DNA of 57,549 nt, taken from the IMG/VR virus record IMGVR_UViG_3300028025_000648, positions 1-57,549 of that record, one strand, 5' to 3'. Position 1 is the stretch's first letter. Each line of letters starts with the position of its first letter. The position numbers and the translations under genes are program-made. Source of the DNA: a virus. Its lineage: Duplodnaviria > Caudoviricetes. Below the pieces are notes generated by a model. That model did not search any database, was not told the DNA's origin, and worked only from the letters and a program-made list of their open reading frames with translations. Below are positions 1-57,549 of the stretch, piece after piece.

Positions 1-1116
1 TGCCTGGGTTGTATTAGATGGTAGTGGAGTATAAGGAGTATATCCAGTAATATTAATATGAGCAGAAAGATTTGTTGGAGTACTTCCTTGATTTTGTTGA
101 ATATTCATTCCAGTTAATTGATTGTTAATTATTTGATTAACTTGAACATTTCCATTTCCTGACTCACCTACTGATGAAACATCTGCTTTCCAAGTTCCAT
201 CTAGTGGGTTCACATCAGCATCAAAAATAATATTAGTTAGTTGACCAGAACGAGTTCCATATCCTCTAACCATCCACTCAATTAAAAGACTATTGATTGT
301 TGTTGAATATCTTAAATATGTATCTGAGTCAACATTCCACCAGTCACGGAAGTTAATATAAACTGCTGGAGCATTTCCACCCCAACCCTGTAATTGTCCA
401 AATGATATCAAACCATTTGTAGCAACATAAACATCTGTATATTCTTGATCACCAAGTCTAAGAGCATAAGGAAGTGTCATTTTAAATGCGTAGTCATCAT
501 CTTTAGGTAGATCAGTAGTCTGTGGATTTCCAGCATTAGCAAGGGCTATCTGGTCTTGAACCAAAGTCAAAGCATTTTGCTCTGAGGTTACTGTAGCGCT
601 ATCAGATAAAACTACGGCTGTCTGGCTATCAATTTGTCCAGAAAGGACTGTCATGCTATCTGTTAAGGATAATACTGTTGCTGATTCTGTTGCCACTACT
701 TGAGCCATGGCAGTCTGAGTTTCTACTGCTTGGGCAAGGGAAGCCTCAACCGAAGCAACATTATTGACAGCCACAGTAGCACTATCTACTACTGTCTGAG
801 CCTGGGTAATAGAGGTCTGAGCCTGTGTGATAGTGGCTGTAATGCTCTCTGTAGGGCTTGTAATGGCTTCTGCTTGTGTCTGTATGACTGCCGTGGCAGT
901 TTCAGCCTGAGTTATTGCAGCCTGGGCTACCTCTATTGTGGCTGTTGCGCTTTCAATTGTTATTGTTGATCCAGCAGATATAGTGACTGTTGCCGTGTCT
1001 GATGGGGTTACTTGGACTACTTCTCCCTCAGCGTGAGCCTTTGGCTGAGGTGCAAGAACTAAAAGGAATAGAACAAATAAAACCCCTAAGCCAATTTTGA
1101 CTAATAGTTTTTTAAT
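1..1116 (-). CDS. Secreted surface protein (runs off the window edge): signal peptide, Ala/Thr/Gln-rich helical stalk, nidogen/NIDO-like domain; probable ATT start
   Basis: Not in the ORF track. My translation of this frame begins IKKLLVKIGLGVLFVLFLLVLAPQPKAHA/EGEV, later contains DDDYAFKMTLPYALRLGDQEYTDVYVATNGLISFG, and I found no stop down to base 1. GGAG lies 7 nt before ATT; in-frame TAA at 1132-1134. Confidence 0.75.
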   Translation of the reverse strand, partial: MKKLLVKIGLGVLFVLFLLVLAPQPKAHAEGEVVQVTPSDTATVTISAGSTITIESATATIEVAQAAITQAETATAVIQTQAEAITSPTESITATITQAQTSITQAQTVVDSATVAVNNVASVEASLAQAVETQTAMAQVVATESATVLSLTDSMTVLSGQIDSQTAVVLSDSATVTSEQNALTLVQDQIALANAGNPQTTDLPKDDDYAFKMTLPYALRLGDQEYTDVYVATNGLISFGQLQGWGGNAPAVYINFRDWWNVDSDTYLRYSTTINSLLIEWMVRGYGTRSGQLTNIIFDADVNPLDGTWKADVSSVGESGNGNVQVNQIINNQLTGMNIQQNQGSTPTNLSAHINITGYTPYTPLPSNTTQA

Positions 1117-1159
1117 TCCTACTCTCCATCTTTAGTCTGTGGTGGTGACTAATAAGACT

Positions 1160-1168
1160 ATTATACCA
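1160..1168 (-). promoter_or_regulatory. Extended -10 promoter TGGTATAAT
   Basis: Exact TGnTATAAT in the intergenic gap just after a terminator. Confidence 0.7.
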
Positions 1169-1177
1169 GTTTAGGCA

Positions 1178-1208
1178 ACAAAAAAGGGAGCCAAGTTAAT
1201 GACTCCCC
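1178..1208 (-). terminator. Rho-independent terminator
   Basis: GGGAG/CTCCC stem followed by TTTTTTGTT on the minus strand, just after the stop of 1225..2313. Confidence 0.75.
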
Positions 1209-1224
1209 TAATTGTTGGACTAGT

Positions 1225-2313
1225 TTACTTCTTTAAAGCAACCTTGGCCTTTGGATTCTTCTTATTCCACTTTGTAGCAAGAGCGTTATACTCTGCCTTA
1301 TAAGTTGCTGCTGCCTTAGCAAGTGCTAGGTCAGATGCAACCTTTGCGGTTACTGTTGCTGAATCAGATGCGATCTTTGCGTCTGCAAGTGCCTTATCTG
1401 CTGCAACCTTATCTGCTGCACGTCCTGCACGCTCTGCAACTAGAGCAGCATTTGCTACTGTAATTTCTGCAGTAAGTGCTGCGACTCTTGCATTAAGAGC
1501 AGCAATTGTTCCGTTAAGATCAGTTACTGTGAATGAACCAACTACAGCCTTAACTGGTGCTGGAAGTCCTGTAACTGCTGTCGCTGCTGTTGCTCCTGTT
1601 GCTGCAACTGTTACTGTGCCAGCAACTGCTGTTGCCAACTTCTCAGCACGTGAGCCAAGAGTAAGTGTTGAGTCTGCAGAAACATTTGCTGCTGTTGCTG
1701 TAACGATTGACTTTGAGATTGAAGCATCTGCCCATTGAGCACCAATGAGTGTTGCTGTTACTGTCTCTCCGCCTACTGCGTTACCAAATACGTCTGTTAC
1801 ATTTACTGCAACTGATGGGATTGTTCCTACTGCTACTGCAGATGGAACTGTGAGGCCAACATTGTATGCTGATCCTGCGATACCCTTAACATAAACGATA
1901 GTTGAATATGAACCATTTACAATGGTTACTGATCCAGTTGCTGTTGATGTTGTAAATGCATACACAGTAAGTGCTGCACCCTGTGATGTTACTGAATGTG
2001 TTGTTGTTCCTGCTGATGCAAGAACTGGTGCTACTGGAGCATTGTCCAAAGCGAGAACAAGTCTTACTCCACCAGTTGATGTGAATGAGACTACTGTTCC
2101 AGTGTCAGCAGTTGCGACAAGTGCTACAGCATCTGCTGAGTCAACCTTGTTATCTGCTGGTACGTTTGCAGTTGCTGGTGCAAGTGCAGTTGTTGTGTTT
2201 GCTGCTCCTGCTACTGTTACTGCTAGAGGTGCTGCACTCGAAGGTGCGACTACCAATGCTGTGCTAGTCAGGGCTGCAGCGATGATTAGCGAGACTTTCT
2301 TAAATGAATTCAT
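1225..2313 (-). CDS. Secreted Ala/Thr/Val-rich cell-surface (S-layer-like) protein with C-terminal coiled coil and basic tail
   Basis: Sec signal MNSFKKVSLIIAAALTSTALVVAPSSA; beta-rich middle; C-terminus ADKVAADKALADAK...KWNKKNPKAKVALKK; AAGGAG RBS. Confidence 0.7.
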   Translation of the reverse strand: MNSFKKVSLIIAAALTSTALVVAPSSAAPLAVTVAGAANTTTALAPATANVPADNKVDSADAVALVATADTGTVVSFTSTGGVRLVLALDNAPVAPVLASAGTTTHSVTSQGAALTVYAFTTSTATGSVTIVNGSYSTIVYVKGIAGSAYNVGLTVPSAVAVGTIPSVAVNVTDVFGNAVGGETVTATLIGAQWADASISKSIVTATAANVSADSTLTLGSRAEKLATAVAGTVTVAATGATAATAVTGLPAPVKAVVGSFTVTDLNGTIAALNARVAALTAEITVANAALVAERAGRAADKVAADKALADAKIASDSATVTAKVASDLALAKAAATYKAEYNALATKWNKKNPKAKVALKK

Positions 2314-2331
2314 CTTTCTCCTTGTTAGTTT

Positions 2332-4119
2332 TTATATTAGGTTTAATCCGCCAAGGAAATCCTTGACATCTTCGGGCATTTTTTCCCTTGTATCCAATTC
2401 TACCATACTCTTCTTTTGCTCCGCAAGTCGGGTAGCCGAACTCCAGGTATGAACATCAACAATAAGATTAGTGTTCTTTGGAGTGTGAGATATAGCACCA
2501 AAAACAGCACCACACATGGCATCTGCTAGGTCCTTAGATTTTTTACGGGGGTGATCAACACGATTACCCTTCATAATTTTCAACTCAGACATTTCGTCTA
2601 GTAGAAGTGGAATTCTTGGTATGGCAACACGCTCTTCATAGATCATCATTGCCAAATCTTCATAGTGTTTCTTTGCAACAGAAATAGTTTCAGTTCTGAT
2701 TCCTACTGCCTGTAATTCATTTTGGATATCAAATGATTGCCAGCGGTCAAAAGAAACCATTCCTAGGTTAAACCCTTGTCTTCTAAGATTCATAATCCAC
2801 TGCTTTACATCAGATAGATTTACTGGACCTTCCGCTCTTGGCTCCCACCAGACTACTGCATCTACTACTACAATTGGTACGATTTGTTCATAGTCTTTGA
2901 TTACCTGGACATTTACCCAGCGATCTACGTGAGCAATTGCTACCGCACACTTATCGTGCTTCTGTGCAAGGTCAGCGTGAACAAAATAAACCTTGTCTGG
3001 GTCTGGCTTAAATGTTTCTTCAAACCTCTTAAAATTGTCAATTGGATTTCTAAGGTTCATAACCTTCTCCAACTTAGTCTTATCTTTAAAGAATGCGTCA
3101 GATGAATAGGTTGGCATACAAGCAAAACGCATCATTGCATCTGCAAGGTCTGTATAGAATGCAACCTTAAAGTCTTCAATACTACGGGTAGGGTTTACTT
3201 GCCAAGTAGGTCTTTTGAATGCTAGTACCTTTGGAATTTTGTAAGACAAGATTGTATCTTCTTCCCAAGAAATCTCAAATTGGTTTCCAGGATCATCGTG
3301 TGGTAAATCTGGATTCATAATAAATGTATGCTTGGCCTCAATAGTTTCTTTCTCAGCAATGACAGATTCATACTTCTGAGAGATAAAGTCTCCAGGGTAG
3401 CGGGGGAATGAAAGCAAAACAACTTTACCAAGGTCAGGGAAACGAGAGTCTACAGTACCACGGAATGCTTTATAGATGTTTTCTGCAGTCTTTCCTTGCT
3501 CATTACCTGTTCCAACCTCAGATGCAAAACCAGAAATTTCATCAAGTACTGCAAGGAACAAGTTCAAACCTTCATGCGATTCACGCTCTGAGTGACCAGA
3601 ATAAACAGTAACAGACTTATCGAAGTCTATAGAGTCTGCCTTAGCATTGTACTTGCCAGCAAACCAAGGAGATCTTTCGATCTTTGATTTGAAACCTTTA
3701 AAGAAAACATTCTTGGCCTGCTGAGCGTTAATAGCCACGTTAATAATATCAATAGCATCTCCTGCAGGCTTGCCAAAGTATACTGCTGGGTCCTTTAAAC
3801 ATAGTAGTTTATATACTACATAGGCACATGCTACTGTTGACATAAAGTCTTTACCGCTACCCTTGCCAAGTTGCAGGATAATTTCATTCTTTGTAAACTT
3901 GTTAAAATATGCTTCTCCTGCAACAGAACCCATGACTTCTACAAGATCTTCTTTCCTGTAGATTTGGCTCATTGCCTCAACAATTTGATACTGAATGTCA
4001 GAAAGTGGTGGCTGCCCAAGGTAGTCTGGAGATTCAACAAATGTCTTTGCATCTACAGGTGTTTCTACAAAATGATTTTCCTTAAGTACTTCAAGAAACT
4101 CATTGAACATCGTGGACAA
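2332..4119 (-). CDS. terL: Terminase large subunit
   Basis: Walker A LGKGSGKD, Walker B AVLDE, nuclease acidic motifs HADLA and KDLADA; 595 aa. Confidence 0.9.
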   Translation of the reverse strand: MSTMFNEFLEVLKENHFVETPVDAKTFVESPDYLGQPPLSDIQYQIVEAMSQIYRKEDLVEVMGSVAGEAYFNKFTKNEIILQLGKGSGKDFMSTVACAYVVYKLLCLKDPAVYFGKPAGDAIDIINVAINAQQAKNVFFKGFKSKIERSPWFAGKYNAKADSIDFDKSVTVYSGHSERESHEGLNLFLAVLDEISGFASEVGTGNEQGKTAENIYKAFRGTVDSRFPDLGKVVLLSFPRYPGDFISQKYESVIAEKETIEAKHTFIMNPDLPHDDPGNQFEISWEEDTILSYKIPKVLAFKRPTWQVNPTRSIEDFKVAFYTDLADAMMRFACMPTYSSDAFFKDKTKLEKVMNLRNPIDNFKRFEETFKPDPDKVYFVHADLAQKHDKCAVAIAHVDRWVNVQVIKDYEQIVPIVVVDAVVWWEPRAEGPVNLSDVKQWIMNLRRQGFNLGMVSFDRWQSFDIQNELQAVGIRTETISVAKKHYEDLAMMIYEERVAIPRIPLLLDEMSELKIMKGNRVDHPRKKSKDLADAMCGAVFGAISHTPKNTNLIVDVHTWSSATRLAEQKKSMVELDTREKMPEDVKDFLGGLNLI

Positions 4120-4636
4120 CTGTAATCACTTCTCCTTCTTTAGCAATTGCAGATAAGCGTTGCATAATAATGTCACGAACTTCTGGGTGAGAAGATGCAA
4201 CATCTCTAAGAATTCCTACAAGGACTTCTTGTCTGCGCTCAATCTCTACCATCTCTTCGGCTAGTTCTTTGTTCTCAAGAAGTCCAGCCTTTTGTAGCAT
4301 ATCAATACGCTTAGACTCAATATCCATAACTAGTTTAATGGCAGCAGTCTTTGCACCAAGATTATTAGTCATAGATGCTTCATCAATAACTTCATATGAT
4401 TTTGAGATTAGTTTGCTATAGTGTGCATCAGCACCAGCAAGTGCATCTTTTGCACGAGCACGGATTGCTGAGTTGTTTGAAGCAGATGCCTTCCACTCAT
4501 CAAGATGTGCTACTACTCTTACTCTTGGAATAGATAGTTCTTTAGAAATTCTTGTTGGATCGCTACCCTTTAGATACTCAGTAACGACAAGGTTCATCTC
4601 ATCAAGATGATTGATTAACTCTATCTCACTTGACAT
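4100..4636 (-). CDS. Probable terminase small subunit
   Basis: N-terminal HTH-like segment plus helical body, overlapping and directly upstream of terL. Confidence 0.6.
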   Translation of the reverse strand: MSSEIELINHLDEMNLVVTEYLKGSDPTRISKELSIPRVRVVAHLDEWKASASNNSAIRARAKDALAGADAHYSKLISKSYEVIDEASMTNNLGAKTAAIKLVMDIESKRIDMLQKAGLLENKELAEEMVEIERRQEVLVGILRDVASSHPEVRDIIMQRLSAIAKEGEVITVVHDVQ

Positions 4637-4868
4637 ATTTGCCTTCTAGTCTATTGATTTCATCTTTGATATAAAAGATTGCTTTTTCTAGATCTTGAAT
4701 AGTCTTTGACTCATCTTTTAGTCCTGCTCTCCACAAGTACTTAAAAGCATTTCCAATATTAAAGTTACGATGACGAGTAATCTCAATACATTCTACGCCT
4801 GAGGGATCTGTTGTGTAATGCTGTGGGTGATTAACCTGATCAACAGTTATGTTTAGGTTTTCACTCAT
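4626..4868 (-). CDS. DUF3310 (SaV-like) protein
   Basis: VNHPQHY...GVECIE...GNAFKYLWRAGLK...DLEKAIFY signature; start moved to ATG 4868 (MSENL). Confidence 0.85.
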   Translation of the reverse strand: MSENLNITVDQVNHPQHYTTDPSGVECIEITRHRNFNIGNAFKYLWRAGLKDESKTIQDLEKAIFYIKDEINRLEGKYVK

Positions 4869-4995
4869 ACGACTCTTCCTCATCGTCTTCCCAGTCAAAT
4901 GCTTCTGGCATACCCTTAAGCGCTGTTAGCACGAAGGTAATTCCTACTGCCCCAGCAACACCCAAACCAATAATAATCTTCTGTGCTTTATTCAT
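4861..4995 (-). CDS. Small single-pass membrane protein (44 aa)
   Basis: Below the ORF-track cutoff: MNKAQKIIIGLGVAGAVGITFVLTALKGMPEAFDWEDDEEESYE; overlaps both neighbours. Confidence 0.7.
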   Translation of the reverse strand: MNKAQKIIIGLGVAGAVGITFVLTALKGMPEAFDWEDDEEESYE

Positions 4996-5147
4996 CGCCT
5001 TGACTTCCTTAGTCCGAATTTAGCAAGGTAAACATAGATTGTCTCCACGCTTGCCCCACTCTCTTTTGCAATTTCTTCTGGAGTCTTTTTATCCATAAGG
5101 TATCTCTTACGAAGCCAGACTTCATTTGTATATAGTTTACCAGCCAT
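4992..5147 (-). CDS. Small HTH DNA-binding protein (51 aa)
   Basis: Below the ORF-track cutoff: MAGKLYTNEVWLRKRYLMDKKTPEEIAKECGASVETIYVYLAKFGLRKSRR has an HTH pattern. Confidence 0.75.
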   Translation of the reverse strand: MAGKLYTNEVWLRKRYLMDKKTPEEIAKESGASVETIYVYLAKFGLRKSRR

Positions 5148-5151
5148 AATG

Positions 5152-5754
5152 TTATTTGTCAACTCCAATCGCCTTTATCCAGTTGTTCATAGCCCAATGC
5201 CCAATACCACAAGCATCTGCCACATCATTATCCTCAATCGTTCTATCATAGATAGTGTTAATAAACTTAATAGTTCGTTCTTTACGAAGCATTCTTTCGT
5301 ATGCCTTGTACCAAGATACAGACTTTCCAGGATGCTGTGCACGGATAAAGAGTTGTTCATCCTTGGATATCTTCTTGTTACCTATGTAGTTTTGCCAGGT
5401 TATAGGTGATACTTTGCCAATTACCTTTGTTCCTGACTGCCCTGCTGCACCTAGAATTGCTCCTTGAACTAATGCAAGATCTGCAGCAGTCTTAGGACTA
5501 TTCATAAATACTGTATGCTCAATAACTATTGACTCAAAGCCACCATAGTAATCAATAAAGGCTTTGACCTTTTTACCAGCATCCATAACCTTTTCGTATA
5601 TATTGTTGCCTTCAAAATAAATCTTTCCAACAACACCCAATTCTTTTTGTTGGGTATCGAATAAGGCAAAGGCAAGGCTAGTGGTACTGGCATCGATAGC
5701 ACAAATAGTCTGTGGCATTGTTTCTACGCCCCATTTATTCTTGCTCATAGTCAA
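5152..5754 (-). CDS. RuvC-like Holliday junction resolvase
   Basis: ICAIDASTT, IVIE and DNDVADACGIG catalytic motifs. Confidence 0.8.
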   Translation of the reverse strand: MTMSKNKWGVETMPQTICAIDASTTSLAFALFDTQQKELGVVGKIYFEGNNIYEKVMDAGKKVKAFIDYYGGFESIVIEHTVFMNSPKTAADLALVQGAILGAAGQSGTKVIGKVSPITWQNYIGNKKISKDEQLFIRAQHPGKSVSWYKAYERMLRKERTIKFINTIYDRTIEDNDVADACGIGHWAMNNWIKAIGVDK

Positions 5755-6025
5755 AGAACCCCTTTATTTCTTTTAACATTTTATCAACTGCTTTTTTGCT
5801 TACGTTACAAGATGAACAGAAACCAGAGTCATTGTAGATTGATAAAGATACATCGCATCCTCCAAGACATTTTCTAACTTTGCCAAGTCTTTTTTGTCTG
5901 CGTGTAATCAGATACCTTTCGGCAATCTTTTCTTTTGTAGCGTCATCTCTACATTCAGTACTACAATAAATCTGATAACTTACTTTAGGATTAAAGTTGT
6001 TATCACATCTTTCACAAAGCCTCAC
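5735..6025 (-). CDS. Cys-rich zinc-binding protein
   Basis: CERC, YCSTEC, CLGGC, CSSC. Confidence 0.7.
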   Translation of the reverse strand: MRLCERCDNNFNPKVSYQIYCSTECRDDATKEKIAERYLITRRQKRLGKVRKCLGGCDVSLSIYNDSGFCSSCNVSKKAVDKMLKEIKGFFDYEQE

Positions 6026-6827
6026 TAAGCCCCTCCAGGGATTTGATTTTTATAACCCCTGCTCCTGCATCGTCACATGCTTGTTTAATAGGACAGGTCT
6101 TGCAGATCTTTGAGTTTGCACGATAGTTCTTAGTTGGTAGAGTTCTATCTACCCAAGCCTTGCGTACATCACGCATCCACTGAAATGCTGCATCAATCCA
6201 GTCACGATAATGATCTCCTACTTCAATTGGAAGAACTAGCAACTCATGATTATTTTTATTCTCATAAATCAAAACGCCCTTCTTCTTGCCAAGAATCTTC
6301 ATATAGATTAGTAACTGAATCAAGTGACCAGTCTTTGGCTTCATAGAGTTCTTGCGATACTCAAAGCCTTCATTAAGCATTGTCTTAATTTCTCCGACAA
6401 TCTCTTCACCCTCCCACTCAATCATGGCATCGCCATAACCAAAGATCGGTGGATCATCATATCTAATCTTAAATTCTGTTGTCGGCTGGTTATCATCATC
6501 ACGATAAATCTTTGCAATGCCTGAGTTCATCATAGCATCTTGGATTCTTGCGTGTGATAATGTTCCTGCAGTCATATTTGCTGCACCGTAAGCATCTGCA
6601 TTATCTTCAAATGTAGCACCATCAAATGCTAAATACCAATACCTAGGACATTCTCCATGGCTATAGGCAATAGTAGATGGAGCAAATGTCTTCTTGGTCT
6701 GAAACTTTGGACCACGATTGACCACATACCCAGACTTAATCTTTTCAATCATTGCATCAGCATCTAGGATCGTGCTCTTCTTAGATATACTTTTAATCAT
6801 AACTTCGTGTAGTAAATTCTTCGTCAT
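6012..6827 (-). CDS. Cas4-like PD-(D/E)xK exonuclease
   Basis: ECPR, GYGD, EIKT, QLLIY and C-terminal CKTCPIKQAC (four Fe-S-type cysteines). Confidence 0.85.
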   Translation of the reverse strand: MTKNLLHEVMIKSISKKSTILDADAMIEKIKSGYVVNRGPKFQTKKTFAPSTIAYSHGECPRYWYLAFDGATFEDNADAYGAANMTAGTLSHARIQDAMMNSGIAKIYRDDDNQPTTEFKIRYDDPPIFGYGDAMIEWEGEEIVGEIKTMLNEGFEYRKNSMKPKTGHLIQLLIYMKILGKKKGVLIYENKNNHELLVLPIEVGDHYRDWIDAAFQWMRDVRKAWVDRTLPTKNYRANSKICKTCPIKQACDDAGAGVIKIKSLEGLSEAL

Positions 6828-6847
6828 TTTATCCCCTTGTTTATATA

Positions 6848-6856
6848 AGTATACCA
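6848..6856 (-). promoter_or_regulatory. Extended -10 promoter TGGTATACT
   Basis: Motif in the intergenic gap, followed by AAGGGG RBS. Confidence 0.6.
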
Positions 6857-6858
6857 GG

Positions 6859-7164
6859 TTAGCGCATTATGTATTTGAGTGCTGAGACTAAATCGTTTAT
6901 TGCTTCCGCTGCAGTATAGTAAATGTTTTTCTTTGCTCTGTTATTTTTATCCACATTAGCCATCCAGGTAGCCTTAAAGGACATCTTGGCTGCAATTGCT
7001 TGTAGCCGTACAATCTCCAAACTTGCTACTGGGGCAGGAATGTCTGGTTTAATAATTAACTTAGCAATCATTCCAAGTGCAGTTGTAAGATCTTCATCTT
7101 CCATAAACTCTGCAATCTCTGCTAAACCATTTACCATCTCTAATGTTGTTTTCTGCTGTTCCAT
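6859..7164 (-). CDS. Hypothetical helical protein
   Basis: 101-aa ORF with GAGG RBS, tightly packed. Confidence 0.75.
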   Translation of the reverse strand: MEQQKTTLEMVNGLAEIAEFMEDEDLTTALGMIAKLIIKPDIPAPVASLEIVRLQAIAAKMSFKATWMANVDKNNRAKKNIYYTAAEAINDLVSALKYIMR

Positions 7165-7165
7165 T

Positions 7166-7456
7166 TTATTCCTCTTCTGTCAACTGTTCTAATAGATCCA
7201 TCTCAATTATAGCAAGTCTTACCTTCTTTGCGCCTTCTCCAAGAACAACTATGATGGCTGGAGATTTATCTCTGCCTGCCGTAACTGAATCAGTCACAGC
7301 CTTAGCCCACACATCTTGGTTTAAGGTAAATGATTTGGAGCATTCTTTGAAATCAACAACAAACTGACGCCAAGTGGCATCCCCCTTTTGTGTATTTCTA
7401 CCAGAGTTCTTGTGCTGCTTGGCACCGATCCTCTTTGACTCTCCACGCTCACTCAC
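7166..7456 (-). CDS. PD-(D/E)xK-type (Hjc-like) resolvase/nuclease
   Basis: NSG...KGD...VDFKE motif; probable GTG start at 7456 (MSERGE) overlapping the upstream stop. Confidence 0.6.
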   Translation of the reverse strand: MSERGESKRIGAKQHKNSGRNTQKGDATWRQFVVDFKECSKSFTLNQDVWAKAVTDSVTAGRDKSPAIIVVLGEGAKKVRLAIIEMDLLEQLTEEE

Positions 7457-7637
7457 CTTCGTAGTCGCTTTTCTTTTTCTTTTGTGGAATAAGTGAAACT
7501 TTTGACATATGCTTTTGCTCACACATCCAAGTTGCATCACCACTAGCAGTCCATAACCTTAAAGATGTAACTTCTACTCCACATTTCTTACAAGGAAATT
7601 TCCCTGGGTAAACTGTAAAATCTTTGTTAGACACCAA
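7449..7637 (-). CDS. Small zinc-ribbon protein
   Basis: CKKC...CEQKH. Confidence 0.65.
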   Translation of the reverse strand: MVSNKDFTVYPGKFPCKKCGVEVTSLRLWTASGDATWMCEQKHMSKVSLIPQKKKKSDYEGE

Positions 7638-8643
7638 GAACCTTCTTCTTTAGCATCTCCTGTAATTCTAAGTCTTCCTTAACACGAGCAACTAAACCAT
7701 CTCTGCCCTGAACCTTTGTGCCATCTTCTAGTTGGTACCAAGCACCTGTACGATTAATAAAACCTGCTAGTTCAGCAGTGTCAACCAAATCACCAATGCT
7801 ATCGATGCCGACATCATCGCCACGAAAATAAAAGTCATACTCTCCAGATTGGAAACCAGGAGATGTCTTAGAGAACTGAAGTTCCCAACGTACTTTGCGA
7901 CCAATCTTTTCTTCAATAAGTTTATCTCCAACATGAATTTTTCCTTTAATTGCTTGATTGTCTGACTCTGATGAAAAGAGTTTAATAACAGTAGAAGAAT
8001 AGAACTTAGTAGCCTGACCACCAGTAGGCTGCTGGCTAGTATACATAGCACTAATATTATTACGGCTTTGACTAATAAGGACAAACAGAGTTGGCTTAAC
8101 TTTATTATTCGCATAATTAATCATCTTCCAAGCATTGGAAAAGTCACGAGACTCTGCACCAATCTGCTTTGTATTCTCAAGTTGTTTAAGTTCATCTGAA
8201 TCCTTTTCAAAATAAATAGCAGGTAGCAAAGATGTGATTGAGTCAACAACGACAATATCTACTCCAGCATTAATAAGGTTAGTTCCAACATCAACCATCT
8301 CGTTAATTGTACGAGCCTGAGAGTAGATAAGTTTAGATGAGTCAACCCCTAGGCGCTCTGCCCAAACCTTATCGTATGACATTTCTGCATCAATCCAAGC
8401 ACAGATCTTTCCTTCCTTCTGTGCTAGACCTATCATCTGAAGGCATAGAGAGGACTTAGCAGAGGACTTTGAACCCCAAACCAGTACTTGTCTACCATAA
8501 GGTAAGCCACCTGCTAAGGCACGGTTTAGTGCAAAACTAGGTGTTGCTGCATACTCTGTAGGAGGAACTGAGTCTCCTATCATAATAGTCTTTCTCAACT
8601 TAGGGTTGAGTTGTGCAAGGACTTCTTCCATTGTTACTGACAT
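7627..8643 (-). CDS. recA: RecA/UvsX-like recombinase
   Basis: GGLPYGR, P-loop GSKSSAKS, WIDAE, VVVDS, GGQATKFYSS, GAWY. Confidence 0.9.
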   Translation of the reverse strand: MSVTMEEVLAQLNPKLRKTIMIGDSVPPTEYAATPSFALNRALAGGLPYGRQVLVWGSKSSAKSSLCLQMIGLAQKEGKICAWIDAEMSYDKVWAERLGVDSSKLIYSQARTINEMVDVGTNLINAGVDIVVVDSITSLLPAIYFEKDSDELKQLENTKQIGAESRDFSNAWKMINYANNKVKPTLFVLISQSRNNISAMYTSQQPTGGQATKFYSSTVIKLFSSESDNQAIKGKIHVGDKLIEEKIGRKVRWELQFSKTSPGFQSGEYDFYFRGDDVGIDSIGDLVDTAELAGFINRTGAWYQLEDGTKVQGRDGLVARVKEDLELQEMLKKKVLGV

Positions 8644-8966
8644 TAGAAGCGAACCCCATGCTTTTCTGGACGAGTCTTATTAAACTCTACCTTCTCTGCT
8701 AATGCATGATCTAGTGATAGTCTTGTGTACCCTGCTTCTACCACGCCTGCATATAGGTCTAGTGTGCGAATAATGATATCGGCAAACTCTTTTGTAATCT
8801 CTTCTTCACCCTTGTCTTTGCGAATTGCTTCCATTACCTCAGTAACTTCCGAGACAATCATCATTAATTGCTTTGCAATAAAGATGTCATCTACAGCATC
8901 TGGCTCTGGCCAAAAGCCTTTCTCAATTGCATTCTTGTGTAGTTCTGTTGCCATATTATCCAGCAT
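8643..8966 (-). CDS. MazG-like nucleotide pyrophosphohydrolase
   Basis: SEVTEVMEA...KEFADIIIR (EXXE...EXXD). Confidence 0.85.
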   Translation of the reverse strand: MLDNMATELHKNAIEKGFWPEPDAVDDIFIAKQLMMIVSEVTEVMEAIRKDKGEEEITKEFADIIIRTLDLYAGVVEAGYTRLSLDHALAEKVEFNKTRPEKHGVRF

Positions 8967-11900
8967 TTATATCCTCCAGTGTTATTGTTCCATCTTTTGT
9001 TTTACCAAACTTAAACTTGTATGCCTTACCTTCTTCAAGGTGCATATAGGCCTTTGAGAAAGCAGTAGGGAATACTGTAATAGCGTGCAAGTCTCGACTT
9101 GTGTCTGCTAATGTTAGTGTTGCCATTTTCTTTCCTGCTTTAGTTACTCTTGGTTTAAAGGATACCACAAACATATCATCCTCTGTATAAGGTAACTGCT
9201 TATAACTTAAAAACTTTACGAGAGCATTATCTGAACCCTTGATATCTTCTACTGGGATGGCAGAAACAATCCTGTTGTCTGTAGCAAGTAGCAAATAGGT
9301 TTTACCTGTTTCGATAGTGCTTTGCTCATCGTCAAAGATTCCAACACTACCAGTCTTATCAAGCACTTCCACTCTTGACCAACCAGATCCTCTCTTAATT
9401 GCTTTGACCATACCCATAAGAATGTATGAACCTTTTTCTTCAAAGTCTTCAATATCATTTATAAATGCATAGTAATGAGAAGGAATTGTAATGTTAAACT
9501 CTGGAAGGTTTAGGTATTCATACAAGTTCTCTTTAATCTCAGCATCATTGCGTGGGTTATCTGGGAATGTTGCAGCACCGATAAGTCTTAAAGCACTAAG
9601 CGCTCTGCTATTTACACCATTTCCTTTTGTAAAAGTAAACTCTTCTAATTCTTTATATGATTTAAAAGGACGAGCAGCAATATACTTTTCAGCAATGTTG
9701 TCTGAGATAAACTTAATGGCTGTTAGTCCAAAGCGAATACCCTTGCCTTCAATCTTAAAGTCAGCATCTGAGTCATTGATATGTGGCAACTTGACAGGAA
9801 TACCCATACGCTTTGCCTCAATTAGATACTCAGTACGACCATCTTTGTCCTTCTCATTCTTAAGAAGGGCAAACATAAACTCTAGTGGGTAGTAGTATTT
9901 GAGCCACGCTGTCCAATACGAGAGAGTACTGTAAGCAACGGCATGCGACTTGTTGAACGAATACCCAGCATGCGCTTCAAAGTCGTGCCAAAGATCCAGA
10001 GCATCATTAGGGGCGATAAACTTACTAGCACCACTAATGAACCTATCCTTGAATACATCAAACTCTTTAGCATCCTTTTTCTTTCCAATGATTTTTCTAA
10101 CTTTATCTGCTTCCGACATGGACATACCGCCAAGGTGTACGCATGCTTGCATAACTTGTTCCTGGTATAAAACGCAACCATAAGTGTCTCCTGTAAACTC
10201 TTTCATAATTTGGTGAATGTAAGATACATTCTGCTTTCCGTGCTTACGTGCAATATAGTCTTTACCGATTGTGTTCATAGCACCAGGACGAACTAGAGCA
10301 TTTGATGCAGCAAGTTCAGCAAGATTCTTAACACCCATCTTGACTAGCAAGTTTGTATAGGGAGTTGCTTCACACTGGAAGACACCCTTTGTATATCCAT
10401 CAGATAGCATCTGGTACACATTGCTATCATCCATATTTAGAGATAGCAAATCAATATCTACAAAGTGATTTTCTTTAATCATATCAACTGTATCTTTGAG
10501 CACTGATAATGTCTTGAGTCCAAGTGCATCAATCTTGATCAGACCAATACGCTCTGCCTCTTCCATATCAACTCCTACAACTGGAATGCGCTCATCAGAG
10601 CCAGGAGCAGATCTTGTTTCCATAGGAGCAAATCTAAAGATAGGTTCCTTCGCTGTAACAACGCCTGCTGCGTGAATTCCTGTACCACGAATACGACCAC
10701 GAAGTTGTTCTCCGTAAATCTCTACTTCTGGATACTTCTCACGAAACTCTCTTGTTGATTTAGATGAACAGAAGTCATCCCAAGTATCTACAAGTTTAAG
10801 AACTTTGTTTACATCGGATAGAGGAATATTAAGAACTCGTGAAATATCTCTCACAATACCCTTACCTCTAAACTGTAAGAATGTAGCGATAGATGCTACG
10901 TGTCTATATTGTCTAACAAGATAATCTTTAACTTCATCACGACGAGAGTCTTGAATATCTGTATCAATATCAGGGAAGTCATTACGATCTGGGTTAATAA
11001 ATCGGAAGAACAGTAGTCCGTGTTCGATTGGATCAACATCTGTGATTCCAAGAGCATAACAAACCAAAGAGCCAGCAGCAGAACCACGACCAGGACCAAC
11101 CATAATATCTTCTTTCTTGGCCCAAGCAATCATGCTCTGTACTACAAGGAAGTATGGTCCAAACTTCTTACCATTAATAATCTCAAGTTCTTCATCTAGT
11201 CTGTCAAGATACTCTTGCTTATCTGCCAAACCTCTAGCCTTTAAACCTTCAAGAGATAGGGACCTTAGTTCCTTATCTGGGTTCTTATACTGTACTGGTA
11301 GTAGGTTTAATCCATCCTTAATGTCATAGTCTTCTACCTTATCAGTGATGACAAGTGTATTGGTATACATATCTTCTCTGACTATACCCTGCGATTCCAT
11401 CGCAAACTTCATCTCATCATAAGATAAAAGGTGAATATCAAACTTATTAAATGACATCTGTCGGTCTTCACCATACAGGTAGTCAAGTCGCTTCATCATT
11501 CCGTCTTGCTTCTTAGACTTGTCATAGGTAGTATCTTTTTGTACCTTTGCGTGAGAGTTCATAAGTAACTTAAACTCTTGGATTTCTTTTTGTGACTCGT
11601 CAACGTGGTGACAGTCTGGTGTTACTACAACTTCAACCTTAAACTCATCTGCAAGGTCTGCTAACTGCTTATTGACCTCTGCTCCATTGTGTGGCATTAA
11701 CTCCATATAGAAGTCATCTTTAAAGACTCTCTTAAACCATTCAATGTGCTTCTTTGCTTGAGCGTACTCTCCGTGCTCAATTGCCTTTGCAATGATACCG
11801 CTTAGACATCCAGATAAAACAATAATACCTTCGCTATACTTTTCGAGAATCTCAAAGTCAAAGCGTGGCTTACTGAAATATCCTTCAGTCCAAGCGATTT

Positions 11901-12231
11901 CATTAATCTTGTTTAGATTTTCTAAACCAAGTTGATCCTTAGCGAGAAGGATAATGTGATTATAGACCATATCAGTTGGTTCAGTCCTTTCAGACTTTGC
12001 CCTCTTATCAAATCTATCAGCACAAAAATATCCTTCTACGCCAAGAATAGGCTTTACACCTTTTGCTTTTGCAATTCGGTACAGTTCCCGATGCCCAGAT
12101 AAGGTTCCGTGATCCGTGATAGCCAATGCTGGCATACCAAGTTCAACTGCTCGGTCTACATATTCTTCTGGAGTAGCAACACCATCAAATAATGAATAGT
12201 GTGTGTGTACGTGTAAGCCTGTATAGTTCAT
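8956..12231 (-). CDS. dnaE: DNA polymerase III alpha subunit (family C) with PHP domain
   Basis: LHVHTHYSLFDG, TDHG, GRGSAAGS, PDIDTD, KIDALGL, YSFNKSHA; likely start MNYTG at 12231. Confidence 0.95.
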   Translation of the reverse strand: MNYTGLHVHTHYSLFDGVATPEEYVDRAVELGMPALAITDHGTLSGHRELYRIAKAKGVKPILGVEGYFCADRFDKRAKSERTEPTDMVYNHIILLAKDQLGLENLNKINEIAWTEGYFSKPRFDFEILEKYSEGIIVLSGCLSGIIAKAIEHGEYAQAKKHIEWFKRVFKDDFYMELMPHNGAEVNKQLADLADEFKVEVVVTPDCHHVDESQKEIQEFKLLMNSHAKVQKDTTYDKSKKQDGMMKRLDYLYGEDRQMSFNKFDIHLLSYDEMKFAMESQGIVREDMYTNTLVITDKVEDYDIKDGLNLLPVQYKNPDKELRSLSLEGLKARGLADKQEYLDRLDEELEIINGKKFGPYFLVVQSMIAWAKKEDIMVGPGRGSAAGSLVCYALGITDVDPIEHGLLFFRFINPDRNDFPDIDTDIQDSRRDEVKDYLVRQYRHVASIATFLQFRGKGIVRDISRVLNIPLSDVNKVLKLVDTWDDFCSSKSTREFREKYPEVEIYGEQLRGRIRGTGIHAAGVVTAKEPIFRFAPMETRSAPGSDERIPVVGVDMEEAERIGLIKIDALGLKTLSVLKDTVDMIKENHFVDIDLLSLNMDDSNVYQMLSDGYTKGVFQCEATPYTNLLVKMGVKNLAELAASNALVRPGAMNTIGKDYIARKHGKQNVSYIHQIMKEFTGDTYGCVLYQEQVMQACVHLGGMSMSEADKVRKIIGKKKDAKEFDVFKDRFISGASKFIAPNDALDLWHDFEAHAGYSFNKSHAVAYSTLSYWTAWLKYYYPLEFMFALLKNEKDKDGRTEYLIEAKRMGIPVKLPHINDSDADFKIEGKGIRFGLTAIKFISDNIAEKYIAARPFKSYKELEEFTFTKGNGVNSRALSALRLIGAATFPDNPRNDAEIKENLYEYLNLPEFNITIPSHYYAFINDIEDFEEKGSYILMGMVKAIKRGSGWSRVEVLDKTGSVGIFDDEQSTIETGKTYLLLATDNRIVSAIPVEDIKGSDNALVKFLSYKQLPYTEDDMFVVSFKPRVTKAGKKMATLTLADTSRDLHAITVFPTAFSKAYMHLEEGKAYKFKFGKTKDGTITLEDINAG

Positions 12232-12233
12232 TG

Positions 12234-12890
12234 TTACCAATCAGTGTTGGTAGCAGATGTCGCACTTGGACCATCGAAGCCCAAGTAGAACGCTTCTTGT
12301 TCAGCATATGGAATCTTCTTCAATGCTGACTCAAGTGGATAAGGCTTTACTTCTGACCAATCGAATGGCTCCTTATCTGGTGCTGATGGAATAAGTGTGT
12401 AATTAGTTTCAGTTCCCTGACCATTACGCTTTAACTTCCACTGCACATTTGAGATACTACCTGTTTCCATGGCGTACTCTTTAATTGTGTTGAATGATGA
12501 TTGCTTGCTGATACCCATTGACCAGATTGCAACATATGGTGCTTCGATACCGTCGTCAACAAGTACGTTGCAGTAGAAACGAAGACGTGCTCTCCAGCCA
12601 GCCTTTGGATCCTTACGGTGCATCTCTTCAGCCCAGTCACGGCCCTCTGAATCCATTGTGTCTACAGCCTTACGCTTGTAGTCCTTTGGATTTGTATGTT
12701 CCTTAACGACTAATGAAAGACCACGCTCTGGATTGTAGTTTGCTGAGTCTTCATCTAGTTCTTCAATAAAGCGAATCTTTACTGATTGACCATCGGCAAG
12801 TTTGAGCCACTTTACCTTTGGTGAGTTTTCGTCGTACTTTGGCTTGTCGAGCAGGGCATTAATGTTTTTGAGTCCCTTGATTACGCTCAT
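12234..12890 (-). CDS. Single-stranded DNA-binding protein (gp32-like)
   Basis: WLKLADGQSVKIRF, KRNGQGTETNY, acidic/aromatic C-terminus; lies between primase and polymerase. Confidence 0.65.
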   Translation of the reverse strand: MSVIKGLKNINALLDKPKYDENSPKVKWLKLADGQSVKIRFIEELDEDSANYNPERGLSLVVKEHTNPKDYKRKAVDTMDSEGRDWAEEMHRKDPKAGWRARLRFYCNVLVDDGIEAPYVAIWSMGISKQSSFNTIKEYAMETGSISNVQWKLKRNGQGTETNYTLIPSAPDKEPFDWSEVKPYPLESALKKIPYAEQEAFYLGFDGPSATSATNTDW

Positions 12891-12914
12891 ATTATTTCTC
12901 CTTTGTTGTTTATA

Positions 12915-13838
12915 TTAGTTTAGCATTGCTGATATAGATTTGTCAAACTGAAACTCTAATCCTTTAATAGCCTCATCATCCATATCCCCAATGTCTTTGT
13001 ATTTTTTATCTATTGTGATAACGCTGACTAATGAACCAAGTTTTTCAATTAACTTATCTTTCATTATTGCACCAGCCTCATCGTTGTCAGCAACAAGTAC
13101 AACATTGTTGAAGTACTTTTCTAATAGTTTCATTTGCGAAGCAGAAACATTAGCGCCCAGTGTTGCTACTGCTGGGAAACCTACTTGGTCTAATCGAATT
13201 GCATCAAAAGATGATTCGACTACATATATTGTACTAGAAGTCTTAACTCTGTGCAAGTTAAAAAGTATCTTTGACTTTGGAAGTCCTGGAGTATTTTTAA
13301 ACTCTTTGCCTTCTACTGATCGTCCAACAAACCCAATAGTTAAACCATCAGGAGAATGGACAGGTATAGTAACCATATCTTGCTTTTCTGAAAACCCTAA
13401 CGAGAATTTCTTCACTGAGTCTTCTGTAATGGATCGTCCAGTATAATAACGCATTGCCCTGGGCGATTCAAGTGCTTGATTATTCAAACGCTTGATGAGC
13501 AGTTCATCATACTGGACAAAATCAGGTGGTGCATACATTGCCTTTGCGACAATGCTTTCTATATTTGTTTCTGTTTCTTTACTCTTGATATAACGAACAG
13601 TCTCAAAGTATGTTCTGTTAGTCATATGCATAACAAACTCTTCCAAACCTTTTGTAGTTTGGCATCCAAAGCAAAAGAACAATCCACTATCTTTTGCTAC
13701 TTCTCCTGCAGGAGTTCTACTGTTGTTGTGATAAGGACAGAAGACAATAAAGTCATTACCAAACTCTGCCTCAATCTCAATACCTGCACCATTAAGAACT
13801 CTGCGAATCTGTTCTTCGCTATAGATGTTACTTGCCAT
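12915..13838 (-). CDS. dnaG: DNA primase (zinc finger + TOPRIM)
   Basis: CPYH...CFGC, GFVGR, VVESSFD, ADNDEAG, KDIGD; start MASNIY at 13838. Confidence 0.9.
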   Translation of the reverse strand: MASNIYSEEQIRRVLNGAGIEIEAEFGNDFIVFCPYHNNSRTPAGEVAKDSGLFFCFGCQTTKGLEEFVMHMTNRTYFETVRYIKSKETETNIESIVAKAMYAPPDFVQYDELLIKRLNNQALESPRAMRYYTGRSITEDSVKKFSLGFSEKQDMVTIPVHSPDGLTIGFVGRSVEGKEFKNTPGLPKSKILFNLHRVKTSSTIYVVESSFDAIRLDQVGFPAVATLGANVSASQMKLLEKYFNNVVLVADNDEAGAIMKDKLIEKLGSLVSVITIDKKYKDIGDMDDEAIKGLEFQFDKSISAMLN

Positions 13839-15051
13839 CTTCGTAATCCTTATATCGATAGTAGCCCTTATCAAAGTCTACCTGAACCAAGAAGTCACCC
13901 ATAAAACCATTACGATTCTTACGGAAGACACACTCAATAATATCACTATTAGTAGCACGACCTAGAGCAAGCAACCAGTCAGCATCATATGAAATCTGTC
14001 TAGACCATGCTGTCTGACCTAGTGTAGGTGCTGAAGCCAAGTCTTTCACATCATCAGGTGTAGCAGATGAGATAGCGATAATAGGTACTTCTTCGCTAAT
14101 AGACATCAGTTTAAGTTCACGAGAAAGGTTTTTCATCTTTACCGTTTCATTATCAGCACGCTGATTAGGACTCATCAACTGAAGGTAATCAACTACCACA
14201 AAGTCAGGCTTATACTGATCAATCTTTCCACGAATAACGGAAGGAGTTACCTCTCCCCCTGAGTCATTAGAAATAATATGGAACTCTGGTCGACCCTCTA
14301 CTTTGTTTGCATGCCACTTACGAAGCATATCAATTTCTACTTCACCATTTGAAAGTTTGCGGTGTGACCAAAGACCTTCACCCATAATTGCATAAACACG
14401 ATTACGAACTTCTGTCTCAGACATTTCAAGTGAGATAATCATTGGAGACTTACCTTGCTTCCAAGCCTGCACTGCAAAGTATAAAGCCATCCAAGATTTA
14501 CCAATACCAGGATACGCAAGGAATACGCCAAGTTGTCCAGGCATAATTCCTGCAGGCAAATAGTTGTCAAATCCTGGAAGACCAGTCTTAATTCCTACAG
14601 CGCCTAACTCATTTTGCTTAGCAACTCTTTCATAATAGGCAACAGCATCTTCAAGATCTGTGGCATCAATATCACGTATAGCAGCAGTATTCTTTTTTAG
14701 TTCTGATGTTTTAGTAATTAGATGTTCAAGTGCTTCTGTTCCATTGCCAGTCTGAACCTCACCTGCAGCATTACGAAGAAGATCTTTTAGGCTATCGTTT
14801 AGATATTCTGTTTGAAGTTCTGCAAGATGGTGCTTTGTTGAGCCTACACCAGTAACAGGTTCAAAGTCACGGAACTTCTCTCTCACTAAATCTGCTGGAG
14901 GAAGTGCCTGATTATTTTCAGAATATAGTCTGATAAAGTTCCAGACATCATTATGGGTTCTGAGTAATGTTTCAACATTTGCTTGTAGGAGTACGTGGAT
15001 CTGCTTATCTTCTAGTACTGCAGATATTACTTTTGCTTCTGTGTTATTCAC
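13828..15051 (-). CDS. dnaB: DnaB-like replicative helicase
   Basis: AYPGIGKS, SLEMS, VVVDYLQLM, KNRNG. Confidence 0.92.
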   Translation of the reverse strand: MNNTEAKVISAVLEDKQIHVLLQANVETLLRTHNDVWNFIRLYSENNQALPPADLVREKFRDFEPVTGVGSTKHHLAELQTEYLNDSLKDLLRNAAGEVQTGNGTEALEHLITKTSELKKNTAAIRDIDATDLEDAVAYYERVAKQNELGAVGIKTGLPGFDNYLPAGIMPGQLGVFLAYPGIGKSWMALYFAVQAWKQGKSPMIISLEMSETEVRNRVYAIMGEGLWSHRKLSNGEVEIDMLRKWHANKVEGRPEFHIISNDSGGEVTPSVIRGKIDQYKPDFVVVDYLQLMSPNQRADNETVKMKNLSRELKLMSISEEVPIIAISSATPDDVKDLASAPTLGQTAWSRQISYDADWLLALGRATNSDIIECVFRKNRNGFMGDFLVQVDFDKGYYRYKDYEDGK

Positions 15052-15352
15052 TGAGCCACTCCTTTGCTAATCGTCTACGCTCTTGTCGGTCTTTGTTGTC
15101 TTGCTCTACTTCTGCCTTGCCGTTAATTATTTTTTCTGCGTTGTAAGCAAAGTAATTCCAACTTGGCTCTTGTGCAATACCGAAATAGTATTCCAGAATA
15201 TCATAGCACTGTCCTATGCCGTATGATTCAATTAAACCATCTGCAGCCCACTGTTCTACATTTAGGTTCATGTTAGACTTTTGCTCGTATCTTTGCAAAT
15301 ACAATTTGTTGTATCGACTGAGCAAAGCCATTCGGTCTTTGCGTTCAGCCAC
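15044..15352 (-). CDS. Hypothetical protein (possible helicase loader)
   Basis: 102-aa ORF overlapping the dnaB start; function guessed from position only. Confidence 0.65.
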   Translation of the reverse strand: MAERKDRMALLSRYNKLYLQRYEQKSNMNLNVEQWAADGLIESYGIGQCYDILEYYFGIAQEPSWNYFAYNAEKIINGKAEVEQDNKDRQERRRLAKEWLSE

Positions 15353-15354
15353 GA

Positions 15355-15564
15355 TTAGCCTTCTGAGGCTTCTTCTTGTGCTTCTTTAATCTTAAGTGTA
15401 AGTTTGTCTTCTACAAACTTGTAGACACGCTCAAAAGCCTGATCTACTGTCTCGCCATTACGTGTACTATCTACAACGCCTAGGTCAAGTCTTAGTGACT
15501 GGAAGTTACCCAGATTAAGAGTATAGCCAAGTGTTACATTTACCTTTGTTGATTCGTTTTCCAT
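15355..15564 (-). CDS. Hypothetical phage protein
   Basis: VTLGYTLNLGNFQSLRLD pattern, 69 aa. Confidence 0.7.
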   Translation of the reverse strand: MENESTKVNVTLGYTLNLGNFQSLRLDLGVVDSTRNGETVDQAFERVYKFVEDKLTLKIKEAQEEASEG

Positions 15565-15584
15565 TATCCACCCATTTCATAGTT

Positions 15585-16127
15585 TTAAATATTTTCTGCC
15601 CATACAGGAATGAACCTGCCATCTTCTGTCTTCGTATATGTAAGTATACCGTCTCCCATTCGTCGTGTCAACTCTTGGCTTGTAGGCGTACTATTATTTG
15701 TTATTAATTTGTCTTTTCTTGGTTGCCCAATATGTATACTTGCAAGTATAGCACGTATCTCTTTTACTTGCGATTCTGAGTAATAAGATCTAATTTGAAA
15801 ACCAGTTTTACCATCAATTGAAGAACCTACAGGTGGAGGAATGACTCCTCGTTTAATTAAACTAGGCATATACTTGCGGTGTCTATTGACAAGTTTAGAA
15901 GTTTCTGCTACAGTGTATGCTCTTTCTCTATTTTTTCTAAAATCAGAACGCAGACACGTTTCCATTCTATCTTTATTAATGTTGTATACAGTCACCATTC
16001 CTGTTGACCTTGATGAGTGATGCAATCTAACTAAGTCCCCGTTTAAAAACCAAACCTTTTGGTTTCCTTTTATTACAGGCTCGTTATTGTATTGTTGGCT
16101 CTGGATCTTTCCTTTTGCAGTATCCAT
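15585..16127 (-). CDS. MerR-like HTH DNA-binding protein
   Basis: AYTVAETSKLVNRH...IKRGVIPPP...RSYYSESQV. Confidence 0.6.
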   Translation of the reverse strand: MDTAKGKIQSQQYNNEPVIKGNQKVWFLNGDLVRLHHSSRSTGMVTVYNINKDRMETCLRSDFRKNRERAYTVAETSKLVNRHRKYMPSLIKRGVIPPPVGSSIDGKTGFQIRSYYSESQVKEIRAILASIHIGQPRKDKLITNNSTPTSQELTRRMGDGILTYTKTEDGRFIPVWAENI

Positions 16128-16264
16128 CTACCTTGCTCACTTTCTGAAGGAGGGTGAAAAAATTCTCTTGAACCACAGTATAAGCAGAAAATCTCTAAAT
16201 GATCTACGCTTGTATACTGTCTGTCTACAAACATTCTCCCCCTGCATTTCTTGCATTTCACCAT
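16073..16264 (-). CDS. Small zinc-ribbon protein
   Basis: CKKCRG...CLYCG. Confidence 0.65.
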   Translation of the reverse strand: MVKCKKCRGRMFVDRQYTSVDHLEIFCLYCGSREFFHPPSESEQGRWILQKERSRANNTITSL

Positions 16265-16268
16265 GCTC

Positions 16269-16712
16269 TTAGTTTGGAATTCCGATAATAATTAAATTAA
16301 CGATAACAGATACATCTCCAGAAGCATTGAAACGAACAAGACCATTTACGCTTGATCTTGTGATGTCCGTAAGAACAACAGATACGTTTTCACCTGCAGA
16401 AGTCTTACCAGTATTAATTGGTGAGGCAGTTACAATAGGTGTGTACTTATAATCGCTTGGGAATGTATAACTAAATGTTTTAGTTGTAGATGCTGTTACG
16501 GTTGAGTTACTTGCAACAGTAATAGATCCACCAATCATTCTTGCTTCTGATGTTTTAATATTTTGTTTACCTGCAGAAACTGTATCAATAGTAGTATAGT
16601 TATATGTAGCAGTAGAAACCTGATCAGATAACTGGTTCAGGGCATTCGTAAGTTGATACAGATAACTAACATCTAGAGGTTGTCCTCTTTCTGGTAGTGG
16701 TACTTTAGCCAT
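16269..16712 (-). CDS. Minor tail/fibre-type protein with H-lectin/gp53-like C-terminus
   Basis: FSYTFPSDYKYTPIVTAS...VNLIIIG; GGAGG RBS. Confidence 0.5.
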   Translation of the reverse strand: MAKVPLPERGQPLDVSYLYQLTNALNQLSDQVSTATYNYTTIDTVSAGKQNIKTSEARMIGGSITVASNSTVTASTTKTFSYTFPSDYKYTPIVTASPINTGKTSAGENVSVVLTDITRSSVNGLVRFNASGDVSVIVNLIIIGIPN

Positions 16713-16729
16713 TTATTTCCTCCTAATTA

Positions 16730-16738
16730 ATTATACCA
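16730..16738 (-). promoter_or_regulatory. Extended -10 promoter TGGTATAAT
   Basis: Exact motif upstream of AGGAGG RBS. Confidence 0.7.
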
Positions 16739-16750
16739 AAGATAGGCTGC

Positions 16751-17179
16751 TTATGAGCCAATACTGATTGTTCCAGAGTCATAAATTACTAAAGACTCCT
16801 TGTACTCTTTTCTGGATGATTCTACTTGAACCACAACTCTTACAGATACAGTTCCTAAGTTTAAAAAGTTATAACTGTGAACTGTTGGGGTACCGTGATA
16901 AGTTAACGGATTTCCATCAAACGAAACCAAGACATCGTACTTTGGTCTATTATATTCATCTCCCCAGACGGCACTAACAGTCTTAACACCCAAAGTCACG
17001 TCACCATCTACTTCTTCAAATGGCAATGTATCAATAACATAAATTTGTGACCAGTGGGACGTTCTGTTTTTATCGTCTGATACAATTCTATATCTAATAT
17101 TGTAAGAACTAGTATCTGAAGACAGTGGTGGCAAGTCTGAACTTGGAATCACAATCTTTTTAATATTGGCATCGGCCAT
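16751..17179 (-). CDS. Putative minor tail protein
   Basis: Beta-rich YNIRYRIVS...RTSHWS; end of the tail-tip cluster. Confidence 0.55.
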   Translation of the reverse strand: MADANIKKIVIPSSDLPPLSSDTSSYNIRYRIVSDDKNRTSHWSQIYVIDTLPFEEVDGDVTLGVKTVSAVWGDEYNRPKYDVLVSFDGNPLTYHGTPTVHSYNFLNLGTVSVRVVVQVESSRKEYKESLVIYDSGTISIGS

Positions 17180-18699
17180 TATGTAACATCCAAGATAAAT
17201 CTAAACTCAATATAATTATTTGTGTTAGGATTTTTAATGATTGTTTCTGCTCCTGAGTTTTGAATAATTGAATATCCAGTCAGCCCGTATAGAGGATTTA
17301 CCGTTCCAACATTGTCAATTCTCATTGCATCAAGTGCTACAAAGTATCCAGATCTAGAAACTTCTGCTCCACCTACTGGAGAAACTGCAGCCGAAGATAC
17401 ATTTGTTGCGGTCTTGGCATAACTAAATGTATCTGTAGTGACACCTGTAATTGTGTATGTTCCATTGAATGTTGAATCTACACCTGTAACTGTAACTCTA
17501 TCCCCAGTTGTCATTCCATGGGCCGTGCTTGTTGTTAAAGTAGCAACATCTGAAGTAAGCGCTTTATTATTAATCTCAAACTCATTTAATGTGCTTGTGT
17601 ATATCTTAATAACACTAACAGTGTTCCAAGAAAATGTTGGGGTGTATACAAGTTCATCAAGTCTTTTTTCTACTACAACATATCTGTTTGAGGATAGTTG
17701 ATAATCTTCATTTCTTGCTTCTGCTTCCATTTTGGCAGATTGAGTTCCATCACTATTTACAAACTCAACTAGCACACGCACTACATCTGGAATAGTTGCA
17801 GCGTTGCCATCTACAGCAACAAGAGAAAATGCTATCTTAAGTAAGTCTGATGTGGAGTTTCTTGTAAGGTCAACTGTCTGTCCAGATAACTGAAGGATCT
17901 TTGGGTTTGAGCCAACTACAAAGTTTGTTCCGTTAGATGTGATATGTGATGTATTTCCACGTAGCATAAGTACGTTATTTAAATATCGACAACGCTCATA
18001 TCTGGCTGCTCTGGTTGTATTTAAAAATGCAGCATTGTTTGAGTTTGTCTGAATAGCATTAACTGTTGATGTAATAATATTAGATGCATCGATCAATGAG
18101 GTTGTAATCGTGGTTGGAGAAGATAGGGAAGACCCATCATTATACTTCCAGTTTTCTGTATCCGCAAAGGCTGAGATTGTTTTGCTATCGTAGGCTCCTG
18201 CATTAGAGTTTGATCCAGCAGAAAATACTCCTACTTCAGAAATCTCATATCGCTCTTCTGTGGGAAGTTCGCCTGTTAAAATAATCTTATTTAAACCATC
18301 TTCTTTAATATATCCTCTTGAAGAGATTGGGACTCTAAACATTTCAAAGTCTAAAACATTTGTTGCTGGGTCTGTCTGAATACCTATGGTTGCCCCTGAG
18401 AAAGCCACAGAAGGGGCATAGTTGACTGTAAAGGTAGAACTTGTAAGGATTGCTGTTACTATGGTGTCTCCTGATGCTGACAGGGTTCCTGTTCCAGATA
18501 CCTTCGTAATTTTGGCACCGACCCAGATTCCATTTGTGCTAGACACGGTGAAAGTTGTTCCAGAAGATGATGCTGTTCCAACGCTTGTAATATTTGGTCT
18601 TGGCTTAGCCCCACAACCTAAAGCAATGTATGACGCATAGGCTGGAGATGTCCCCATTAAATATTTTGCAATAATCTCTTTACCAGTATTAGTTATCAT
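17179..18699 (-). CDS. Tail tip/baseplate-type protein with inserted small beta domains
   Basis: MITNTGKEIIAKYL N-terminus; FCCH-like TTSTAHGMTTGDRVTVTGVDSTFNGTYTIT. Confidence 0.6.
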   Translation of the reverse strand: MITNTGKEIIAKYLMGTSPAYASYIALGCGAKPRPNITSVGTASSSGTTFTVSSTNGIWVGAKITKVSGTGTLSASGDTIVTAILTSSTFTVNYAPSVAFSGATIGIQTDPATNVLDFEMFRVPISSRGYIKEDGLNKIILTGELPTEERYEISEVGVFSAGSNSNAGAYDSKTISAFADTENWKYNDGSSLSSPTTITTSLIDASNIITSTVNAIQTNSNNAAFLNTTRAARYERCRYLNNVLMLRGNTSHITSNGTNFVVGSNPKILQLSGQTVDLTRNSTSDLLKIAFSLVAVDGNAATIPDVVRVLVEFVNSDGTQSAKMEAEARNEDYQLSSNRYVVVEKRLDELVYTPTFSWNTVSVIKIYTSTLNEFEINNKALTSDVATLTTSTAHGMTTGDRVTVTGVDSTFNGTYTITGVTTDTFSYAKTATNVSSAAVSPVGGAEVSRSGYFVALDAMRIDNVGTVNPLYGLTGYSIIQNSGAETIIKNPNTNNYIEFRFILDVT

Positions 18700-19181
18700 T
18701 ATTTACCTACCTCATATATTGTACCATTAATCGTGATCTGAATGTCAACCTGCTCATCAGCCTCAAGATTAACAAACTCAAGAACTAAAGCGTTTGAATC
18801 ATCTAGATATACGTTTGAGCCTGCAGGACCATTTCCAATGGTAGGAACCTTATCATCTAACTTAATTGGAAAGTTAGCAAAATATTTATCGGATGTATCT
18901 TGAATTCTAACAAGATTATTTGGGTTATATTCTTCCTGAATAATCTTAAGGTTTTTGATTGGCTGATACTTTACATCCTGACCATTTACAGTATCATATC
19001 TAGCAATTGTAAGAAGTTCTTGTCCACCAATATTTTCAAAAAGTAAATCAACAATGACTTCTGCATTGTCGACAATTGATGCATCGTCAAATTGAATGAT
19101 GTCAGGTGTTGCTGATTTGACACTATTGTTTCTTGCAGTGGCTGTAGTAATGAATGATGTTGGAGGTGTTGCTTCTACCAT
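18699..19181 (-). CDS. Putative minor tail protein
   Basis: 160 aa, translationally coupled within the tail cluster. Confidence 0.55.
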   Translation of the reverse strand: MVEATPPTSFITTATARNNSVKSATPDIIQFDDASIVDNAEVIVDLLFENIGGQELLTIARYDTVNGQDVKYQPIKNLKIIQEEYNPNNLVRIQDTSDKYFANFPIKLDDKVPTIGNGPAGSNVYLDDSNALVLEFVNLEADEQVDIQITINGTIYEVGK

Positions 19182-19184
19182 CTT

Positions 19185-22100
19185 TTATACCTCACTCAAA
19201 TAGACTGTCATGTTTGGGCCTTCCACAGCCTTTGAATAATCTATATTATATACTACAAACCTTGTATCAGGTGAAGCAATTACATCGATGCCATCGTTAT
19301 CCTTATAATTAATGTTCACCATATCTCCAACTTGTAGTGTAGGCATTGGGAATATTTGCAAACCAATAGCCTTTCTTGGTCTAAGATTTTTCTGAATTAC
19401 CCATCCAAGAATATCTTCTGCTGTATCCTGATCCTGAATATATTCACTATCTAGAGTAAACTCATTCTTTCCATAGAGTAGTCTACTTGTCTTAATGCTG
19501 TCATATTCATCTGTAAACTTGTATGGTGATGAGATTACTACATCCCCCTTCAATTCTGGGTCGGATAGGCTTCCACGCTTCTTGTAAAAATCATCTACAG
19601 TAATCTTATTTGTAGTATCTTGTGTAAATGTAATACCAAAGATTCTTAGATAGTTGCCTGTAGTTTCATCAAGGTTTAGCAGAGTATCTGTATTATTAAA
19701 GATTAAAAATTCTGCTCCATAGGAACTTGCTGAGAATCCAGAAACAGTATAACCACGAAGCCTGTTGAATGTAGGAGCAATTTGTGCATAAAGGGCTGGG
19801 TAGGCACGGTCATACTTAACATTAAAGTATGCACACTCACGCATAATAGTTCCAAACTCTTCAAAGTACATATTGTATGCTTTTGTAGATGTTGGGCTGA
19901 TTCCAGTAAGGTAGGTCTTTTGAATGACCCCACTCATTGCATATTTATTTAATGCCTCGCTTGCATTAATTTGCATATTATCATCACCAAATACTGAAGC
20001 AATCGGCGTGTTTAGATCAAAGACTGCATTGTCTGCGTAGTTCTTTCCTAAAGCATACACGTTTTCAAACATAACCTTTGATGTTCCTCTTGCAAAAAGA
20101 CCGATTGAACTATCTACAAGTGGAATAGGATCTTCATCGGTTATTACCTTAATTAGTTTTTGATTTAAGTATAGGTAAAATACTCTAGTTGTAGAGTTAA
20201 CATCTACGTACTCCATAGATAGATCATAGACTGTTGGGTTTTCCTCTCCAACAAATCTATACTGACCTGTAAAGTTTCCATCATCTACAAGAATATTTCC
20301 ACTACCACCCCAAAGTTTTGTTGGGATTGCTGCACTTGAACCAACTGCTTTTTGAACTTTATAAAAAAGAATATTGTCAACAGAAATCTCTGATGATCCA
20401 GTGTCTGGATTGATAGTCAAGAATCTTTCTACAGAACTTGATGTCAGAGCACTCAACTCAAAATAGTATCCATTATTTGTAGTTGGATTAACTAAAGCAA
20501 TACCACCAGAGCCACCTCCGATAGAAACTGTCTGAGTAGGATCAAGTCCAGGGATATTGTAGTATGTCATTCCGCCTACAGGACTTTGTGATCTATCCCC
20601 TGCTGATTCAATCTTACCAATAATTCTTAGTCTAGTTCCAAAATGCTTATATGCTCCATCTAATTTTTTCCATACATAAGAAACAAAGTTTCTTGGGTTT
20701 TCTTGAATAGCAAACTCTGGACCATTAATAACAAGTGCAGATGACTGGATTGTTCCAGCCTGAGATGTTTGAATTGCAGATATTCCAGTTTCGGTAGCAA
20801 AAGATGTAGACAAGAAGTTTCTAATAATACTGTTTCTTTGAGACTTATCAGCACGCTGCTTGTTAAGTCCTGCAGCACCAGACTCTACTTCCAACTCTGC
20901 TTCATTTGTTGTTGTATAGAGATATTGTGACTGCATATCGCATCCCTGAACATAGTTGTTATTAGTCCAGTATGAATCAATGCCAGCAGAATGTGCAACG
21001 ATTGGGGTGTTAAATTGTCCACGACCATGAGAGACAACTGCACCATTCTTGATTTTTGTTATTCCATCAATTGTTTCATAGTATGGCTCAGAATAGATTC
21101 TAACCAAACCTGTTGGATAAATCTTTCCATTAAATGGTAGTTGTGAAAAGTACTTCTGATACTCAAGATTTGTAGTAATCCAAACATTTCCAGTTCCAGT
21201 TACGTTATATTCAACAGCATCATATTTGATGATTTCTCCATTAGCATAAAAATATCCTTGGAATCTAGTTATGTAAAAAATGTTTTCGCCAAAGTCAAGC
21301 ACGTTGTTAATTATCTGTCTGCTAACAACTGTTGGAATTGATGCAGATAGATTTGAGTTAAGTGGCATTGCTCCAAGAGTATACTTTTGCTGCTTCTCAT
21401 TATTAAGAGTTTTAGTTGCTTCAGTTCCCGCTACTTCCCAAAGAAGAACAGGCTTATAGATCCAAGTCTTTTCTTGGTCAGTCATCTGAGATTGCTTTAG
21501 GCTTCCGTATGATCTTTGAATATATCTAGATGTATAGTTAATTGTTCCAGCGTTATAAACCTTTTGGTCTTCTGAAGAAATATCAATAATATTAGATAAC
21601 TGGGTTGGATAAGTGTTTTCGTTAATACCATCAACAATTTCATTTTGTGAACCATACAATGTCATATCTAAAGTTCTAGTATTAGTATCATCAAGTAGAT
21701 AGTTTTTACTCATGACTACAAAGTTATTATATTCATCAAAGAACATTGCTGTTTGAGTAGCCACGGCCAACTTATTTAAAACTTCGGCAACATTCTGCTC
21801 TGGAGAAATAAAGAAGAATGGAATCACTGGATCTGATTCGTCTGGCAATCTTTTAAATATGTAGTTTGAGAATCCAATTGAGTCAAGAAGAATGCTAACT
21901 GCCTGACCTAAAGATACCTCCGTAAGTAAAATCTCTGGAGCCTTTATGGATTCAAAGTAAAAATAAAAATCTCTTAAGTTAATTGATATCGTTCCTGAAC
22001 CTTGATCTGTTTGTGGAATACCTTCTGAATAAAGATTTTTGATTGGAACATAATAGTTAATTCCATTAACATTTCTAATAACCTCATAAAAAGAAAACTT

Positions 22101-23531
22101 AGTATTTTTTTGAACATACTTTGCAAGAATACTTCCAGAGTCCCCATCCCAAGAGTTATTAACATTAAAAGATGAATCGTCATCAAAGAGTGTCAATGAG
22201 CCAGTGGAGGAAACTAGTTCGCCAACAGGTAGTGGAGTAGATGTCATATTTGATAAAACCTTTGTAACCTTGAAGTTAATTAACTTTCCTGTTAGATCCA
22301 CTACAAGTCTAGGAGAAAACTCAATAAGTTCAAATGGTACATTTGGGATACTCATTGACTCAACAATAATTCTCATTCCCTTTATCCAGACAAATTCTCT
22401 GTACGTCCTAGTGGATGTATTCTGAGTTGTAAAGTAGTCTGGGTTTGTAATGTCAGTAACAAACTGTGTATTTTCGTATACCCCGTCTGTTCCAATCTTC
22501 CACTTATACTCAGCAGGATAAGAAACAAAGGTAGAGCCATTATAAACATAAAGATTTCCTGGCCCACCTGTTTCAGATGGAACTAGGTATGCGTTTCCAA
22601 GTTCTGCAGGTGTAACTTCTAGGTTTGCATAATCTATAGTACCGATAAGAATAAAATTATCTTTATATTGTGCTGGCACTTGAAGTCCATACTCTAGACT
22701 AAGATATCCGTCGCTTCCAAATATAGGAGTGTTATCATCTCTTAAGTCTCCATCAGCAAAGGTATAAGCAGTTATCCATTGGTCTGTTGCATTTAGATAC
22801 TCAACCTTAAATCTTTTTGGGACAACCTTATTTTCTTCCCCAAAAAGAGGATCTGGAGTAGAGCCTGAAGCACCCTTAAATGGGCCAAGATTAATATCTC
22901 CAACATGGGTTTGAACCTTCATAACTAATCTATTAGCAGGAACCTCTTCCTTATACACAACAAAAGGAACTGCATCATCAATAAAGTGAACAGCGTTTGT
23001 ACTGTTTTTAGATATTCCATACTCAATGTTGCTAGTTGCAGTAGTTGTTCCAGAACTTTCAGTCCTGTATGATCTCCAATATTTAAACTCATCATCTCTA
23101 TGTGACATATAATATCTTGGTCTTAAGTACATATCCTTATTAACATTTGACAAATACTTGTTAGAGAAAAAAGACGCTTTATTAATTCCAGATCTAGGTC
23201 TAAAAGGTTTTAGGCAATCTTCTAAGGAATAGTATAAAGTTTCTTTATCTTTTGTATATTGAAATAGTAATGGTGTAGAAGTATTATCCTTAAACCCTGC
23301 CTCAACAACAATGTCAGAATTTAGGGCGTTAGTGTAGTATCCTCCTGAATCAGTTCTATCAAATGAATTTGGGATAGCATTATACTTAGTACTTGACTTA
23401 CGATATCTATAGTTGCCAAGTTTAAACACATTTCCTGGAATATTCATATTCCATTCTGCAATAAGAGCAGAACCAGAATTGACTGTGAAAGAGGACTGTA
23501 AGTGACTCTTTAGATCTTCATTTTCAAACAC
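19185..23531 (-). CDS. Large tail-tip (Tal/central fibre-like) protein
   Basis: 1448 aa, second gene after the tape measure; C-terminal PTLQVGDMVNI hub-like motif. Confidence 0.65.
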   Translation of the reverse strand: MFENEDLKSHLQSSFTVNSGSALIAEWNMNIPGNVFKLGNYRYRKSSTKYNAIPNSFDRTDSGGYYTNALNSDIVVEAGFKDNTSTPLLFQYTKDKETLYYSLEDCLKPFRPRSGINKASFFSNKYLSNVNKDMYLRPRYYMSHRDDEFKYWRSYRTESSGTTTATSNIEYGISKNSTNAVHFIDDAVPFVVYKEEVPANRLVMKVQTHVGDINLGPFKGASGSTPDPLFGEENKVVPKRFKVEYLNATDQWITAYTFADGDLRDDNTPIFGSDGYLSLEYGLQVPAQYKDNFILIGTIDYANLEVTPAELGNAYLVPSETGGPGNLYVYNGSTFVSYPAEYKWKIGTDGVYENTQFVTDITNPDYFTTQNTSTRTYREFVWIKGMRIIVESMSIPNVPFELIEFSPRLVVDLTGKLINFKVTKVLSNMTSTPLPVGELVSSTGSLTLFDDDSSFNVNNSWDGDSGSILAKYVQKNTKFSFYEVIRNVNGINYYVPIKNLYSEGIPQTDQGSGTISINLRDFYFYFESIKAPEILLTEVSLGQAVSILLDSIGFSNYIFKRLPDESDPVIPFFFISPEQNVAEVLNKLAVATQTAMFFDEYNNFVVMSKNYLLDDTNTRTLDMTLYGSQNEIVDGINENTYPTQLSNIIDISSEDQKVYNAGTINYTSRYIQRSYGSLKQSQMTDQEKTWIYKPVLLWEVAGTEATKTLNNEKQQKYTLGAMPLNSNLSASIPTVVSRQIINNVLDFGENIFYITRFQGYFYANGEIIKYDAVEYNVTGTGNVWITTNLEYQKYFSQLPFNGKIYPTGLVRIYSEPYYETIDGITKIKNGAVVSHGRGQFNTPIVAHSAGIDSYWTNNNYVQGCDMQSQYLYTTTNEAELEVESGAAGLNKQRADKSQRNSIIRNFLSTSFATETGISAIQTSQAGTIQSSALVINGPEFAIQENPRNFVSYVWKKLDGAYKHFGTRLRIIGKIESAGDRSQSPVGGMTYYNIPGLDPTQTVSIGGGSGGIALVNPTTNNGYYFELSALTSSSVERFLTINPDTGSSEISVDNILFYKVQKAVGSSAAIPTKLWGGSGNILVDDGNFTGQYRFVGEENPTVYDLSMEYVDVNSTTRVFYLYLNQKLIKVITDEDPIPLVDSSIGLFARGTSKVMFENVYALGKNYADNAVFDLNTPIASVFGDDNMQINASEALNKYAMSGVIQKTYLTGISPTSTKAYNMYFEEFGTIMRECAYFNVKYDRAYPALYAQIAPTFNRLRGYTVSGFSASSYGAEFLIFNNTDTLLNLDETTGNYLRIFGITFTQDTTNKITVDDFYKKRGSLSDPELKGDVVISSPYKFTDEYDSIKTSRLLYGKNEFTLDSEYIQDQDTAEDILGWVIQKNLRPRKAIGLQIFPMPTLQVGDMVNINYKDNDGIDVIASPDTRFVVYNIDYSKAVEGPNMTVYLSEV

Positions 23532-23532
23532 A

Positions 23533-24216
23533 TTAAGCCTCTTCCAAGCCTACAGTAATATTCCATAGGTCATGGTTGCCTGCCCCACGCTTAACAACTG
23601 TATAATCAAAACTAGAAATATACATTTGAACAATCTGATTATATTGGTTTAACTTTGTGTGTGCGTTTTTATCAACTCCAAAGTTAATGTACTTATCGTA
23701 TGCTAAGAAAACCCAAAACGGACCCTTATGATCTTGATACCACTTAAGCATTTCTGCACCGCCTGCACCACCATCTGCAGTGTACTCTGTGTTTGGTAAA
23801 TAGTTTAAACCTTCGCCTGTTCGTTGTGAATATTTTTGAGCAAAGTCAGGATCTGCCAAACCAGTTGTCTGGTCAAAATCTGGATAACTCTGATGACCTC
23901 TAGATGGAACCATCTGCCAAGATGTACTAATATTAAGTTTGTCTGCTATGTGGTATGACCTCATAGTTCCATTAATCATTCTTTGTCTTTTTTCAATTCT
24001 TTGTGGGGTAACAGAAATATCAGACCTATTATGATCTGTAAGGATAATAAAAGAATTTGCAATCTGGTCTGGGGTTAAACCAGTTTTATCTGAATACTCC
24101 TCATAGCCAGAAGGGATATAACGGCCATTAGAGAGGACTCCAGGAGTATCTGACCAAAGCATACCTTGAGGTCTTCCAAACCTCTGTCTGCCCTGCATAT
24201 AGCCTAATGATGCCAT
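23533..24216 (-). CDS. Distal tail protein-like
   Basis: Directly after the tape measure; RMINGTMRSY...WNITVGLEEA. Confidence 0.6.
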   Translation of the reverse strand: MASLGYMQGRQRFGRPQGMLWSDTPGVLSNGRYIPSGYEEYSDKTGLTPDQIANSFIILTDHNRSDISVTPQRIEKRQRMINGTMRSYHIADKLNISTSWQMVPSRGHQSYPDFDQTTGLADPDFAQKYSQRTGEGLNYLPNTEYTADGGAGGAEMLKWYQDHKGPFWVFLAYDKYINFGVDKNAHTKLNQYNQIVQMYISSFDYTVVKRGAGNHDLWNITVGLEEA

Positions 24217-27200
24217 TATACGTTGGTTCTCCTAACTCTTTGTCCTTCAAGTTGCTTAATCTTCTTTATGACCGTATTGGCTACATCGTCTGCATCCATA
24301 TCGCTTCCATTGACACTAAGGCTTAGATTATAATTATACACGTCATTGCCCATTGGCGCACCCTTATTTATATTATTAAGGTTCTGTACCCCGAAGTTTT
24401 GAACAGCAGGTTTACTAATAATAAATTCTCCTGGTGTTAACATTGCTGGGATCTTGTCTGCCCCACGAGCAAATCCACCAACTTTAAAATATTGAGGAAC
24501 CATACCACCTGAATTTAGATATCCATATAGCGCTTTTCGTGCTGCAATAATGTCTGAAGAAGATGTGGTAGGGGCTTTTGTTGTTGTAGGTGCAGGAAGG
24601 GCAATCTTTGTTCCTGAGAAAATTGTATTTCCATCATTATATTTTGGATCAGTTGTAAGTTTAGGGTTTGCAGCAAGTAGGGCACTTACAGTTGTATCAT
24701 TTTTCTTAGCAATGCTAGAAAGTGTATCTCCAGACTTAACAACTACTGGAGCCTTTGTTGGTGCTGCAGTTGCCTTAGTAGCAGTTGCTCCAGGAGCAGA
24801 TGTAGGTGCATCAGTAGGGGCAGATGTAGGCTTTGCAGTTGATCCTGTTGGAGCATCTGTAGGTGCTTGTGTTGGATTAATGTCATTTTGAATTGCTGTA
24901 ACTGATCCTGGAACAGCCTTAGCATATGCATTAATCTTTCCAATGATCGTGTTCCACTCAGCAGTAATTGCTTGTGATGATGCAAGCAATCCACCAAGGG
25001 CTGTATCAAATGACTTAGAGGCCAAATCGCTTGCTGCAATCTTGGCTCTTACGCCTTCCCATGCTGCAGCGTTCTGTCCAAGTACTGTAATTTCTCCAAC
25101 AAGTTTATCAATTCGTGATTGGGCAAGAGTATTCTCATCGCCAAGTTTTGCAAGTCTATCTTGAATTGGCTTGATGGTAGTTGTGTTTAGTTTATAAAGT
25201 TCATCTTCTTTGACACGAATCTTTTCAAGTTCTGCAGTTCTTTCTTGTTCTAGTTTATAAATAGCATCTTGTGTAGCAAGAATATTCTTTTGGAACTGTA
25301 GACGAGCAGGATCATTTTCAAGTTTGTAAATCTTTTGTGAAATTTGATACTGCTCTTCTTCGATCTGAGTTCTGCTTAGACCAGTAACGCCACCACGCTG
25401 TCTTCCTAGTTCTGACTCTCTTGCTGCTGTAAGCATTTCTTGAGTTGAACGTGCTGCACTTTCTGCCTTGGCTGCTCTCATCTCTTGAATCATTGATGCT
25501 GCTTGAGAAATATCTCCTTGGCTTAATGCGTCTGCAAGCCCAATCTGTTGTTTTTGCTGGGCGAGAATATCATCATTAATCTGTGCAACCTTCTCTAAGG
25601 CTGCTGCCTGCTCATCATAACGCTTATTGATTGCTTCTGCAGCCTTGTCCATTACGACTAGATCTTGAGAAAGAATTCCTGATCTATCTTGAAGGTCTTG
25701 AATAGGGCGATTAAATTGTAGTTCAATCTTACGTTGAGTATCATCAATAGTCTTTTGATATGCTTCAATTTTTCTAGTAATATTAATTTCAACATTTCTT
25801 TGCATTACCTCAATAGCATCAGATATTCCTCTTGCCTGAGCCTCATATGGGACTAGTTGATCTTGCAACTGCTTCATTGTTGCTTCGTTGCTTCTTACAA
25901 GGTTAACATCTGCTGTACTTCTTGTATCAATGCCAGTTCTAATTAATTGCTCCTGTACCGCAAACATTTCATCAACAATCTCAAGGCCTGGGGCTGCTGC
26001 TGCAGCAAAGTCTCCTCTGTTGAAGTTAGTTTTAATTTCAATAAGTTTTTGCTTTTCAATTGAGTTAAGGTAATCAGCAATATCTTTTGCATCAAGTTTT
26101 CCATCTTCGAGATCTTTAACCATTGCCTTCATTAAAGCGGGATTGTCAAGTACTGCAGTCATTTGCTCTGCAGTAAACTTAAGATCCTTCATCTTCTTTA
26201 CAAGATCAGGCATTTGCTGAACTAATTTAAAGTCTTCTGCTTTATTAATTAAATCATTAGCAAGTGCTTGTTGTTCTAGTGCATCTGTTGCTGCTTTAAT
26301 ATCAGTAACAAATTGGGTCATCTCCTTTGAACCCTTTTGGCCAACAGCACCAGAAGCAATTGCAGCAGCGACTGCTTGATCTTCTACAACCTTAAGAGCA
26401 TCTGTTGCTGATAGACCAGAAGAAAGAAGCATGTTGAATGCTTTACTTTGTTCCTCAACTGTCTTAACCATTTCAACTTGAACTATCTGGAACTCTCCAA
26501 GTTGAGCCTCACGGAAGGTTTGCATAACAGCCTCACCCTCTTTAGTAAGACCAGTTATGTTTGCTTTGGTTCTTGGAAGTTTCTTACCCTTTGAATCTTT
26601 TTGTTTGTAGGTAAACATGTTCTTACCCTTTGGAAGACTAGCAAAAGCGGTAAAGTCTTCTGCAGACATGCTTGCAATTGCATCTCTAAATTCTTTTGGA
26701 ACATTGAACTTCAACATTCTTTGTTGTAGTCCGTCAAAAATACTAAACATTCTGGATGCATCTTTTTGTGCACCCTTACTATTAAATGCAGCCATCATAG
26801 ACTTTAGTGGTTGAGTTGCATCAAATGCTCCATCACGAACATTTTTAATTCTCATCGCTAGTGAGTCAAGGAAGTCTAGAGGGTTTGCACTAGCCCCACC
26901 ATCTTTGCCTCCACCGCCACCCTTTGGTTTTGCAGGTCCTGGAGGAGTTGCAGAATACTGTGGCTTTGTTGCTTCCATTGCAAGTTCATCAATGACTTGC
27001 TGTCTTCCTCCTGCAGTTGAGTAATAATCTGCAACTGTTCCCGCACCACCTGCTGCTGCAACTTTCTTTGCAATTCTTGCGTTAACTGCATCATCACTAA
27101 CGGTTGTATATGCTGAAACATAGGTTTGGATAGCAGTCTTTCTTACTGTCTCTGGAAGAGACATAAAATATTCCCAGTTTGCAGTAATGCCTGCCATAGC

Positions 27201-30200
27201 CTCTGCACTAAGACCTTTATTTTCTAACTGGATAGCCTTGGTTAATGGGTCTGGAACATTTTCAATTGCGTCTAACTGCTTTTGTAGCGCTCTTAACTTC
27301 TTCAAAGCAACTTCAGGATCGTTAGTTAAAAATACATTTATATCAAAGTCTTTTTGATCCATAGTTTGAAGTTGTGTCAAGGTTGCATTGATCTTGTCCA
27401 TATCCTTCGTTGTGCCTTTGGCTATTGCTATGGCTAACTTTTTCTTAAGTTCTGGTTTCTTTACTCCTCCAAGATTGTTAATAAGCATAGCAATCTTGTC
27501 TGCTCCGTGTGTTTTTACACCAATATCAAGAATCTTCGATAAACCTTTTTCATCACCTGTAAATGCTTCTAACATATCTGTCATAATCATTGGGTTGACT
27601 TGTCCAGAAGCCACAATTGTATTTATTGTTACCTCTAACTCTTTGCTCTTTAGGTCTGCAGTCTTTTCTAGCATAGTGCCAGTAAAGGCTTCCATTGCAG
27701 TGCCCTTATATTTTAATCTAACGGATTCCTTTAGCGAATCAAAGAATGCATCCTCTACAGCACTTCTTTGCTTAGCAACATTAAAAAGGTCAATCTGGTC
27801 TTGCAAAGTTTCTGCAATTTTGTCTCTAATCTTTTGAGCGCCTTCTTCTTGCTCACCTTGTGCAGTTTTAATCTGCTCATCTATTTGAGCCTGCTTGGAT
27901 TTTTCTGTAGTAATTAATCTTTGCGCTTGAAGTTCTTGTATTTTCTTTTCTGCCTGCAAATTGTATGCATCGAGTTGTGCTTGTGCAGATGCAACATTGT
28001 TAACTCCACTTGCAGCACCAAAAGATGCCATCTTTTCATTTTCTGTTTGACCAAAAAGTTCTCCAAAACTAAAGTCTGCACCTTCTGCAGTTCCAGCAAA
28101 ACCTCCACCTCCAGTGTCTCCAAAGAATGTATTTCCGTAAGCGGTTTGCATCTGGGCTAATTGATCTGTTGTTGCTGCAGCAATGTTTGCTTGTTCATCA
28201 ATAAGATTAATTCTTACGTTTAGAGGATCTTTAAGCAGATCTTCTCCATACGGACCGATAAGTCTATTTAACTGACCTTCAACCTTTGGTTGTAATGTTG
28301 TATCTCCAAACTTAATTGCCATCTGTCTTGCAACATCAGATGCCTGTACTGCAGTCATTACTCCATCAGATACTGCTAAGGCTAGGTTGCTGGCAAATTG
28401 TTTTGCTGCTTGATCTTTTCCAACTAACTTTATGTTTTCTGAGAAACCTTCAGCCATAGCCTTTCCAGGCTCACCCTCTAAGAAGGTTGTTCCGAACTGT
28501 TGTCCCTTACGATCATAGTTAGTTGTATATAGATCAGATACACCCTCTGACCTTCTACGGTCCATAATCTCACTGGCACCGACTTGTCCAGTCATCTCTC
28601 CAATAGACTTAAGAGTTGCTCCAGTCATCTGTGTCTTATTTGCTAATTCTGTTTGTGCCTTTGCTGCTTTTTCTGCAGATTTATTTAGCATATACAATCC
28701 ACCAGCAGTAGCAGCAATTGCTCCAGCGATCAAACCACCAGGCCCAAGACCTGCAATCATTGGTGCTAGTCCTGCAAGCATTGATGCTGCTCCTAGGGCT
28801 GCTGTTACTTGTGGAGGTGCTCCAGCCATTCCTGCAACCATTGTTGCTGTTCCTAGTGCACCTGACATCTTTCCAGAAACTTTGCCAACTTTTTCTTTTC
28901 TCATTCCACGCTTATATTTAGTATGAATTTTCTTAGTCATTGGTGCACCAGTTGCAGGGTCCATAATGATTTGACCATTCTCATCTACCGCAAATGTTGA
29001 TGCTTCTCTTAGTGCTGCGTTTTTATCAATAAGTGTATCTACCTGAGATTTTTCTATTGGTGGAACATTCTTTGCTATAGTGTCTACAACAACTCCACCT
29101 TCAGTTTTTTCAACATCATATTGAGATCCTGGAGTAATTGGTCCAGTAGATCTTGCACCACGAGAAGCCTTCTTTGCAGCGTGTTGAGCACTCTGTGTAG
29201 CAGTAGTCCCAAGTTTTGAACCTGCTGCTGCAACATCATCTTCTTTTGACTTCATTCCAACAACAAGGCCATCGCCAACTTCTTCACCAGTTTTGATTGT
29301 CTTCTTTGATGGTGATGCTGTACCAGCACCCTTATTTGCACCATCAACTGCTGCAACGCCTTCTCTGTATCCTGCTTCACGAGCATTTGTTTCAGACATT
29401 CCAACACCAGTAGATCTATTGATTGGACCTACTTGACCACTTGCACCACTTCCCTTTTTACGACCAGAGAACACTGTTTGATCAAGTGATGGATCTGCAG
29501 CGGTAAGAGCAGCACGAGTTTGCTTATTAACATTAACTCTTACCTCTGTTATTGCTGCTGCTGCTGTATCTAGAACTTCTTTAAGTCCTCCAGAAATTTT
29601 AGCCAATCCAGCACGTACGCTAGACTCAATTACTTCAAAGTCAGAATCTTTAATTTTCTTTCCTGGATTATTTTCTGCCCACAATCTTACCTGTTCTTGA
29701 ATTGCCAAGTCATATTGTGTAATCTCTGCTTCTAGCGCTTCAAAGTTTCCTCCACCAATCTTGATAGACTTTCTCCATTTTTCAGCACCCCGTTGAGCAA
29801 ACTCATTTAAAAACTCTGTAGGGTCTGCACCTTTTTGGTCTGGCTTCATTGACGTATTTATTCTTTGTGATAAATCATATCCAAGACCACTCTTTGGTCC
29901 AACCATAGGCATTGCAATTCCAGCCTTTTCTGCTGCTGCAACTAGTTGTGTTAATTCGGCAATGGTTTGTTCATTTTTAATTTGACCTGACTTAAGCAGT
30001 TCAAGTGCATTTACATTTTCTGATTCTGTTGCGTGTGCAAAAGTTGTTGCATAATTTTGATCTTTTTGAGGTGCATATGAACCAACAAAACTTCTTCCTG
30101 CTTCTGGATCGTATTCTCCAATTGTGCTAGTTAACTTTTCTTTTGTTAACTTAACTCCTGCTTGTCTAGCCTCTTCTGCCAAACCATCTACGAGTTCTCT

Positions 30201-32591
30201 AAATTCTCTTGTTAAATCTTCTCTTACCTTTTCAAGCCCTTGTGAAGTATCTGCTCCAACACGCTCTGCGTATCTAGTTAATTCTGCTGCAGTTAAGTTT
30301 GCAATTCTATCAAGTTCTTTTTGAAGTTGTGCATCAAAACTTGCTGTTGTAGAAACTCTTCCAGCAACCTGGCTTACATATCCACCCTCTTCAAAACCTT
30401 GTACCGTGCCAGACATTAATGCCTTGACTAGTTCTGGGTTGGACTTTACCGTTTCCTTTGTTAATACTACTTCTCCAGGGGTAAGCATTGCGGGTACTGT
30501 ATCTCCGCTACCGCTTCCTGGAACCAGTCCCCCTTGTGCAAACTTCTTTGGAGGAAGACCGCTTACTGCACCCTTTGCTCCTGGAATTGCATTAAATAAT
30601 CCTGGAGAAGATGCTGCCAATGCCTGTGCTTGAGTTGCTGCTCCTCTATAGGCATTACCAAGTGCTGTGGCTGCAGTTGCTTCAACAGCAAAGGTTTCAA
30701 TTAAGGCTTTATGCGATGTATGAAGTGCATTAGAAATTGCAAGGTTTTCTGTTTCAGCGTTTGTAAGATAATCAAATCCGCCACCAAGAACTTGGTTCTG
30801 TCCATTAAGTTTGGCAATTCCACCACGAAGAAGTGCAAAGAACTTAATTAAGTTAGCAACTCCGTTAGCAACAAGACCAACAGTCATTAAAAGGATTGGG
30901 CCAAGGCCTGCAACCACGCCAACAATTGTTGTAATAATCTTCTTTGTTCCATCACTTAGATTATTAAATCTTTCAAGAATTCCTCCAGCAAACTTAACAA
31001 TTGGTGTTAGGGCTTCAAGGAATGCTTTGCCTATTGGTACAAGTTGCAGTTTAAGATCTTCTATGGTTTTTTGGAACTTGATTCCAACTGCATCTTCTAC
31101 CTTGCCAAGTTCTCGTTCAGATAAGATTGCAAGTTCTTCTACTGATGCCCCTGCTAGACCAAGTGCTCTGGCTGCCTGAGAACTATCTTTTGTTACGTTT
31201 GAGAACAAAGTAGATAGACGAGCAAACTGGAACTTACCAAACAACTGTTCAATAGCACGAGCACGGTTAAGCGGATCAAGTGTATCAAGTGCATTTGCAA
31301 ACCCAATAACAGTACCCTTTAGGTTTCCTGCATTTGCTTCTACAATACCCTTGATATTAATACCAAACTCTGCAAGCATTTCGCTTGTCTTCTTTGTTGG
31401 GTTAATTAATGATGCAAGACCAGACTTAAGTGCGTTAGCACCTTCTGATGCATTGATTCCGCCTTCTTTCATTGCAGTCATAAAGAATGCAAGATCTTCT
31501 ACAGATCCACCTAGTTGCTGTACAACTGGTCCAGCCTTTGGAATAGCAATAGTTAAATCTTCAATAGAAAGGACTGTTTGGTTTTCTACTGCGTTGAGGA
31601 AGTTAATTTTTTGTGCTAATTGTTCTGCTGAAATGCCAAAAGCATTTTGCAAGGAGATTGTTGTCTCAAGAGCCTGTTGCTGTTCTACTTGTCCAAGCAC
31701 TGCAAGTTTTGTTGCAGAAGTTATTTGTGCTGTAAGATTGCTTCCTGTAAGACCCATTGCTGCAGCAGTTGCTGCCATCTCTACAGTTTCTGTAGCAGAA
31801 ACTCCATACTTAGTAAACTCTTTAGCCAGTCTTTGAATATCAGCAACAGCCTTATTTGTGGCATCACCACTTGTTGTCATATTTCCATATACTCTAGTAA
31901 ACTTAAGGACTGCTTCTTCCATCTCTCGGAATACCTTAGATGCAGCAGCGCCAAGAGTAACCAGAGGAATGGTCAAACCAACCATAAGTTGGCGACCAGC
32001 CCACTGTGTATTCTTACCAAAGTTAAGTAGGTTTGTAGATCCTTGTTTTAGTAATTGATTTAAGAACTGCTGTCTTTGTGCAGCCATCTGCATTCGTGTT
32101 GCATAACTACTAAATTGATTGCCAGCCATATCCAATGACTTTGGCATTACCTTCAAAGTTTTTACAAAACCATCTTGTGCTTGTGTGAGTTGGATGTATT
32201 GCGACTGCACCATCTTAACTCTGTCTTTCATAGCCCTTCCGAGAATTTGCTTCTCTTGGGCAAACATATTCTTAAAGACACCTGAATTTTGGGTAGCAGC
32301 AGCAGCAGTAAATCTAGCATACTGCCTCATACTTAGTTTATTTTTTTCAAGCGCTGTAGTAAATGCTGAGGTGCTAGATGCTACAGTTTCCTGACTTGCT
32401 ACAAACTTACCAGTCGCATTGATCGACTGCATAAGGTTTGCAGTAAGAGATTTTTGAGCATCAGCAGCCGTAGCATTTCCAACAGTTAAGGCTTGATTAA
32501 ACTTACTTAAGCCTGCTTGTAGTCGACGTAAACTTGCCAGCGCATCTGTTGTATCCAGATTTACGTGAATATTGGCATTTACGTCTTCCAA
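24216..32591 (-). CDS. Tape measure protein with C-terminal LysM
   Basis: 2791 aa, Ala/Gln-rich; TP901-like core (GINASEGANALKS); LysM VVVKSGDTLSSIAKK near the C-terminus; follows the tail chaperones. Confidence 0.92.
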   Translation of the reverse strand: MEDVNANIHVNLDTTDALASLRRLQAGLSKFNQALTVGNATAADAQKSLTANLMQSINATGKFVASQETVASSTSAFTTALEKNKLSMRQYARFTAAAATQNSGVFKNMFAQEKQILGRAMKDRVKMVQSQYIQLTQAQDGFVKTLKVMPKSLDMAGNQFSSYATRMQMAAQRQQFLNQLLKQGSTNLLNFGKNTQWAGRQLMVGLTIPLVTLGAAASKVFREMEEAVLKFTRVYGNMTTSGDATNKAVADIQRLAKEFTKYGVSATETVEMAATAAAMGLTGSNLTAQITSATKLAVLGQVEQQQALETTISLQNAFGISAEQLAQKINFLNAVENQTVLSIEDLTIAIPKAGPVVQQLGGSVEDLAFFMTAMKEGGINASEGANALKSGLASLINPTKKTSEMLAEFGINIKGIVEANAGNLKGTVIGFANALDTLDPLNRARAIEQLFGKFQFARLSTLFSNVTKDSSQAARALGLAGASVEELAILSERELGKVEDAVGIKFQKTIEDLKLQLVPIGKAFLEALTPIVKFAGGILERFNNLSDGTKKIITTIVGVVAGLGPILLMTVGLVANGVANLIKFFALLRGGIAKLNGQNQVLGGGFDYLTNAETENLAISNALHTSHKALIETFAVEATAATALGNAYRGAATQAQALAASSPGLFNAIPGAKGAVSGLPPKKFAQGGLVPGSGSGDTVPAMLTPGEVVLTKETVKSNPELVKALMSGTVQGFEEGGYVSQVAGRVSTTASFDAQLQKELDRIANLTAAELTRYAERVGADTSQGLEKVREDLTREFRELVDGLAEEARQAGVKLTKEKLTSTIGEYDPEAGRSFVGSYAPQKDQNYATTFAHATESENVNALELLKSGQIKNEQTIAELTQLVAAAEKAGIAMPMVGPKSGLGYDLSQRINTSMKPDQKGADPTEFLNEFAQRGAEKWRKSIKIGGGNFEALEAEITQYDLAIQEQVRLWAENNPGKKIKDSDFEVIESSVRAGLAKISGGLKEVLDTAAAAITEVRVNVNKQTRAALTAADPSLDQTVFSGRKKGSGASGQVGPINRSTGVGMSETNAREAGYREGVAAVDGANKGAGTASPSKKTIKTGEEVGDGLVVGMKSKEDDVAAAGSKLGTTATQSAQHAAKKASRGARSTGPITPGSQYDVEKTEGGVVVDTIAKNVPPIEKSQVDTLIDKNAALREASTFAVDENGQIIMDPATGAPMTKKIHTKYKRGMRKEKVGKVSGKMSGALGTATMVAGMAGAPPQVTAALGAASMLAGLAPMIAGLGPGGLIAGAIAATAGGLYMLNKSAEKAAKAQTELANKTQMTGATLKSIGEMTGQVGASEIMDRRRSEGVSDLYTTNYDRKGQQFGTTFLEGEPGKAMAEGFSENIKLVGKDQAAKQFASNLALAVSDGVMTAVQASDVARQMAIKFGDTTLQPKVEGQLNRLIGPYGEDLLKDPLNVRINLIDEQANIAAATTDQLAQMQTAYGNTFFGDTGGGGFAGTAEGADFSFGELFGQTENEKMASFGAASGVNNVASAQAQLDAYNLQAEKKIQELQAQRLITTEKSKQAQIDEQIKTAQGEQEEGAQKIRDKIAETLQDQIDLFNVAKQRSAVEDAFFDSLKESVRLKYKGTAMEAFTGTMLEKTADLKSKELEVTINTIVASGQVNPMIMTDMLEAFTGDEKGLSKILDIGVKTHGADKIAMLINNLGGVKKPELKKKLAIAIAKGTTKDMDKINATLTQLQTMDQKDFDINVFLTNDPEVALKKLRALQKQLDAIENVPDPLTKAIQLENKGLSAEAMAGITANWEYFMSLPETVRKTAIQTYVSAYTTVSDDAVNARIAKKVAAAGGAGTVADYYSTAGGRQQVIDELAMEATKPQYSATPPGPAKPKGGGGGKDGGASANPLDFLDSLAMRIKNVRDGAFDATQPLKSMMAAFNSKGAQKDASRMFSIFDGLQQRMLKFNVPKEFRDAIASMSAEDFTAFASLPKGKNMFTYKQKDSKGKKLPRTKANITGLTKEGEAVMQTFREAQLGEFQIVQVEMVKTVEEQSKAFNMLLSSGLSATDALKVVEDQAVAAAIASGAVGQKGSKEMTQFVTDIKAATDALEQQALANDLINKAEDFKLVQQMPDLVKKMKDLKFTAEQMTAVLDNPALMKAMVKDLEDGKLDAKDIADYLNSIEKQKLIEIKTNFNRGDFAAAAAPGLEIVDEMFAVQEQLIRTGIDTRSTADVNLVRSNEATMKQLQDQLVPYEAQARGISDAIEVMQRNVEINITRKIEAYQKTIDDTQRKIELQFNRPIQDLQDRSGILSQDLVVMDKAAEAINKRYDEQAAALEKVAQINDDILAQQKQQIGLADALSQGDISQAASMIQEMRAAKAESAARSTQEMLTAARESELGRQRGGVTGLSRTQIEEEQYQISQKIYKLENDPARLQFQKNILATQDAIYKLEQERTAELEKIRVKEDELYKLNTTTIKPIQDRLAKLGDENTLAQSRIDKLVGEITVLGQNAAAWEGVRAKIAASDLASKSFDTALGGLLASSQAITAEWNTIIGKINAYAKAVPGSVTAIQNDINPTQAPTDAPTGSTAKPTSAPTDAPTSAPGATATKATAAPTKAPVVVKSGDTLSSIAKKNDTTVSALLAANPKLTTDPKYNDGNTIFSGTKIALPAPTTTKAPTTSSSDIIAARKALYGYLNSGGMVPQYFKVGGFARGADKIPAMLTPGEFIISKPAVQNFGVQNLNNINKGAPMGNDVYNYNLSLSVNGSDMDADDVANTVIKKIKQLEGQRVRRTNV
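24747..24876 (-). repeat. Pro/Thr/Ala APT-repeat linker in the tape measure protein
   Basis: PTQAPTDAPTGSTAKPTSAPTDAPTSAPGATATKATAAPTKAP. Confidence 0.8.
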
Positions 32592-32601
32592 CTTTTATCC
32601 T

Positions 32602-32925
32602 CTACTTCATGCTAGGTAGTAAATCTGTTGCTGCGCTTAATGAAATTCCAGAGGCTGCGTCAACAATTGCATAAACTGTTGGCAGATCTAGGTTCTCTTC
32701 AATTGCTGGACGATTATCTGCAAGAAGTGGCAAGAATTGCTTAAATGCAATCTGAACACAGTCTAGCAAAATATCCATAGATTTTTCATTATCATCTGCT
32801 ACTGCAGACAGTTCCTGAAACTTACTCATAAATGGCTTTAGCAAAGAAATCTTAAGTGGCTTCACTTCAAACTTTGTGCCATCCATTAGTGCGAGTTCTC
32901 TTTTTTCGTGTACGGTTGTAGACAT
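32602..32925 (-). CDS. Tail assembly chaperone, short (G-like)
   Basis: Between major tail and tape measure genes; paralogous to the N-half of 32960..33676; AGGAGG RBS. Confidence 0.75.
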   Translation of the reverse strand: MSTTVHEKRELALMDGTKFEVKPLKISLLKPFMSKFQELSAVADDNEKSMDILLDCVQIAFKQFLPLLADNRPAIEENLDLPTVYAIVDAASGISLSAATDLLPSMK

Positions 32926-32958
32926 TATTATATTTCCTCCTATTAGGTTACATTGTCA

Positions 32959-32967
32959 ATTATAGCA
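32959..32967 (-). promoter_or_regulatory. Extended -10 promoter TGCTATAAT overlapping the upstream stop codon
   Basis: ATG CTA TAA T. Confidence 0.6.
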
Positions 32968-33676
32968 TAACGCTTGGATCTCTAGCATCTTCATAATCCA
33001 GCCCCATACCAATTCCAAACCCTGCTTTCTGAGCAGTTGCGCCCTGTAAAGCAAGTACATCTTTACTGTCAGTTGCCTGACCTCTACTGAAGACTCTAGC
33101 CTTCATGTCTTCCCATTCTTGCTGACCTTTCTTTTCTCCAGAGTTTTTGTCTAAGTCAATACCCTGGATGGCTGCAAGAAACTTTTTGTCTTCATACTCT
33201 GAGTCACGCTTAGCACCTAAAATGCTAATCAGTTCTGACATACATAGAGATCTTTCTAGTTCGTCATAGTCTTTCCATATGCCCAGCAAAAATACCTCAG
33301 ACTCTAACTTTGCCAAGTCTAGTTCATCCCAGGACATACCCTCATTTTTAGATGATTCTGCTTGCTCTTTGACTGGCTCTTCAGAGTCTTTGTTAATTTT
33401 GATGTTTGCTGTTAGTTCTAAGATTTTGTAAACTGTTGGCATATCCATACTATCCTGTAGTTCTTCAACAGTTTTTATTGATGGATAGAACTGCTTCATA
33501 CATACTGCAGCACAGGCTGATAATACATTCATGGCTTCTTCGTTTGTAACGACATCTTTCATATCTTCAAACTTGACCATAAACTCACGCAGGTATTTAA
33601 TCTTAAGAGGTGACAGTTCGATCTCTGTCCCATCAATAAGATAAATTACACCCGTCTTATATATTTCTGTAGCCAT
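32960..33676 (-). CDS. Tail assembly chaperone, long (GT-like)
   Basis: G-like N-half plus C-half WDELDLAKLESEVFLLGIWKDYDELE...FLAAIQGIDL in a single frame. Confidence 0.7.
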   Translation of the reverse strand: MATEIYKTGVIYLIDGTEIELSPLKIKYLREFMVKFEDMKDVVTNEEAMNVLSACAAVCMKQFYPSIKTVEELQDSMDMPTVYKILELTANIKINKDSEEPVKEQAESSKNEGMSWDELDLAKLESEVFLLGIWKDYDELERSLCMSELISILGAKRDSEYEDKKFLAAIQGIDLDKNSGEKKGQQEWEDMKARVFSRGQATDSKDVLALQGATAQKAGFGIGMGLDYEDARDPSVML

Positions 33677-33701
33677 ATATCCCCGAATACAAGTCTACCA
33701 T

Positions 33702-33734
33702 AAAACAACAAAGCCCACCTCCGAAGAGATGGGC
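33702..33734 (-). terminator. Rho-independent terminator with cUUCGg tetraloop
   Basis: GCCCATCT-CTTCGG-AGGTGGGC-TTTGTTGTTTT after the major tail gene. Confidence 0.85.
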
Positions 33735-33754
33735 CTGTCGTATAATTTATTAAA

Positions 33755-34390
33755 TTATGATGCTGGTGCGAAGGTACGATCTACGATCTTACCGTATGAA
33801 CCAGATACGTCCTCTGGAAGGAGACGGAATGATACTTCAAACATTGAAGCCTCATCACGCTTTGCAGATACAGTAACATTTTCGATTGAAAGTGCACGGT
33901 ATGCTGTGTATACACGCTCTACTGTTGCAGAGTTAGCGCAATCACCTGTTCCTGGACCTACTGCAACGATACCACGCTCAACTGGGCACTCACCAAGTTC
34001 TCCAGCAGATAGGTTCATAACCTGTCCGTTTGAAGTTCCCTTTGTACCTGTAAGTTGGTCATCGCTGAATGCTAAAGCAAGTAGAAGATTTTCTAGTGTT
34101 GCTTCAGCGAAAGCAGTTGCAAGATTAACCTGCATACCCTGCTTGTATAGTTTTGCAACGTCAAGAATCTGGTCAACCTGAACTTCACCGAAGTCTGGTT
34201 GGAACTGCAGTTCAAGACCGTTCATGGTGTAACCTACGTTTGTGTAAGTTGCATCGTCAGAGAGTGTGTCTCTGAAAGATTCTGTTCCTACGAATGTCTC
34301 CAGTGTGCCTGGAGTCAAAGTAGTGTCTGCAACGAACATTGCTGCAGCACCAACGATAATGTTGGATGACGAACCACGACTATATGCCAT
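33755..34390 (-). CDS. Major tail (tube) protein
   Basis: NIIVGAA, VGYTMNGLEL, EATLENL; strong GAGGTG RBS; followed by a terminator. Confidence 0.85.
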   Translation of the reverse strand: MAYSRGSSSNIIVGAAAMFVADTTLTPGTLETFVGTESFRDTLSDDATYTNVGYTMNGLELQFQPDFGEVQVDQILDVAKLYKQGMQVNLATAFAEATLENLLLALAFSDDQLTGTKGTSNGQVMNLSAGELGECPVERGIVAVGPGTGDCANSATVERVYTAYRALSIENVTVSAKRDEASMFEVSFRLLPEDVSGSYGKIVDRTFAPAS

Positions 34391-34449
34391 ATTTTCACCT
34401 CTTTCTCAAGATAGATATTAAGTTGTTTGGCGTTTGTTTCCTCTGTATT

Positions 34450-34458
34450 ATTATAACA
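34450..34458 (-). promoter_or_regulatory. Extended -10 promoter TGTTATAAT
   Basis: Motif upstream of the major tail gene. Confidence 0.65.
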
Positions 34459-34464
34459 GTGTTT

Positions 34465-35016
34465 TTAATTATATAGGGAGTCTAGGGGATCTTTGGCATG
34501 GTAGCAATATTGAATAATAATCTTATTCTTAAATACCGTTCTGGCAGACCCCAGTTCTAGAAGGTCCCTACTCTCGTCTATGTGGAAAACCCGTGTGTAG
34601 TGGAATGATGCTGTAATCGTGTTTGGATATGAATTTTGTGCCCACTTGTTTACATCTTGTGCTGAAGCGTCTTCACGATCTAAGGCTGCCTTTATTACTC
34701 TCATAGCATCCATTAGTTTAGACTGATTGGTTGTGTAAACATAGTAAACCAACTGCTCAGTCTTTTTTGGGTAAAAGGGTGATGTTCTTAATCTTGCTAG
34801 GGTTTCGTATTGTATAAATAGTGGATCTTGGATATTAGGAGCATCAATGTAATTCTTGAATACCTCATCTATGTTCCCTGGGGTTGTAGGGAATATAGGA
34901 TTCATTTGACTAACTGTACTGTTAGTAATCCCAAACCGATCTAGTTGAGCCAAGATATACCCATTCAAAATTGCAGGTGGGAAAGATGTTTCTTCGGAGA
35001 TATTTAACTCAGGCAT
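34465..35016 (-). CDS. Putative tail terminator/completion protein
   Basis: Position directly upstream of the major tail gene. Confidence 0.5.
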   Translation of the reverse strand: MPELNISEETSFPPAILNGYILAQLDRFGITNSTVSQMNPIFPTTPGNIDEVFKNYIDAPNIQDPLFIQYETLARLRTSPFYPKKTEQLVYYVYTTNQSKLMDAMRVIKAALDREDASAQDVNKWAQNSYPNTITASFHYTRVFHIDESRDLLELGSARTVFKNKIIIQYCYHAKDPLDSLYN

Positions 35017-35020
35017 GTCT

Positions 35021-35698
35021 CTATTCTACACCAATCTTTGCATTGGCAATCCACTTAAATCCAGTGTCCAAACCTTTACTTCTTCCAGCCCTAGAGCCAG
35101 CAGCAAGGTTATTCTTATAGGCTGTGGGGTTACTTAGGTATTTCATTATCCCGCTTGATCTTAGAAAAGCCTGTGTAAAGTAAACCTTAAAGAATTCGTC
35201 AAATACTCTTTCATAAGCACCCTCTACTTCATCTCCTCCAGGATTAAGAACAATAACATTCTTTTTTGTGTAGACCATTTCTCCATCACTTTCAAATGCC
35301 AGCACCTGTCCATTACGTGGTTTGATTATGACAGTTCTTCCATCTTCCATTACTTTGGCCTTTGATGCAAACGGAGTTAAAGCACCATCTGCTAAAGATT
35401 GAGATTGTCTAAAGTTAGAATTAAATGTTAATCCTAAATTGCTGATTGTGTAAGTTATATTAAATAATCTTGCATTCGGAGATCCAGTCTGATACCACTC
35501 GTAAATATGATGTAACGCTTCTGGGTTTGACCTTGCCTCAATATCGATATAGTTCTCTAGGGTAGGCACAGTTCCTTTGGCAATATTGTCAAGAAGAACC
35601 TTCTTACCATTTTTTGCCCCGTCTAAAAATCCTATGGAGTATTCAACAATATTATTTAATTGTTTCTGAAAAGCCTTTGCTTCAAATACGGCTCTCAT
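35021..35698 (-). CDS. Putative neck protein
   Basis: Position; IIKPRNGQVLAF motif seen in neck proteins. Confidence 0.5.
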   Translation of the reverse strand: MRAVFEAKAFQKQLNNIVEYSIGFLDGAKNGKKVLLDNIAKGTVPTLENYIDIEARSNPEALHHIYEWYQTGSPNARLFNITYTISNLGLTFNSNFRQSQSLADGALTPFASKAKVMEDGRTVIIKPRNGQVLAFESDGEMVYTKKNVIVLNPGGDEVEGAYERVFDEFFKVYFTQAFLRSSGIMKYLSNPTAYKNNLAAGSRAGRSKGLDTGFKWIANAKIGVE

Positions 35699-36150
35699 TA
35701 GTCTCCTACTGATTGATTTTCAGTCCTACGCAGAAGCATTTTAAAGTACTCTACGGTTCCAAAAGGTCCTGTCATTGGTTCTACTGTACCTAATTCATAG
35801 ATGGTGCCTCTACCGCTTCGTGGGCCAGCAGTCTCTTTATAGATTAATTCGTCATAGCCGTTTCGTATATTTGCAATAAGAATGTTTGTAATTGCATTAT
35901 TTACCTCATTGGAAGATACTCTAGGATCTTTTTTTACTCGACCAATTAATTTATTCTCATACTGAAGAAAAGCGGCTGGAGATATTTCTTCTTTGCTTAG
36001 TCCACCAACGGGCGTAGCGTTTAAAACAATAACTCTATCAAATACCCACTCCTTGCTTGCTTGACCGTATTCAGTCTGGGTAAGGATAGGGTAGTATAAG
36101 TCTGCCCTCATTGGATAAATGAAATCGGTGCAGTCATCGCACTCTTGCAT
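35698..36150 (-). CDS. Putative head-closure protein
   Basis: Position and size (150 aa). Confidence 0.5.
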   Translation of the reverse strand: MQECDDCTDFIYPMRADLYYPILTQTEYGQASKEWVFDRVIVLNATPVGGLSKEEISPAAFLQYENKLIGRVKKDPRVSSNEVNNAITNILIANIRNGYDELIYKETAGPRSGRGTIYELGTVEPMTGPFGTVEYFKMLLRRTENQSVGD

Positions 36151-37118
36151 TATAAAATCCTAAGTCTTGGAGTTGAGTTTGTATATCTGCTCAAAATCTT
36201 ATCTACAAGGATGTTGCCTGTTCCATCAAATTGCTTTGTATCAAAGTCAATCTTAAACTGATCTGTTTCATAGATCTTGACATATCTCTTGTAATAATCT
36301 AATTTGCCACATCGGATATCTTCAATAAGAATTTCTGTTGCATCTTTAATGTCATAAGGAACTACTCTGTATCCAGTCTCTAACTGGAAGATGTAATCTG
36401 CTCCTTCAGGAAATCCTACACCAGGAACGATGGTTGCTGTGTTTCCACTGTCTTCTGTATCAAACATGCTGATAGAGTCTGATGGAGCAACTGGAATTCG
36501 TGAGTACCTTCTCTCAGCACGATTCAAAGAATCTGTAGGCTGAACTGGATCTTTGGTTATCGCTGTCTTATCTTTTGTTATAAGGTAGTTATAGTTACCA
36601 ATTGCTGGAACCTGTAATGATGAGTCATAGACTAGTTCAGCATTCTCGTATACCTTCAAAATTTTATGTGTTCTATCCCAAAGCGGAACATAATCTGTTC
36701 CTTGTCCAACAACTTCCATATATGTCTTATTTAAATAGAAGCCACCAGTAAATGAGTCAATGATTGCTCTAGCAAGAGACTCATACTGTGTGTAGGCAGC
36801 AATATCTGTTGCTCCTGTAGCAAGAGTCTTTGGATCAATATATGGTCTGGCTATATCTAGGTTATCTTCTACAACTGGCTCATCTGCAAGAACACCTTCA
36901 TCAATGACTTCAAAGATGGCGAGAGAATAAGACTTGTCATACTTAGAAAATTCTGGTGAAAGTTCTAGTGTAACCTTTGAAGCCATATTTGATGTTACAC
37001 CATTTTCAAAAATTATCTGGTTTTCTGTATCTTCAATAACAAACATATATGGCGTATTTGTATCTGGCACTGTATATGTGATTGAGATTGGGTATGGGGG
37101 AAGTCTAAGTACTAACAT
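36150..37118 (-). CDS. Putative head-to-tail adaptor
   Basis: ARAIIDSFTG...GYRVVPYDIKDAT...VDKILSRY adaptor-like pattern. Confidence 0.6.
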   Translation of the reverse strand: MLVLRLPPYPISITYTVPDTNTPYMFVIEDTENQIIFENGVTSNMASKVTLELSPEFSKYDKSYSLAIFEVIDEGVLADEPVVEDNLDIARPYIDPKTLATGATDIAAYTQYESLARAIIDSFTGGFYLNKTYMEVVGQGTDYVPLWDRTHKILKVYENAELVYDSSLQVPAIGNYNYLITKDKTAITKDPVQPTDSLNRAERRYSRIPVAPSDSISMFDTEDSGNTATIVPGVGFPEGADYIFQLETGYRVVPYDIKDATEILIEDIRCGKLDYYKRYVKIYETDQFKIDFDTKQFDGTGNILVDKILSRYTNSTPRLRIL

Positions 37119-37456
37119 TATTTACCATAGTAACTGGCTACTTCTTCAGGAGTCGCAATGCGAACTGCCTTGTGAGTTGCCCATTTGTCTGCATCTTTTG
37201 CAGGAATTATGTTATAGCCTATCTTGAGTGCGCCTACTCCACTCCAGTGAAGATTACGTGTTGAGTATACGGCTACCTTCTCAACAACTGGTTTTGTTGA
37301 TACTACTGGCTCTAGTTCATCTTTTGGAATCCAACTAGCAATAACCTCTAAGATCTCTAGTTTAGTCTTAGATCCATAAATGTCAATGTTCTTTGCCTTG
37401 GCATAAGACTTTAACTCAAAGACTGTTTTGTTTGATAATTCTTCAATGATAGACAT
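37118..37456 (-). CDS. Hypothetical protein with Rho-N/HeH-like N-terminus
   Basis: LSNKTVFELKSYAKAKNIDIYGSKTKLEILEVI. Confidence 0.6.
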   Translation of the reverse strand: MSIIEELSNKTVFELKSYAKAKNIDIYGSKTKLEILEVIASWIPKDELEPVVSTKPVVEKVAVYSTRNLHWSGVGALKIGYNIIPAKDADKWATHKAVRIATPEEVASYYGK

Positions 37457-37471
37457 TTATCCTCCTAAGTT

Positions 37472-37480
37472 ATTATACCA
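37472..37480 (-). promoter_or_regulatory. Extended -10 promoter TGGTATAAT
   Basis: Exact motif between a terminator and an AGGAGG RBS. Confidence 0.7.
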
Positions 37481-37487
37481 GAATGTG

Positions 37488-37522
37488 AAGAAGGGGAGCA
37501 GATGTTTAGTCTACTCCCCCTC
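37488..37522 (-). terminator. Terminator hairpin after the major capsid gene
   Basis: GGGGAGTAGA-CTAAACA-TCTGCTCCCC-TTCTT. Confidence 0.7.
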
Positions 37523-37537
37523 TAAGTTGGTTACAGA

Positions 37538-38680
37538 TTAGGAATCTGATGCTGCATCCGCATAAGCGACTGCATCGAGTTCTTCCCACTGTACGCCAAA
37601 ACGAACGAATACTGTGTATTCGATTGTGTCCTTCTTAGCAACGTATTCACGATTTACTGTGATATCTCTCTGGAATCCCCATACACGGTTCTGTGGGAAT
37701 GTCAAGTCGACATATCCTGCAGGGTAGTAAGGAACTTCCATTACATCAATTCCGAGAACACGAGTTGTACGTGCTCCACCGAATGTCTGTGCGTTACCAT
37801 CAAGGTATGACTGACGGTTTGCTTCTGTGCCTGGACCCTTGTTAACAAAGGCTTCTGCGATTGCATCTGCAAGTGTACCGTTATTCTTAACGATTCCCTG
37901 GAATGCATCTGTACCAGCATAGAATTTTAGACCAGCCTTGAGTGCACGATACTTACGTGGCAAAGCCAAGATGATATCCTGCATCGCTGCTGTTGTCCAG
38001 TTGTCATCAGATACGGTTACAACTGCTTCGTGAGCATCTGAACCATCTGTGACCTTGTTGACAAATCCATCCATGATTGAAAGGAAGTTGCCTGTTGCAC
38101 CATCGCCATTAATAGCAAGGTCTTCGATATCGTTAGCGAAAGCGTTGGTCATCAAGCGAACTAGATGATCCTCAAGTGCTCCACCTTCAATATTATCTTC
38201 AAGTGCTTCTGATGAAACTTCCCAGTCAAGACGAATCTTCTTTGTAGTCAATTCAACCTTGCTGAATGTTGCACCAGCGTTTGTGAAATCTGGCTGTGCC
38301 TGAGCAGCAGCACGGATTACACGCTCTCCTACGTTAACTTTCTCAAGTTCCATAGTGTTAGCACGCATTGTTACTTTACGACCATCCTTGGCGAGAACTG
38401 TTGCATCCCACACGTAGTCGATGAAGCGACGAGCCTGCTCTGGTGCAAGAATACCACCTGGTGTTCCAGTTGGATTTACAGCGTTTGCTCCAGAAGTTGT
38501 TCCGAAGTTCGCTGTAGCGATGTTGCCAAGCGAAGCAGCGGGTGTAAGATTACCGTTAGCATCTGTGGTTGTTGCACCACCGATTGCTCCAGACGCAAAA
38601 GAACCATCGCCGTTGTGGGCGTGTGATTCAGTTGGGGATCCAGGATAATTCTTTACGATCTCTGTATTTTGTTCCGACAT
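37538..38680 (-). CDS. Major capsid protein (HK97 fold)
   Basis: GGILAPEQARRFID, EALEDNIEG, DIEDLAINGD; AGGAGGT RBS before ATG 38680. Confidence 0.9.
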   Translation of the reverse strand: MSEQNTEIVKNYPGSPTESHAHNGDGSFASGAIGGATTTDANGNLTPAASLGNIATANFGTTSGANAVNPTGTPGGILAPEQARRFIDYVWDATVLAKDGRKVTMRANTMELEKVNVGERVIRAAAQAQPDFTNAGATFSKVELTTKKIRLDWEVSSEALEDNIEGGALEDHLVRLMTNAFANDIEDLAINGDGATGNFLSIMDGFVNKVTDGSDAHEAVVTVSDDNWTTAAMQDIILALPRKYRALKAGLKFYAGTDAFQGIVKNNGTLADAIAEAFVNKGPGTEANRQSYLDGNAQTFGGARTTRVLGIDVMEVPYYPAGYVDLTFPQNRVWGFQRDITVNREYVAKKDTIEYTVFVRFGVQWEELDAVAYADAASDS

Positions 38681-38708
38681 ATTGTTCACCTCCTAGTGAT
38701 TTTATATC

Positions 38709-39281
38709 TTAGTTTAATAGGTCGGTAGATGTGAGGAAACGACCGCCCCATAGGGATTTCTGAACCTTTACAGGCTCAAACTGCACGATCTCGCCTAGAT
38801 CGCCAGACTTGCGGAAAGCGGTGTCTGCAACTACGGCATCTACTCGCTTGCCAAACTCATTAAAGTTACCCTTGATGTTGTTAACCTCACCTGTTACATT
38901 ATCAAGAGACTTCGTTACTGCTGATACCTGCTCATGAAGAGACTTAACGGTTGCAGCAAGATCGCCAAAGGCATTATTAAGAGAATCCTTAATGTCTGCA
39001 ATTGCCTTAGCAACTTCATCATTAATTGTTTCAACAACATCTGCTGCTGCAGGTGCTGCTTCTTCTGGCTTCTCTTCTTCTACTGCTGCTTCTGCAACAG
39101 GAGAATCTGCACCACCATCGACTGTATCTGCTACAGGTGCCTCTTCAGCAACTGGGGCTTCTTCAGCGACTGCAGGTGCATCTGTTGCTACTGCAACTTC
39201 TTCAACTGCTGGCTGTGCCTCTGGAGTGACCTCTACATTTTCAACTACTGCATCTACTGATGCCTCTGTTGCTTCTGTCAT
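38709..39281 (-). CDS. Nested in-frame scaffold protein (internal start)
   Basis: Perfect AAGGAGGT 7 nt before the in-frame ATG at 39281 (MTEATEASV). Confidence 0.7.
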   Translation of the reverse strand: MTEATEASVDAVVENVEVTPEAQPAVEEVAVATDAPAVAEEAPVAEEAPVADTVDGGADSPVAEAAVEEEKPEEAAPAAADVVETINDEVAKAIADIKDSLNNAFGDLAATVKSLHEQVSAVTKSLDNVTGEVNNIKGNFNEFGKRVDAVVADTAFRKSGDLGEIVQFEPVKVQKSLWGGRFLTSTDLLN

Positions 39282-40040
39282 TGGTATTACCTCCTTGTTA
39301 ATCTTAGAAGTGTTAATGCCTTTAGCACTATCGACTAAGAATTTTATCATTTCTGCTTTTTCACTATCGTTTTTTTCAACGAAACCGATGTTTTGCATTT
39401 GCTTTTGTGTTGATGGGCTAACCTGTGATTCTGAATCTGAAACCATTACAAGGCCAGTATCTGCATCCCAAAAAATATTTTCTGTCTCAACCTTTGAGAG
39501 CATTCCATCAATAACATTATGTCCGTCTTGCTTCTCAATAGAAACAATATTTGCAAATTGATTTGCTGGACTATCAACAAGTGACAACTCAAAAAGTTCA
39601 TACTCTTTGATAACACGAATGCTCTTGTCCATCTCTTCATTAAATGCATCATCCCAAGACTTAATGTTTCCACCAATTGAGAAACCTGTGTATGTTCCGT
39701 CTAGAACTTTTTCCCAAGCATTCTGTGCACCCTTAGAAACGTATGCTGATACATAAACTCCAGAGTAAAACTTCTTTGTGTTTGGATCAAAGTAACGATC
39801 TTCTTTAAATGAAACAATCTTGCCAACTGCTGAAGGCTGATGCATCTCACGAAGGTTACCACGGAAATTCTTAAAAGCCTCAAGGCTTGCTTTAGTATCA
39901 ACAATGTCATCTTGCTTGTCAATATTATCTAAAGTTGCAAAACCAGAAACCATTCTGCGCTCTACATCTACTTTGCCAATAGGCATTGATAGACGTACGT
40001 TGTCGCCTGAAGTCGTCCAGTGTGCTTTGTTTATTAACAT
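38709..40040 (-). CDS. Prohead protease fused to scaffold
   Basis: HK97-type protease VSGFAT...REMH...TGFSIGG...ELSLVDSPAN; acidic Ala/Glu/Pro linker and coiled-coil C-terminus. Confidence 0.88.
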   Translation of the reverse strand: MLINKAHWTTSGDNVRLSMPIGKVDVERRMVSGFATLDNIDKQDDIVDTKASLEAFKNFRGNLREMHQPSAVGKIVSFKEDRYFDPNTKKFYSGVYVSAYVSKGAQNAWEKVLDGTYTGFSIGGNIKSWDDAFNEEMDKSIRVIKEYELFELSLVDSPANQFANIVSIEKQDGHNVIDGMLSKVETENIFWDADTGLVMVSDSESQVSPSTQKQMQNIGFVEKNDSEKAEMIKFLVDSAKGINTSKINKEVIPMTEATEASVDAVVENVEVTPEAQPAVEEVAVATDAPAVAEEAPVAEEAPVADTVDGGADSPVAEAAVEEEKPEEAAPAAADVVETINDEVAKAIADIKDSLNNAFGDLAATVKSLHEQVSAVTKSLDNVTGEVNNIKGNFNEFGKRVDAVVADTAFRKSGDLGEIVQFEPVKVQKSLWGGRFLTSTDLLN

Positions 40041-40049
40041 ATCGTATCT

Positions 40050-40058
40050 ATTATACCA
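40050..40058 (-). promoter_or_regulatory. Extended -10 promoter TGGTATAAT, near-leaderless
   Basis: 9 nt from TATAAT to ATG, no SD. Confidence 0.7.
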
Positions 40059-40080
40059 AACATTTATGTATGTTTCTCAA

Positions 40081-41673
40081 CTATTGAGATGCTCTTCCTT
40101 CTCCTTGTGCATTTCTTCCAGATATGGTTGTTGGGCTATCAGATTGGTTGTTCTGTCTTTCTGTATCCCGTGCTCTATTTCCAGAAGCATTTGCATTAGC
40201 GTCTGCTGCTGCTCTTGCCGTCATCTCTAGAGGAGCGTCTCCACCATCTCTTTGAGGAAGATCAAGAATCTCACGAGCCTCGTTAGGAAGCATGATCTGA
40301 GACTTGACATATTTTTCAAGAATCTGGGCTTGTGCAATCTCGTCTGTGAGGGTAAGTTCATTAAACTTAAGTTCAAGGATATCTGTCTTCTCACGAATAA
40401 TCTTGCTGATTACCTTTTCAAGGTGATGCTGTGCTGGACGAGCAACCTGCTCTTTAAAGGTGCGGTCCTGAGATAGTGCAGCAGCCAAACCAGAATCTGC
40501 TCCACCAAGTTTAGAGATAGGGACCTGATGAGCAATAAGAATATCATCACGGTTCTGCTTACGATACTCTTTAAATGAGCCATCTTGGATACCGTTTTCA
40601 ATTGGCTCCATCTTAAACTCGACCTTGTTCTGGTCGGTGTCTCCAGGAAGCGGGATGTATAGAGTTCTGTGTGACTGAGACTTAAGCCCAGTCTGAAGGA
40701 ATCTGAACATCTTGTCTTCTGAATCACCAGAAAGTTGTGCACCCTTTAGGGTAATGATGTATCTTGGAACTGCTTTGTTTTCAAAGTAGTCAATATTATA
40801 TTGTGAAGCAAGTTGATCTCCGATAAGAGATGGCATAGCAGCCACGATATCTGGAACTCCATAGAATGTATTTAAGGGTGAGTATTCCTTAATATGAATA
40901 ATCTCGTTAGGTCTTGGATCGTTGGTTACTGGATTTTGGTTGTTTGCCCCAAAGTTTCTAAAGTAAACAACATACTGACCAATGATTTGCAAGAAACCAT
41001 CGTGAAGTCTACGAACACGAACAGTGGTTGCTGGGATATGTCCGATATATCCGATTTGTCCATCTGTTGTTCTTCCGACTTCTAGGAAACCGTTGCCTGT
41101 AGCCTCAAGGTCTGTATAAACCTTTTCCATTGTCTTAGTAAAACTATCATCATCGTTAAGACTTTCAAGCCAGTCACGAAGTTCGATTTTCATTCTTTCA
41201 ATGCGCTTACGGGCACGCATAACCTTTTCTGGATCTTCTGAAGTTTCAAATCTTAAAGATGTACTATCTGTAATATCAAATCTATATCCAAGTCCTACAA
41301 TATTTTCTACCTTTGCATCAATTGCTGCGTGGTTAGCAAAAGATGTGTCATAGAAGTTAGCCAACTCGTACATATTGTATGGAGGTGTAATTACATCAAA
41401 TAAACCATAACCATTACGATATACAGTTCCAGGATTGATCTGCTTAGATGATGAATCTGCTCCAGATGGCATTGCATTTGCTGCATCAAGATATGCTGGA
41501 TCTCCTACTGCTTTGTTTGCTAGTCTTCCAGTTCTTCTTTTGAAGTTTGTATTGATACCGCTTAAATCTTTTAACTCTTCCCAGGACTTGTTGAATGGAT
41601 CTTGACTCTTGAAGATGCTATCTTCTTTTTCCTGTGTATTTAACTTTGCCTGAATTGGATACTCGTTAGTCAT
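40081..41673 (-). CDS. Portal protein
   Basis: GNGFLEV, EIIHIKEY, FYGVP, YFENKAVP, PNEARE; likely start MTNEY at 41673. Confidence 0.9.
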   Translation of the reverse strand: MTNEYPIQAKLNTQEKEDSIFKSQDPFNKSWEELKDLSGINTNFKRRTGRLANKAVGDPAYLDAANAMPSGADSSSKQINPGTVYRNGYGLFDVITPPYNMYELANFYDTSFANHAAIDAKVENIVGLGYRFDITDSTSLRFETSEDPEKVMRARKRIERMKIELRDWLESLNDDDSFTKTMEKVYTDLEATGNGFLEVGRTTDGQIGYIGHIPATTVRVRRLHDGFLQIIGQYVVYFRNFGANNQNPVTNDPRPNEIIHIKEYSPLNTFYGVPDIVAAMPSLIGDQLASQYNIDYFENKAVPRYIITLKGAQLSGDSEDKMFRFLQTGLKSQSHRTLYIPLPGDTDQNKVEFKMEPIENGIQDGSFKEYRKQNRDDILIAHQVPISKLGGADSGLAAALSQDRTFKEQVARPAQHHLEKVISKIIREKTDILELKFNELTLTDEIAQAQILEKYVKSQIMLPNEAREILDLPQRDGGDAPLEMTARAAADANANASGNRARDTERQNNQSDSPTTISGRNAQGEGRASQ

Positions 41674-42052
41674 CGCTTCCATACCTATCATAAGTTTGTT
41701 GTGCTGCATGCCATGCGCCCAAGTCATTCATTGACGGGATAAGACCTTGCTGCATTCTATCTTTTTGCTCAGAATATTCTTCTTCTGAAATTCTAGTTAA
41801 TCCAGGAACAAACACAACCGATCCATCCCCTGGATCTCCGTAGTGTCTTGCTGCTGTTTTTAGTTCTGCAATCTTAGAAATATCTCCACGCATTGACTCA
41901 ATGTTTAGAACAGAACCTGTTCCATCTGTGAAGTACTTTCCGTCTGCTTTCTTATATACGTATAGACCCCAGTCATAATGCTTCTCGATGACTTTACGTC
42001 TAACATTGCTTACAATTGGTTTACCAGTTTTGGGGTTAATTAAAGAATCCAT
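41666..42052 (-). CDS. Hypothetical protein upstream of portal
   Basis: 128 aa from ATG 42052, 7 nt after TGGTATACT (leaderless). Confidence 0.7.
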   Translation of the reverse strand: MDSLINPKTGKPIVSNVRRKVIEKHYDWGLYVYKKADGKYFTDGTGSVLNIESMRGDISKIAELKTAARHYGDPGDGSVVFVPGLTRISEEEYSEQKDRMQQGLIPSMNDLGAWHAAQQTYDRYGSDD

Positions 42053-42070
42053 AACCATTAGTATACCATG

Positions 42071-45000
42071 TTATACCGCTATCTTGGTTGTAGTTGACCA
42101 CGTTACATCGTTATAAACACGAACATCCTCTGGCGCAACCGAAATTCCATCTACTTCATCGTCTACAATAATTCTATTTGTGCCCATATACTTGTCATAA
42201 ATAATAGTTGGATCAATAGAATAAAGATTAATTGTATTAACAATCTTAACTTCGTTCCAGGTGTAAGCGTTCTCCCAGTAATCCCAGAGCCTTGGGGTGC
42301 CATCGTCTTTAATATCTCCCCAAGTTCTAACCTGAACACGCTGGTTCTGCTCAAGGTTAGTAGCAAGGTAGTAAGAGACATTATTATAGGTTAATGGTCC
42401 ATTTAGATTAATTCGACCTGTGTACTGGTCAAAACTAAGCAAATCTGTAAAGGCTATGGACAAAACAGTCCACTCTTCATTTGTTAGGTAAGGTGTTTGA
42501 ACAGACTGACCATTTACATAATACTGAACCGTGTCAATTATTGCATTTGTAAGTCTATTGACTGCGTATACGTAGCCACGCTGACCACTAGCATCACCCT
42601 GTAAATAGAAGTCATAAATTCCGTTCTTATGATCAACAGATAAGATTAGCATTGCTCCTGTAGGAAATACTCTATTGGCAAACTTTGCCCACATCTGAAT
42701 CGTACTAACTTCTGTACCAAGTCCCTTTTGTACGTTTACTGGAATAGAGATACCTCTTTCAGTTACTTCTGAGAAATCCCCTTGAATTCTCCAACCAGAG
42801 TGCTTGTTTAAGTAAAGATAAGGGGTGCTACCCTTATATGTTGAAATAGGGTTCTTGCCTTTAAAGTCATAGTAAATACCAGTCTTCTTATACGGATAAA
42901 CTGGAACACCAAACTTTGTTCCAATCTCTGTGAACTGCTTTCTTTCAAGAACCTGAGAAGCAAGTTGTAGTTTTCTAAACTTGACTGGGTGATGAAGAAT
43001 TCCTTCCGAATTAAAGTCTAAGTGATAAACCAAAGCAATGTCATTAAAGTCTACAGAGTTATTTTGTCTATCCTTCGTTGGTGGATAAATAATAGTTCCA
43101 TCTATAACCTCGTAAGCAGTATCTTCCCAGTTACCAGAAATGAGGGCTGGATCTGCTGTTCCCTTAACTCTAGCAGTAGCAAAATTTGGGAAGTCGACTA
43201 GATTAGTATTTGCTCCATCATTTGTATACTGGAATGAAATGTAAGATCTAACAGCGCTTCTTTCGGTGTCATAATAATAGTACTTGTCTGAGTCTTGAGA
43301 CATATCTTCATAGTTATCCCAACCGCTATAAAAGTTATTATCTAGGGATGCATATGTCTGTTGGATTGGTGAAGAGTATCGAATTGCTAAATCTGAATAT
43401 GTCCAGGATGAAGTGGACTCTAAAGATTTTGTTTCAAGTGGCTCAGGAAAGTCTAGGTTAAACTGAATAGAGTCTACATCATAGAATCGATTTCCATCAT
43501 AATCTTCTGTATACTTTGCAAAATAAGACAAAGGCATATAGTCTTCCCAGTATCCAGATACAGCAATGTCTGCAAACATCAAGCCATATTTTTCAATAAC
43601 CTTAAGTGTATAGTTGGCAGTATGTGCAAGCATTTGTGTTGCTACGGTTGATGAATGTAGGAAAAGGCCTTCTTGGTCATACTTAGAAGAGATCTTTCGG
43701 TTGTTATATGATGCGTCAAATCCAAATCTATAAACCTTACCTGTAAAGGTTGTTACTTTATCTCCTGCTACAAGAACTGTAAGGTTGGATTGATTAGTAA
43801 AGAATCTGTTGATACCTATAATAGGTTGGCTGGATAGATTTTTGATATTAATTCCTGCTGTAAATTTTGTATTTGATGAGACTGTGTGCTCCTGTATTAA
43901 CGTATTTACCCCTGAAGACAAGAACCTATATGATAGGGTATTTCCATTAATCTGTGCAGTTAAAGAATCTTTTGTGATCTTATTATCTATTTTAAATAGC
44001 ACCTGATTTACTGCTGTTCCGTCAGTTTCAAAAACACCATACAGGCTTTCTACAGTCTCACTAAGAACACCAAGACTTTCAAAGAACATAAAGCCAAGTG
44101 TAGTACTCCATCCAGAGTTAGGTCTAAATGTAAAGTACTTATCTGTTGCAGAAGACTCTGCAGACTGCATTTGGTCAAACCACTCTTGGCTAGTTTTTGA
44201 GCCAAGAGAAAACTCAGGCAGTTTATAATCTGGAAGAGTTAAGAACTTTGAAGAGGCTTCTAGGTTGCTAAAGAATGCTTGTCTCCAAGTTGCAAAATCT
44301 GGATAGTTATAGTTAACAGCGTAATCAGCAAAAGAGTAATCATTAAACACTGTAGTTCCATTAAGAGATGCATTAGTTGTTTCTGGTGCTACAACTGCCT
44401 GGCCCCATACCCATCTTCTTTTTGCTACCGTGGTAGGAACAGCATATGAGTAAATAGAAAAAGAATCAATATCAATTGGATATACATCTGCGTATGCGTA
44501 GAATCCTAACCAGTCTTGGCTTTTACCAGTGCCATCAAATTCAGATGGTAGACCGATGTTTGTTTGATCAAATGGGATTTCTGCAACTTCTTCGCCATTT
44601 AAGACTAGCGTTACAGTATCTTTAATGATTCTAATATGAATAAGCATAGGTCTATGCCATTCACCAACATAGTGAGATTTATAGTTATCCCCAACTACAA
44701 TAGTAAGGAATCCACCTTCAACATATAAACCATCATTTGAAGATATTGGGCCAAATATCTTTTTAGGCTCCAAGGTATCTGAACTTACTCTTATCCACAT
44801 TTCTGCTGTATAGTCATTATATCTACCACGATCATTTAAGAATCCGTACCCTGGCAAAATAATGGATGGATAGTTGACTCCAGAGATAACATTATCAAAA
44901 ATCTTAGTTACATTTGATGAGCCATATACAAGTGGAATACCAAAATACTTTGCAAACAGGTTTGAGTTATTTGCTAAGTAGTATCCATTTAGTGTAGACG

Positions 45001-45700
45001 CTCCGTAAGGAACGGCATCAATAACTTTTAGAGATGAAGGCAATGCAATATCAGATGGCATGGCTGATGCTCTTACACCAACAGAATTTTTATTAAAATC
45101 TTCTGACCACTGACCAACACTTAACCCATTGATAAGAAAGTCATAGTCATTAATACCTCCGCCAGACACAACGCTAATTCTAATCACTAACTTGATTGCT
45201 GTTGCCCCAACTGGCGGAAGTTCAAATGTGTTTGAATAAAACTGCCAAGTATTTGCATCCAAAGAAGATAGTACAACACTCTGTAAAACATCTATGGTAG
45301 TTGAAGTTACGGAATCATAATATTGATATCCATACTGAATTGTTTCAGCATATGGGTTATCAAAATAAATGTTAAAACCAATAGCCCAACTAGCCAACGA
45401 TCTATCTAAATTGCTAAGGTTAATATTATAAGCACTTACAGCCTCAATCTCCATAGGAGAAGATGTTGGAACAGACCCCGAAAGCCTACTAACAAGACTG
45501 CTCTTGATAGGAGTTGTTTCTGGAATTGGATCTTCCTGAGTTGCGGTAGCATTAGTCAAAGTCCATTGACCAGAGGAATCTAGCCTTCTTTGAACTTCGC
45601 TAATTGTAGATAGATAGTCTACCCTCTCGTTGAGCATCCAAACAGCCAAGGGATGCTCTGAGTTAATTTTTTCTACGTATAGGTTAGATTGGGTAGTCAT
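42071..45700 (-). CDS. Large virion protein with LamG/concanavalin-like domain
   Basis: 1209 aa; HPLAVWMLNE, YTAEMWIRV...LVLNGEEV...IDSFSIY pattern. Confidence 0.6.
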   Translation of the reverse strand: MTTQSNLYVEKINSEHPLAVWMLNERVDYLSTISEVQRRLDSSGQWTLTNATATQEDPIPETTPIKSSLVSRLSGSVPTSSPMEIEAVSAYNINLSNLDRSLASWAIGFNIYFDNPYAETIQYGYQYYDSVTSTTIDVLQSVVLSSLDANTWQFYSNTFELPPVGATAIKLVIRISVVSGGGINDYDFLINGLSVGQWSEDFNKNSVGVRASAMPSDIALPSSLKVIDAVPYGASTLNGYYLANNSNLFAKYFGIPLVYGSSNVTKIFDNVISGVNYPSIILPGYGFLNDRGRYNDYTAEMWIRVSSDTLEPKKIFGPISSNDGLYVEGGFLTIVVGDNYKSHYVGEWHRPMLIHIRIIKDTVTLVLNGEEVAEIPFDQTNIGLPSEFDGTGKSQDWLGFYAYADVYPIDIDSFSIYSYAVPTTVAKRRWVWGQAVVAPETTNASLNGTTVFNDYSFADYAVNYNYPDFATWRQAFFSNLEASSKFLTLPDYKLPEFSLGSKTSQEWFDQMQSAESSATDKYFTFRPNSGWSTTLGFMFFESLGVLSETVESLYGVFETDGTAVNQVLFKIDNKITKDSLTAQINGNTLSYRFLSSGVNTLIQEHTVSSNTKFTAGINIKNLSSQPIIGINRFFTNQSNLTVLVAGDKVTTFTGKVYRFGFDASYNNRKISSKYDQEGLFLHSSTVATQMLAHTANYTLKVIEKYGLMFADIAVSGYWEDYMPLSYFAKYTEDYDGNRFYDVDSIQFNLDFPEPLETKSLESTSSWTYSDLAIRYSSPIQQTYASLDNNFYSGWDNYEDMSQDSDKYYYYDTERSAVRSYISFQYTNDGANTNLVDFPNFATARVKGTADPALISGNWEDTAYEVIDGTIIYPPTKDRQNNSVDFNDIALVYHLDFNSEGILHHPVKFRKLQLASQVLERKQFTEIGTKFGVPVYPYKKTGIYYDFKGKNPISTYKGSTPYLYLNKHSGWRIQGDFSEVTERGISIPVNVQKGLGTEVSTIQMWAKFANRVFPTGAMLILSVDHKNGIYDFYLQGDASGQRGYVYAVNRLTNAIIDTVQYYVNGQSVQTPYLTNEEWTVLSIAFTDLLSFDQYTGRINLNGPLTYNNVSYYLATNLEQNQRVQVRTWGDIKDDGTPRLWDYWENAYTWNEVKIVNTINLYSIDPTIIYDKYMGTNRIIVDDEVDGISVAPEDVRVYNDVTWSTTTKIAV

Positions 45701-45714
45701 ATGTCTCCTACCTT

Positions 45715-45723
45715 ATTTTACCA
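45715..45723 (-). promoter_or_regulatory. Extended -10 promoter TGGTAAAAT
   Basis: Motif followed by AGGAG RBS. Confidence 0.6.
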
Positions 45724-45733
45724 TAGTAGAGGC

Positions 45734-47764
45734 TTATAAAACTTTTAACTCACAAGCATCTGTTGTGCAGTAGGCTTCGCCCTGAGCATCAAGATTTTCG
45801 ACTCCATCGTAGATAGCATTCCAATTAATCTTAGCAATCTTTCCAATATAGTCGTTGTATTCATCCTTGGTAATCTGAGTATAAGGCTGCTGAGGATATG
45901 TCTTATTGCCCATTGGAAGGAATGAGACTGCCTTTAACTGTCCCTCGTACATATGAAGAGCAGGAGCAATAAACTTAGACTCTGTTTCCTTGTCAAATGA
46001 TAGCGTTACAGAAACACCATTATCTGACCAGTACTTCTGAGCAGTTGCTGCCAAACCAATCTTCTCAAACATACTTACATCCTTCTCAGAACGTGGGTGT
46101 CCTGAGTGTACTGGGAAGTAGACTACTGATGTATTTGCTGATACAAGGTCTGGCTCAATCTTATACCCCGCTGCTTTAAACAAATGAAGCATTGGGTCTG
46201 TCTCACCAAAACGAATAGCACGAAGGAAGAACTCTCCTCCAGGACCCCAGTGAACTCCAGGGGTAGCACCAGAAAGAAGTGATACAGATCCTGATGGCTT
46301 AACTGTTGTTACACGAATTGATTCACGAACGCATAACCATTCTGAGTACTGCTTGTCATAGTGACGAATCTTGTTGTACCCTTCGTCCATCCACTCACGA
46401 GTAGTTGGCAAACCATTGGTATCTGCAAATGATGCAATGCCTGTAAGAGATGTACCAATACGGCGGTTGCGCTGCATAATACCGTTTGTAACTTGCCAGT
46501 GTGTTGGCATAAGAGTTACAGTCTTTCCATAAAGATAAGCAAACTTCAGTGTCTTGAGAAAGTCCTCCTTGGATTCGTGTCGATTAAGATGTACCTCAAC
46601 GAGAGTACAAAGTTCGTACGACTCCAATGGCTGCTCTGCACACGGATTAAAGCCCATCACACGATAGTCCTTACCATCTGCTGGATCTGCAAGACGACCA
46701 AAGTTTCTAGCAACATCAAGCCAGATAAAGCCTGGCTCTCCGTTATCAGAAATCACATCAACATAGTCTTCATATTTTGTTCCGACTGTTGCTGAAATTG
46801 AATTGTTTGACATCCACGCCCATCCTGGGTTCTCTGGATCAAACGAGTTGCGCTCTGGAAATGCTTCTGCATTTTTAAGATTCATAAAGTCAACATCGTC
46901 TGCTGCTCCAAGTGCAAGGGTAGCAGAACGACGAACATTTCCTGATACTACGCAAGTACCAATAAGATTAACAATGTCTACAATAGCACGAGCATCAAGT
47001 AGTTCTCCTGCTCTAGAACCGATAACTTTGCGAATGCGTGTATGTAGATCAATAAGTGGTGCTGGACCGCTGGCGACCCCACCAAAGCCCTTAATAGGTG
47101 CTCCTAGAGGACGTATGAGATCATAGTTGAACTCCTGAACTGGCTGGTTCTGACGAAGGAATGAATTAATAAGTAATCTAACAGACTCTACCCAGCCCTC
47201 ACGAGTATCTGGGATTTCATAGATAGAGGCTGGTTCTGTTGGAGCATAGATAGGCATAGCCTTTTCAGCACCAACTGTATCAAACCCTACTCCGATACCA
47301 AGCATCAAGGCATCCATTGTCCAGGCAAATAGAGCACCTGGGTCATTACGATCAAGGTCACGAGTAGAAACCATTGCACAGTTTTGAAGGGAAGCAGAGT
47401 TACGTTTCTCCATAGTCATAGGAGTTCCAAATGCCCAGAGTCCACGACCTGGAGGTGTCCACTTCAATTCAAACATTCTCTGGAATGCTTCCTGAGCAGA
47501 CTTCTGAGCCTTATTATCATTCCATGGTAGACGATTCTCTTTAGCGTGGTTCTTCTGAACTGAGTACATACCCTCGATTACACGACGACAAACCTCATAC
47601 CACTTTTCCTTTGTACCGTCTTCCTTTACACGAGAATAAGTTCTAATAAATGTGATTTCTCCAAGAGAGTTGCCTCCTGCATCTGTGAATCCAAATGGTG
47701 CTGGGACTTCTGAATATTTTGTAATGAAGTCATCAACTAGACGAAACGAGAAAAAATCTGACAT
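45734..47764 (-). CDS. nrdJ: Class II (adenosylcobalamin-dependent) ribonucleotide reductase, monomeric RTPR type
   Basis: PPGRGLW, NCA, GNVRRSA, NPCAEQ, TVKPSGSVS, C-terminal CTTDAC; no small-subunit gene nearby. Confidence 0.92.
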   Translation of the reverse strand: MSDFFSFRLVDDFITKYSEVPAPFGFTDAGGNSLGEITFIRTYSRVKEDGTKEKWYEVCRRVIEGMYSVQKNHAKENRLPWNDNKAQKSAQEAFQRMFELKWTPPGRGLWAFGTPMTMEKRNSASLQNCAMVSTRDLDRNDPGALFAWTMDALMLGIGVGFDTVGAEKAMPIYAPTEPASIYEIPDTREGWVESVRLLINSFLRQNQPVQEFNYDLIRPLGAPIKGFGGVASGPAPLIDLHTRIRKVIGSRAGELLDARAIVDIVNLIGTCVVSGNVRRSATLALGAADDVDFMNLKNAEAFPERNSFDPENPGWAWMSNNSISATVGTKYEDYVDVISDNGEPGFIWLDVARNFGRLADPADGKDYRVMGFNPCAEQPLESYELCTLVEVHLNRHESKEDFLKTLKFAYLYGKTVTLMPTHWQVTNGIMQRNRRIGTSLTGIASFADTNGLPTTREWMDEGYNKIRHYDKQYSEWLCVRESIRVTTVKPSGSVSLLSGATPGVHWGPGGEFFLRAIRFGETDPMLHLFKAAGYKIEPDLVSANTSVVYFPVHSGHPRSEKDVSMFEKIGLAATAQKYWSDNGVSVTLSFDKETESKFIAPALHMYEGQLKAVSFLPMGNKTYPQQPYTQITKDEYNDYIGKIAKINWNAIYDGVENLDAQGEAYCTTDACELKVL

Positions 47765-47800
47765 AATATATATTACCTTTCAAGTAAATTTAGAGTGGGT

Positions 47801-47915
47801 ACTTTAACTTTTTCAAAGTACTTCCCAATTATAGCACTATTATTTTTGTAAAACAAACGTAAAACAAAAAGCCTACACTGTTACTTTAGTGTAGGACTTT
47901 AAGTTTATTAAAGTA
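47801..47915. promoter_or_regulatory. nrdJ control region: TGCTATAAT (47828-47836) flanked by two ACTTT-N9-AAAGT palindromes
   Basis: 47801-47820 and 47896-47915 match at 17/20 positions; GTAAAACAAA repeated at 47848 and 47859. Confidence 0.55.
47861..47895 (-). terminator. Rho-independent terminator
   Basis: CCTACACTA-AAGTAA-CAGTGTAGG-CTTTTTGTTTT. Confidence 0.7.
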
Positions 47916-47932
47916 GTCTCAATATTTGAGAA

Positions 47933-48166
47933 TTAAACAGTAGCAGGTGGAAGATTACCAAGTTCTTCTTGATGAACTTTCATTGCTGCTTCAAGAATTG
48001 CTAGTGCCTTTTGTGCTGCTTCGATTTGTACTTCAGACTCAATACCTTCTGCAGTCTTAAGATTAAGACTATACTGGTATGCTTCTGCTGCAAACTGCTG
48101 AATACGGTTCTCTAGCAGTTGACGCTTTTGATCATTTGTTAGCATTGCTGCAAAGTCAATTGACAT
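47933..48166 (-). CDS. Small coiled-coil protein
   Basis: 77 aa, own TGCTATAAT (48196-48204) and AGGGG RBS. Confidence 0.7.
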   Translation of the reverse strand: MSIDFAAMLTNDQKRQLLENRIQQFAAEAYQYSLNLKTAEGIESEVQIEAAQKALAILEAAMKVHQEELGNLPPATV

Positions 48167-48210
48167 TTTTACCCCTTTGGTTTGACTGTTTTATAATTAT
48201 AGCAGATAGG

Positions 48211-48648
48211 TTAAATATCTGCAAGTTGCCAAGATAAGGAATCTTCATTCCAAATATAAACATTTCCATCTTCTGGCATAGGTGTTGGGGCTTCCCATAA
48301 ATATGTATCTGAATCCTTTGTCCAAGATGGATATGGTTGAGGTGCTGCAAATCCAGTACCGTCCCATGTAAAACCAATTCCTGCATAGTTTTTATGTAGT
48401 GGTCTTTTAGGTATTGTTTTTACAATGTATCTGTCTGGACCAGAAGTATTGAAATATCCTAGGTCAACCCAGTCTGGATTTTCTTCTTGTATCTCTTCTG
48501 TTTCCCCATCAATCATATACTTATTGCCATACGTATTATATGAAGTTTGTATCCAAGTGCCACCGTATGTTGCCTCACACGACTCTGATGATTGAGCAAC
48601 AATTACTTCAGTAACTAATCCATCATTAATTCTTGCAAAGTGACCCAT
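48211..48648 (-). CDS. Cassette 3 gene D: MAHFA-family fibre-associated/chaperone-like protein
   Basis: MGHFARI...WIQTSYN...KNYAGIG...PQPYPSW...WEAPTPMP...WNE; start 48648 coupled to the upstream stop. Confidence 0.75.
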   Translation of the reverse strand: MGHFARINDGLVTEVIVAQSSESCEATYGGTWIQTSYNTYGNKYMIDGETEEIQEENPDWVDLGYFNTSGPDRYIVKTIPKRPLHKNYAGIGFTWDGTGFAAPQPYPSWTKDSDTYLWEAPTPMPEDGNVYIWNEDSLSWQLADI

Positions 48649-50261
48649 TATGGAGTTCCCCATTTCGCTTTTAGGTATCCTTCAACCTTGTTTCTATCTG
48701 TATCAGATAATGCAGAAGGATAAAGAATAATCTCACAAAGATATGCCAGAGGAGCCATTGAGTCTCCAGCGCCATCAACACTTGCTCCTATTGAGTTTTT
48801 ATCTCCAGCAGAGGCTATAGTTCCTTGTGTTATAGTGCTAGTTGCAGCAACACCATTTTTATATGTTTGAACTGTTACACTTGTTGATGAAGCAGCAGTT
48901 GCTTTATATACAGCAACATCAGCAGTAGTTCCAGTATATGAAAGTGAAGAGTTTTGTGTTGCATTTCCAATTTTAGAAATTGATAACGCAGAAGGACCAG
49001 CATTATTTCCACCCATCTGAAAAGCAGTAAGGCTATTTCTTCCAAGAAGTGCAGGATAGTTACCAGCACTTGATGTAGAATTAAAAACAAAAAATGCTGT
49101 AAAGGTGTTTTCTGACCAGTTGCTTAGAGATGTGTTTGTTAAATATTTGATAGCACTAGAAGGAAAAAATCTTATTCCTGGCAATCCATTTTGAAGATTT
49201 GTTACATACAAAGGTTCTTTACCAGAAGGAGCAGTAAAGTTATGACCGTTACCGCTTTTGTCTAACCAATTAGTTACATTAGAACCAGAAAAACTAATCC
49301 TTGTATCGTCAGATGCATCAAGCCAAAGGCTTGCACCGCTAACGGGCAATGCCAACCCAGTATAAAAAACGCTTGATGATAAAAACTTATGGTAAGTATA
49401 TCCACCAGTTGTATTTACTGTTCCACCATAAGCAACTTGCGAACCTGGATAACGGATAAGAACAATTCCTGATCCACCTGTTGATCCGTTAGAAACATAA
49501 GCACCACCTGCTCCACCACCAGTATTAGTTGATCCGTTAGTTTGACCTGTTCCAGTAGAAGAGCCAGTTCCTCCACCGCCAAGACCACCAGTTCCACCTG
49601 TACCACCACCACCGCCACCGCCACCTGCATAATAACCACTATTGGCACCAGTGCTTGTGGGTGTTGCAAAATCAGTTATCTGTACACCTATACCACCATT
49701 AGCATTAACAGAACTACCGTTAGCACCAGCACCTCCACCGCCGCCAGATCGGTATGCGGGTGAGCCACCACCTTGACTACCGTCATATCCTTGGCCAGTT
49801 GTGCCTGCTCCACCTACACCATAAATTCCTAATTGTTCACCACCACCGCCACCTGAGCCACCAGATAATCCACTTTGAACTGGATTTGGTCCTCCAGATC
49901 CTCCACCACCAAGTGATGTTATAGAAACAGTATCACCAATCATTGAGGAGTTGTTTCCATTTGTTCCTCTTGAATCCGTGCTACCAGCACCACCGCCACC
50001 TACAGTTATTGTAAAAGGAATATTTCTTGCAAGACTTGCAGCAGTTTCTAATGCTCCACCACGGCCAGTTGCCGTTACAGTTGAGCGTAATCCTCCTGCA
50101 CCACCGCCACCCGATGTTCCATTACCTCTTCCAGTTCCTCCACCGCCTGCTACTATAAGATAGTCAACTGTAATATTAGATGGTGTTACTTGATCCCAAA
50201 CCCTAGATCCTTTTGCAAGACCTTGGCTAACTCTTGATTGGCTAAATCTTGTTACTGCCAT
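48648..50261 (-). CDS. Cassette 3 gene C: glycine-rich adhesin-like protein with C-terminal LamG-like domain
   Basis: DYLIVAGGGG...GGSGIVLIRYP followed by LWLDASD...WLDKSGNG...EIILY...VEGYLKAKWG. Confidence 0.75.
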   Translation of the reverse strand: MAVTRFSQSRVSQGLAKGSRVWDQVTPSNITVDYLIVAGGGGTGRGNGTSGGGGAGGLRSTVTATGRGGALETAASLARNIPFTITVGGGGAGSTDSRGTNGNNSSMIGDTVSITSLGGGGSGGPNPVQSGLSGGSGGGGGEQLGIYGVGGAGTTGQGYDGSQGGGSPAYRSGGGGGAGANGSSVNANGGIGVQITDFATPTSTGANSGYYAGGGGGGGGTGGTGGLGGGGTGSSTGTGQTNGSTNTGGGAGGAYVSNGSTGGSGIVLIRYPGSQVAYGGTVNTTGGYTYHKFLSSSVFYTGLALPVSGASLWLDASDDTRISFSGSNVTNWLDKSGNGHNFTAPSGKEPLYVTNLQNGLPGIRFFPSSAIKYLTNTSLSNWSENTFTAFFVFNSTSSAGNYPALLGRNSLTAFQMGGNNAGPSALSISKIGNATQNSSLSYTGTTADVAVYKATAASSTSVTVQTYKNGVAATSTITQGTIASAGDKNSIGASVDGAGDSMAPLAYLCEIILYPSALSDTDRNKVEGYLKAKWGTP

Positions 50262-50263
50262 AA

Positions 50264-50593
50264 CTAAGCCGTAATTTCTGAACCAAATGCTGCAAATGTA
50301 AGATTTGTATCTGAAGAATAAATATCAAGTTTATCTGCAGCGTTCATTGTAATTCCAAGAGTGAGTGCTGTTGTATCATTAGCAGCAATGGCAATATCAT
50401 ATGCAATATAATGTTTTGTTGCAAGAGTTTCATTATCTGGTCTAACCATAATTCTAAATGTTTTTATTGCAGCAGCACGATTACAAATAATAATTGTTGA
50501 AATCACTGCTTCTGTTGATGAAGGAACTGTGTATAGATTAGTGTTTAATGCTACACCTTCTACCTGTCCTAATACTTTATATACGTTTGGCAT
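50264..50593 (-). CDS. Cassette 3 gene B: small beta-sandwich protein
   Basis: MPNVYKVLGQ...LYTVPS...STIIICN...AFGSEITA. Confidence 0.7.
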   Translation of the reverse strand: MPNVYKVLGQVEGVALNTNLYTVPSSTEAVISTIIICNRAAAIKTFRIMVRPDNETLATKHYIAYDIAIAANDTTALTLGITMNAADKLDIYSSDTNLTFAAFGSEITA

Positions 50594-50594
50594 G

Positions 50595-50822
50595 TTACAT
50601 TCCTCCTAGTAAAAATGTTGTTGGAAGTGGATCTGTAACTACCGTCGCCCATTCCACGCCTGCTGTTTGTGACGAGTTGGCCTTAAGAAAAGTTCCGTTA
50701 GCACCAACAGTTACTTTTGCTGCTGTATCTGCAGCGGTACCTGCAATTAAATCACCCTTGGCATCTATAACCTTTGGCTTAGTACCCTGGGAGTTATCGG
50801 CTAGTTCTCTGGCTCTTGTCAT
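50595..50822 (-). CDS. Cassette 3 gene A: short AKGD-motif fibre segment
   Basis: IDAKGDLIAG...VGANGTFLKANSSQTAGVEW; leaderless, 8 nt after TGGTATAAT. Confidence 0.7.
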   Translation of the reverse strand: MTRARELADNSQGTKPKVIDAKGDLIAGTAADTAAKVTVGANGTFLKANSSQTAGVEWATVVTDPLPTTFLLGGM

Positions 50823-50831
50823 GATATCTTA

Positions 50832-51188
50832 TTATACCACTTCTTCCCAATTTTTATGATTTTCGTTCCAAGTATATAATCTTCCATCTATAGGATATGG
50901 TTCTGGTGCTTCCCATTGGCAGGTATCCTCATTTAAAGTCCAAGAAAGATATCCTTGTGGAGGTATAAAAGCATCTCTTAACTCATCATAAGAATATCCA
51001 ATGCCTGCATAATTTTTTCTAAATCCATTGATCTTTGCATTATAAGATGTTCTTATACATCTTTGCTTTCTAATACTTCCATAATATTCTTCCCAGTCTG
51101 AAATACCATCGATAACTTCATCTTCATCACGACCTGTAATTACTTCAACTACTATATTATTATCATCTAAAAATGCATAATGTGCCAT
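50832..51188 (-). CDS. Cassette 2 gene D: MAHFA-family protein
   Basis: MAHYAFLDDNNIV...RTSYN...RKNYAGIG...SWTLNE...WEAP. Confidence 0.75.
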   Translation of the reverse strand: MAHYAFLDDNNIVVEVITGRDEDEVIDGISDWEEYYGSIRKQRCIRTSYNAKINGFRKNYAGIGYSYDELRDAFIPPQGYLSWTLNEDTCQWEAPEPYPIDGRLYTWNENHKNWEEVV

Positions 51189-52057
51189 TATATAACTACC
51201 GTTCCTGTTCCCTGAGTAAATCTATAAACACGATATCCTGCTCTTGCTGGTTGTGTATAAGTTAAACCAATTGGAATTGTTGTTATTGGTGGATATGTAT
51301 CTAAATATGCAATTACAACTATACCAGATCCTCCAGCACCTCCAGATTGACGGGCATAAGGACTTGGTTTTCCTGCTCCACCTTGGCCACCATTTCCAGT
51401 ATTAACCGTTCCTGCTGAACCTGCTGAACCAGTATCTGCACCACCACCTGCACCACCTAATGAATAAGTAACAGATGTTCCAGTTATTGAAGATGTTGCC
51501 CCTGGTCCTGAAACAGCCTGACCAGCATAGGTTCCATTACCGCCAACTCCTGTAGCACCTCCGCCTGCAGCACCTGTTCCTCCACCAGAAGAATAGTTAT
51601 TTGATCCAGCATAACCTTCTACAGGAGTATATCCTCCTTGGTTTCCTGCGCCACCAACACGATTAGCAGTTCCATCATATTCACCAGATCCTCCACCAGA
51701 TCCTCCAGGGCCTCCTGCTGCAACATTTGGCACATTACCTCCATAACCTCCACCAGTAGAAGATATTGGGCCAAAGGTGGATGTTACACCTTTTGTTGAC
51801 TCAGCCCCGCCTGCACCAACTGTTATAGAATATGAGCCTGCTAAAACCTGATTTTGTAAAAGTCTATATCCACCTGCACCACCGCCACCAGCACCACGAG
51901 ATCCTGACACATCGGAGTATCCTCCACCGCCACCGCCACCGACAACCAAAATATCTGCAATCGGTGCTGTAGGTACTGGAGTAGTTCCATACCAAGCGCT
52001 TATAGAATTATTTCCTGGAACTGTATTTAGCCTAGTGCGTTGTCCATAACGACTCAT
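51188..52057 (-). CDS. Cassette 2 gene C: glycine-rich adhesin-like protein
   Basis: DILVVGGGGGGG...GGSGIVVIAY...YRVYRFT. Confidence 0.75.
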   Translation of the reverse strand: MSRYGQRTRLNTVPGNNSISAWYGTTPVPTAPIADILVVGGGGGGGYSDVSGSRGAGGGGAGGYRLLQNQVLAGSYSITVGAGGAESTKGVTSTFGPISSTGGGYGGNVPNVAAGGPGGSGGGSGEYDGTANRVGGAGNQGGYTPVEGYAGSNNYSSGGGTGAAGGGATGVGGNGTYAGQAVSGPGATSSITGTSVTYSLGGAGGGADTGSAGSAGTVNTGNGGQGGAGKPSPYARQSGGAGGSGIVVIAYLDTYPPITTIPIGLTYTQPARAGYRVYRFTQGTGTVVI

Positions 52058-52410
52058 TATACAATCCTATTGACATAACCAAAAATGTTAATTACGTTAC
52101 CAGTTGCTGCAAATGCCCTGACCAATAAACCATTATTAATTAAAATACCTGGGGCAACAAGAACTAAACCATTGCCTTCTGCAGGAATAGTAATCTCAAT
52201 ATGATCATTAGGTGAAGATACTCCACCCCACTCAAGAGTTAGTTTAACTGAAGCATTAGAAGTATTATGAGCATATAGCCAAACTTCATCAAATGAAGAG
52301 CCTCCTGCTACTGCTGTATGAATAGTTGTTCCTGCTGTTGCTGTTTGAGCAACTAGGATTCCTCTTCCGTTTGTGCTCCCTGAGAGCATTTGTTTTGAGA
52401 ATGTAGCCAT
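52057..52410 (-). CDS. Cassette 2 gene B: small beta-sandwich protein
   Basis: Start reassigned to ATG 52410 (MATFSKQ), 6 nt after TATAAT; ends IFGYVNRIV. Confidence 0.7.
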   Translation of the reverse strand: MATFSKQMLSGSTNGRGILVAQTATAGTTIHTAVAGGSSFDEVWLYAHNTSNASVKLTLEWGGVSSPNDHIEITIPAEGNGLVLVAPGILINNGLLVRAFAATGNVINIFGYVNRIV

Positions 52411-52424
52411 TTGTCTATTATACC

Positions 52425-52727
52425 CTATCCGAAGATCTGTCCAGCCAAGATTGCTTGGTCTGAAGTGTAGTCTGGTTCTGTTACTGTACCCCACTCTAAT
52501 CCTGTTGATGTAGCAGAATTAGCCTTTAAAAATGTTCCGTTTGTTCCTACACCTAATCTTGCGACGGTATCAGGAGCAGATCCAGCAAGCAAATCACCCT
52601 TAGCATCAATAACTGTAGACTCTACAAAGTTAGCGTGTGAGTGTGGTCCAACCCCTACTGGAATCCATGTATCAGTCTGAGCATCATAAACATATGCTGG
52701 TCTTGGAGTTGTACCTACTGTTGCCAT
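52425..52727 (-). CDS. Cassette 2 gene A: short AKGD-motif fibre segment
   Basis: IDAKGDLLAG...VGTNGTFLKANSATSTGLEW; ends AILAGQIFG. Confidence 0.7.
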   Translation of the reverse strand: MATVGTTPRPAYVYDAQTDTWIPVGVGPHSHANFVESTVIDAKGDLLAGSAPDTVARLGVGTNGTFLKANSATSTGLEWGTVTEPDYTSDQAILAGQIFG

Positions 52728-52728
52728 T

Positions 52729-53070
52729 TTATTCTGTTACCTCGTCCCAAGATAAAGTTTCTTCATTCCAAACATATACTCCTTCAGGCCTAGCAACAGG
52801 TGCTTGCCATTGAGCATTTTCATCAAGTGTCCAAGAGTCAAAAGGCTTAGGTGCAATAAATGCTCCGTCATCTCCAAATTCTGGATCCCAAAGAAAACCT
52901 TGTCCTGCATAGTTATATCTAAAGTTAGCGTTATAACTGGTTTGAATCCAAGTACCGCCAAGACCTAGGTCATCAGCCATATATTCTTGTCCACGGTATT
53001 CCATAGCATTAGGAACTACAAGGACACGAGTAACAATATTGTTTTCGTCTACTTCTGCAAAGTGTGCCAT
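52729..53070 (-). CDS. Cassette 1 gene D: MAHFA-family protein
   Basis: MAHFAEVDENNIV...WIQTSYN...YNYAG...SWTLDE...WQAP. Confidence 0.75.
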   Translation of the reverse strand: MAHFAEVDENNIVTRVLVVPNAMEYRGQEYMADDLGLGGTWIQTSYNANFRYNYAGQGFLWDPEFGDDGAFIAPKPFDSWTLDENAQWQAPVARPEGVYVWNEETLSWDEVTE

Positions 53071-53309
53071 TATGGAATCATCACTCCCGCTTCTTCTTCT
53101 GTTAAAGGTTCTCCTGCTGCAAGTTTTGCTCTTGCTGAAACTTTTAGCGCTTCAATTCTTTCTTGCTCTGCAAGTCTTGCTGCTTCCCATTCTTCATAAG
53201 CAGCAACATCTTGATCACGCTGTGCAATCTCTGCAGCGGTATAAGCAACAATAAATTGCTCTCCTGTTTGAACATCAATAATCATTTTGTTTAACACTTC
53301 TTCTGACAT
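53070..53309 (-). CDS. Small helical fibre-chaperone-like protein
   Basis: 79 aa, AKLAAGEPLTEEEA; GGAGG RBS. Confidence 0.65.
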   Translation of the reverse strand: MSEEVLNKMIIDVQTGEQFIVAYTAAEIAQRDQDVAAYEEWEAARLAEQERIEALKVSARAKLAAGEPLTEEEAGVMIP

Positions 53310-53337
53310 TATTGCCTCCTTTGTCTATTATACATCA

Positions 53338-54690
53338 TTACAACACTGGATACCTAATAATAACAATTCCTGAACCACCAGCACCACCAGTTGTAGAGCC
53401 ACCTATTGCACCACCACCACCGCCGCCTGTATTTGGAGTTCCACTACCACCAACAGCACCACCACCGCCTGCTCCTGCAGAACCGTTATTTCCTGGGGTG
53501 TAAACTGGACCTGCACCACCGCCTGCATAAGTAACAGATGAACCAGTAATTGAAACGGCTACACCAGCACCACCATTACCACCATTTCCTACTGAACCGT
53601 TAGTACCAGCCGTACTTGCACCACCGCCACCGCCACCACTTTGTCCATTAACACTACTATCACCAGCACCAGTTCCACCAGCACGACCTTGATTAGTTGT
53701 ACCAGAGCCTGCTGCGCCGACAAATCCTGTCACATTTCCTCTACCGCTACCGCCTCCACCAGATCCACCTGTGCTACCAGCGTTACTAGCACGACCACCA
53801 AAACCACCACCTAAGGATGTAATAGTTGAAAAACTAGAATTACTACCTTGATTGCCAACGGCTTGAGTGCCACCAGCACCACCTGCTCCAACAGTTACTA
53901 CATAATTTTGAGCAGTGACAGAAATAGGAGATTCTAGTGAACCACCACCTCCCGTTGCGGTTACAGTAGAACGCAATCCACCTGCACCGCCACCGCCACC
54001 TACATCTCCTCCGCCACCGCCACCGCCACCGACGACGAGATAGTTACAGGTCAAATTTCTTTGTGGAATAAATAATCCAGAAGATAAAAAGGAATGATAC
54101 CAGAATGAACCATCTGTTGTAATATTATCTCCTCCGCTTGCATAAGGAGCAAGTGTTGGTGTAGTTCCTAATGTTACAACTCCATAAACAGAAACTGTTG
54201 AATACCTCATAAAAGGAATAGTTCCATTTCCTATAGTCAAAGTCATTTTTGAAATTGCAGCGCCATTATATTGACCTGCTACCAATTCAGTAAATGCTAT
54301 TGCTGAATTTTGTTCTGAATTTGATGTTATAGATATTGTTTTAAGTCCTGTTGATCTATAATTAGAAACATAAAAACTTGAATTTGAAAAAACATTTGAA
54401 GTAGCGCTATTACAATTTCCATCACCAATAAATAGTCTATTGTTATTTACTAAAACAACTCCTGATCCATTGGTACCGTTTCCATTTCCGTATAAATATA
54501 AATCTGAGTGACCTACTGAGTCATCATTAAAATTAGCAAAATAGTTTGCAGTAACTGCAGCAGTATTTCCTCTAGCAGAAATTACAACATAAAAATCTCT
54601 ATATCCTGTTGTAGGTAAGTTATCAAACACTATTGAAGTAACTTCTGAAGTTACCTCTACCCTTCTTAACAAAACATTATTTATTGTCAT
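53338..54690 (-). CDS. Cassette 1 gene C3: beta-domain plus glycine-rich adhesin-like protein
   Basis: N-domain SIVFDNLPTTGYRD...VSVYGV; NYLVVGGGGGGG...GGSGIVIIRYP. Confidence 0.75.
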   Translation of the reverse strand: MTINNVLLRRVEVTSEVTSIVFDNLPTTGYRDFYVVISARGNTAAVTANYFANFNDDSVGHSDLYLYGNGNGTNGSGVVLVNNNRLFIGDGNCNSATSNVFSNSSFYVSNYRSTGLKTISITSNSEQNSAIAFTELVAGQYNGAAISKMTLTIGNGTIPFMRYSTVSVYGVVTLGTTPTLAPYASGGDNITTDGSFWYHSFLSSGLFIPQRNLTCNYLVVGGGGGGGGDVGGGGGAGGLRSTVTATGGGGSLESPISVTAQNYVVTVGAGGAGGTQAVGNQGSNSSFSTITSLGGGFGGRASNAGSTGGSGGGGSGRGNVTGFVGAAGSGTTNQGRAGGTGAGDSSVNGQSGGGGGGASTAGTNGSVGNGGNGGAGVAVSITGSSVTYAGGGAGPVYTPGNNGSAGAGGGGAVGGSGTPNTGGGGGGAIGGSTTGGAGGSGIVIIRYPVL

Positions 54691-54700
54691 TTAAATTACC

Positions 54701-56062
54701 TCACGCCCTCAAATATCTAATGATAACAATTCCTGAACCACCTCTTGAGCCAGAACCTGCGGAGTCACTTCCTCCTCCGCCACCACCGCCACCGCCTGTG
54801 TTTGGAGTTCCACCTACAGAACCTTGGGTTCCAAAGTCTGCACCTTTTGATCCGCCACCTAAGCCACCAGAGCCACCGCTGGCAGCGTTTGCACCACCAC
54901 CACCGCCACCACCATAATAAACAACTCCTGATACATTTTGACCCGTTCCTGTAACAAGTCCCCAAGAAGAAAATAATGCTGTGCCAATTCCTCCAGCACC
55001 ACCGCTTCCACTGCTTGGCTGAGTAGATCCAACTGCTCCTGCTCCACCACCGCCTGGTGCTCCTAATTGAAAAGAAGAACTTCCTCCTGCAAAACCTTCT
55101 ACAGGGGTATAACTACCTGAGTTTCCTGCTCCACCTGCACCGCCACCATTTGTTACTAGAAGAGTTCCAGCACCACCACCACCTGAACCACCTGAACTTC
55201 CTACGTTAGGGTTTCTTTGTAATGATGAACCACCTCCACCACCTGATGAAGAAAATGAGTTAAATGTAGATGCTTCTCCATTAGATGCAAGTGCAGTTGC
55301 TGATGCAGAACCATTTCCGCCTGCTCCTACTGTTACAGTATAGTTTGTTGCCGTTAAAGATTGAGTAGTACTTCTTACGCCACCTGCACCGCCACCACCT
55401 CCGTTATCACAGCCTCCACCGCCTCCTCCTCCAACTACTAATACATCAGCCGAAATAGACTGTGTTGGAGTAAATGTTGCCGATGAAGCAAATACATGAT
55501 AAAAATGTGTAGAATCTGCGTATACAACTCCACCTAATGCTTTTGTTCCAGAAAAACCTTCTGACTTAATTCCATATATATTGATTGTAGATCCCGAAGT
55601 AAAACCTGAACAGTCTGGTGCAATCATCCTAATTGAAGTAATGGCTTCAGTGCTATTGTTTGTAGATCCTCTCCATGTTCCAACACAAGACCCTACTCTA
55701 AAGTTTAAAAGTGTATCTCTTGATACTGCGCTTTTAAAAGTTGTCGTATTTCTAAAATCTTGAAGATGAAAAATCTGTAAAGATCTTGATGTTCCTACTG
55801 ATCCAAGAACCATAGATGTTGAATTGGATGTATTATCACTAGTAGCAGGGGATGTTCCATAACCATAAAGTCTAATAGAAGAGTTATAACCTAAAGTTAC
55901 TCCATTAAACTGAAGTCCAACAAAAGATACAGCATTTACTGGTGCAAAATCACAAACAATCTCTAGATCTGAATAATCTGTATAGGAACTCACATCAATA
56001 TCTATTGTAGAGGTTGTTGATGTTAATGTTCTTGTAAAAAGTGGTATCTTTGTATTAGCCAT
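54701..56062 (-). CDS. Cassette 1 gene C2: beta-domain plus glycine-rich adhesin-like protein
   Basis: N-domain ...YSDLEIV...INIYGI; DVLVVGGGGGGG...GGSGIVIIRY. Confidence 0.75.
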   Translation of the reverse strand: MANTKIPLFTRTLTSTTSTIDIDVSSYTDYSDLEIVCDFAPVNAVSFVGLQFNGVTLGYNSSIRLYGYGTSPATSDNTSNSTSMVLGSVGTSRSLQIFHLQDFRNTTTFKSAVSRDTLLNFRVGSCVGTWRGSTNNSTEAITSIRMIAPDCSGFTSGSTINIYGIKSEGFSGTKALGGVVYADSTHFYHVFASSATFTPTQSISADVLVVGGGGGGGCDNGGGGGAGGVRSTTQSLTATNYTVTVGAGGNGSASATALASNGEASTFNSFSSSGGGGGSSLQRNPNVGSSGGSGGGGAGTLLVTNGGGAGGAGNSGSYTPVEGFAGGSSSFQLGAPGGGGAGAVGSTQPSSGSGGAGGIGTALFSSWGLVTGTGQNVSGVVYYGGGGGGGANAASGGSGGLGGGSKGADFGTQGSVGGTPNTGGGGGGGGGSDSAGSGSRGGSGIVIIRYLRA

Positions 56063-56673
56063 TATCTAGTCCCATACAAAGATATCTTAGAGTTTGCTGA
56101 AATATTGCCACCATCACCAATTGAAAATGTTAAAGATCTAATAGGATCATTACTTCTCCAAACATTGCTTTCTATAGTTACCTGACCTGATCCATTGATT
56201 GAATAGCCACCAATATGGTTTACAGTTTTATTTTTTTGTGGGTGTGAGTAGTCTAGAATATCTACAATCAAAACCCCATAGTAGTTTGCTGCTTGGTTTC
56301 CTGCTGGGATTCTCTCTAAAGCAACTCCTGTAAAAGGAACGTCATTGTCTGTTGAGACTGCTGTTCCTGATCCTCTTAGAGCATGTCTTGAATAAGTAGA
56401 ACTTGAGTCTTCATTAAATCTGCACATTAAAAATGTTTCCGATGATGCTCTGTCTGAACGAACCATAATTCGCAGTTGTAGATGTTCGTACCCTTGTGGA
56501 ATGCCAGCCATTGTAATTGTAGAAAGTCCTGATGGAATAGTTATAGATGCTAAAGAATCATATCCGCCTACTGGAGTCCAATCAACCCAAGTAGTATTTC
56601 CAGCAAGCATGCTCTTATAAGAGACTTTATCGCTTGCTAGAGAAGATGCGTCTGAAAACTTATAAACGCCCAT
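56062..56673 (-). CDS. Cassette 1 gene C1: beta-domain only (paralog of the C2/C3 N-domains)
   Basis: TITMAGIPQGYEHLQLR...ISLYGTR. Confidence 0.7.
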   Translation of the reverse strand: MGVYKFSDASSLASDKVSYKSMLAGNTTWVDWTPVGGYDSLASITIPSGLSTITMAGIPQGYEHLQLRIMVRSDRASSETFLMCRFNEDSSSTYSRHALRGSGTAVSTDNDVPFTGVALERIPAGNQAANYYGVLIVDILDYSHPQKNKTVNHIGGYSINGSGQVTIESNVWRSNDPIRSLTFSIGDGGNISANSKISLYGTR

Positions 56674-56675
56674 TA

Positions 56676-56978
56676 CTAAACAATCTCCACTCCACTGATG
56701 TGGAAGTTCATTGTGGTTGCTGATGCTCCACCTGTGATTGTTTGAGTATTGGTAAGAACTTGCTTTAGGTCAATTACTGTTGAGTCATATGCACCTACGG
56801 TTACGAGTGTTGCAATGTTTACTCCACCTAGGGCTAGTGTGAATGATCCAATTGTTCCCGCAGTATTTGTAACGACAATATTTGTTACTACTGCTGTTAC
56901 ACCTGTTGCGGTGTATAGTGTAGTGCCTGTATTTGTTGTTGCAGCACCACGAAATAAAGTTTTACTAGTTGTAGCCAT
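56676..56978 (-). CDS. Cassette 1 gene B: small beta-sandwich protein
   Basis: TTLYTA...TNIVVTN...ISGVEIV; GGAGGT RBS. Confidence 0.7.
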   Translation of the reverse strand: MATTSKTLFRGAATTNTGTTLYTATGVTAVVTNIVVTNTAGTIGSFTLALGGVNIATLVTVGAYDSTVIDLKQVLTNTQTITGGASATTMNFHISGVEIV

Positions 56979-57012
56979 TAGTTACTACCTCCGATACATA
57001 ATTGTAGCATAC

Positions 57013-57549
57013 TTAGAATACTCCCATAATTGCTTTAATCTCAATTGAGGTTAGGTCTGGATCTGGCACTGATGCCCATTGCAGCCCCGTCGCTGTTGAT
57101 GAGTTTAACTTAAGATATAGACCATCTGTGTCTGCTGACAAAATTGCTGGGGTATTATCAGCACTTGCTGTAATAATATCACCCTTAGCATTAACAAAAC
57201 TATTATTGATTACTGTGGCTACGTTAACTGGTGGAATAAGGAGAACCTGAAGGGTATCTCCAACCTGAGCAGCAGATCCAAGAACAATGCTTGTGCCAGA
57301 TGCTGCGGTATAGTCAGAACCACGAACAAGCATTACACCATTGAGGTATACTTGCTCTGTTGAAGGTGAGTATGAGAGGGTTGTTGCTTCATCTCCCTCG
57401 CCAGTAAATGTAGTTCCTGCCTCTGTTACAGTCTTTGTCCAACGAGTAAGTTCTACGGCTGTTGGATTTGTGGTTCCATTTGTATCAAGCCAAATCTGTC
57501 CTTCAATTTCTGATGTAGGCATTGAGTCTTGTGCAACACCACCAGAGAT
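57013..57549 (-). CDS. Cassette 1 gene A: fibre protein C-terminal part (start outside the window)
   Basis: Frame open to the window end; VYLNGVMLVRGSDYTA domain, then VNAKGDIITA...YLKLNSSTATGLQW; ends AIMGVF. Confidence 0.7.
   Translation of the reverse strand: MSGGVAQDSMPTSEIEGQIWLDTNGTTNPTAVELTRWTKTVTEAGTTFTGEGDEATTLSYSPSTEQVYLNGVMLVRGSDYTAASGTSIVLGSAAQVGDTLQVLLIPPVNVATVINNSFVNAKGDIITASADNTPAILSADTDGLYLKLNSSTATGLQWASVPDPDLTSIEIKAIMGVF

Follow-up and report, generated by a model that had tools for sequence, protein, structure and literature searches.

The window analysed here, the whole 57,549-nt stretch of viral DNA, comes from a large aquatic phage with three diverged sets of tail-fibre genes, each following the gene order A-B-C-D. 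We consider it rather probable that these sets make up a single operon of modules for the side fibres, or "brushes", of a large siphophage, with A as stub, B as junction, C as tip and D as partner. A would be a short fibre stub with a 43-aa fibre repeat and a short hydrophobic peptide at its C-terminal end; B (~100-117 aa) would join this tail peptide to the distal protein C, whose PF21722 polyglycine-rich core would touch the host envelope. The small and strongly conserved D would be translated in step with C, and would either help the glycine-rich domain to fold and assemble or remain on it as a cap. As the three modules carry three tail/B types, three or four tips might be built in one cell without mis-wiring. 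We infer a physical chain A-B-C with D bound to C, and the display of all tips on the virion, where they would bind host receptors. B and D are very common but unstudied phage families.

Organization of the fibre gene block

The block comprises 16 tightly packed genes between positions 47933 and 57549, with spacings of -1 to 44 nt between successive genes and five TAATG overlaps; all of these genes, and the hairpin described below, lie on the minus strand. The three diverged A-B-C-D copies had been proposed in a preliminary description of this DNA, and they are upheld by the ORFs, their motifs, blastp paralogy within the window and profile searches. The ORFs named there are all present on the minus strand at the coordinates it listed, and the motifs it quoted are all found in the translations. 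Its count of four gene types occurring three times also stands, although it overlooked X1 (56062..56673) and Y1 (53070..53309), which together with a second C gene enlarge the first copy to seven genes (A1, B1, X1, C1a, C1b, Y1 and D1). No near-identical DNA repeat between cassettes was found within the window. The block ends with gene Z (47933..48166; 77 aa; no Pfam or PHROG match), followed by a terminator-like hairpin and T-run (47872..47895), predicted from a consensus scan alone, between Z and a ribonucleotide reductase gene.

At the other end, 27 nt of contig precede the A1 ATG, and further cassettes may therefore be present outside the window; CheckV completeness is 53%. The genome context is that of a siphophage, with a tape measure protein of 2791 aa, and the portal protein is closest to Streptomyces phage portals (45-48% identity). 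Less in keeping with the proposed fibre modules, over 15 kb separates the block from the tail-tip genes, and its position is upstream of the ribonucleotide reductase and portal genes.

The A, B, C and D proteins

The A proteins carry a tail-fibre motif, matching PHROG tail-fibre families, which supports this part of the earlier interpretation. A1 (57013..57549; frame open up to the window end) encodes a 169-aa fibre stub, counted from its ATG at 57522, and matches the tail fiber family phrog_38058 (E 3.7e-18). It combines an N-terminal tail-fibre region with a single A-core repeat of 43 aa, and its C-terminal peptide is ..IKAIMGVF (type T1). A2 (52425..52727; 100 aa) and A3 (50595..50822; 75 aa) are mini fibre stubs with one A-core repeat each, ending in ..AILAGQIFG (type T2) and ..TFLLGGM (type T3), respectively. 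By blastp within the window, A1 and A2 share 41% identity over 71 aa (E 1e-16) and A2 and A3 67% over 48 aa (E 7e-20), while A1 matches A3 at E 8e-10. The A-core also occurs in tandem, three to four times, within fibre proteins of 636-714 aa.

The B genes encode small beta-proteins of three subtypes. B1 (56676..56978; 100 aa, all-beta, subtype 1) shares 62-63% identity with the B genes of two other loci (L060 and L041); B2 (52057..52410; 117 aa, subtype 2) matches phrog_30535 (E 2.2e-37) and has relatives up to 79% identical; and B3 (50264..50593; 109 aa, subtype 3) matches phrog_1276 (E 9.5e-7) and has relatives of 50-65% identity. The Atlas model of B3 (pLDDT 0.80) has solely unnamed viral proteins as structural neighbours. 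B is the weak point of cassette paralogy: within the window, B1 and B2 match at E 1e-3 at best, and B3 gave no blastp match to either. When B1, B2 and B3 each served as the seed of a profile search, the results nevertheless converged on overlapping sets, the B1-seeded search retrieving B3, and an alignment of 32 B sequences is coherent.

All four C proteins belong to Pfam PF21722 (Gly_rich_2), scoring 54.7-66.2 bits (cut-off 24.3), and in blastp within the window, run with composition correction off, their six pairs match at E 4e-34 to 1e-68 with 36-49% identity. C1a (54701..56062; 453 aa; 66.2 bits; phrog_2295, E 9e-51) and C1b (53338..54690; 450 aa; 62.8 bits) each consist of an X-like N-terminal domain followed by the PF21722 domain (residues 196-450 and 208-447, respectively). 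The product of X1 (203 aa; no Pfam or PHROG match) is homologous to these N-terminal domains and to tandem X genes in loci L053 and L062. Y1 encodes a probably helical protein of 79 aa with a weak match to phrog_15153 (E 0.0057), and its relatives precede C or D genes in five loci (L053, L062, L073, L059 and L060). C2 (51188..52057; 289 aa; 58.4 bits) is a nearly bare PF21722 domain with a short C-terminal beta region. C3 (48648..50261; 537 aa; 54.7 bits, residues 27-271) has an extra C-terminal domain of ~250 aa that matches phrog_10356, annotated "virion structural protein" (E 1.2e-16).

The AF2 model of C2 (pLDDT 88.3) contains ~55 strand residues out of 289 and no helices. Its best Foldseek matches in the PDB are to gp33 of phage Bxb1 (9d93_Qa/Qb, E 2.6e-3), followed by the Pam3 fibre (7yfw_a and 7ypx_A; prob 0.99, TM 0.38-0.45) and then by ALK glycine-rich domains; none reached E <= 0.001, and TM scores were 0.29-0.45. 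The family, the C2 model and these nearest folds support the earlier view of C as a polyglycine-rich protein of the tail fibre or its tip; judged by its family and by the folds closest to it, C probably forms polyglycine-II helices.

D1 (52729..53070; 113 aa; E 5.6e-32), D2 (50832..51188; 118 aa; E 5.2e-37) and D3 (48211..48648; 145 aa; E 2.1e-24) belong to phrog_7759, a very large virus-only family without a name, and match one another within the window (D1/D2 E 4e-20; D1/D3 E 5e-19; D2/D3 E 1e-19). D3 carries an insertion of ~30 aa; an alternative start at 48663 was set aside, the conserved MGHFA at 48648 being the most likely start. His3, Thr47, Ser48 and Trp92 are invariant in D. No Pfam family matched D, and the D2 model (AF2, pLDDT 91.9) found no significant match among solved structures (best E 0.25). 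Each B or D in the window has nearer relatives elsewhere than within the window, which supports the suggested exchange of modules between phages.

Tail/B pairing and C-D coupling

The three B subtypes are each paired with their own fibre C-terminal peptide, ..IMGAY, ..QIFG or ..FLLMGA. Among 180 typed pairs (B1-T1, n=53; B2-T2, n=65; B3-T3, n=62; a further 68 tails were untyped), cross-type combinations were absent (0/180; chi-square 367), and tail and B similarity are correlated (r 0.45, p 0.0005). The window carries all three types. B genes from the same locus are mostly of unlike types (27 pairs different versus 6 the same; same-type share under shuffling 0.33, p 0.014). A function of B as an adaptor is consistent with this strict match of sequence types. 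The match could also stem from co-inheritance of adjacent DNA, as the upstream fibre bodies within each type are mostly related (52/52, 56/63 and 37/44 in one cluster by single linkage).

B is not specific to C. It occurs after fibre proteins of many lengths (upstream proteins of 45 to 1441 aa), and the gene that follows it encodes a C protein in 107 of 262 cases, a protein that the C model does not recognize in 94 and an X-domain protein in 32; several of the clusters missed by the C model are glycine-rich too. From the other side, C was preceded by B in 13 of 69 testable D-centred loci. Thus the preliminary description went too far in treating A-B-C-D as a conserved unit; the conserved unit is C-D. 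In three surveys, a PF21722 gene lay directly upstream of D in ~85% of cases. Among 92 D genes in 80 IMG/VR loci, a C gene was located within 100 nt upstream in 78 and within 1.2 kb in 86, and in 78 genome_contigs loci the corresponding count was 64 out of 74 D genes that could be tested. A PF21722 gene is also located upstream of D in Pelagibacter phage Greip (module at gp59/gp58), Methylophilales phage Melnitz (module at genes 169-176) and cyanomyophage P-RSM4; the last of these speaks against tight coupling, as 2.8 kb and enzyme genes separate the two. TAATG stop/start overlaps couple C2 to D2 and C3 to D3 (by one nucleotide in the latter) and also Y1 to D1; C and D similarity matrices are correlated over 20 cassettes (r 0.52, p 0.0045); and at least one C-D fusion protein exists (P0149). 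A chaperone or cap role for D is consistent with this tight coupling of the two genes.

It is possible, though we think it unlikely, that D is instead a virion-borne docking domain on the glycine-rich tip that holds the next fibre stub rather than a folding helper, so that the block would encode a single fibre, serial or branched (C1-D1-A2-B2-C2-D2-A3-B3-C3-D3), instead of three separate ones. The short distances from D1 to A2 (1 nt) and D2 to A3 (9 nt) would suit such a chain, as would the succession of D and an A-motif protein in loci L052, L059 and L060, the greater conservation of D (~60-70% identity among relatives) than of C (~40%), and the small size of A2 and A3, each of which appears too short to include any obvious anchor to the baseplate. 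In one relative (P0156), D is joined N-terminally to a fibre-like protein that ends in Peptidase_S74, the N-terminus being the position usually taken by fibre anchor domains, although this is a single protein among the matches listed. However, the genes downstream of D are unrelated in 74 of 92 cases and encode A-motif proteins in only 3, most loci hold a single C-D pair, and D similarity is not significantly correlated with that of the tail (r 0.12) or of B (r 0.08).

Comparison with known tip systems

The preliminary statement that no characterised system has this layout is only partly right, since it overlooked three close analogues, Bxb1 gp30-31-33, Pam3 gp24/gp25 and S16 gp37/gp38. The tail wing of mycobacteriophage Bxb1 consists of gp30 (base), gp31 (arm) and gp33 (brush); gp33 scores 45.4 bits against PF21722, thus sharing this family with C, and its chain in the tail tip structure (9D93) bears the label "Tail wing brush, gp33". 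According to passages of PMC12646305, gp33 is a siphophage virion protein attached to the tail tip via small intermediary proteins. The gene order is also alike, with small proteins, a glycine-rich protein and a small protein in succession (gp31-gp32-gp33-gp34), but Bxb1 has one brush gene in the block, compared with three or four here, and lacks a D family member. Comparison of A, B and D with Bxb1 gp31, gp32 and gp34 revealed no sequence similarity, and hhalign of B against gp31 gave a probability of 0.2%.

In the cyanophage Pam3 (PDB 7YFW, 7YPX), the end of the fibre protein gp24 is a glycine-rich lattice domain proposed for host recognition, and the small chaperone gp25 forms a 3:3 complex with gp24 on the side of its glycine-rich/TNF-like part, as set out in sections of PMC9608196. 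Pam3 differs in that its only fibre protein, in one copy, docks to the baseplate by a helix of its own, with neither a separate stub nor a B adaptor; C showed no detectable sequence similarity to PDB chains. D recalls the tail fibre assembly proteins (Mu/P2/lambda Tfa; Caudo_TAP, Phage_tail_APC) in that a small gene encodes it immediately after the gene for a fibre or tip, and the N-terminal beta domain of the Pam3 chaperone is described as TfaMu-like in part of PMC9608196. D matched neither the Caudo_TAP nor the Phage_tail_APC Pfam family, and both known fibre chaperones appear among D structure matches at E >3 alone, Pam3 gp25 at noise level (E 3.9 with D2) and TfaMu (5yvq_B) at rank 15 (E 3.3 with D2). 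In locus L029, a Phage_tail_APC protein is encoded upstream of C, not downstream.

For the T-even type gp37-gp38 adhesin of Salmonella phage S16, excerpts of PMC9608196 and PMC13243192 describe gp38 (6F45) as a small separate glycine-rich adhesin that caps the fibre end and is built as a polyglycine lattice whose distal loops vary; according to PMC9608196, gp38 binds directly to gp37, and there is no B-like intermediary. The C proteins gave no Pfam match to a gp38 family, and 6F45 is absent among the Foldseek matches listed for C2. We know of no D-like downstream partner in S16.

The Bxb1 likeness bears on a second alternative, in our judgement also improbable, that the glycine-rich proteins are accessory brushes that adhere to lipids or glycans of the envelope in a general way and with low specificity, as has been suggested for the wings of mycobacteriophages, with the copies adding avidity or breadth rather than three specificities. 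The wing brush is the closest solved relative of C, the portal in the window is nearest to those of Streptomyces phages, and, according to parts of PMC12646305, Bxb1 genes 30-35 are missing from a close relative and deletion of gp30 is viable with a modest defect, so that such tips may be accessory and not primary receptor binders. By contrast, the S16 gp38 and Pam3 gp24 domains are described as specific host-recognition tips (PMC9608196, in part), the four C proteins are strongly diverged, as host-driven diversification would predict, and C3 bears its extra C-terminal domain.

The polyglycine lattice of the ALK/LTK glycine-rich domain (7LRZ, 7NX3) is among the C2 Foldseek matches and was remarked on by the Pam3 authors as well (PMC9608196, in part); this is a very weak match (E 1.4-2.5, prob 0.02) to a eukaryotic receptor, and homology is not claimed.

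It is very unlikely that D acts on, or is part of, a pathway of modification, bringing oxygenase, methyltransferase or sulfotransferase activity to a fibre whose glycine-rich proteins would be modified rather than chaperoned: the invariant D residues, the 2OG-Fe(II) oxygenase and carbamoyltransferase genes beside D, between C and D, in P-RSM4, and fusions of D to a 2OG-Fe(II) oxygenase domain (PF13759; three), an O-methyltransferase (two) and a sulfotransferase (one) would favour it, but the block contains no such enzyme gene, the oxygenase fusions keep the internal MAH start of D and may therefore be gene-calling read-throughs of neighbouring genes, and the six fusions, found among the 120 listed of 693 longer relatives, stand against at least 8000 stand-alone D relatives.

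Cassette copies in the fibre block

The fibre block runs on the minus strand from 57549 to 47933 and comprises 16 successive ORFs spaced -1 to 44 nt apart, five of the junctions being TAATG stop/start overlaps. Its order, 5' to 3', is A1 B1 X1 C1a C1b Y1 D1, A2 B2 C2 D2, A3 B3 C3 D3 and Z (A, fibre stub; B, small beta-protein; C, glycine-rich protein; D, small protein; Z, last gene of the block; digits, cassette copy), and a terminator-like hairpin (47872-47895) follows Z. Promoter-like sites are as frequent as expected from shuffled sequence (27 observed vs. 25.7 expected), which gives no grounds for assigning a promoter to each cassette.

The ORF coordinates and motifs given for A, B, C, and D in the preliminary description all proved correct in the translated window, and the repetition that it reported for A, C, and D reflects paralogy far beyond chance (blastp E 8e-10 to 1e-68, plus Pfam and PHROG matches). 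The repetition of B is weak in blastp, with an E of 1e-3 between B1 and B2 and no link to B3, but profile searches connect all three: iterated searches with B1, B2, and B3 as separate seeds converge, B3 is among the proteins retrieved from the B1 seed, the B1-, B2-, and B3-seeded result sets have 7, 21, and 14 members in common, and an alignment of 32 B sequences is coherent. Cassette 1, described as a four-gene set, does contain A, B, C, and D, but X1 and Y1 had been overlooked.

A DNA repeat search across the cassettes returned only glycine-codon runs, with no DNA-level repeat and no recombination boundaries. Every B and D protein of the window is closer to proteins of other phages than to its paralogues here: identities outside the window are 62% for B1 (locus L060), 58% for B2 (L048), 56% for B3 (L066), and 67% for D2 (L005/L006), whereas the paralogues of the window do not exceed 40%. 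Since these proteins are closer to those of other phages than to one another, the cassette copies are either old or gained by exchange. Recent tandem duplication was rejected in view of the closer orthologues elsewhere, as was phase-variable shuffling in view of the lack of repeats and of any recombinase among the annotated genes.

Glycine-rich C proteins and their small partner D

All C proteins belong to PF21722 (Gly_rich_2; 226 model positions, gathering cut-off of 24.3 bits), with scores of 66.2 (C1a), 62.8 (C1b), 58.4 (C2), and 54.7 bits (C3); they span model positions 5-11 to 225 and are exactly the four matches in the window. C1a and C1b have an additional X-like domain at the N-terminus, and C3 has an extra C-terminal domain of ~250 aa that matches a PHROG labelled "virion structural protein." The C proteins match no Pfam family besides PF21722, the gp38 adhesin family included. 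Sequence searches against PDB chains with C2 and with the C profile gave no meaningful match; a GTPase match and an MS2 coat match from PDB-chain sequence searches look like composition artefacts.

The AlphaFold2 model of C2, computed from an input alignment of 54 sequences (mean pLDDT 88.3, pTM 0.85), contains no helices and few strands, with ~80% of residues in neither. Foldseek comparison of this model with the PDB gave nothing at E <= 0.001; the top match was to the Bxb1 tail tip chains Qa/Qb (E 2.6e-3), followed by the cyanophage Pam3 fibre (prob 0.99, TM 0.38-0.45) and, weakly, by ALK glycine-rich domains. Chain 9d93_Qa is the "Tail wing brush, gp33," and Bxb1 gp33 itself exceeds the PF21722 cut-off (45.4 bits). 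Presence in virions and contact with the host surface are on record for two relatives, Bxb1 gp33 (9D93) and Pam3 gp24 (PMC9608196). Pam3 7YFW and Bxb1 gp33/gp29 are described as having PPII helical bundles resembling those of S16 gp38 (PMC13243192), and the glycine-rich lattice of Pam3 gp24 is described as the part of the fibre that recognises the host, its assembly involving the chaperone gp25 (PMC9608196). Because of their PF21722 membership, the fold of the C2 model, and these described relatives, the C proteins can be assigned to a known kind, the polyglycine-rich distal tail proteins, with a putative polyglycine-II lattice.

The closest systems to the cassettes are the Bxb1 wing, Pam3 gp24/gp25, and S16 gp37/gp38. 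In the Bxb1 wing, gp30 is the base, gp31 the arm, and gp33 the brush, and the wing is reported to be dispensable (PMC12646305). The brush shares its Pfam family with C and is the sole significant match of the C profile on gp29-gp34, whereas the arm and base proteins are unrelated to A, B, D, X, and Y of the window, the profiles of which gave no significant match on gp29-gp34 (hhalign of B against gp31: prob 0.2%). The tips might be low-specificity accessory brushes, as in Bxb1, a reading to which the common brush family and the dispensable wing lend some colour; we consider this reading unlikely. Bxb1 gp32 (63 aa; 9944-10135 in its record, L088), encoded between the wing arm and brush genes, matches PF24243, "Phage tail tip domain" (E 5.4e-10).

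D1, D2, and D3 match phrog_7759 (HMM, 5.6e-32, 5.2e-37, and 2.1e-24), which is labelled "unknown function," as are phrog_30535 and phrog_1276 of the B proteins, and no Pfam family was found for D1-D3. The family is virus-only and unnamed and comprises 8000 or more clusters when grouped at 90% identity; every one of the 120 relatives listed is unnamed or "hypothetical," and neighbours of D2 in the Atlas and BFVD are only unnamed viral proteins. Searches of PDB chains with D2 and with the D profile yielded nothing meaningful, and the D2 model (pLDDT 91.9) has no significant Foldseek match in the PDB, with TfaMu 5yvq_B at rank 15 (E 3.3) and Pam3 chain 7ypx_a at rank 19 (E 3.9) serving as leads only; we take the latter chain, of 162 aa, to be gp25 from its length. 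With regard to tail fibre assembly chaperones (Caudo_TAP, Phage_tail_APC, TfaMu/Pam3 gp25 fold), D is neither a Pfam member nor a significant fold match. Its gene is placed like that of a chaperone, directly downstream of and co-translated with a client fibre gene, with TAATG overlaps in the window. D is also more conserved than C (~60-70% vs. ~40% identity to relatives), with invariant Met1, His3, Ala5, Thr47, Ser48, Gly64, and Trp92.

In an IMG/VR survey of 80 loci found with D2 (92 D genes), a C gene lies upstream of D within 100 nt in 78 cases and within 1.2 kb in 86. A second survey, of 78 loci from prokaryote genome assemblies that are mostly MAG contigs, gave 64 and 68 of 74 testable D genes at the same distances. 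Downstream of D, by contrast, the genes are unrelated in 74/92 cases. As C directly precedes D in most loci and what follows D is unrelated, C-D forms the conserved unit, and not the A-B-C-D order that had been put forward: B precedes C in only 13 of the 69 testable D-centred loci, compared to 23 in which an unrelated family with tail-fibre PHROG matches does so. D could instead be a docking domain chaining cassettes in series, as their succession in the window would allow; set beside the unrelated downstream genes of most other loci, such a role seems improbable. Rare longer relatives of D among the 120 listed are joined to PF21722 (1), a Peptidase_S74 fibre (1), a 2OG-Fe(II) oxygenase (3), a methyltransferase (2), or a sulfotransferase (1), and the idea that D is part of a modification route, which the enzyme fusions evoke, is very improbable.

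Relatives P0122, P0129, P0145, and P0184 are examples of the oxygenase, methyltransferase, and sulfotransferase fusions. Other D relatives, P0130 (384 aa) and P0140 (228 aa), contain extended acidic, coiled-coil-like insertions and as many as four copies of a C-terminal Trp-rich hairpin motif (..SW.LNE...WEAP.P.P.DG..Y.WNE....W), and a similar motif is also seen at N- and C-termini in several fibre proteins (A1, A2, and one in locus L059).

D and B are present in cultured phages of major aquatic bacteria, namely SAR11, OM43, roseobacters, and picocyanobacteria. Two C-D pairs occur in Methylophilales phage Melnitz (genes 169-176), and the passages of the Melnitz paper that were covered make no mention of them. 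In Pelagibacter phage Greip (L085, MT375525.1), gp59, encoded across the record start and annotated as "DNA stabilization protein," carries PF21722, and the gene after it encodes the D homologue gp58; gp59 has probably been misannotated and is more likely to be a tail-fibre or tip protein. In Prochlorococcus phage P-RSM4 (L087, GU071099.1; 33541-37874), the PF21722 gene PRSM4_046 lies 2.8 kb upstream of the D homologue PRSM4_050, and the genes between them encode a carbamoyltransferase, a 2OG-Fe(II) oxygenase, and a protein annotated as ferrochelatase. A D homologue was also identified in the complete chromosome of Methylophilaceae bacterium RH-M31 (L339, 860167-868529), possibly in a prophage; the remaining genome matches are mostly short MAG contigs from many phyla, probably binned phage DNA.

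Fibre tails, B subtypes, and a possible wiring

The core of A is a 43-aa repeat that matches PHROG tail-fibre families and is found in up to four copies in fibre proteins of 636-714 aa; A2 and A3 are barely more than a single repeat plus a tail. Sequence searches of PDB chains with A1 and with the B profile gave nothing meaningful. B2 matches phrog_30535 (2.2e-37) and B3 matches phrog_1276 (9.5e-7), B1 has no PHROG match and is tied to the family through profiles alone, and an Atlas search with B3 returned only unnamed viral clusters. The B family, like D, has no name.

A B-centred survey, searched with single B proteins, covered 226 loci with 262 B genes. The gene after B encodes C in 107 cases, an X-domain protein in 32, and some other protein in 94, several clusters of these others being glycine-rich as well; D comes after C in 71 of the 107 B-C cases. 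The proteins upstream of B range from 45 to 1441 aa and end in a short hydrophobic peptide, the type of which matches the B subtype: B1 with ..IMGA(Y/L) (n=53), B2 with ..Q(I/V)F(G/S) (n=65), and B3 with ..FLLMG(A/G) (n=62). There are no cross-type pairs, with 68 tails untyped (chi-square 367), and further tail types exist, such as ..AIAMAIVFGG. Tail conservation is confined to the last ~8 residues, a measure that is partly circular, as the same residues were used for typing. B genes of the same locus differ in type in 27/33 typed pairs, compared to a same-type fraction of 0.33 from shuffling (p 0.014), a null that is sampling-dependent; the window has one cassette per tail/B type and so holds all three. 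The chief reservation concerns the adjacency of tail and B, since co-inheritance would give the same pattern; the linkage control did not separate it from function.

Across 20 full cassettes, similarities correlate for tail/B (r 0.45) and C/D (r 0.52), weakly for B/C (0.22), and not for B/D or tail/D. This contrast is suggestive of two sub-modules, with exchange taking place at the boundary of B and C.

From the demonstrated family memberships, modelled C fold, synteny rules, and tail/B typing, we infer how the parts might be wired. The terminal peptide of the fibre stub would dock on B, B would carry the distal protein, D would bind C as chaperone or cap, and all tips would be on the virion. 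We tentatively propose, as a possibility well short of even chances, that aquatic phages use a small set of orthogonal plug/socket junctions that bear exchangeable tips, several per phage, with D as the universal partner of polyglycine tips. The plug would be the last 6-8 residues of the fibre protein (..IMGAY, ..QIFG, ..FLLMGA, or other types), and the socket would be the matching B subtype, carrying an exchangeable polyglycine, X-domain, or other distal protein. A multi-cassette phage would pick different plug types, and its tips could then be put together alongside one another with no cross-wiring.

A few phages with solved structures already show polyglycine-rich tips, and here such tips appear in a repeated modular gene set with unstudied small partners. 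What is new is the repetition of the cassette layout, D as a near-obligate partner of PF21722, and a B family that is matched by type to fibre tails; full-text searches turned up no paper on PF21722/Gly_rich_2, the D or B families, or the cassette. The C-D and tail/B type rules offer a simple and testable way to annotate thousands of "hypothetical" aquatic-virome genes, and the wiring is a concrete hypothesis for how several different tips assemble on one virion, for which Greip and Melnitz offer cultured test systems. If the plug/socket proposal is true, fibre wiring, and hence part of host range, could be read off two short sequence features of metagenomic phage genomes.

In loci L053 (30-6661) and L062 (6290-7928), arrays of 3-5 X-domain genes in tandem, related to X1 and to the N-terminal parts of C1a/C1b, lie upstream of C-D pairs, and these arrays may represent a second repeated tip family.

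Genome setting

The window record is linear and ~53% complete (CheckV); its minus strand carries all of the large genes, and no tRNA genes were found in the window. The fibre block had no megablast match among 50,697 phage records, and the window portal is 45-48% identical to portals of Streptomyces phages of 120-133 kb. Past a 1209-aa protein (42071-45700, minus strand) that lies directly upstream of the portal gene follow the portal, protease, and capsid genes and, further on, the tape measure and tail genes. The tape measure protein of 2791 aa (24216-32591, minus strand) and the tail genes indicate that the window phage is a large siphophage. Residues ~2590-2679 in the C-terminal stretch of the tape measure match endolysin and transglycosylase PHROGs, which would imply that the tail is non-contractile, very long, and equipped with its own wall-degrading domain.

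The gene for a class II (B12-dependent) ribonucleotide reductase (45734-47764, minus strand) is located between the fibre block and the head genes, an unusual location for a nucleotide-metabolism gene. The neighbouring 1209-aa protein has no PHROG match, and a homologue with 51% identity occupies the equivalent position in locus L054.
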